DNA of 64,000 nt. Origin: the human T2T-CHM13v2.0 reference genome, Homo sapiens. Location of the stretch: contig CP086569.2 of assembly GCA_009914755.4 (NCBI GenBank), positions 47,808,001 through 47,872,000 on the forward strand, in the 5' to 3' direction. Positions 1 through 64,000 of the stretch are shown here, one piece after another. Positions within the stretch are counted from its first letter, which is position 1; every line of letters begins with the position of its first letter. The position numbers were made by a program, and so were the translations under genes. The notes under the pieces were generated by a model, which worked only from the letters and a program-made list of their open reading frames with translations, was not told the origin of the DNA and did no database searches.

Positions 1-120
1 TTTTGGATTTTTAGTAGTGACAGCGTTTCACTGTATTGGCCAGGATGGTCTTGATCTCTTCACCTTGTGATCCCCTTGCCTTGGCCTCCAAATTTGCTGG
101 GATTACAGGCCTGAGCCAAG
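1..120 (-). mobile_element. Alu SINE, 5' portion truncated by window edge (unit 1)
   Basis: Reverse-complement Alu body ...ttttagtagtgacagcgtttcactgtattggccaggatggtcttgatctc...gctgggattacaggcctgagccaag. The Alu is primate-specific. Confidence 0.9.
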
Positions 121-685
121 ATCCATATTTTTTAAATGAAAAAAAATTTCAAAGGTACTCTGCTTGGTACAATAATCAAATGTATAAACTGAGGAATAAA
201 ACATAACCATGAAACCTACTTATAACTGCATATGGAAAATACAGAGGATAATTTTTTAAATAACATATTTTGAAAGCCTTAACTAGTAATTTGAAGAGTT
301 GGCATTTGAAAGGCCAGTATGAATATACCTTCAAAGCAGCAACACAGGTTCCCCATGAGAAAAAGCAAACTCAGGGAAAATAAAACCACAAAGGTTCAAT
401 CTCTTCTGACCTTTGAAAGACACAGCACAGACAGTGGTCCTTAGGACGAAGAGCAGGAGACCCCTAATTCCGTCACCATGGCGATAGGGCATAAACATTG
501 CTGGGTGAGGGCACAATCCACATTGTGAGGTCCAACTGCTGCCAGGAAGACAGGAGTGCTTTTACATAGACCGAAAGGTCATTGAAGGCTCAGAGTTTTG
601 TTTCAAGAACTGAATCCCAAGCCCACACGTTATTAGGCTGCGCTTCTTAAAACAAGCTATGAGATGGGAAAAAGGGCACCCACAA

Positions 686-2246
686 ACATACGTATACATT
701 ATGTATACAATAATATACAGTATCATATATATAATATATATAACCTATGTATAATATTGTTTTACATCCTGCATCTTATACTATATATATTGTATAAAAT
801 ATAATAATTGATAATATATAAGTTTTATATTTATATTATATGACATATATTATATATTATAATTTATGATATATATATTATATGTTATATATCATATATA
901 GAATATATTATACGGTTAATATACGTATTAAATATAAATTATATATTATATACATTATATATAATATATCTGTTATATATAATACCCATTATGCATAATA
1001 TATATATTATGTCTATGTTATATATAGTATAAAACAACATATAATAATATATAATTGTATATATAAAAGGTGACATATAATATATATTATATTTTATGAC
1101 ATATGTAATATATATTATATATTATATATAATACGTTGTATGTATAATACCTATATTAAATATATATGATATGACTATGTTATTAATTACATGTCACATG
1201 TGTTATATATTATATATTTTACATACAATATACCGGTTACATACAATATATACTATCTTACCTACAATGTATAATTTATTACATGTAAAATAAAGAATGC
1301 AGTATATTATGTATAATTTATAATATACAATATGTGGAATGTGATATATATAACATATAATATATGATATATGATATACACTATATGATATATAACATAC
1401 AATATATGATACCTAATATATATGGTATACAATATATATTTTATGATATGTATTCTATATGTTTTTTATTCTGTTATATATAACTATTTGAAATTATATA
1501 TAACTGTATAATATTTTATGTAAATATGTAATATAATATATATAACTATATAATATATTATATATAACTTTATATTATGTTATATATACTTTTATAACAT
1601 AATTTACATAAAATATCATAATATAATATGTATTATATTATTTCTTATTACATAATATATATTACATATCACCCAATATAAGTAACATACATAATATTAT
1701 AATATAGATTATATTATGTTATATTAAATATCATATATATCATGTATCATATATTCTATAATATATATTACACATTATATAATATGTATGTTGTCTATTA
1801 TGTGATATATATAACTATATATATAATTATATTATTATACATATAACTAGATAAACGTGTAATTCTACATATTTTCATTTATAATATATAGAATTATGTA
1901 ATCATATATAATTATTTATATTCTATAAAAAATTATATCATTATATAAATTATAATATATAAAAATTAAAATATGTACTTAAAACAGATATATTATATAT
2001 CATATATGATATAGTACCTTTGTTATATATCATAATACATATAAATGTGTATTATGTTATCTATAATTATATAATTTCGTATATAAGATGTATAATATGT
2101 ATTATATATTTTATATGCTATGTAATATATATAGTATATATAAGATGACACAGGATAAATATTATATACTATGACATATAAAATATAAGAGGTTATATGT
2201 TACATATAAGTCATACCACATAAGATGTAATATATATCATATATAA
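686..2246. repeat. AT-rich low-complexity block of unit 1 (~1.56 kb, TA/TATA/TATG-type degenerate)
   Basis: Strongly A+T-dominated sequence made of TA-rich words with many short AT palindromes (e.g. tatatcatatatgatata). It is homologous base-for-base to the blocks in the other units, so it is not a freely slipping pure microsatellite. Confidence 0.85.
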
Positions 2247-2540
<294 letters not shown>

Positions 2541-3105
2541 ATCCATATTTTTTAAATGAAAAAAAATTTCAAAGGTACTCTGCTTGGTACAATAATCAAA
2601 TGTATAAACTGAGGAATAAAACATAACCATGAAACCTACTTATAACTGCATATGGAAAATACAGAGGATAATTTTTTAAATAACATATTTTGAAAGCCTT
2701 AACTAGTAATTTGAAGAGTTGGCATTTGAAAGGCCAGTATGAATATACCTTCAAAGCAGCAACACAGGTTCCCCATGAGAAAAACAAACTCAGGGAAAAT
2801 AAAACCACAAAGGTTCAATCTCTTCTGACCTTTGAAAGACACAGCACAGACAGTGGTCCTTAGGACGAAGAGCAGGAGACCCCTAATTCCGTCACCATGG
2901 CGATAGGGCATAAACATTGCTGGGTGAGGGCACAATCCACATTGTGAGGTCCAACTGCTGCCAGGAAGACAGGAGTGCTTTTACATAGACCGAAAGGTCA
3001 TTGAAGGCTCAGAGTTTTGTTTCAAGAACTGAATCCCAAGCCCACACGTTATTAGGCTGCGCTTCTTAAAACAAGCTATGAGATGGGAAAAAGGGCACCC
3101 ACAAA
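2541..3105. other. Complex, non-repetitive ~565 bp segment of the unit (representative copy)
   Basis: This segment begins right after the Alu: atccatattttttaaatgaaaaaaaatttcaaaggtactctgc ... ccgtcaccatggcgatagggcataaacattgc ... cacacgttattaggctgcgcttcttaaaacaag ... gggcacccacaaacatacg. It has no simple-repeat character and retains several CpGs. The same segment lies in every unit at Alu_end+1 to Alu_end+565. Confidence 0.8.
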
Positions 3106-4665
3106 CATACGTATACATTACGTATATAATAATATACAGTATCATATATATAATATATATAACCTATGTATAATATTGTTTTACATCCTGCATCTTATAC
3201 TATATATATTGTATAAAATATAATAATTGATAATATATAAGTTTTATATTTATACTATATGACATATATTATATATTATAATTTATGATATATATATTAT
3301 ATGTTATATATCATATGTAGAATATATTATACGGTTAATATACGTATTAAATATAAATTATATATTATATACATTATATATAATATATCTGTTATATATA
3401 ATACCCATTATGCATAATATATATATTATGTCTATGTTATATATAGTATAAAACAACATATAATAATATATAATTGTATATATAAAAGGTGACATATAAT
3501 ATATATTATATTTTATGACATATGTAATATATATTATATATTATATATAATACGTTGTATGTATAATACCTATATTAAATATATATGATATGACTATGTT
3601 ATTAATTACATGTCACATGTGTTATATATTATATATTTTACATACAATATACCGGTTACATACAATATATACTATCTTATCTACAATGTATAATTTATTA
3701 CATGTAAAATAAAGAATGCACTATATTATGTATAATTTATAATATACAATATGTGGAATGTGATATATATAACATATAATATATGATATATGATATACAG
3801 TATATGATATATAACATACAATATATGATACCTAATATATATGGTATACAATATATATTTTATGATATGTATTCTATATGTTTTTTATTCTGTTATATAT
3901 AACTATTTGAAATTATATATAACTGTATAATATTTTATGTAAATATGTAATATAATATATATAACTATATAATATATTATATATAACTTTATATTATGTT
4001 ATATATACTTTTATAACATAATTTACATAAAATATCATAATATAATATATATTATATTATTTCTTATTACATAATATATATTACATATCACCCAATATAA
4101 GTAACATACATAATATTATAATATAGATTATATTATGTTATAGTAAATATCATATATATCATGTATCATATATTCTATAATATATATTACACATTATATA
4201 ATATGTATGTTGTTTATTATGTGATATATATAAGTATATATATAATTATATTATTATACATATAACTAGATAAACGTGTAATTCTACATATTTTCATTTA
4301 TAATATATAGAATTATGTAATCATATATAATTATTTATATTCTATAAAAAATTATATCATTATATAAATTATAATATATAAAAATTAAAATATGTACTTA
4401 AAACAGATATATTATATATCATATATGATATAGTACCTTTGTTATATATCATAATACATATAAATGTGTATTATGTTATCTATAATTATATAATTTCGTA
4501 TATAAGATGTATAATATGTATTATATATTTTATATGTTATGTAATATATCTAGTATATATAAGATGACACAGGATAAATATTATACACTATGACATATAA
4601 AATATAAGAGGTTATATGTTACATATAAGTCATACCACATAAGATGTAATATATATCATATATAA
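3106..4665. repeat. AT-rich low-complexity block (unit 2)
   Basis: Homolog of 686-2246. Confidence 0.85.
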
Positions 4666-4959
<294 letters not shown>

Positions 4960-5524
4960 ATCCATATTTTTTAAATGAAAAAAAATTTCAAAGGTACTCT
5001 GCTTGGTACAATAATCAAATGTATAAACTGAGGAATAAAACATAACCATGAAACCTACTTATAACTGCATATGGAAAATACAGAGGATAATTTTTTAAAT
5101 AACATATTTTGAAAGCCTTAACTAGTAATTTGAAGAGTTGGCATTTGAAAGGCCAGTATGAATATACCTTCAAAGCAGCAACACAGGTTCCCCATGAGAA
5201 AAAGCAAACTCAGGGAAAATAAAACCACAAAGGTTCAATCTCTTCTGACCTTTGAAAGACACAGCACAGACAGTGGTCCTTAGGACGAAGAGCAGGAGAC
5301 CCCTAATTCCGTCACCATGGCGATAGGGCATAAACATTGCTGGGTGAGGGCACAATCCACATTGTGAGGTCCAACTGCTGCCAGGAAGACAGGAGTGCTT
5401 TTACATAGACCGAAAGGTCATTGAAGGCTCAGAGTTTTGTTTCAAGAACTGAATCCCAAGCCCACACGTTATTAGGCTGCGCTTCTTAAAACAAGCTATG
5501 AGATGGGAAAAAGGGCACCCACAA

Positions 5525-7083
5525 ACATACGTATACATTATGTATATAATAATATACAGTATCATATACATAATATATATAACCTATGTATAATATTGTT
5601 TTACATCCTGCATCTTATACTATATATATTGTATAAAATATAATAATTGATAATATATAAGTTTTATATTTATACTATATGACATATATTATATATTATA
5701 ATTTATGATATATATATTATATGTTATATATCATATATAGAATATATTATACGGTTAATATACGTATTAAATATAAATTATATATTATATACATTATATA
5801 TAATATATCTGTTATATATAATACACATTATGCATAATATATATATTATGTCTATGTTATATATAGTATAAAACAACATATAATAATATATAATTGTATA
5901 TATAAAAGGTGACATATAATATATATTATATTTTATGACATATGTAATATATATTATATATTATATATAATACGTTGTATGTATAATACCTATATTAAAT
6001 ATATATGATATCACTATGTTATTAATTACATGTCACATGTGTTATATATTATATATTTTACATACAATATACCGGTTACATACAATATATACTATCTTAC
6101 CTACAATGTATAATTTATTACATGTAAAATAAAGAATGCAGTATATTATGTATAATTTATAATATACAATATGTGGAATGCGATATATATAACATATAAT
6201 ATATGATATATGATATACAGTATATGATATATAACATACAATATATGATACCTAATATATATGGTATACAATATATATTTTATGATATGTATTCTATATG
6301 TTTTTTATTCTGTTATATATAACTATTTGAAATTATATATAACTGTATAATATTTTATGTAAATATGTAATATAATATATATAACTATATAATATATTAT
6401 ATATAAATATATATTATGTTATATATACTTTTATAACATAATTTACATAAAATGTCATAATATAATATAGATTATATTATTTCATATTACATAATATATA
6501 TTGCATATCACCCAATATAAGTAACATACATAATATTATAATATAGATTATATTATGTTATATTAAATGTCATATATATCATGTATCATATATTCTATAA
6601 TATATATTATACATTTTATAATATGTATGTTGTCTATTATGTGATATATATAACTATATATAATTATATTATTATACATATAACTAGATAAACATGTAAT
6701 TCTACATATTTTCATTTATAATATATAGAATTATATAATCATATATAATTATTTATATTCTATAAAAAATTATATCATTATATAAATTATAATATATAAA
6801 AATTATAATACGTACTACAAATATATATATTATATATCATATATGATATAGTACCTTTGTTATATATCATAGTACATATAAATGTGTATTATGTTATCTA
6901 TAATTATATAAATTCATATATAAGATGTATAATATGTATTATATATTATATATGTTATGTAATATATATAGTATATATAAGATGACACAGGATAAATATT
7001 ATATACTATGACATATAAAATATATGAGGTTATATGTTACATATAAGGCATAGCACATAACATGTAATATATATCATCTATAA
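5525..7083. repeat. AT-rich low-complexity block (unit 3)
   Basis: Homolog of 686-2246. Confidence 0.85.
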
Positions 7084-7377
7084 TTTTTTTTTAGACAGAG
7101 TCTTGTCCTGTTGCACAGGATGGAGTACAATGGCGCCATCTTTGCTCACAGCAACATCTGCCTCACGGGTCTAAGCGATTGTCCTCCCTCAACCTCCCAG
7201 GTAGCTGGGACTACACCACACTGGGACTACACCAGCTGCCACCAGGCCTAGCTAATTTTTTGGATTTTTAGTAGTGACAGCGTTTCACTGTATTGGCCAG
7301 GATGGTCTTGATCTCTTCACCTTGTGATCCCCTTGCCTTGGCCTCCAAATTTGCTGGGATTACAGGCCTGAGCCAAG
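7084..7377 (-). mobile_element. Alu SINE (unit 4)
   Basis: Reverse-complement Alu running from a poly-T to ...gcctgagccaag. It is of the ttggatttt subtype. Confidence 0.9.
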
Positions 7378-7942
7378 ATCCATATTTTTTAAATGAAAAA
7401 AAATTTCAAAGGTACTCTGCTTGGTACAATAATCAAATGTATAAACTGAGGAATAAAACATAACCATGAAAGCTACTTATAACTGCATATGGAAAATACA
7501 GAGGATAGTTTTTTAAATAACATATTTTGAAAGCCTTAACTAGCAATTTGAATAGTTGGCATTTGAAAGGACAGTATGAATATACATTCAAAGCAGCAAC
7601 ACAGGTTCCCCATGAGAAAAAGCAAACTCAGGGAAAATAAAACCACAAAGGTTCAATCTCTTCTGATCTTTGAAAGACACAGCACAGACAGTGGTCCTTA
7701 GGAGGAAGAGCGGGAGACCCCTAATTCCGTCACCATGGCGATAGGGCATAAACATTGCTAGGTGAGGGCACAATCCACATTGTGAGGTCCAACTGCTGCC
7801 AGGAAGACAGGAGTGCTTTTACATAGACCGAAAGGTCATTGAAGGCTCAGAGTTTTGTTTCAAGAACTGAATCCCAAGCCCACACGTTATTAGGCTGCGC
7901 TTCTTAAAACAAGTTATGAGATGGGAAAAAGGGCACCCACAA

Positions 7943-9792
<1,850 letters not shown>

Positions 9793-10357
9793 ATCCATAT
9801 TTTTTAAATGAAAAAAAATTTCAAAGGTACTCTGCTTGGTACAATAATCAAATGTACAAACTGAGGAATAAAACATAACCATGAAAGCTACTTATAACTG
9901 CATATGGAAAATACAGAGGATAATTTTTTAAGTAACATATTTTGAAAGCCTTAACTAGTAATTTGAAGAGTTGGCATTTGAAAGGACAGTATGAATATAC
10001 CTCCAAAGCAGCAACACAGGTTCCCCATGAGAAAAAGCAAACTCAGGGAAAATAAAACCACAAAGGTTCAATCTCTTCTGACCTTTGAAAGACACAGCAC
10101 AGACAGTGGTCCTTAGGACGAAGAGCAGGAGACCCCTAATTCCGTCACCATGGCGATAGGGCATAAACATTGCTGGGTGAGGGCACAATCCACATTGTGA
10201 GGTCCAACTGCTGCCAGGAAGACAGGAGTGCTTTTACATAGACCGAAAGGTCATTCAAGGCTCAGAGTTTTGTTTCAAGAACTGAATCCCAAGCCCACAC
10301 GTTATTAGGCTGCGCTTCTTAAAACAAGTTATGAGATGGGAAAAAGGGCACCCACAA

Positions 10358-12205
<1,848 letters not shown>

Positions 12206-12770
12206 ATCCATATTTTTTAAATGAAAAAAAAATTCAAAGGTACTCTGCTTGGTACAATAATCAAATGTATAAACTGAGGAATAAAACATAACCATGAAAG
12301 CTACTTATAACTGCATATGGAAAATACAGAGGATAATTTTTTAATAACATATTTTGAAAGCCTTAACTAGTAATTTGAAGAGTTGGCATTTGAAAGGCCA
12401 GTATGAATATACCTTCAAAGCAGCAACACAGGTTCCCCATGAGAAAAAGCAAACTCAGGGAAAATAAAACCGCAAAGGTTCAATCTCTTCTGACGTATGA
12501 AAGACACAGCACAGACAGTGGTCCTTAGGAGGAAGAGCAGGAGACCCCTAATTCCGTCACCATGGCGATAGGGCATAAACATTGCTGGGTGAGGGCACAA
12601 TCCACATTGTGAGGTCCAACTGCTGCCAGGAAGACAGGAGTGCTTTTACATAGACCGAAAGGTCATTGAAGGCTCAGAGTTTTGTTTCAAGAACTGAATC
12701 CCAAGCCCACACGTTATTAGGCTGCGCTTCTTAAAACAAGTTATGAGATTGGAAAAAGGGCACCCACAAA

Positions 12771-14624
<1,854 letters not shown>

Positions 14625-15189
14625 ATCCATATTTTTTAAATGAAAAAAAATTTCAAAGGTACTCTGCTTGGTACAATAATCAAATGTATAAACTGAGGAA
14701 TAAAACATAACCATGAAACCTACTTATAACTGCATATGGAAAATACAGAGGATAATTTTTTAAATAACATATTTTGAAAGCCTTAACTAGTAATTTGAAG
14801 AGTTGGCATTTGAAAGGCCAGAATGAATATACCTTCAAAGCAGCAACATAGGTTCCCCATGAGAAAAAGCAAACTCAGGGAAAATAAAACCACAAAGGTT
14901 CAATCTCTTCTGACCTTTGAAAGACACAGCACAGACAGTGGTCCTTAGGACGAAGAGCAGGAGACCCCTAATTCCGTCACCATGGCGATAGGGCATAAAC
15001 ACTGCTGGGTGAGGGCACAATCCACATTGTGAGGTCCAACTGCTGCCAGGAAGACAGGAGTGCTTTTACATAGACCGAAAGTTCATTGAAGGCTCAGAGT
15101 TTTGTTTCAAGAACTGAATCCCAAGCCCACACGTTATTAGGCTGCGCTTCTTAAAACAAGTTATGAGATGGGAAAAAGGGCACCCACAA

Positions 15190-17042
<1,853 letters not shown>

Positions 17043-17607
17043 ATCCATATTTTTTAAATGAAAAAAAATTTGAAAGGTACTCTGCTTGGTAGAATAATCA
17101 AATGTATAAACTGAGGAATAAAACATAACCATGAAAGCTACTTATAACTGCATATGGAAAATACAGAGGATAATTTTTTAAATAACATATTTTGAAAGCC
17201 TTAACTAGTAATTTGAAGAGTTGGCATTTGAAAGGACAGTATGAATATACCTTCAAAGCAGCAACACAGGTTCCCCATGAGAAAAAGCAAACTCAGGGAA
17301 AATAAAACCACAAAGGTTCAATCTCTTCTGACCTTTGAAAGACACAGCACAGACAGTGGTCCTTAGGACGAAGAGCAGGAGACCCCTAATTCCGTCACCA
17401 TGGCGATAGGGCATAAACATTGCTGGGGGAGGGCACAATCCACATTGTGAGGTCCAACTGCTGCCAGGAAGACAGGAGTGCTTTTACATAGACCGAAAGG
17501 TCATTGAAGGCTCAGAGTTTTGTTTCAAGAACTGAATCCCAAGCCCACACGTTATTAGGCTGCGCTTCTTAAAACAAGTTATGAGATGGGAAAAAGGGCA
17601 CCTACAA

Positions 17608-19458
<1,851 letters not shown>

Positions 19459-20023
19459 ATCCATATTTTTTAAATGAAAAAAAATTTCAAAGGTACTCTG
19501 CTTGGTACAATAATCAAATGTATAAACTGAGGAATAAAACATAACCATGAAACCTACTTATAACTGCATATGGAAAATACAGAGGATAATTTTTTAAATA
19601 ACATATTTTGAAAGCCTTAACTAGTAATTTGAAGAGTTGGCATTTGAAAGGCCAGTATGAATATACCTTCAAAGCAGCAACACAGGTACCCCATGAGAAA
19701 AAGCAAACTCAGGGAAAATAAAACCACAAAGGTTGAATCTCTTCTGACCTTTGAAAGACACAGCACAGACAGTGGTCCTTAGGACGAAGAGCAGGAGACC
19801 CCTAATTCCGTCACCATGGCGATAGGGCATAAACATTGCTGGGTGAGGGCACAATCCACATTGTGAGGTCCAACTGCTGCCAGGAAGACAGGAGTGCTTT
19901 TACATAGACCAAAAGGTCATTGAAGGCTCAGAGTTTTGTTTCAAGAACTGAATCCCAAGCCCACACGTTATTAGGCTGCGCTTCTTAAACAAGTTATGAG
20001 ATGGGAAAAAGGGCACCTACAAA

Positions 20024-21579
20024 CATAAGTATACATTATGTATATAATAATATACAGTATCATATATATAATATATATAACCCATGTATAATATTGTTTT
20101 ACATCCTGCATCTTATATTATATATATTGTATAAAATATAATAATTGATAATATATAAATTTTATATTTATACAATATGACATATAGTATATATTATAAT
20201 TTATTACATATATAATATATGTTATATATCATATATAGAATATATTATACGGTTAATATACGTATTAAATATAAATTATACATTATATATATTATATAAA
20301 ATATATCTGCTATATATAATACCCATTGTGCATAATATATATATTATGTCTATGTTATATATAGTATAAAACAACATATAATAATATATAATTGTATATA
20401 TAAAACGCGACATATAATATATATTATATTTTATGACATATGTAATATATATTATATATTATATATAATACGTTGTTTGTATAATACCTATAATAAATAT
20501 AAATTATATGACTATGTTATTAATTTCATGTCACATATGTTATATATTATATATTTTACATAGAATATACCGGTTACATACAATATATACTATGTTACCT
20601 ATAATGTATAATTTATTACATGTAAAATAAAGAATGCAATATATTATGTATAATTTATAATATACAATATGTGGAATGTGATATATATAACATATAATAT
20701 ATTATATATGATATACAGTATATGATATATAACATACAATATATGATACCTAATATATATGGTATACAATATATATTTTATGATATGTATTCTATATGTT
20801 TTATATTCTGTTATATATAACTATTTGAAATTATATATAACTGTATAATATTTTATGTAAATATGTAATATAATATATAACTATATAATATATTATATAT
20901 AACTATATATTATGTTATATATACTTTTATAACATAATTTACATAAAATATCATAATATAATATATATTATATTATTTCATATTACATAATATATATTAC
21001 ATATCACCCAATATAAGTAACATACATAATATTATAATATAGATTATATTATGTTATATTAAATATCATATATATCATGTATCATATATTCTATAATATA
21101 TATGATACATTATATAACATGTATGTTGTCTATTATGTGATATATATAACTATATATAATTATATTATTATACATATTACTAGATAAACATGTAATTCTA
21201 CATATTTTCATTTATAATATATAGAATTATATAATCATATATAATTATTTATATTCTATAAAAAATTATATCATTATATAAATTATAATATATAAAAATT
21301 ATAATATGTACTACAAATATATATATTATATATCATATATGATATAGTACCTTTGTTATATATCATAATACATATAAATGTGTATTATGTTATTTATAAT
21401 TATATAATTTCATATATAAGATGTATAATATGTATTATATATTATATATGTTATGTAATATATATAGTATATATAAGATGACACAGGATAAATATTATAT
21501 ACTATGACATATAAAATATATGAGGTTATATGTTACATATAAGGCATAGCACATAACATGTAATATATATCATATATAA
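20024..21579. repeat. AT-rich low-complexity block (unit 9)
   Basis: Homolog of 686-2246. Confidence 0.85.
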
Positions 21580-21872
<293 letters not shown>

Positions 21873-22437
21873 ATCCATATTTTTTAAATGAAAAAAAATT
21901 TCAAAGGTACTCTGCTTGGTACAATAATCAAATGTATAAACTGAGGAATAAAACATAACCATGAAACCTACTTATAACTGCATATGGAAAATACAGAGGA
22001 TAATTTTTTAAATAACATATTTTGAAAGCGTTAACTAGTAATTTGCAGAGTTGGCATTTGAAAGGCCAGTATGAATATACCTTCAAAGCAGCAACACAGG
22101 TTCCCCATGAGAAAAAGCAAACTCAGGGAAAATAAAACCACAAAGGTTCAATCTCTTCTGACCTTTGAAAGACACAGCACAGACAGTGGTCCTTAGGACG
22201 AAGAGCAGGAGACCCCTAATTCCGTCACCATGGCGATAGGGCATAAACATTGCTGGGTGAGGGCACAATCCACATTGTGAGGTCCAACTGCTGCCAGGAA
22301 GACAGGAGTGCTTTTACATAGACCGAAAGGTCATTGAAGGCTCAGAGTTTTGTTTCAAGAACTGAATCCCAAGCCCACACATTATTAGGCTGCGCTTCTT
22401 AAAACAAGTTATGAGATGGGAAAAAGGGCACCTACAA

Positions 22438-24292
<1,855 letters not shown>

Positions 24293-24857
24293 ATCCATAT
24301 TTTTTAAATGAAAAAAAATTTCAAAGGTACTCTGCTTGGTACAATAATCAAATGTATAAACTGAGGAATAAAACATAACCATGAAACCTACTTATAACTG
24401 CATATGGAAAATACAGAGGATAATTTTTTAAATAACATATTTTGAAAGCCTTAACTAGTAATTTGAAGAGTTGGCATTTGAAAGGCCAGTATGAATATAC
24501 CTTCAAAGCAGCAACACAGGTTCCCCATGAGAAAAAGCAAACTCAGGGAAAATAAAACCACAAAGGTTCAATCTCTTCTGACCTTTGAAAGACACAGCAC
24601 AGACAGTGGTCCTTAGGACGAAGAGCAGGAGACCCCTAATTCCGTCACCATGGCGATAGGGCATAAACATTGCTGGGTGAGGGCACAATCCACATTGTGA
24701 GGTCCAACTGCTGCCAGGAAGACAGGAGTGCTTTTACATAGACCGAAAGGTCATTGAAGGCTCAGAGTTTTGTTTCAAGAACTGAATCCCAAGCCCACAC
24801 GTTATTAGGCTGCGCTTCTTAAAACAAGTTATGAGATGGGAAAAAGGGCACCCAAAA

Positions 24858-26712
<1,855 letters not shown>

Positions 26713-27277
26713 ATCCATATTTTTTAAATGAAAAAAAATTTCAAAGGTACTCTGCTTGGTACAATAATCAAATGTATAAACTGAGGAATAAAACATAACC
26801 ATGAAACCTACTTATAACTGCATATGGAAAATACAGAGGATAATTTTTTAAATAACATATTTTGAAAGCCTTAACTAGTAATTTGAAGAGTTGGCATTTG
26901 AAAGGCCAGTATGAATATACCTTCAAAGCAGCAACACAGGTTCCCCATGAGAAAAAGCAAACTCAGGGAAAATAAAACCACAAAGGTTCAATCTCTTCTG
27001 ACCTTTGAAAGACACAGCACAGACAGTGGTCCTTAGGACGAAGAGCAGGAGACCCCTAATTCCGTCACCATGGCGATAGGGCATAAACATTGCTGGGTGA
27101 GGGCACAATCCACATTGTGAGGTCCAACTGCTGCCAGGAAGACAGGAGTGCTTTTACATAGACCGAAAGGTCATTGAAGGCTCAGAGTTTTGTTTCAAGA
27201 ACTGAATCCCAAGCCCACACGTTATTAGGCTGCGCTTCTTAAAACAAGCTATGAGATGGGAAAAAGGGCACCCACAA

Positions 27278-28838
27278 ACATACGTATACATTATGTATAC
27301 AATAATATACAGTATCATATATATAATATATATAACCTATGTATAATATTGTTTTACATCCTGCATCTTATACTATATATATTGTATAAAATATAATAAT
27401 TGATAATATATAAGTTTTATATTTATATTATATGACATATATTATATATTATAATTTATGATATATATATTATATGTTATATATCATATATAGAATATAT
27501 TATACGGTTAATATACGTATTAAATATAAATTATATATTATATACATTATATATAATATATCTGTTATATATAATACCCATTATGCATAATATATATATT
27601 ATGTCTATGTTATATATAGTATAAAACAACATATAATAATATATAATTGTATATATAAAAGGTGACATATAATATATATTATATTTTATGACATATGTAA
27701 TATATATTATATATTATATATAATACGTTGTATGTATAATACCTATATTAAATATATATGATATGACTATGTTATTAATTACATGTCACATGTGTTATAT
27801 ATTATATATTTTACATACAATATACCGGTTACATACAATATATACTATCTTACCTACAATGTATAATTTATTACATGTAAAATAAAGAATGCAGTATATT
27901 ATGTATAATTTATAATATACAATATGTGGAATGTGATATATATAACATATAATATATGATATATGATATACACTATATGATATATAACATACAATATATG
28001 ATACCTAATATATATGGTATACAATATATATTTTATGATATGTATTCTATATGTTTTTTATTCTGTTATATATAACTATTTGAAATTATATATAACTGTA
28101 TAATATTTTATGTAAATATGTAATATAATATATATAACTATATAATATATTATATATAACTTTATATTATGTTATATATACTTTTATAACATAATTTACA
28201 TAAAATATCATAATATAATATATATTATATTATTTCTTATTACATAATATATATTACATATCACCCAATATAAGTAACATACATAATATTATAATATAGA
28301 TTATATTATGTTATATTAAATATCATATATATCATGTATCATATATTCTATAATATATATTACACATTATATAATATGTATGTTGTCTATTATGTGATAT
28401 ATATAACTATATATATAATTATATTATTATACATATAACTAGATAAACGTGTAATTCTACATATTTTCATTTATAATATATAGAATTATGTAATCATATA
28501 TAATTATTTATATTCTATAAAAAATTATATCATTATATAAATTATAATATATAAAAATTAAAATATGTACTTAAAACAGATATATTATATATCATATATG
28601 ATATAGTACCTTTGTTATATATCATAATACATATAAATGTGTATTATGTTATCTATAATTATATAATTTCGTATATAAGATGTATAATATGTATTATATA
28701 TTTTATATGCTATGTAATATATATAGTATATATAAGATGACACAGGATAAATATTATATACTATGACATATAAAATATAAGAGGTTATATGTTACATATA
28801 AGTCATACCACATAAGATGTAATATATATCATATATAA
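27278..28838. repeat. AT-rich low-complexity block (unit 12)
   Basis: Homolog of 686-2246. Confidence 0.85.
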
Positions 28839-29132
<294 letters not shown>

Positions 29133-29697
29133 ATCCATATTTTTTAAATGAAAAAAAATTTCAAAGGTACTCTGCTTGGTACAATAATCAAATGTGTAAA
29201 CTGAGGAATAAAACATAACCATGAAACCTACTTATAACTGCATATGGAAAATACAGAGGATAATTTTTTAAATAACATATTTTGAAAGCCTTAACTAGTA
29301 ATTTGAAGAGTTGGCATTTGAAAGGCCAGTATGAATATACCTTCAAAGCAGCAACACAGGTTCCCCATGAGAAAAACAAACTCAGGGAAAATAAAACCAC
29401 AAAGGTTCAATCTCTTCTGACCTTTGAAAGACACAGCACAGACAGTGGTCCTTAGGACGAAGAGCAGGAGACCCCTAATTCCGTCACCATGGCGATAGGG
29501 CATAAACATTGCTGGGTGAGGGCACAATCCACATTGTGAGGTCCAACTGCTGCCAGGAAGACAGGAGTGCTTTTACATAGACCGAAAGGTCATTGAAGGC
29601 TCAGAGTTTTGTTTCAAGAACTGAATCCCAAGCCCACACGTTATTAGGCTGCGCTTCTTAAAACAAGCTATGAGATGGGAAAAAGGGCACCCACAAA

Positions 29698-31257
29698 CAT
29701 ACGTATACATTACGTATATAATAATATACAGTATCATATATATAATATATATAACCTATGTATAATATTGTTTTACATCCTGCATCTTATACTATATATA
29801 TTGTATAAAATATAATAATTGATAATATATAAGTTTTATATTTATACTATATGACATATATTATATATTATAATTTATGATATATATATTATATGTTATA
29901 TATCATATGTAGAATATATTATACGGTTAATATACGTATTAAATATAAATTATATATTATATACATTATATATAATATATCTGTTATATATAATACCCAT
30001 TATGCATAATATATATATTATGTCTATGTTATATATAGTATAAAACAACATATAATAATATATAATTGTATATATAAAAGGTGACATATAATATATATTA
30101 TATTTTATGACATATGTAATATATATTATATATTATATATAATACGTTGTATGTATAATACCTATATTAAATATATATGATATGACTATGTTATTAATTA
30201 CATGTCACATGTGTTATATATTATATATTTTACATACAATATACCGGTTACATACAATATATACTATCTTATCTACAATGTATAATTTATTACATGTAAA
30301 ATAAAGAATGCACTATATTATGTATAATTTATAATATACAATATGTGGAATGTGATATATATAACATATAATATATGATATATGATATACAGTATATGAT
30401 ATATAACATACAATATATGATACCTAATATATATGGTATACAATATATATTTTATGATATGTATTCTATATGTTTTTTATTCTGTTATATATAACTATTT
30501 GAAATTATATATAACTGTATAATATTTTATGTAAATATGTAATATAATATATATAACTATATAATATATTATATATAACTTTATATTATGTTATATATAC
30601 TTTTATAACATAATTTACATAAAATATCATAATATAATATATATTATATTATTTCTTATTACATAATATATATTACATATCACCCAATATAAGTAACATA
30701 CATAATATTATAATATAGATTATATTATGTTATAGTAAATATCATATATATCATGTATCATATATTCTATAATATATATTACACATTATATAATATGTAT
30801 GTTGTTTATTATGTGATATATATAAGTATATATATAATTATATTATTATACATATAACTAGATAAACGTGTAATTCTACATATTTTCATTTATAATATAT
30901 AGAATTATGTAATCATATATAATTATTTATATTCTATAAAAAATTATATCATTATATAAATTATAATATATAAAAATTAAAATATGTACTTAAAACAGAT
31001 ATATTATATATCATATATGATATAGTACCTTTGTTATATATCATAATACATATAAATGTGTATTATGTTATCTATAATTATATAATTTCGTATATAAGAT
31101 GTATAATATGTATTATATATTTTATATGTTATGTAATATATCTAGTATATATAAGATGACACAGGATAAATATTATACACTATGACATATAAAATATAAG
31201 AGGTTATATGTTACATATAAGTCATACCACATAAGATGTAATATATATCATATATAA
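29698..31257. repeat. AT-rich low-complexity block (unit 13)
   Basis: Homolog of 686-2246. Confidence 0.85.
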
Positions 31258-31551
<294 letters not shown>

Positions 31552-32116
31552 ATCCATATTTTTTAAATGAAAAAAAATTTCAAAGGTACTCTGCTTGGTA
31601 CAATAATCAAATGTATAAACTGAGGAATAAAACATAACCATGAAACCTACTTATAACTGCATATGGAAAATACAGAGGATAATTTTTTAAATAACATATT
31701 TTGAAAGCCTTAACTAGTAATTTGAAGAGTTGGCATTTGAAAGGCCAGTATGAATATACCTTCAAAGCAGCAACACAGGTTCCCCATGAGAAAAAGCAAA
31801 CTCAGGGAAAATAAAACCACAAAGGTTCAATCTCTTCTGACCTTTGAAAGACACAGCACAGACAGTGGTCCTTAGGACGAAGAGCAGGAGACCCCTAATT
31901 CCGTCACCATGGCGATAGGGCATAAACATTGCTGGGTGAGGGCACAATCCACATTGTGAGGTCCAACTGCTGCCAGGAAGACAGGAGTGCTTTTACATAG
32001 ACCGAAAGGTCATTGAAGGCTCAGAGTTTTGTTTCAAGAACTGAATCCCAAGCCCACACGTTATTAGGCTGCGCTTCTTAAAACAAGCTATGAGATGGGA
32101 AAAAGGGCACCCACAA

Positions 32117-33675
32117 ACATACGTATACATTATGTATATAATAATATACAGTATCATATACATAATATATATAACCTATGTATAATATTGTTTTACATCC
32201 TGCATCTTATACTATATATATTGTATAAAATATAATAATTGATAATATATAAGTTTTATATTTATACTATATGACATATATTATATATTATAATTTATGA
32301 TATATATATTATATGTTATATATCATATATAGAATATATTATACGGTTAATATACGTATTAAATATAAATTATATATTATATACATTATATATAATATAT
32401 CTGTTATATATAATACACATTATGCATAATATATATATTATGTCTATGTTATATATAGTATAAAACAACATATAATAATATATAATTGTATATATAAAAG
32501 GTGACATATAATATATATTATATTTTATGACATATGTAATATATATTATATATTATATATAATACGTTGTATGTATAATACCTATATTAAATATATATGA
32601 TATCACTATGTTATTAATTACATGTCACATGTGTTATATATTATATATTTTACATACAATATACCGGTTACATACAATATATACTATCTTACCTACAATG
32701 TATAATTTATTACATGTAAAATAAAGAATGCAGTATATTATGTATAATTTATAATATACAATATGTGGAATGCGATATATATAACATATAATATATGATA
32801 TATGATATACAGTATATGATATATAACATACAATATATGATACCTAATATATATGGTATACAATATATATTTTATGATATGTATTCTATATGTTTTATAT
32901 TCTGTTATATATAACTATTTGAAATTATATATAACTGTATAATATTTTATGTAAATATGTAATATAATATATATAACTATATAATATATTATATATAAAT
33001 ATATATTATGTTATATATACTTTTATAACATAATTTACATAAAATGTCATAATATAATATAGATTATATTATTTCATATTACATAATATATATTGCATAT
33101 CACCCAATATAAGTAACATACATAATATTATAATATAGATTATATTATGTTATATTAAATGTCATATATATCATGTATCATATATTCTATAATATATATT
33201 ATACATTTTATAATATGTATGTTGTCTATTATGTGATATATATAACTATATATAATTATATTATTATACATATAACTAGATAAACATGTAATTCTACATA
33301 TTTTCATTTATAATATATAGAATTATATAATCATATATAATTATTTATATTCTATAAAAAATTATATCATTATATAAATTATAATATATAAAAATTATAA
33401 TACGTACTACAAATATATATATTATATATCATATATGATATAGTACCTTTGTTATATATCATAGTACATATAAATGTGTATTATGTTATCTATAATTATA
33501 TAAATTCATATATAAGATGTATAATATTTATTATATATTATATATGTTATGTAATATATATAGTATATATAAGATGACACAGGATAAATATTATATACTA
33601 TGACATATAAAATATATGAGGTTATATGTTACATATAAGGCATAGCACATAACATGTAATATATATCATCTATAA
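32117..33675. repeat. AT-rich low-complexity block (unit 14)
   Basis: Homolog of 686-2246. Confidence 0.85.
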
Positions 33676-33969
33676 TTTTTTTTTAGACAGAGTCTTGTCC
33701 TGTTGCACAGGATGGAGTACAATGGCGCCATCTTTGCTCACAGCAACATCTGCCTCACGGGTCTAAGCGATTGTCCTCCCTCAACCTCCCAGGTAGCTGG
33801 GACTACACCACACTGGGACTACACCAGCTGCCACCAGGCCTAGCTAATTTTTTGGATTTTTAGTAGTGACAGCGTTTCACTGTATTGGCCAGGATGGTCT
33901 TGATCTCTTCACCTTGTGATCCCCTTGCCTTGGCCTCCAAATTTGCTGGGATTACAGGCCTGAGCCAAG
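33676..33969 (-). mobile_element. Alu SINE (unit 15)
   Basis: Reverse-complement Alu at the unit period. Confidence 0.9.
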
Positions 33970-34534
33970 ATCCATATTTTTTAAATGAAAAAAAATTTCA
34001 AAGGTACTCTGCTTGGTACAATAATCAAATGTATAAACTGAGGAATAAAACATAACCATGAAAGCTACTTATAACTGCATATGGAAAATACAGAGGATAG
34101 TTTTTTAAATAACATATTTTGAAAGCCTTAACTAGCAATTTGAATAGTTGGCATTTGAAAGGACAGTATGAATATACATTCAAAGCAGCAACACAGGTTC
34201 CCCATGAGAAAAAGCAAACTCAGGGAAAATAAAACCACAAAGGTTCAATCTCTTCTGATCTTTGAAAGACACAGCACAGACAGTGGTCCTTAGGAGGAAG
34301 AGCGGGAGACCCCTAATTCCGTCACCATGGCGATAGGGCATAAACATTGCTAGGTGAGGGCACAATCCACATTGTGAGGTCCAACTGCTGCCAGGAAGAC
34401 AGGAGTGCTTTTACATAGACCGAAAGGTCATTGAAGGCTCAGAGTTTTGTTTCAAGAACTGAATCCCAAGCCCACACGTTATTAGGCTGCGCTTCTTAAA
34501 ACAAGTTATGAGATGGGAAAAAGGGCACCCACAA

Positions 34535-36384
<1,850 letters not shown>

Positions 36385-36949
36385 ATCCATATTTTTTAAA
36401 TGAAAAAAAATTTCAAAGGTACTCTGCTTGGTACAATAATCAAATGTACAAACTGAGGAATAAAACATAACCATGAAAGCTACTTATAACTGCATATGGA
36501 AAATACAGAGGATAATTTTTTAAGTAACATATTTTGAAAGCCTTAACTAGTAATTTGAAGAGTTGGCATTTGAAAGGACAGTATGAATATACCTCCAAAG
36601 CAGCAACACAGGTTCCCCATGAGAAAAAGCAAACTCAGGGAAAATAAAACCACAAAGGTTCAATCTCTTCTGACCTTTGAAAGACACAGCACAGACAGTG
36701 GTCCTTAGGACGAAGAGCAGGAGACCCCTAATTCCGTCACCATGGCGATAGGGCATAAACATTGCTGGGTGAGGGCACAATCCACATTGTGAGGTCCAAC
36801 TGCTGCCAGGAAGACAGGAGTGCTTTTACATAGACCGAAAGGTCATTCAAGGCTCAGAGTTTTGTTTCAAGAACTGAATCCCAAGCCCACACGTTATTAG
36901 GCTGCGCTTCTTAAAACAAGTTATGAGATGGGAAAAAGGGCACCCACAA

Positions 36950-38797
<1,848 letters not shown>

Positions 38798-39362
38798 ATC
38801 CATATTTTTTAAATGAAAAAAAATTTCAAAGGTACTCTGCTTGGTACAATAATCAAATGTATAAACTGAGGAATAAAACATAACCATGAAAGCTACTTAT
38901 AACTGCATATGGAAAATACAGAGGATAATTTTTTAATAACATATTTTGAAAGCCTTAACTAGTAATTTGAAGAGTTGGCATTTGAAAGGCCAGTATGAAT
39001 ATACCTTCAAAGCAGCAACACAGGTTCCCCATGAGAAAAAGCAAACTCAGGGAAAATAAAACCGCAAAGGTTCAATCTCTTCTGACGTATGAAAGACACA
39101 GCACAGACAGTGGTCCTTAGGAGGAAGAGCAGGAGACCCCTAATTCCGTCACCATGGCGATAGGGCATAAACATTGCTGGGTGAGGGCACAATCCACATT
39201 GTGAGGTCCAACTGCTGCCAGGAAGACAGGAGTGCTTTTACATAGACCGAAAGGTCATTGAAGGCTCAGAGTTTTGTTTCAAGAACTGAATCCCAAGCCC
39301 ACACGTTATTAGGCTGCGCTTCTTAAAACAAGTTATGAGATTGGAAAAAGGGCACCCACAAA

Positions 39363-41216
<1,854 letters not shown>

Positions 41217-41781
41217 ATCCATATTTTTTAAATGAAAAAAAATTTCAAAGGTACTCTGCTTGGTACAATAATCAAATGTATAAACTGAGGAATAAAACAT
41301 AACCATGAAACCTACTTATAACTGCATATGGAAAATACAGAGGATAATTTTTTAAATAACATATTTTGAAAGCCTTAACTAGTAATTTGAAGAGTTGGCA
41401 TTTGAAAGGCCAGAATGAATATACCTTCAAAGCAGCAACATAGGTTCCCCATGAGAAAAAGCAAACTCAGGGAAAATAAAACCACAAAGGTTCAATCTCT
41501 TCTGACCTTTGAAAGACACAGCACAGACAGTGGTCCTTAGGACGAAGAGCAGGAGACCCCTAATTCCGTCACCATGGCGATAGGGCATAAACACTGCTGG
41601 GTGAGGGCACAATCCACATTGTGAGGTCCAACTGCTGCCAGGAAGACAGGAGCGCTTTTACATAGACCGAAAGTTCATTGAAGGCTCAGAGTTTTGTTTC
41701 AAGAACTGAATCCCAAGCCCACACGTTATTAGGCTGCGCTTCTTAAAACAAGTTATGAGATGGGAAAAAGGGCACCCACAA

Positions 41782-43634
<1,853 letters not shown>

Positions 43635-44199
43635 ATCCATATTTTTTAAATGAAAAAAAATTTGAAAGGTACTCTGCTTGGTAGAATAATCAAATGTATA
43701 AACTGAGGAATAAAACATAACCATGAAAGCTACTTATAACTGCATATGGAAAATACAGAGGATAATTTTTTAAATAACATATTTTGAAAGCCTTAACTAG
43801 TAATTTGAAGAGTTGGCATTTGAAAGGACAGTATGAATATACCTTCAAAGCAGCAACACAGGTTCCCCATGAGAAAAAGCAAACTCAGGGAAAATAAAAC
43901 CAAAAAGGTTCAATCTCTTCTGATCTTTGAAAGACACAGCACAGACAGTGGTCCTTAGGACGAAGAGCAGGAGACCCCTAATTCCGTCACCATGGCGATA
44001 GGGCAGAAACATTGCTGGGTGAGGGCACAATCCACATTGTGAGGTCCAACTGCTGCCAGGAAGACAGGATTGCTTTTACATAGACCGAAAGGTCATTGAA
44101 GGCTCAGAGTTTTGTTTCAAGGACTGAATCCCAAGCCCACACCTTATTAGGCTGCGCTTCTTAAAACAAGTTATGAGATGGGAAAAAGGGCACCCACAA

Positions 44200-46052
<1,853 letters not shown>

Positions 46053-46617
46053 ATCCATATTTTGTAAATGAAAAAAAATTTCAAAGGTACTCTGCTTGGT
46101 ACAATAATCAAATGTATAAACTGAGGAATAAAACATAACCATGAAAGCTACTTATAACTGCATATGGAAAATACAGAGGATAATTTTTTAAATAACATAT
46201 TTTGAAAGCCTTAACTAGTAATTTGAAGAGTTGGCATTTGAAAGGCCAGTATGAATATACCTTCAAAGCAGCAACACAGGTTCCCCATGAGAAAAAGCAA
46301 ACTCAGGGAAAATAAAACCGCAAAGGTTCAATCTCTTCTGACCTATGAAAGACACAGCACAGACAGTGGTCCTTAGGAGGAAGAGCAGGAGACCCCTAAT
46401 TCCGTCACCATGGCGATAGGGCATAAACATTGCTGGGTGAGGGCACAATCCACATTGTGAGGTCCAACTGCTGCCAGGAAGACAGGAGTGCTTTTACATA
46501 GACCGAAAGGTCATTGAAGGCTCAGAGTTTTGTTTCAAGAACTGAATCCCAAGCCCACACGTTATTAGGCTGCGCTTCTTAAAACAAGTTATGAGATTGG
46601 AAAAAGGGCACCCACAA

Positions 46618-48468
<1,851 letters not shown>

Positions 48469-49033
48469 ATCCATATTTTTTAAATGAAAAAAAATTTCAA
48501 AGGTACTCTGCTTGGTACAATAATCAAATGTATAAACTGAGGAATAAAACATAACCATGAAACCTACTTATAACTGCATATGGAAAATACAGAGGATAAT
48601 TTTTTAAATAACATATTTTGAAAGCCTTAACTAGTAATTTGAAGAGTTGGCATTTGAAAGGCCAGTATGAATATACCTTCAAAGCAGCAACACAGGTTCC
48701 CCATGAGAAAAAGCAAACTCAGGGAAAATAAAACCACAAAGGTTCAATCTCTTCTGACCTTTGAAAGACACAGCACAGACAGTGGTCCTTAGGACGAAGA
48801 GCAGGAGACCCCTAATTCCGTCACCATGGCGATAGGGCATAAACATTGCTGGGGGAGGGCACAATCCACATTGTGAGGTCCAACTGCTGCCAGGAAGACA
48901 GGAGTGCTTTTACATAGACCGAAAGGTCATTGAAGGCTCAGAGTTTTGTTTCAAGAACTGAATCCCAAGCCCACACGTTATTAGGCTGCGCTTCTTAAAA
49001 CAAGTTATGAGATGGGAAAAAGGGCACCTACAA

Positions 49034-50884
<1,851 letters not shown>

Positions 50885-51449
50885 ATCCATATTTTTTAAA
50901 TGAAAAAAAATTTCAAAGGTACTCTGCTTGGTACAATAATCAAATGTATAAACTGAGGAATAAAACATAACCATGAAACCTACTTATAACTGCATATGGA
51001 AAATACAGAGGATAATTTTTTAAATAACATATTTTGAAAGCCTTAACTAGTAATTTGAAGAGTTGGCATTTGAAAGGCCAGTATGAATATACCTTCAAAG
51101 CAGCAACACAGGTACCCCATGAGAAAAAGCAAACTCAGGGAAAATAAAACCACAAAGGTTGAATCTCTTCTGACCTTTGAAAGACACAGCACAGACAGTG
51201 GTCCTTAGGACGAAGAGCAGGAGACCCCTAATTCCGTCACCATGGCGATAGGGCATAAACATTGCTGGGTGAGGGCACAATCCACATTGTGAGGTCCAAC
51301 TGCTGCCAGGAAGACAGGAGTGCTTTTACATAGACCAAAAGGTCATTGAAGGCTCAGAGTTTTGTTTCAAGAACTGAATCCCAAGCCCACACGTTATTAG
51401 GCTGCGCTTCTTAAACAAGTTATGAGATGGGAAAAAGGGCACCTACAAA

Positions 51450-53005
51450 CATAAGTATACATTATGTATATAATAATATACAGTATCATATATATAATAT
51501 ATATAACCCATGTATAATATTGTTTTACATCCTGCATCTTATATTATATATATTGTATAAAATATAATAATTGATAATATATAAATTTTATATTTATACA
51601 ATATGACATATAGTATATATTATAATTTATTACATATATAATATATGTTATATATCATATATAGAATATATTATACGGTTAATATACGTATTAAATATAA
51701 ATTATACATTATATATATTATATAAAATATATCTGCTATATATAATACCCATTGTGCATAATATATATATTATGTCTATGTTATATATAGTATAAAACAA
51801 CATATAATAATATATAATTGTATATATAAAACGCGACATATAATATATATTATATTTTATGACATATGTAATATATATTATATATTATATATAATACGTT
51901 GTTTGTATAATACCTATAATAAATATAAATTATATGACTATGTTATTAATTTCATGTCACATATGTTATATATTATATATTTTACATAGAATATACCGGT
52001 TACATACAATATATACTATGTTACCTATAATGTATAATTTATTACATGTAAAATAAAGAATGCAATATATTATGTATAATTTATAATATACAATATGTGG
52101 AATGTGATATATATAACATATAATATATTATATATGATATACAGTATATGATATATAACATACAATATATGATACCTAATATATATGGTATACAATATAT
52201 ATTTTATGATATGTATTCTATATGTTTTATATTCTGTTATATATAACTATTTGAAATTATATATAACTGTATAATATTTTATGTAAATATGTAATATAAT
52301 ATATAACTATATAATATATTATATATAACTATATATTATGTTATATATACTTTTATAACATAATTTACATAAAATATCATAATATAATATATATTATATT
52401 ATTTCATATTACATAATATATATTACATATCACCCAATATAAGTAACATACATAATATTATAATATAGATTATATTATGTTATATTAAATATCATATATA
52501 TCATGTATCATATATTCTATAATATATATGATACATTATATAATATGTATGTTGTCTATTATGTGATATATATAACTATATATAATTATATTATTATACA
52601 TATTACTAGATAAACATGTAATTCTACATATTTTCATTTATAATATATAGAATTATATAATCATATATAATTATTTATATTCTATAAAAAATTATATCAT
52701 TATATAAATTATAATATATAAAAATTATAATATGTACTACAAATATATATATTATATATCATATATGATATAGTACCTTTGTTATATATCATAATACATA
52801 TAAATGTGTATTATGTTATTTATAATTATATAATTTCATATATAAGATGTATAATATGTATTATATATTATATATGTTATGTAATATATATAGTATATAT
52901 AAGATGACACAGGATAAATATTATATACTATGACATATAAAATATATGAGGTTATATGTTACATATAAGGCATAGCACATAACATGTAATATATATCATA
53001 TATAA
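51450..53005. repeat. AT-rich low-complexity block (unit 22)
   Basis: Homolog of 686-2246. Confidence 0.85.
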
Positions 53006-53298
<293 letters not shown>

Positions 53299-53863
53299 AT
53301 CCATATTTTTTAAATGAAAAAAAATTTCAAAGGTACTCTGCTTGGTACAATAATCAAATGTATAAACTGAGGAATAAAACATAACCATGAAACCTACTTA
53401 TAACTGCATATGGAAAATACAGAGGATAATTTTTTAAATAACATATTTTGAAAGCGTTAACTAGTAATTTGCAGAGTTGGCATTTGAAAGGCCAGTATGA
53501 ATATACCTTCAAAGCAGCAACACAGGTTCCCCATGAGAAAAAGCAAACTCAGGGAAAATAAAACCACAAAGGTTCAATCTCTTCTGACCTTTGAAAGACA
53601 CAGCACAGACAGTGGTCCTTAGGACGAAGAGCAGGAGACCCCTAATTCCGTCACCATGGCGATAGGGCATAAACATTGCTGGGTGAGGGCACAATCCACA
53701 TTGTGAGGTCCAACTGCTGCCAGGAAGACAGGAGTGCTTTTACATAGACCGAAAGGTCATTGAAGGCTCAGAGTTTTGTTTCAAGAACTGAATCCCAAGC
53801 CCACACATTATTAGGCTGCGCTTCTTAAAACAAGTTATGAGATGGGAAAAAGGGCACCTACAA

Positions 53864-55718
<1,855 letters not shown>

Positions 55719-56283
55719 ATCCATAATTTTTAAATGAAAAAAAATTTCAAAGGTACTCTGCTTGGTACAATAATCAAATGTATAAACTGAGGAATAAAAC
55801 ATAACCATGAAACCTACTTATAACTGCATATGGAAAATACAGAGGATAATATTTTAAATAACATATATTGAAAGCCTTAACTAGTAATTTGAAGAGTTGG
55901 CATTTGAAAGGCCAGTATGAATATACCTTCCAAGCAGCAACACAGGTTCCCCATGAGAAAAAGCAAACTCAGGGAAAATAAAACCACAAAGGTTCAATCT
56001 CTTCTGACCTTTGAAAGACACAGCACAGACAGTGGTCCTTAGGACGAAGAGCAGGAGACCCCTAATTCCGTCACCATGGCGATAGGGCATAAACATTGCT
56101 GGGTGAGGGCACAATCCACATTGTGAGGTCCAACTGCTGCCAGGAAGACAGGAGTGCTTTTACATAGACCGAAAGGTCATTGAAGGCTCAGAGTTTTGTT
56201 TCAAGAACTGAATCCCAAGCCCACACGTTATTAGGCTGCGCTTCTTAAAACAAGTTATGAGATGGGAAAAAGGGCACCCACAA

Positions 56284-58139
<1,856 letters not shown>

Positions 58140-58704
58140 ATCCATATTTTTTAAATGAAAAAAAATTTCAAAGGTACTCTGCTTGGTACAATAATCAAAT
58201 GTATAAACTGAGGAATAAAACATACCCATGAAACCTACTTATAACTGCATATGGAAAATACAGAGGATAATTTTTTAAATAACATATTTTGAAAGCCTTA
58301 ACTAGTAATTTGAAGAGTTGGCATTTGAAAGGCCAGTATGAATATACCTTCAATGCAGCAACACAGGTTCCCCATGAGAAAAAGCAAACACAGGGAAAAT
58401 AAAAACTCAAAGGTTCAATCTCTTCTGACCTTTGAAAGACACAGCACAGACAGTGGTCCTTAGGACGAAGAGCAGGAGACCCCTAATTCCGTCACCATGG
58501 CGATAGTGCATAAACATTGCTGGGTGAGGGCACAATCCACATTGTGAGGTCCAACTGCTGCCAGGAAGACAGGAGTGTTTTTACATAGACCGAAAGGTCA
58601 TTGAAGGCTCAGAGTTTTGTTTCAAGAACTGAATCCCAAGCCCACACGTTATTAGGCTGCGCTTCTTAAAACAAGTTATGAGATGGGAAAAAGGGCACCC
58701 ACAA

Positions 58705-60263
58705 ACATACGTATACATTATGTATATAATAATATAGAGTGTCATATATATAATATATATAACCTATGTATAATATTGTTTTACATCCTGCATCTTATGT
58801 TATATATATTGTATAAAATATAATAATTGATAATATATGTTTTATAATTATACAATATGACATATAGTATATATTATAATTTATGACATATATAATATAT
58901 GTTATATATCATATACAGAATATATTATACGGTTAATATACGTATTAAATATAAATTATACATTATATATATTATATATAATATATCTGTTATATATAAT
59001 ACCCATTATGCATAATATATATATTATGTTTATGTTATATATAGTATAAAACAACATATAATAATATATAATTGTATATATAAAGTGCGACATATAATAT
59101 ATATTATATTTTATAACATATGTAATATATATTATATATTATATATAATACGTTGTATGTATAATACCTATATTAAATATATATTATATGACTATGTTAT
59201 TAATTACATGTCACATGTGTTATATATTATATATTTTACATAGAATATACCGGTTACATACAATATATACTATGTTACCTATAATGTATAATTTATTACA
59301 TGTAAAATAAAGAATGCAATATATTATGTATAATTTATAATATACAATATGTGGAATGTGATATATATAACATATAATATATGATATATGATATACAGTA
59401 TATGATATACAACATACAATATATGATTCCTAATATATATGGTATACAATATATATTTTATGATATGTATTCTATATGTTTTATATTCTGTTATATATAA
59501 CTATTTGAAATTATATATAACTGTATAATATTTTATGTAAATATGTAATATAATATATATAACTATATAATATATTATATATAACTATATATTATGTTAT
59601 ATATACTTTTATAACATAATTTACATAAAATATCATAATATAATATATATTATATTATTTCATATTACATAATATATATTACATATCACCCAATATAACT
59701 AACATACATAATATTATAATATAGATTATATTGTGTTATAATAAATATCATATATATCATGTATCATATATTCTATAATATATATTACACATTATATAAT
59801 ATGTATGTTGTCTATTATGTGATATATATAACTATATATATAATTATATTTTTATACATATAACTAGATAAACATGTAATTCTACATATTTTCATTTATA
59901 ATATGTAGAATTATATAATCATATATAATTATTTATATTCTATAAAAAATTTTATCATTATATAAATTATAATATATAAAAATTGTAATATGTACTACAA
60001 ATATATATATTATATATCATATATGATATAGTACCTTTGTTATATATCATAATACATATAAATGTGTATTATGTTATCTATAATTATATAATTTCATATA
60101 TAAGATGTATAATATGTATCATGTATTATATATGTTATGTAATATATATAGTATATATAAGATGACACAGGATAAATATTATATACTATGACATATAAAA
60201 TATATGAGGTTATATGTTACATATAAGGCATAGCACATAACATGTAATATATATCATATATAA
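58705..60263. repeat. AT-rich low-complexity block (unit 25)
   Basis: Homolog of 686-2246. Confidence 0.85.
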
Positions 60264-60557
60264 TTTTTTTTTAGACAGAATCTTGTCCTGTTGCACAGGG
60301 TGGGGTACAATGGCGCCATCTTTGCTCACTGCAACTTCTGCCTCATGGGTCCAAGCGATTGTCCTCCCTCAGCCTCCCAGGTAGCTGGGACTACACCACA
60401 CTGGGACTACACCAGCTGCCACCATGCCTAGCTAATTTTTTGGATTTTTAGTAGTGACAGCGTTTCACTGTATTGGCCAGGATGGTCTTGATCTCTTCAC
60501 CTTGTGATCCCCTTGCCTTGGCCTCCAAATTTGCTGGGATTACAGGCCTGAGCCAAG
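60264..60557 (-). mobile_element. Alu SINE (unit 26)
   Basis: Reverse-complement Alu at the unit period. It carries the gggtggggtac variant. Confidence 0.9.
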
Positions 60558-61122
60558 ATCCATATTTTTTAAATGAAAAAAAATTTCAAAGGTACTCTGC
60601 TTGGTACAATAATCAAATGTATAAACTGAGGAATAAAACATAACCATGAAACCTACTTATAACTGCATATGGAAAATACAGAGGATAATTTTTTAAATAA
60701 CATATTTTGAAAGCCTTAACTAGTAATTTGAAGAGTTGGCATTTGAAAGGCCAGTATGAATATACCTTCAAAGCAGCAACACAGGTTCCCCATGAGAAAA
60801 AGCAAACACAGGGAAAATAAAAACACAAAGGTTCAATCTCTTCTGACCTTTGAAAGACACAGCACAGACAGTGGTCCTTAGGACGAAGAGCAGGAGACCC
60901 CTAATTCCGTCAACATGGCGATAGGGCATAAACATTGCTGGGTGAGGGCACAATCCACATTGTGAGGTCCAACTGCTGCCAGGAAGACAGGAGTGCTTTT
61001 ACATAGACCGAAAGGTCATTGAAGGCTCAGAGTTTTGTTTCAAGAACTGAATCCCAAGCCCACACGTTATTAGGCTGCGCTTCTTAAAACAAGTTATGAG
61101 ATGGGAAAAAGGGCACCCACAA

Positions 61123-62678
61123 ACATACGTATACATTATGTATATAATAATATACAGTATCATATATATAATATATATAACCTATGTATAATATTGTTTT
61201 ACATCCTGCATCTTATGTTATATATATTGTATAAAATATAATAATTGATAATATATAAGTTTTATAATTATACAATATGACATATACTATATATTATAAT
61301 TTATGACATATATAATATATGTTATATGTCATATATAGAATATATTTTAGGGTTAATATACGTATTAAATATAAATTATACATTATATATATTATATATA
61401 TCTGTTATATATAATACCCATTATGCATAATATATATATTATGTCTATGTTATATATAGTATAAAACAACATATAATAATATATAATTGTATATATAAAA
61501 TGCGACATATAATATATATTATATTTTATAACATATGTAATATATATTATATATTATATATAATACGTTGTATGTATAATACCTATATTAAATATATATT
61601 ATATGACTATGTTATTAATTACATGTCACATGTGTTATATATTATATATTTTACATAGAATATACCGGTTACATACAATATACACTATGTTACCTATAAT
61701 GTATAATTTATTACATGTAAAATAAAGAATGCAATATATTATGTATAATTTATAATATACAATATGTGGAATGAGATATATATAACATATAATATATGAT
61801 ATATGATATACAGTATATGATATATAACATACAATATATGATTCCTAATATATATGGTATGCAATATATATTTTATGATATGTATTCTATATGTTTTATA
61901 TTCTGTTATATATAACTATTTGAAATTATATGTAACTGTATAATATTTTATGTAAATATGTAATATAATATATATAACTATATAATATATTATATATAAC
62001 TATATATTATGTTATATATACTTTTATAACATAATTTACATAAAATATCATAACATAATATATATTATATTATTTCATATTACATAATATATATTACATA
62101 TCACCCAATATAACTAACATACATAATATTATAATATAGATTATATTATGTTATATTAAATATCATATATATCATGTATCATATATTCTATAATATATAT
62201 TACACATTATATAATATGTATGTTGTCTATTATGTGATATATATAACTCTATATATAATTATATTTTTATACATATAACTAGATAAACATGTAATTCTAC
62301 ATATTTTCATTTATAATATGTAGAAGTATATAATCATATATAATTATTTATATTCTATAAAAAATTTTATCATTATATAAATTATAATATATAAAAATTA
62401 TAATATGTACTACAAATATATATATTATATATCATATATGATATAGTACCTTTGTTATATATCATAATACATATAAATGTGTATTATGTTATCTATAATT
62501 ATATAATTTCATATATAAGATGTATAATATGTATCATATATTATATATGTTATGTAATATATATAGTATATATAAGATGACACAGGATAAATATTATATA
62601 CTATGACATATAAAATATATGAGGTTATATGTTACATATAAGGCATAGCACATAACATGTAATATATATCATATATAA
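61123..62678. repeat. AT-rich low-complexity block (unit 26)
   Basis: Homolog of 686-2246. Confidence 0.85.
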
Positions 62679-62972
62679 TTTTTTTTTAGACAGAATCTTT
62701 TCCTGTTGCACAGGGTGGGGTACAATGGCGCCATCTTTGCTCACTGCAACTTCTGCCTCACGGGTCCAAGCGATGGTCCTCCCTCAGCCTCCCAGGTAGC
62801 TGGGACTACACCACACTGGGACTACACCAGCTGCCACCATGCCTAGCTAATTTTTTGGATTTTTAGTAGTGACAGCGTTTCACTGTATTGGCCAGGATGG
62901 TCTTGATCTCTTCACCTTGTGATCCCCTTGCCTTGGCCTCCAAATTTGCTGGGATTACAGGCCTGAGCCAAG
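62679..62972 (-). mobile_element. Alu SINE (unit 27)
   Basis: Reverse-complement Alu at the unit period. It carries the gggtggggtac variant. Confidence 0.9.
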
Positions 62973-63537
62973 ATCCATATTTTTTAAATGAAAAAAAATT
63001 TCAAAGGTACTCTGCTTGGTACAATAATCAAATGTATAAACTGAGGAATAAAACATACCCATGAAACCTACTTATAACTGCATATGGAAAATACAGAGGA
63101 TAATTTTTTAAATAACATATTTTGAAAGCCTTAACTAGTAATTTGAAGAGTTGGCATTTGAAAGGCCAGTATGAATATACCTTCAATGCAGCAACACAGG
63201 TTCCCCATGAGAAAAAACAAACACAGGGAAAATAAAAACACAAAGGTTCAATCTCTTCTGACCTTTGAAAGACACAGCACATACAGTGGTCCTTAGGACG
63301 AAGAGCAGGAGACCCCTAATTCCGTCACCATGGCGATAGGGCATAAACATTGCTGGGTGAGGGCACAATCCACATTGTGAGGTCCAACTGCTGCCAGGAA
63401 GACAGGAGTGCTTTTACATAGACCGAAAGGTCATTGAAGGCTCAGAGTTTTGTTTCAAGAACTGAATCCCAAGCCCACACGTTATTAGGCTGCGCTTCTT
63501 AAAACAAGTTATGAGATGGGAAAAAGGGCACCCACAA

Positions 63538-64000
63538 ACATACGTATACATTATGTATATAATAATATAGAGTGTCATATATATAATATATATAACCTAT
63601 GTATAATATTGTTTTACATCCTGCATCTTATGCTATATATATTGTATAAAATATAATAATTGATAATATATAAGTTTTATAATTATACAATATGACATAT
63701 AGTATATATTATAATTTATGACATATATAATATATGTTATATATCATATACAGAATATATTATACGGTTAATATACGTATTAAATATAAATTATACATTA
63801 TATATATTATATATAATATATCTGTTATATATAATACCCGTTATGCATAATATATATATTATGTCTATGTTATATATAGTATAAAACAACATATAATAAT
63901 ATATAATTGTATATATAAAATGCGACATATAATATATATTATATTTTATAACATATGTAATATATATTATATATTATATATAATACGTTGTATGTATAAT
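63538..64000. repeat. AT-rich low-complexity block (unit 27, truncated by window edge)
   Basis: Homolog of the first ~460 bp of 686-2246. Confidence 0.85.

What the first reader, a model, noticed from the sequence alone, without database searches (positions are those of the whole stretch)
686..2246. Twenty-seven copies of a 1.5 kb, strongly AT-rich, palindrome-rich block that is a candidate for secondary-structure-prone or fragile DNA
Roughly two-thirds of every unit is TA-dominated low-complexity sequence full of short perfect AT palindromes (e.g. tatatcatatatgatata). In total about 40 kb of such DNA lies in this window alone. Long AT-rich palindromic or minisatellite tracts are established substrates for hairpin and cruciform formation, replication stalling and rearrangement. 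Known examples are the AT-rich rare fragile sites FRA16B and FRA10B and the palindromic AT-rich repeats at 11q23 and 22q11. The blocks here are nevertheless conserved base-for-base between units. That argues they are homogenized as part of the unit rather than mutating by slippage. An array like this could behave as a fragile or late-replicating region and a hotspot for the unequal exchanges documented above.
Basis: partly seen in the sequence, partly recalled or inferred. Interest (0 to 1): 0.55.

Follow-up and report, generated by a model that had tools for sequence, protein, structure and literature searches.

The report
Known human satellite DYZ2 (HSat1B)
The window is a stretch of the well-described human satellite DYZ2/HSat1B, the 2.4 kb repeat best known from the Y long-arm heterochromatin, and its AT-rich block is flexible and full of short palindromes but folds no more stably than its composition or its neighbouring sequence would predict.

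Summary
A 1,554-1,562 bp block with about 86% A+T recurs every 2,412-2,421 bp. There are 26 complete copies plus one cut by the window end, about 41 kb in all. It is not conserved base for base: blocks are 97.0% identical on average.

The array is the known satellite DYZ2/HSat1B. The consensus unit is 2,420 bp and has three parts: the AT-rich block, a 292 bp antisense Alu fragment 18% diverged from AluY, and a 566 bp GC-richer part. GC content (24.5%), CpG density and the ACATACG junction all match published figures.

Short inverted repeats are much denser than in ordinary DNA or in AT-matched shuffles. The excess disappears once dinucleotide content is preserved. Predicted single-strand folding energy equals that of the non-AT flank, is about two-thirds that of a FRA16B repeat array and less than a third that of pure (AT)n. 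There is no long near-perfect palindrome.

The whole block meets the "flexibility island" criterion used for fragile sites. Each unit also keeps one roughly 106 nt quasi-palindrome (-19.8 kcal/mol, z = -4.2).

Published work already reports inverted-repeat enrichment in HSat1B and whole-unit DYZ2 gains and losses about once per Y transmission. Verdict: already known, low interest.

The parts
1..64000 (.). Tandem array of about 26.5 units of the 2,420 bp DYZ2/HSat1B satellite. It fills the whole window and is cut at both ends.
   Evidence: Three anchors recur 26-27 times at 2,412-2,421 bp spacing. The consensus unit is 2,420 bp. GC is 24.5% and CpG density is 1 per 144 bp. Published figures are 24% and 1 per 150 bp.
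686..2246. AT-rich block of the first complete unit, which is the finding. The 25 other complete copies have the start coordinates listed, and a truncated copy lies at 63538-64000.
   Evidence: 1,561 bp, 85.9% A+T, 56.5% AT/TA dinucleotides. Autocorrelation peaks only at lags 5, 7, 9, 14 and 16. TRF sub-repeats show 58-67% matches.
686..692 (+). ACATACG heptamer at the junction between the GC-richer part and the AT-rich block.
   Evidence: Read directly. The same seven bases are named at this junction in the published DYZ2 consensus description.
2247..2538 (-). 5'-truncated Alu fragment. Its A-tail abuts the AT block.
   Evidence: The published DYZ2 Alu is 290 bp and about 20% diverged. Sub-threshold mir-1268 hits (an Alu-derived family) fall here.
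2539..3104 (.). GC-richer part of the unit, the 'HSATI' portion of published descriptions. Another copy is at 120-685.
   Evidence: It is 566 bp, the same as the published mean of 566 bp. Together with the Alu fragment (2247-3104) it is 57% A+T. It is the least variable part, pi = 0.015.
1511..1616 (.). Quasi-palindrome: an imperfect hairpin with an 11-13 nt loop and about three internal loops. There is one per unit.
   Evidence: Window 1505-1622 folds at -19.8 kcal/mol (DNA parameters), z = -4.23, with 0 of 200 dinucleotide shuffles as stable. It gives the best inverted local alignment in the block (score 42 against 29.6 +/- 4.4). It is kept in all 26 units at -18.4 to -20.8 kcal/mol.
1996..2013 (.).
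   Evidence: Exact in all 26 units. It is among the longest perfect palindromes in unit 1 (arm 9). Across all units the longest perfect palindromes are 18-24 bp.
1..17310 (+). First copy of a recent multi-unit duplication. The second copy is at 26593-43902, an offset of 26,592 bp or 11 units.
   Evidence: Only 7 mismatches and no indels over 17.3 kb.
17237..22437 (+). Continuation of the same duplication at a different offset (31,426 bp). The second copy is at 48663-53863.
   Evidence: 5 mismatches over 5.2 kb. The register switch lies within 17237-17310, inside the GC-richer part of the unit.
43903..48736 (+). Two extra units (4,834 bp) present in the second copy of the duplication and absent from the first. 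The boundaries are ambiguous by 74 bp.
   Evidence: This is the difference between the two offsets, 31,426 - 26,592 = 4,834 bp. It is the same size class as the published de novo DYZ2 structural variants of 2,416-4,839 bp.

Best explanation
The window is a piece of the human composite satellite DYZ2, also called HSat1B. Its 2,420 bp unit has three parts: an AT-rich cryptically simple block, an old 5'-truncated Alu fragment, and a GC-richer 'HSATI' part. It most probably comes from the Yq12 heterochromatin, possibly one of the more diverged peripheral arrays. An acrocentric short arm is the less likely alternative.

The AT-rich block is carried along inside the unit. The array grows, shrinks and homogenises by in-register unequal sister-chromatid exchange and gene conversion that use the homology of the whole 2.4 kb unit. 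This explains why the blocks stay nearly the same length and 96-100% alike, with only 2-5 bp slippage at TA microrepeats.

The many short palindromes are a by-product of TA/AT alternation. The hairpins they could form are short, A-T only and weak. The block is therefore easily melted, 'flexible' DNA with one moderate quasi-palindrome per unit. It is not a PATRR-like or FRA16B-like structure-forming element.

Shown here: the anatomy, the composition, the statistics against shuffles, the folding energies, and the recent multi-unit duplication with a two-unit difference. Inferred: the chromosomal location, and that homology rather than DNA secondary structure drives the instability.
For: Identity:
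- Period 2,412-2,421 bp and consensus 2,420 bp. The published median is 2,420 bp.
- Three-part anatomy with 85.6-86.4% A+T, a 292 bp Alu at 82% identity, and a 566 bp remainder. Published values are more than 85% AT, 290 bp at about 20% divergence, and 566 bp.
- ACATACG at the junction.
- GC 24.5% and CpG 1 per 144 bp, against 24% and 1 per 150 bp.
- The two inverted-repeat motifs reported as hugely over-represented on T2T chrY occur once or twice in nearly every unit.
- The window consensus is 98-99.7% identical to short contaminant contigs in 17 unrelated 'bacterial' assemblies. The T2T-Y paper describes exactly this contamination for HSat1B.
- In silico HaeIII fragments are mostly 2.09-2.15 kb, matching the classical 2.1 kb male HaeIII band (my own knowledge).

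Mechanism:
- A duplication of at least 22 kb is 99.9% identical, and its two copies differ by exactly two units.
- The literature reports about one whole-unit DYZ2 structural variant per Y transmission, 29% of Yq12 de novo SNVs attributable to gene conversion, and sister-chromatid exchanges in 15% of Strand-seq libraries.

Structure:
- No inverted-repeat excess over dinucleotide-preserving nulls.
- Fold z-scores of -1.1 and -2.0 for the two halves of the block, against -0.5 for the flank.
- 100 nt windows average -8.5 against -8.7 kcal/mol for the flank, with (AT)50 at -32.
- 300 nt windows fold at -24 to -42, against -48 to -50 for FRA16B repeats and -107 for (AT)150.
Against: - No reference DYZ2 sequence or human genome was available, so identity rests on published descriptors and on unlabelled contaminant contigs.
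- Only 7 of 26 units are 2,420 bp, whereas 93.7% of Y units are reported to be. Units differ by 2-3%. This is not typical central Yq12.
- The block does meet the flexibility-island criterion and contains a significantly stable quasi-palindrome.
- Yq12 inversion breakpoints and most DYZ2 length variation are reported at or in the AT-rich part. A contribution of DNA structure to instability is therefore not excluded.
- Thermodynamic prediction on naked single strands says little about behaviour in methylated heterochromatin.
Confidence: 0.9

Rival explanations
1. The AT block is itself a structure-prone, fragile element. It stalls forks or extrudes hairpins or cruciforms, and by doing so it drives the unequal exchanges and rearrangements of the array, in the way FRA16B/FRA10B or the PATRRs do.
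For: - Inverted-repeat density is 14 per kb (arms of at least 10 nt) against 0 per kb in the flank.
- There is an excess over AT-matched mononucleotide shuffles, z = 9-13.
- The whole block exceeds the 13.7 degree flexibility threshold and has 56.5% AT/TA dinucleotides. A 3.4 kb AT-dinucleotide-rich sequence with 66% AT/TA is sufficient to create a fragile site.
- The conserved 106 nt quasi-palindrome at -19.8 kcal/mol, z = -4.2, is similar to my (AT)34 control at -21.7.
- Published work reports inverted- and mirror-repeat enrichment of HSat1B.
- Yq12 inversion breakpoints abut the AT-rich part, and unit length variation sits mainly there.
- The tripartite repeat is reported to be related to the AT-rich repeats of the 22q11 low-copy repeats (Babcock 2007, as cited).
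Against: - There is no excess over dinucleotide, Markov-2, Markov-3 or Markov-4 nulls, and short perfect palindromes are depleted.
- Folding energy is the same as the non-AT flank and about 65% of FRA16B repeats.
- Only 1 of about 10 overlapping 300 nt segments per block falls below -40 kcal/mol, whereas the published criterion needs at least 7 in a row.
- The longest alternating TA run is 10 nt. The longest inverted repeats are at most 96 nt, 70-78% complementary and hundreds of bases apart.
- PATRR instability needs a long, centrally symmetric palindrome.
- Block length varies by only 8 bp among the 26 copies.
- The resolvable exchange junction is outside the AT block.
- De novo variants are whole units, as homology-driven exchange predicts.
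- A 269,000-character review of fragile sites never mentions the Y chromosome or Yq12.
- The PDAL-seq study highlights HSat3/HSat2, not HSat1, for in vivo ssDNA.
Confidence: 0.2
2. The array is an HSat1B array on an acrocentric short arm (chromosomes 13, 14, 15, 21 or 22) or another minor site, not Yq12.
For: - Only 27% of units are 2,420 bp, against 93.7% on the Y.
- Units are 98.0-99.1% identical to the local consensus and 95.8-99% to each other. That is more diverged than the bulk of Yq12.
- HSat1B is known on the acrocentric short arms.
Against: - The Y holds about 14 Mb of DYZ2, while the other sites hold 'smaller amounts'.
- Peripheral Yq12 arrays are reported to be more diverged.
- The window consensus is exactly 2,420 bp and 99.0-99.7% identical to the collapsed contaminant contigs, which should reflect the most abundant variant.
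- A distinct 88-92% subfamily exists in metagenome contigs and is not the window's type.
Confidence: 0.3
3. The near-identical 17 kb and 5 kb segments are an assembly artefact (mis-joined or duplicated reads in a satellite), not a real duplication.
For: Satellite arrays are hard to assemble. The copies differ by only 12 substitutions in about 22 kb.
Against: - The copies are not identical. They are separated by diverged units and differ by a clean two-unit indel.
- The same pattern of iterative duplications with later small unit gains and losses is described for validated T2T-Y HSat1B arrays.
Confidence: 0.05

Closest known systems
DYZ2 / HSat1B satellite (human Yq12 heterochromatin and acrocentric short arms)
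   Same: Unit length (2,420 bp consensus). Tripartite make-up: more than 85% AT block, a roughly 290 bp 5'-truncated Alu about 20% diverged, and a 566 bp HSATI part. The ACATACG junction. 24% GC and CpG 1 per 150 bp. The Y-enriched inverted-repeat motifs. Multi-unit duplications and whole-unit indels.
   Different: Nothing structural. This stretch is more heterogeneous than the bulk of Yq12: unit lengths are 2,412-2,421 bp rather than 93.7% at 2,420 bp, and inter-unit divergence is 2-3%.
Palindromic AT-rich repeats (PATRR11, PATRR17, PATRR22) and the AT-rich repeats of the 22q11 low-copy repeats
   Same: AT-rich. Reported to share ancestry or association with the same 2.4 kb tripartite repeat (Babcock 2007, known to me only through citing papers). 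Contains inverted repeats.
   Different: PATRRs are nearly perfect, centrally symmetric palindromes of 190-600 bp. Here the longest perfect palindrome is 18-24 bp. The best quasi-palindrome is 106 nt with an 11-13 nt loop and internal mismatches.
FRA16B / FRA10B rare fragile sites (expanded AT-rich minisatellites)
   Same: Very AT-rich. High AT/TA dinucleotide content. High predicted twist flexibility. Kilobase scale, repeated over tens of kilobases.
   Different: FRA16B is a homogeneous 33 bp minisatellite expanded to as many as 2,000 copies. Here the internal repeats are only 58-67% matched, with 5-16 bp periodicity. AT/TA is 56.5% against 73-79%. Folding energy is about two-thirds of FRA16B's. 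Each block is interrupted every 2.4 kb by 859 bp of ordinary sequence.
AT-dinucleotide-rich sequences / flexibility islands of common fragile sites (FRA16C, FRA16D Flex1)
   Same: Continuous run of more than 1.5 kb above the 13.7 degree flexibility threshold. AT/TA content approaches that of the FRA16C element (66%).
   Different: No long perfect (AT)n run (maximum 10 nt). The Mfold-type stability criterion is not reached. Each block is shorter than the 3 kb or more 'long' class.

Membership tests
DYZ2 / HSat1B | Tandem unit of about 2.4 kb (median and consensus 2,420 bp) | tested here: met
   Periods are 2,412-2,421 bp. The majority-rule consensus of 26 units is 2,420 bp.
DYZ2 / HSat1B | Tripartite unit: a block of more than 85% AT, a 5'-truncated Alu of about 290 bp about 20% diverged from AluY, and an HSATI part of about 566 bp | tested here: met
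   85.6-86.4% A+T. The Alu is 292 bp, covers AluY positions 13-288 and is 82% identical (consensus from memory). The remainder is 566 bp.
DYZ2 / HSat1B | ACATACG at the HSATI / AT-rich junction | tested here: met
   Window 686-692. Described.
DYZ2 / HSat1B | About 24% GC and about 1 CpG per 150 bp | tested here: met
   24.5% GC and 1 CpG per 144 bp.
DYZ2 / HSat1B | High identity to a reference DYZ2 consensus or to T2T HSat1B annotation | not testable with these tools
   No human reference or consensus sequence was available. Indirect support comes from 98-99.7% identity to HSat1B-type contaminant contigs and the presence of chrY-enriched inverted-repeat motifs.
DYZ2 / HSat1B | Location in Yq12, alternating with DYZ1 blocks | not testable with these tools
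   The window holds only DYZ2 units. No DYZ1 boundary is present, and no mapping was possible.
PATRR (palindromic AT-rich repeat) | Nearly perfect palindrome of about 190-600 bp with central symmetry | tested here: not met
   The longest perfect palindromes are 18-24 bp. The longest inverted repeats are at most 96 nt, 70-78% complementary and 25-1,030 nt apart. The best quasi-palindrome is 106 nt with an 11-13 nt loop.
PATRR (palindromic AT-rich repeat) | Recurrent translocation breakpoints at the palindrome centre | not testable with these tools
   No breakpoint data for this locus.
FRA16B/FRA10B-type expanded AT-rich minisatellite | Homogeneous short (about 33-42 bp) AT-rich repeat expanded in tandem | tested here: not met
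   TRF sub-repeats show 58-67% matches, and the best is a 22 bp unit x 13 copies at 67%. Autocorrelation peaks only at 5-16 bp.
FRA16B/FRA10B-type expanded AT-rich minisatellite | Highly stable predicted single-strand structures | tested here: not met
   -24 to -42 kcal/mol per 300 nt, against -48 to -50 for a FRA16B consensus array under the same parameters.
FRA16B/FRA10B-type expanded AT-rich minisatellite | Cytogenetic gap or break induced by distamycin A, berenil or BrdU | not testable with these tools
   This needs an experiment. A large fragile-site review does not list the Y chromosome.
AT-dinucleotide-rich sequence / flexibility island (common fragile sites) | 100 bp windows above 13.7 degrees twist flexibility over more than 200-250 bp | tested here: met
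   About 100% of windows in the block exceed the threshold (mean 14.87 degrees), and none do in the rest of the unit. The dinucleotide table was recalled from memory.
AT-dinucleotide-rich sequence / flexibility island (common fragile sites) | At least 7 consecutive 300 nt segments with folding energy below -40 kcal/mol | tested here: inconclusive
   Only the segment at 1351 reaches -41.7 in the first block, and none does in the second. I used ViennaRNA DNA parameters, not Mfold as in the published criterion. Relative to the FRA16B and (AT)n controls the block is clearly weaker.

The most novel reading that the evidence does not exclude
The conserved 106 nt quasi-palindrome in each unit (window 1511-1616 and its 25 equivalents), or the flexible AT block as a whole, acts as a recurrent fork-stalling or cleavage site. 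In that reading it seeds the whole-unit DYZ2 gains, losses and gene conversions seen about once per Y transmission. Secondary structure, and not only 2.4 kb homology, would then set the exceptional mutability of Yq12.
Probability: 0.08. Interest if true: 0.45.

Novelty: already known. Interest (0 to 1): 0.12.

Why it matters
It matters little as a discovery. [quoted passage not shown]

The modest added value is a calibration. The 'non-B motif' enrichment of HSat1B is a composition effect, and the predicted hairpins are no more stable than those of the neighbouring non-AT sequence. Claims that this satellite is structure-prone need experimental support, not motif counts.

If the AT block or its quasi-palindrome did turn out to localise breakpoints, that would give a mechanism for the more than 30-fold mutability of Yq12.

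Tried and rejected
- An Rfam scan of 1-5000 at E <= 1 gave only two sub-threshold mir-1268 hits in the Alu part and no 7SL/SRP hit. This was uninformative beyond 'Alu-like'.
- An ORF scan found nothing above 78 aa in the first two units. I rejected a coding explanation.
- I looked for the contaminant accessions in the T2T-Y supplementary tables and found none in the files held (one search failed because the journal version is not held).
- I looked for the DYZ2 consensus sequence in the Hallast supplement. The sequence is not there, only descriptors.
- Babcock et al. 2007 (PMC1832092) is not held. I know its content only through citing papers and memory.
- I rejected PATRR and FRA16B membership after testing, as set out in the membership table.
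- I considered a higher-order repeat of 11 units. I rejected it because only one pair of segments is near-identical, and the rest of the identity matrix shows no 11-unit periodicity.
- I considered non-human primate origin. I rejected it as unlikely because the consensus is 99.0-99.7% identical to contaminant contigs found in bacterial assemblies.
Full report
**1. What is in the sequence**

Three conserved anchors recur 26-27 times at spacings of 2,412-2,421 bp across the whole window. The 64 kb is therefore one tandem array of about 26.5 units.

Each unit contains an AT-rich block. There are 26 complete blocks of 1,554-1,562 bp with 85.6-86.4% A+T, plus a truncated copy at 63538-64000. Together they make up 40,987 bp, 64% of the window.

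The other 858-859 bp of each unit is 57% A+T. It consists of two parts:
- An Alu fragment on the minus strand at 2247-2538.
- A 566 bp GC-richer part at 2539-3104.

No ORF longer than 78 aa is present. Rfam gives only sub-threshold hits to the Alu-derived mir-1268 family.

**2. Is it conserved base for base?**

No. Pairwise identity of the AT blocks averages 97.0% (range 95.8-100%). The rest of the unit averages 98.0%.
- Variable columns are 14.8% in the AT block against 10.8% elsewhere (Fisher p = 0.006).
- Nucleotide diversity is 0.027 in the AT block, 0.027 in the Alu and 0.015 in the GC-richer part.
- All five multi-base indel sites are in the AT block. They are 2-5 bp long and sit at ATATA/AT/TA microrepeats. 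The four indels elsewhere are single bases in homopolymer runs.

Slippage therefore happens but is tiny, and block length varies by only 8 bp.

The block is cryptically simple and is not a minisatellite. Autocorrelation stands out only at lags 5, 7, 9, 14 and 16. TRF sub-repeats show 58-67% matches.

**3. What it is**

The array matches the published description of the human satellite DYZ2, also called HSat1B, feature by feature.
- The median and consensus unit length is 2,420 bp, the Alu is 290 bp and the HSATI part is 566 bp.
- An ACATACG heptamer sits at the HSATI/AT junction. It is at window 686-692.
- Published composition is 24% GC and one CpG per 150 bp. The window has 24.5% GC and one CpG per 144 bp.
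- The majority-rule consensus of the 26 units is exactly 2,420 bp.
- Two short inverted-repeat motifs are reported as strongly over-represented on the T2T Y chromosome: atataatatatattatat and atgtaattctacatatt. They occur 40 and 28 times in the window (the second count allows one mismatch), about one to two per unit.
- In silico HaeIII digestion gives mostly 2.09-2.15 kb fragments. This agrees with the classical 2.1 kb male-specific HaeIII band, which I cite from my own knowledge.

A conserved 24-mer from the GC-richer part hits 17 short contigs in 'bacterial' genome assemblies from unrelated phyla, and 37 stretches in metagenomes. The bacterial-assembly contigs are 98-99.7% identical to the window consensus. 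The T2T-Y paper describes exactly this human contamination for HSat1B.

I could not align the window to a human reference or to the consensus sequence itself. The chromosomal location is therefore inferred. The Y carries about 14 Mb of DYZ2 and the other sites carry much less. However, only 7 of 26 units here are 2,420 bp, against 93.7% on the Y. Units are 98.0-99.1% identical to the local consensus. This fits a peripheral, more diverged Yq12 array, or an acrocentric array. I put roughly 0.7 on the Y.

**4. How the array changes**

Window 1-17310 is repeated at 26593-43902 with 7 mismatches and no indels. The similarity then continues at a different offset: 17237-22437 matches 48663-53863 with 5 mismatches.

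One duplication of at least 22 kb therefore has copies that differ by exactly two units (4,834 bp). The register switch maps to a 74 bp interval, 17237-17310, in the GC-richer part of the unit and not in the AT block. The right end of the duplication falls near the start of an AT block (about 22438-22638).

This is the signature of in-register unequal exchange. It matches published data:
- Iterative duplications occur in Yq12, and sister-chromatid exchanges are seen in 15% of Strand-seq libraries.
- Five de novo structural variants of 2,416-4,839 bp each affect whole DYZ2 units, about one per Y transmission.
- The Yq12 SNV rate is at least 30 times that of euchromatin, and 29% of the changes look like gene conversion.

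**5. Is the AT block palindrome-rich and structure-prone?**

*Absolute counts.* The AT blocks have 14 inverted repeats per kb with arms of at least 10 nt and spacers of 0-20 nt. The rest of the unit has none.

*Against mononucleotide (AT-matched) shuffles.* The excess is large: 81 against 13 for arms of at least 8 nt, z = 13.

*Against dinucleotide-preserving shuffles and Markov-2 to Markov-4 models.* There is no excess: 81 against 75-94. Perfect palindromes with arms of at least 5 nt are depleted, 24 against 48, z = -2.5. The palindromes are a by-product of TA/AT alternation.

*Longest elements.*
- The longest perfect palindromes are 18-24 bp.
- The longest alternating TA run is 10 nt, and the longest pure A/T run is 35 nt.
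- The longest imperfect inverted repeats have arms of at most 96 nt, are 70-78% complementary and lie 25-1,030 nt apart.

*Folding as single-stranded DNA (kcal/mol).*

| Sequence | Length | Energy | z against dinucleotide shuffles |
|---|---|---|---|
| AT block, first half (686-1465) | 780 nt | -95.6 | -1.1 |
| AT block, second half (1466-2246) | 781 nt | -94.5 | -2.0 |
| Non-AT part (2247-3104) | 858 nt | -98.0 | -0.5 |
| AT block, 100 nt windows | 100 nt | mean -8.5 (min -12.5) | |
| Rest of unit, 100 nt windows | 100 nt | mean -8.7 (min -14.7) | |
| (AT)50 control | 100 nt | -32.0 | |
| (AT)34 with flanks, control | 98 nt | -21.7 | |
| AT block, 300 nt windows | 300 nt | -24 to -42 | |
| FRA16B 33-mer array (unit) | 300 nt | -48 to -50 | |
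| (AT)150 control | 300 nt | -107 | |

The published fragility criterion of at least seven consecutive 300 nt segments below -40 kcal/mol is not approached. That criterion was defined with Mfold, and I used ViennaRNA DNA parameters.

**6.

- About 100% of 100 bp windows in the block exceed the 13.7 degree twist-flexibility threshold that defines AT-dinucleotide-rich 'flexibility islands'. None in the rest of the unit do. AT/TA dinucleotides are 56.5%, against 66% in the FRA16C element that can create a fragile site by itself. I recalled the dinucleotide table from memory.
- The best inverted local alignment in the block is at 1507-1620, with a score of 42 against 29.6 +/- 4.4 in shuffles. The segment 1505-1622 folds into an imperfect hairpin at -19.8 kcal/mol, z = -4.23, with 0 of 200 shuffles as stable. 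All 26 units keep it at -18.4 to -20.8 kcal/mol. It has an 11-13 nt loop and internal loops. By the PATRR experiments, this lack of central symmetry should make it a poor cruciform former.
- The literature reports that three of the four described Yq12 inversion breakpoints abut the AT-rich part, and that DYZ2 length variation arises mainly there.
- The tripartite repeat is reported to be related to the AT-rich repeats of the 22q11 low-copy repeats (Babcock 2007, seen only through).

**7.

- A dedicated paper on chrY inverted repeats singles out the AT-rich DYZ2 motifs.
- In vivo ssDNA footprinting highlights HSat3 and HSat2 in its text, not HSat1.
- A T2T replication-timing study found a chr13p HSat1 array replicating in mid S phase, earlier than HSat2/3. 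The Y was not covered.
- A very long review of fragile sites does not mention the Y chromosome.

**8. Verdict**

- The object is the known satellite DYZ2/HSat1B.
- The fragile or structure-prone interpretation is partly supported. The block is flexible, inverted-repeat-dense DNA with one moderate quasi-palindrome per unit.
- It fails the tests for PATRR-like and FRA16B-like elements. Its predicted hairpins are no stronger than its composition or its neighbours predict.
- The documented instability of the array goes in whole-unit steps, as homology-driven unequal exchange predicts.
- Novelty: already known. Interest: low.

Noticed in passing
window 1-22437 and 26593-53863: A recent duplication of at least 22 kb (9 or more units) with about 99.9% identity. 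The two copies differ by a clean two-unit (4,834 bp) insertion or deletion. The register switch maps to 17237-17310 in the GC-richer part of the unit.
   Followed up: yes
L001-L017 (genome contigs); L006 5929-6920: The satellite appears as 0.6-2.5 kb contigs, 98-99.7% identical to the window consensus, in 17 species-representative 'bacterial' assemblies (Mycobacterium, Bifidobacterium, Streptomyces and others). In Nostocoides japonicum T1-X7 a piece of about 1 kb with 38-42% GC is scaffolded between N-gaps inside a 5.16 Mb scaffold of 65-78% GC. This is human contamination.
   Followed up: partly
L034, L036, L041, L043, L048 and others (metagenome contigs): A second HSat1B subfamily is only about 88-92% identical to the window consensus. 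Its alignments begin at consensus position 8, so it lacks the ACATACG heptamer. It may be an acrocentric or older variant, and its origin was not determined.
   Followed up: no
L018, L023 and other stretches of contigs BNJT01002008.1 and BNJU01004413.1: Two metagenome contigs of about 54 kb contain multi-unit stretches of this satellite. Identity runs from 81 to 98% with many gaps, which looks like error-rich long reads of human DNA assembled in a metagenome.
   Followed up: no
window 2247-2538 and equivalents: The Alu fragment is as variable between units (pi = 0.0265) as the AT block (0.0273) and much more variable than the adjacent GC-richer part (0.0150). CpG decay is a possible cause but was not tested.
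   Followed up: no
window-wide HaeIII (GGCC) sites: Most units give a 2.14-2.15 kb HaeIII fragment plus small ones. Several units have gained or lost a site, giving fragments of 2,094, 2,187, 2,293-2,298 and 2,346 bp. The classical '2.1 kb band' would therefore be heterogeneous in this array.
   Followed up: partly
window 2351-2417 and 4770-4836, minus strand: Sub-threshold Rfam matches to mir-1268 (23-31 bits against a gathering score of 83) lie inside the Alu fragment. The family is Alu-derived, so these are not evidence of a miRNA gene.
   Followed up: partly

What the first reader, a model, noticed from the sequence alone, without database searches (positions are those of the whole stretch)
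17237..17312. Recombination junction localized to ~75 bp inside unit 8
To the left of ~17236, unit 8 shares private variants with unit 19: tttgatggg at 17018/43610, tttgaaagg at 17071, ggtagaata at 17090 and aaaggacag at 17233. To the right of ~17313 it instead matches unit 21: accacaaagg, tgacctttg and gctgggggagggc at 17424/48850. At those same places unit 19 reads accaaaaagg, tgatctttg and gggcagaaac. Both large homology blocks (A/A2 and B/B2) therefore switch within the same short interval of the complex segment, just after the Alu. This is the footprint of a single crossover or gene-conversion breakpoint.
Basis: seen in the sequence. Interest (0 to 1): 0.5.

Follow-up and report, generated by a model that had tools for sequence, protein, structure and literature searches.

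The report
Unequal-crossover junction in DYZ2 satellite
One 2.4-kb unit of a human-type HSat1B/DYZ2 satellite array is a perfect hybrid of two other units, which is the ordinary and already documented footprint of out-of-register recombination that adds or removes whole repeat units.

Summary
The window holds about 26.5 tandem units of about 2.42 kb. Each unit has an AT-rich stretch, an antisense diverged Alu and a GC-richer part, which matches published descriptors of human DYZ2/HSat1B.

In a three-way alignment, unit 8 (15218-17635) equals unit 19 at all 47 informative sites up to 17236. It equals unit 21 at all 9 informative sites from 17311 on. There are no private and no conflicting sites (P about 3e-10). 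The two exact-match runs overlap only in 17237-17310 (74 bp).

Block A (1-17310) matches 26593-43902, with 7 substitutions. Block B (17237-22737) matches 48663-54163, also with 7 substitutions. The two offsets differ by 4,834 bp, exactly two units.

This marks one out-of-register homologous exchange, not an in-register gene conversion. Two histories fit and the window cannot separate them. One is a 2-unit deletion in the proximal copy of a 13-unit tandem duplication, which I slightly favour. The other is the junction of a later 11-unit tandem duplication.

The interval has no special motif or structure. De novo 1-2-unit DYZ2 changes occur about once per Y transmission (PMC12240836). The finding is correct but ordinary, so interest is low.

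The parts
15218..17635 (.). Unit 8, the hybrid repeat unit (2,418 bp): left 2,019-2,093 bp of u19 type, right 325-399 bp of u21 type.
   Evidence: (best two-parent mosaic u19 + u21 has 0 mismatches; best single parent u19 has 9).
17237..17310 (.). Breakpoint interval: 74 bp identical in u8, u19 and u21, within which the exchange occurred. It lies in the GC-richer (39% GC) non-Alu part of the unit.
   Evidence: overlap of the two exact-match runs; ninth longest of 57 identity tracts between u19 and u21; no PRDM9 or chi motif, DNA fold z-score -1.3.
1..17310 (.). Homology block A, cut by the window start. It matches A2 at offset +26,592 bp (11 units).
   Evidence: 7 substitutions and 0 indels in 17,310 bp.
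26593..43902 (.). Homology block A2, the partner of A, ending inside unit 19.
17237..22737 (.). Homology block B. It matches B2 at offset +31,426 bp (13 units).
   Evidence: 7 isolated substitutions up to 22638, then dense differences from 22738..
48663..54163 (.). Homology block B2, the partner of B, starting inside unit 21.
43903..48736 (.). Segment X (4,834 bp = u19 right part + u20 + u21 left part), present between A2 and B2 and absent between A and B. Its placement is ambiguous by the 74-bp identity, so 43829-48662 is equally valid.
   Evidence: Difference of offsets, 31,426 - 26,592 = 4,834. It has no near-identical copy in the window: u20's nearest unit has 31 differences, u21 left part 30, u19 right part 7 in 325 bp.
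16749..17040 (-). Alu subunit of unit 8, antisense on the + strand. Its 5' end is 197 bp from the breakpoint interval.
   Evidence: sub-threshold hit to mir-1268, which I know to be Alu-derived.
22733..22737 (.). Second switch point, in unit 11: u24-like to the left, u12-like to the right. It is the right end of B/B2 and the probable junction of the 13-unit tandem duplication.

Best explanation
Unit 8 is the hybrid product of one out-of-register homologous exchange inside a DYZ2/HSat1B-type satellite array. The mechanism could be unequal sister-chromatid exchange, intrachromatid loop-out, single-strand annealing or replication template switching. These leave the same footprint and cannot be told apart here.

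A u19-type unit and a u21-type unit paired two units out of register. The exchange resolved inside a 74-bp stretch where the two are identical (17237-17310).

Favoured history:
1. A 13-unit (31,426 bp) tandem duplication created two copies. The distal copy is 22738-54163, and the junction is the hybrid unit 11.
2. Later, the proximal copy lost 4,834 bp (u19' right part + u20' + u21' left part) through this exchange. That left u8 = u19 left + u21 right and reduced the A/A2 offset to 11 units.

Shown: the hybrid structure, the breakpoint interval, the two offsets and the two-unit register shift. Inferred: the order and direction of events, the molecular pathway, and the human Yq12 or acrocentric origin.
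For: - Clean 47 | 9 partition with no private or conflicting sites, P = 2.6e-10.
- u8 is exactly identical to u19 on the left and to u21 on the right.
- A/A2 has 7 substitutions in 17,310 bp at offset 26,592. B/B2 has 7 substitutions in about 5.5 kb at offset 31,426. The offsets differ by exactly two units.
- u19 carries lineage-private variants along its whole length (20 left, 6 right). u8 has 20 left and only 1 right. So u19 is the intact unit and u8 the recombinant.
- External DYZ2-like copies carry the consensus state at all these sites, so the u19-lineage and u21-lineage alleles are derived.
- Segment X has no near-identical source in the window. That argues against a recent 2-unit gain in the distal copy.
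- Unit 11 is a second clean hybrid of the kind a 13-unit tandem duplication would leave.
- Literature: five de novo DYZ2 structural changes of 2,416-4,839 bp (whole units), about one per Y transmission (PMC12240836). [quoted passage not shown] Localised expansion and contraction of DYZ2 units is also reported (Hallast et al. preprint).
- My inference from the published rate: a 13-unit stretch would be expected to take roughly one or more such hits in the about 500-1,700 generations implied by the block divergences.
Against: - B/B2 is about three times more diverged than A/A2 (7 in 5.4 kb against 7 in 17.2 kb; binomial P = 0.03). A single duplication followed by a deletion predicts equal divergence, so this favours the 11-unit-duplication rival. 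Interlocus gene conversion, reported for 29% of Yq12 de novo SNVs, could over-disperse the counts.
- The start of the proximal copy lies outside the window, so the 13-unit duplication is only half visible.
- The near-identity of u11's right part to u12's right part (4 differences in 2,150 bp) is not predicted by this history. It needs an extra assumption that the two ancestral neighbouring units were already alike.
Confidence: 0.55

Rival explanations
1. The mechanism is the same (one out-of-register homologous exchange between a u19-type and a u21-type unit), but the partners were 11 units apart and the product was a gain. In this history unit 8 is the junction of a younger 11-unit (26,592 bp) tandem duplication. 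Copy 1 runs from about -9281 to 17310 and copy 2 is 17311-43902. This duplication is superimposed on an older 13-unit duplication that had already placed a u21*-u22*-u23* stretch upstream.
For: It explains all offsets equally well. It is the only history that predicts A/A2 to be younger than B/B2, and that is observed: 4.0e-4 against 1.3e-3 differences per bp, P = 0.03. Multi-unit and iterative tandem duplications are reported in Yq12.
Against: It needs two large overlapping duplications in the same 60 kb. In contrast, 1-2-unit changes are the class actually seen de novo, about one per transmission, with none larger among five events. The divergence asymmetry rests on 14 substitutions and could be inflated by gene conversion.
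Confidence: 0.35
2. An out-of-register gene-conversion patch. In this history 17311-22732 was overwritten by the donor 48737-54158, and the two switch points (17237-17310 and 22733-22737) are the ends of one 5.5-kb conversion tract.
For: There are two clean switch points bounding block B. Interlocus gene conversion is reported as frequent in Yq12.
Against: After the supposed tract, the original offset-26,592 homology should resume, and it does not. u11's right part against u22's right part has 38 differences, and u12 against u23 has 48. The A/A2 duplication would have to end inside the tract by coincidence. A 5.5-kb tract is also long for conversion (my own knowledge).
Confidence: 0.04
3. An assembly artefact: a false join or a collapse of two units between the nearly identical copies A...B and A2...B2.
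For: The two copies are 99.9% or more identical, and satellite arrays are hard to assemble. No reads are available to check.
Against: The join lies in only 74 bp of identity between units that differ at 56 sites. Any read of kilobase length would distinguish the u19 and u21 paths, so an overlap-based assembler has no reason to switch there (inference). Copy-specific substitutions on both sides are kept apart cleanly.
Confidence: 0.04
4. There was no recombination. Unit 8 is a plain copy of unit 19, and the nine right-hand differences are independent mutations.
For: Six of the nine right-hand differences are unique to u19.
Against: All nine fall in the last 13% of the unit. u8 also carries u21's exclusive G17428 and is identical to u21 over 399 bp. 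The downstream units follow u22 and u23, not u20 and u21. The offset jumps by two units.
Confidence: 0.01

Closest known systems
Human DYZ2 / HSat1B satellite (Yq12, with smaller arrays on acrocentric short arms)
   Same: - Unit length is 2,412-2,421 bp; the published modal length is 2,413 and the consensus is 2,420.
- Units have an AT-rich simple-repeat part (14% GC), a 5'-truncated diverged AluY and a GC-richer HSATI part.
- GC is 24.5% and CpG density is 1 per 144 bp; published values are 24% and 1 per 150.
- The ACATACG heptamer sits at the HSATI/AT-rich boundary.
- The sequence turns up as tiny contaminant contigs in unrelated bacterial assemblies, as reported for HSat1B.

   Different: No defining feature differs. 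I could not align the window to the published consensus or place it on a chromosome, so Y versus acrocentric origin, and even the species (human versus another great ape), is not established.
De novo whole-unit DYZ2 gains and losses, and unequal exchange in Yq12 (Porubsky et al. 2025, PMC12240836; Rhie et al. T2T-Y; Hallast et al. 2023)
   Same: The register shift of 4,834 bp (two units) lies within the published de novo size range of 2,416-4,839 bp. The hybrid unit is the expected junction of such an event. Nested multi-unit duplications with later small deletions are described for HSat1B sub-arrays (T2T-Y Extended Data Fig. 8 legend).
   Different: This is an old, fixed event inferred from paralogue comparison within one sequence, not an observed transmission. 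Its breakpoint is resolved to 74 bp. I did not find such resolution stated in the passages I read.
NAHR / unequal crossing-over junctions in other tandem arrays (alpha-satellite higher-order repeats, rDNA, minisatellites; Smith 1976 model, from my own knowledge)
   Same: There is a single switch of paralogue-specific variants inside a tract of perfect identity, and the copy-number change is an integer number of units.
   Different: The identity tract is short (74 bp) compared with the several hundred bp usually quoted for meiotic NAHR (my own knowledge). That fits mitotic or sister-chromatid repair pathways better, but this is not tested.

Membership tests
DYZ2 / HSat1B satellite | Tandem unit of about 2.4 kb (modal 2,413 bp, consensus 2,420 bp). 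| tested here: met
   The 26 full units are 2,412-2,421 bp. Published values are in the Hallast et al. preprint.
DYZ2 / HSat1B satellite | [quoted passage not shown] | tested here: met
   The AT-rich part is 14% GC, the Alu 50% and the complex part 39%.
DYZ2 / HSat1B satellite | Base composition of about 24% GC and about 1 CpG per 150 bp. | tested here: met
   The window is 24.5% GC with 1 CpG per 144 bp, against the values.
DYZ2 / HSat1B satellite | ACATACG heptamer at the junction of HSATI and the AT-rich repeat. | tested here: met
   It is present at the expected phase at 24 of 27 unit junctions. The feature is described.
DYZ2 / HSat1B satellite | Direct sequence identity to the published DYZ2 consensus, and a location on Yq12 or an acrocentric short arm. 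| not testable with these tools
   No human genome or DYZ2 consensus is held in any searchable collection. Indirect support: the same sequence occurs at about 98% identity as contaminant-type contigs in 24 metagenome loci and 18 unrelated bacterial assemblies, as reported for HSat1B.
Unequal (out-of-register) homologous exchange junction | A hybrid unit with a single clean switch of paralogue-specific variants. | tested here: met
   The pattern is 47 sites then 9 sites, with 0 conflicts and 0 private sites.
Unequal (out-of-register) homologous exchange junction | Flanking homology changes register by an integer number of repeat units at the switch. | tested here: met
   The offsets are 26,592 and 31,426. 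Their difference, 4,834 bp, equals u19 right part + u20 + u21 left part, which is 2 units.
Unequal (out-of-register) homologous exchange junction | The breakpoint lies in a tract of perfect identity between the partner units. | tested here: met
   The tract is 74 bp, the ninth longest of 57 between u19 and u21.
Unequal (out-of-register) homologous exchange junction | The pre-event allele or the reciprocal product is seen in a relative or another haplotype. | not testable with these tools
   No other human assemblies are available. The hybrid-specific marker pair was found in neither metagenome nor genome contigs, but those are mostly collapsed short-read contigs, so this is uninformative.
In-register gene conversion | No change of spacing, and the original homology resumes beyond the converted patch. 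| tested here: not met
   The register shifts by 4,834 bp. The offset-26,592 homology does not resume after 22737, where u11's right part against u22's right part has 38 differences.

The most novel reading that the evidence does not exclude
The 74-bp interval 17237-17310, about 200 bp beyond the Alu 5' end, could be a preferred site of exchange in DYZ2 units. That would make unit gain and loss in this satellite site-directed rather than random along the unit. Nothing in the window supports this. The other two mosaic units switch at different unit positions: u11 at column 268-272 and u20 at about column 650. The interval has no recombination motif or unusual fold. One third of the unit lies in identity tracts at least this long.
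Probability: 0.03. Interest if true: 0.4.

Novelty: already known. Interest (0 to 1): 0.12.

Why it matters
This is a clean example of how a long satellite array changes copy number. The exchange is resolved to 74 bp. It comes with a reconstructable two-step history and rough dates. Using the published Yq12 rate of 3.86e-7 per bp per generation, the block divergences imply about 500 generations for A/A2 and about 1,650 for B/B2 (inference, valid only if the array is Y-linked).

It does not change what is known. Whole-unit gains and losses in DYZ2 by unequal exchange are documented in T2T assemblies and in pedigrees. Its practical value is as a haplotype-specific structural marker, or as a check on assembly correctness in this array.

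Tried and rejected
1. A recombination-promoting feature at the breakpoint. There is no PRDM9 13-mer or chi-like motif anywhere in the unit. The single-strand DNA fold of 17200-17350 is unremarkable, z = -1.3. The identity tract is only the ninth longest of 57.

2. A shared hotspot across junctions. The other mosaic units (u11, u20) switch at different positions in the unit.

3. A 2-unit gain in the distal copy instead of a loss in the proximal one. An unequal-exchange gain would leave near-identical neighbours. However, u19 against u21 has 56 differences, u18 against u20 has 74 and u20 against u22 has 67. Segment X also has no close source in the window.

4. In-register gene conversion. The offset-26,592 homology does not resume after block B.

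5. The same junction elsewhere. A pattern requiring both G17092 (private to u8/u19) and G17428 (private to u8/u21) gave 0 hits in metagenome contigs and genome contigs. Control scans with a 35-mer from the interval gave 24 and 18 loci. These are mostly collapsed 1-2.5-kb contaminant contigs carrying consensus alleles, so the negative result says little.

6. Rfam on unit 8. It returned only sub-threshold Alu-related hits (mir-1268, DLEU2_6) and no RNA family.

7. Published DYZ2 primers or probe sequences for a direct identity test. I found none in the T2T-Y text.

Full report
**What the window is.** Anchor searches show a tandem repeat with a period of 2,412-2,421 bp along all 64 kb, about 26.5 units.

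Each unit has three parts:
- a very AT-rich part (14% GC);
- an Alu on the minus strand (in u8, 17040 to 16749). A sub-threshold mir-1268 hit lies in the same place;
- a roughly 570-bp GC-richer part (39% GC).

The window is 24.5% GC with one CpG per 144 bp. The heptamer ACATACG sits at the boundary between the GC-richer and AT-rich parts at 24 of 27 unit junctions.

These values match the published description of human DYZ2/HSat1B. That description gives a unit of about 2.4 kb (modal 2,413 bp, consensus 2,420 bp). [quoted passage not shown] GC is 24%, CpG density is 1 per 150 bp, and ACATACG lies at the HSATI/AT-rich intersection (Hallast et al. preprint). [quoted passage not shown]

A 35-mer from the junction interval also occurs as tiny stand-alone contigs in 18 unrelated bacterial assemblies and in 24 metagenome loci, at about 98% identity over the Alu + HSATI part. 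That is the contamination signature the T2T-Y paper reports for HSat1B. I could not align the window to a human genome, so the chromosome (Yq12 or acrocentric) is not established.

**Checking the observation.** In the MAFFT alignment of the 26 full units, u8 differs from u19 at 9 sites and from u21 at 47.
- All 47 sites where u8 = u19 but not u21 lie at or before 17236. All 9 sites where u8 = u21 but not u19 lie at or after 17311.
- No site is private to u8 and none conflicts. The site pattern is 47 ones followed by 9 twos. The probability that such a set sorts perfectly by chance is 2.6e-10.
- By direct string comparison, 15218-17310 is identical to 41810-43902, and 17237-17635 is identical to 48663-49061.
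- The exact run at offset 26,592 is 15062-17310, and the exact run at offset 31,426 is 17237-17756. They overlap only in 17237-17310.
- The best two-parent mosaic for u8 is u19 + u21 with zero mismatches.

- 'aaaggacag' is shared with u4, u5, u15 and u16.
- 'tttgaaagg' recurs elsewhere in every unit.
- 'accacaaagg' and 'tgacctttg' are the majority state of the array.

On the right side only G17428 is exclusive to u8/u21. Still, u8's last 325 bp is identical only to u21. The next units also continue the u21 path: u9 is close to u22 (4 differences) and u10 to u23 (2 differences).

**The larger architecture.**
- Block A (1-17310) matches 26593-43902 with 7 substitutions and no indels.
- Block B (17237-22737) matches 48663-54163 with 7 isolated substitutions. 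Differences become dense from 22738 on.
- The offsets are 11 and 13 units. Their difference, 4,834 bp, is exactly u19 right part + u20 + u21 left part. This segment X is present between A2 and B2 and absent between A and B.
- The right end of B is itself a clean hybrid. u11 is u24-like up to 22732 and u12-like from 22738.

**Which unit is the recombinant.** u19 carries lineage-private variants over its whole length (20 left, 6 right). u8 carries the 20 on the left and only one on the right. External DYZ2-like copies have the consensus allele at all 14 sites checked around the junction, so the u19-type and u21-type alleles are derived. One event that makes u8 from u19-type and u21-type parents explains everything. 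Making u19 and u21 from u8 would need two events ending at the same unit phase.

A recent 2-unit gain in the distal copy is also unlikely, because it would leave near-identical neighbours. None exist: u19/u21 have 56 differences, u18/u20 have 74 and u20/u22 have 67.

**Mechanism.** The change of register by exactly two units, at a single switch inside a tract of perfect identity, is the signature of out-of-register homologous exchange.

In-register gene conversion is excluded by the register shift. An out-of-register conversion patch bounded by the two switch points is disfavoured because the offset-26,592 homology does not resume after 22737. There, u11's right part against u22's right part has 38 differences.

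The interval has no PRDM9 or chi-like motif and no unusual single-strand fold (z = -1.3). It is only the ninth longest of 57 identity tracts between u19 and u21, and a third of the unit lies in tracts at least as long. The other mosaic units switch at other positions (u11 at column 268-272, u20 at about column 650). The location therefore looks arbitrary, and 'just after the Alu' (197 bp away) carries no mechanistic weight.

**Two histories fit.**
- M1: a 13-unit tandem duplication with its junction at u11, followed by a 2-unit deletion in the proximal copy.
- M2: an older 13-unit duplication, followed by a younger 11-unit tandem duplication whose junction is u8. Copy 2 would be 17311-43902.

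M2 alone predicts that A/A2 is younger than B/B2. The data lean that way, with 7 substitutions in 17.2 kb against 7 in 5.4 kb (P = 0.03). The substitutions are isolated, mostly singletons, and balanced between the copies.

Against M2, the class of event seen de novo in pedigrees is the 1-2-unit change. Five structural variants of 2,416-4,839 bp were found, about one per Y transmission (PMC12240836). Frequent interlocus gene conversion in Yq12 could also over-disperse substitution counts (same paper). Scaling that rate to 13 units over the roughly 500-1,650 generations implied by the divergences makes a 2-unit deletion expected. The dating uses the published 3.86e-7 per bp per generation and is my inference.

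I give M1 0.55 and M2 0.35. About 10 kb of upstream sequence would decide between them. Neither history explains why u11's right part and u12's right part differ at only 4 sites while the first 270 bp of u12 are full of private variants.

**Artefact and chance.** A false assembly join would have to occur within 74 bp of identity between units that differ at 56 sites, which any kilobase-long read would resolve. I consider it unlikely (0.04), but it cannot be tested without reads. Independent mutation is excluded by the two-unit register shift, u8's exact identity to u21 on the right, and the u22/u23-like units that follow it.

**Other assemblies.** A pattern requiring both G17092 and G17428 found nothing in metagenome or prokaryotic genome contigs. 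Control scans found the family in both. Those copies are mostly collapsed consensus contigs, so the negative result carries little weight.

**Comparison with what is known, and verdict.** Unequal exchange as the mode of evolution of DYZ1/DYZ2 is already described, as are nested duplications with later small deletions in HSat1B sub-arrays, sister-chromatid exchanges in Yq12 and de novo whole-unit DYZ2 changes.

It is one well-resolved instance of a documented, frequent process. Novelty: already known. Interest: 0.12.

Noticed in passing
window 22466-24885 (switch at 22733-22737): Unit 11 is a second near-perfect hybrid. It is u24-like on the left (1 difference in 273 columns) and u12-like on the right (4 differences in about 2,150). 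It marks the right end of block B/B2 and is probably the junction of a 13-unit tandem duplication.
   Followed up: partly
window 24886-25152 (start of unit 12) versus 22738-24885: The right parts of u11 and u12 are nearly identical, but the first 270 bp or so of u12 carry at least six variants seen in no other unit of the window. Neither proposed history predicts this. It may be an older exchange with a unit outside the window.
   Followed up: no
window 44228-46645 (switch about 44874-44895): Unit 20, which lies inside the segment missing from the proximal copy, is an older mosaic. It is u2/u4-like on the left and u6/u17-like on the right, with about a dozen private changes accumulated since (15 mismatches as a mosaic, against 31 for the best single parent).
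   Followed up: partly
window 1-17310 / 26593-43902 versus 17237-22737 / 48663-54163: The two homology blocks differ about three-fold in divergence (4.0e-4 against 1.3e-3 per bp; binomial P = 0.03). This hints that they may not be the same age.
   Followed up: yes
window 22638 and 54064: This site has three alleles: C in u11, A in u24 and T in all 24 other units. That implies two hits at one position within the B/B2 lineage.
   Followed up: no
loci L025-L042 (genome contigs) and L001-L024 (metagenome contigs): The satellite occurs as short stand-alone contigs (0.3-2.5 kb) in assemblies labelled Mycobacterium, Bifidobacterium, Streptomyces, Alcanivorax and others, and in metagenomes, including two contigs of about 54 kb (BNJT01002008.1 and BNJU01004413.1). 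These are most likely human DNA contamination of those records.
   Followed up: partly
window 53892-63565 (units 24-27): The last four full units have no near-identical partner in the window (at least 36 differences to any other unit). The recently duplicated region therefore ends inside unit 24. Some neighbouring units are moderately alike (u2/u3 19 differences, u9/u10 26, u26/u27 36), which suggests older one-unit duplications.
   Followed up: no
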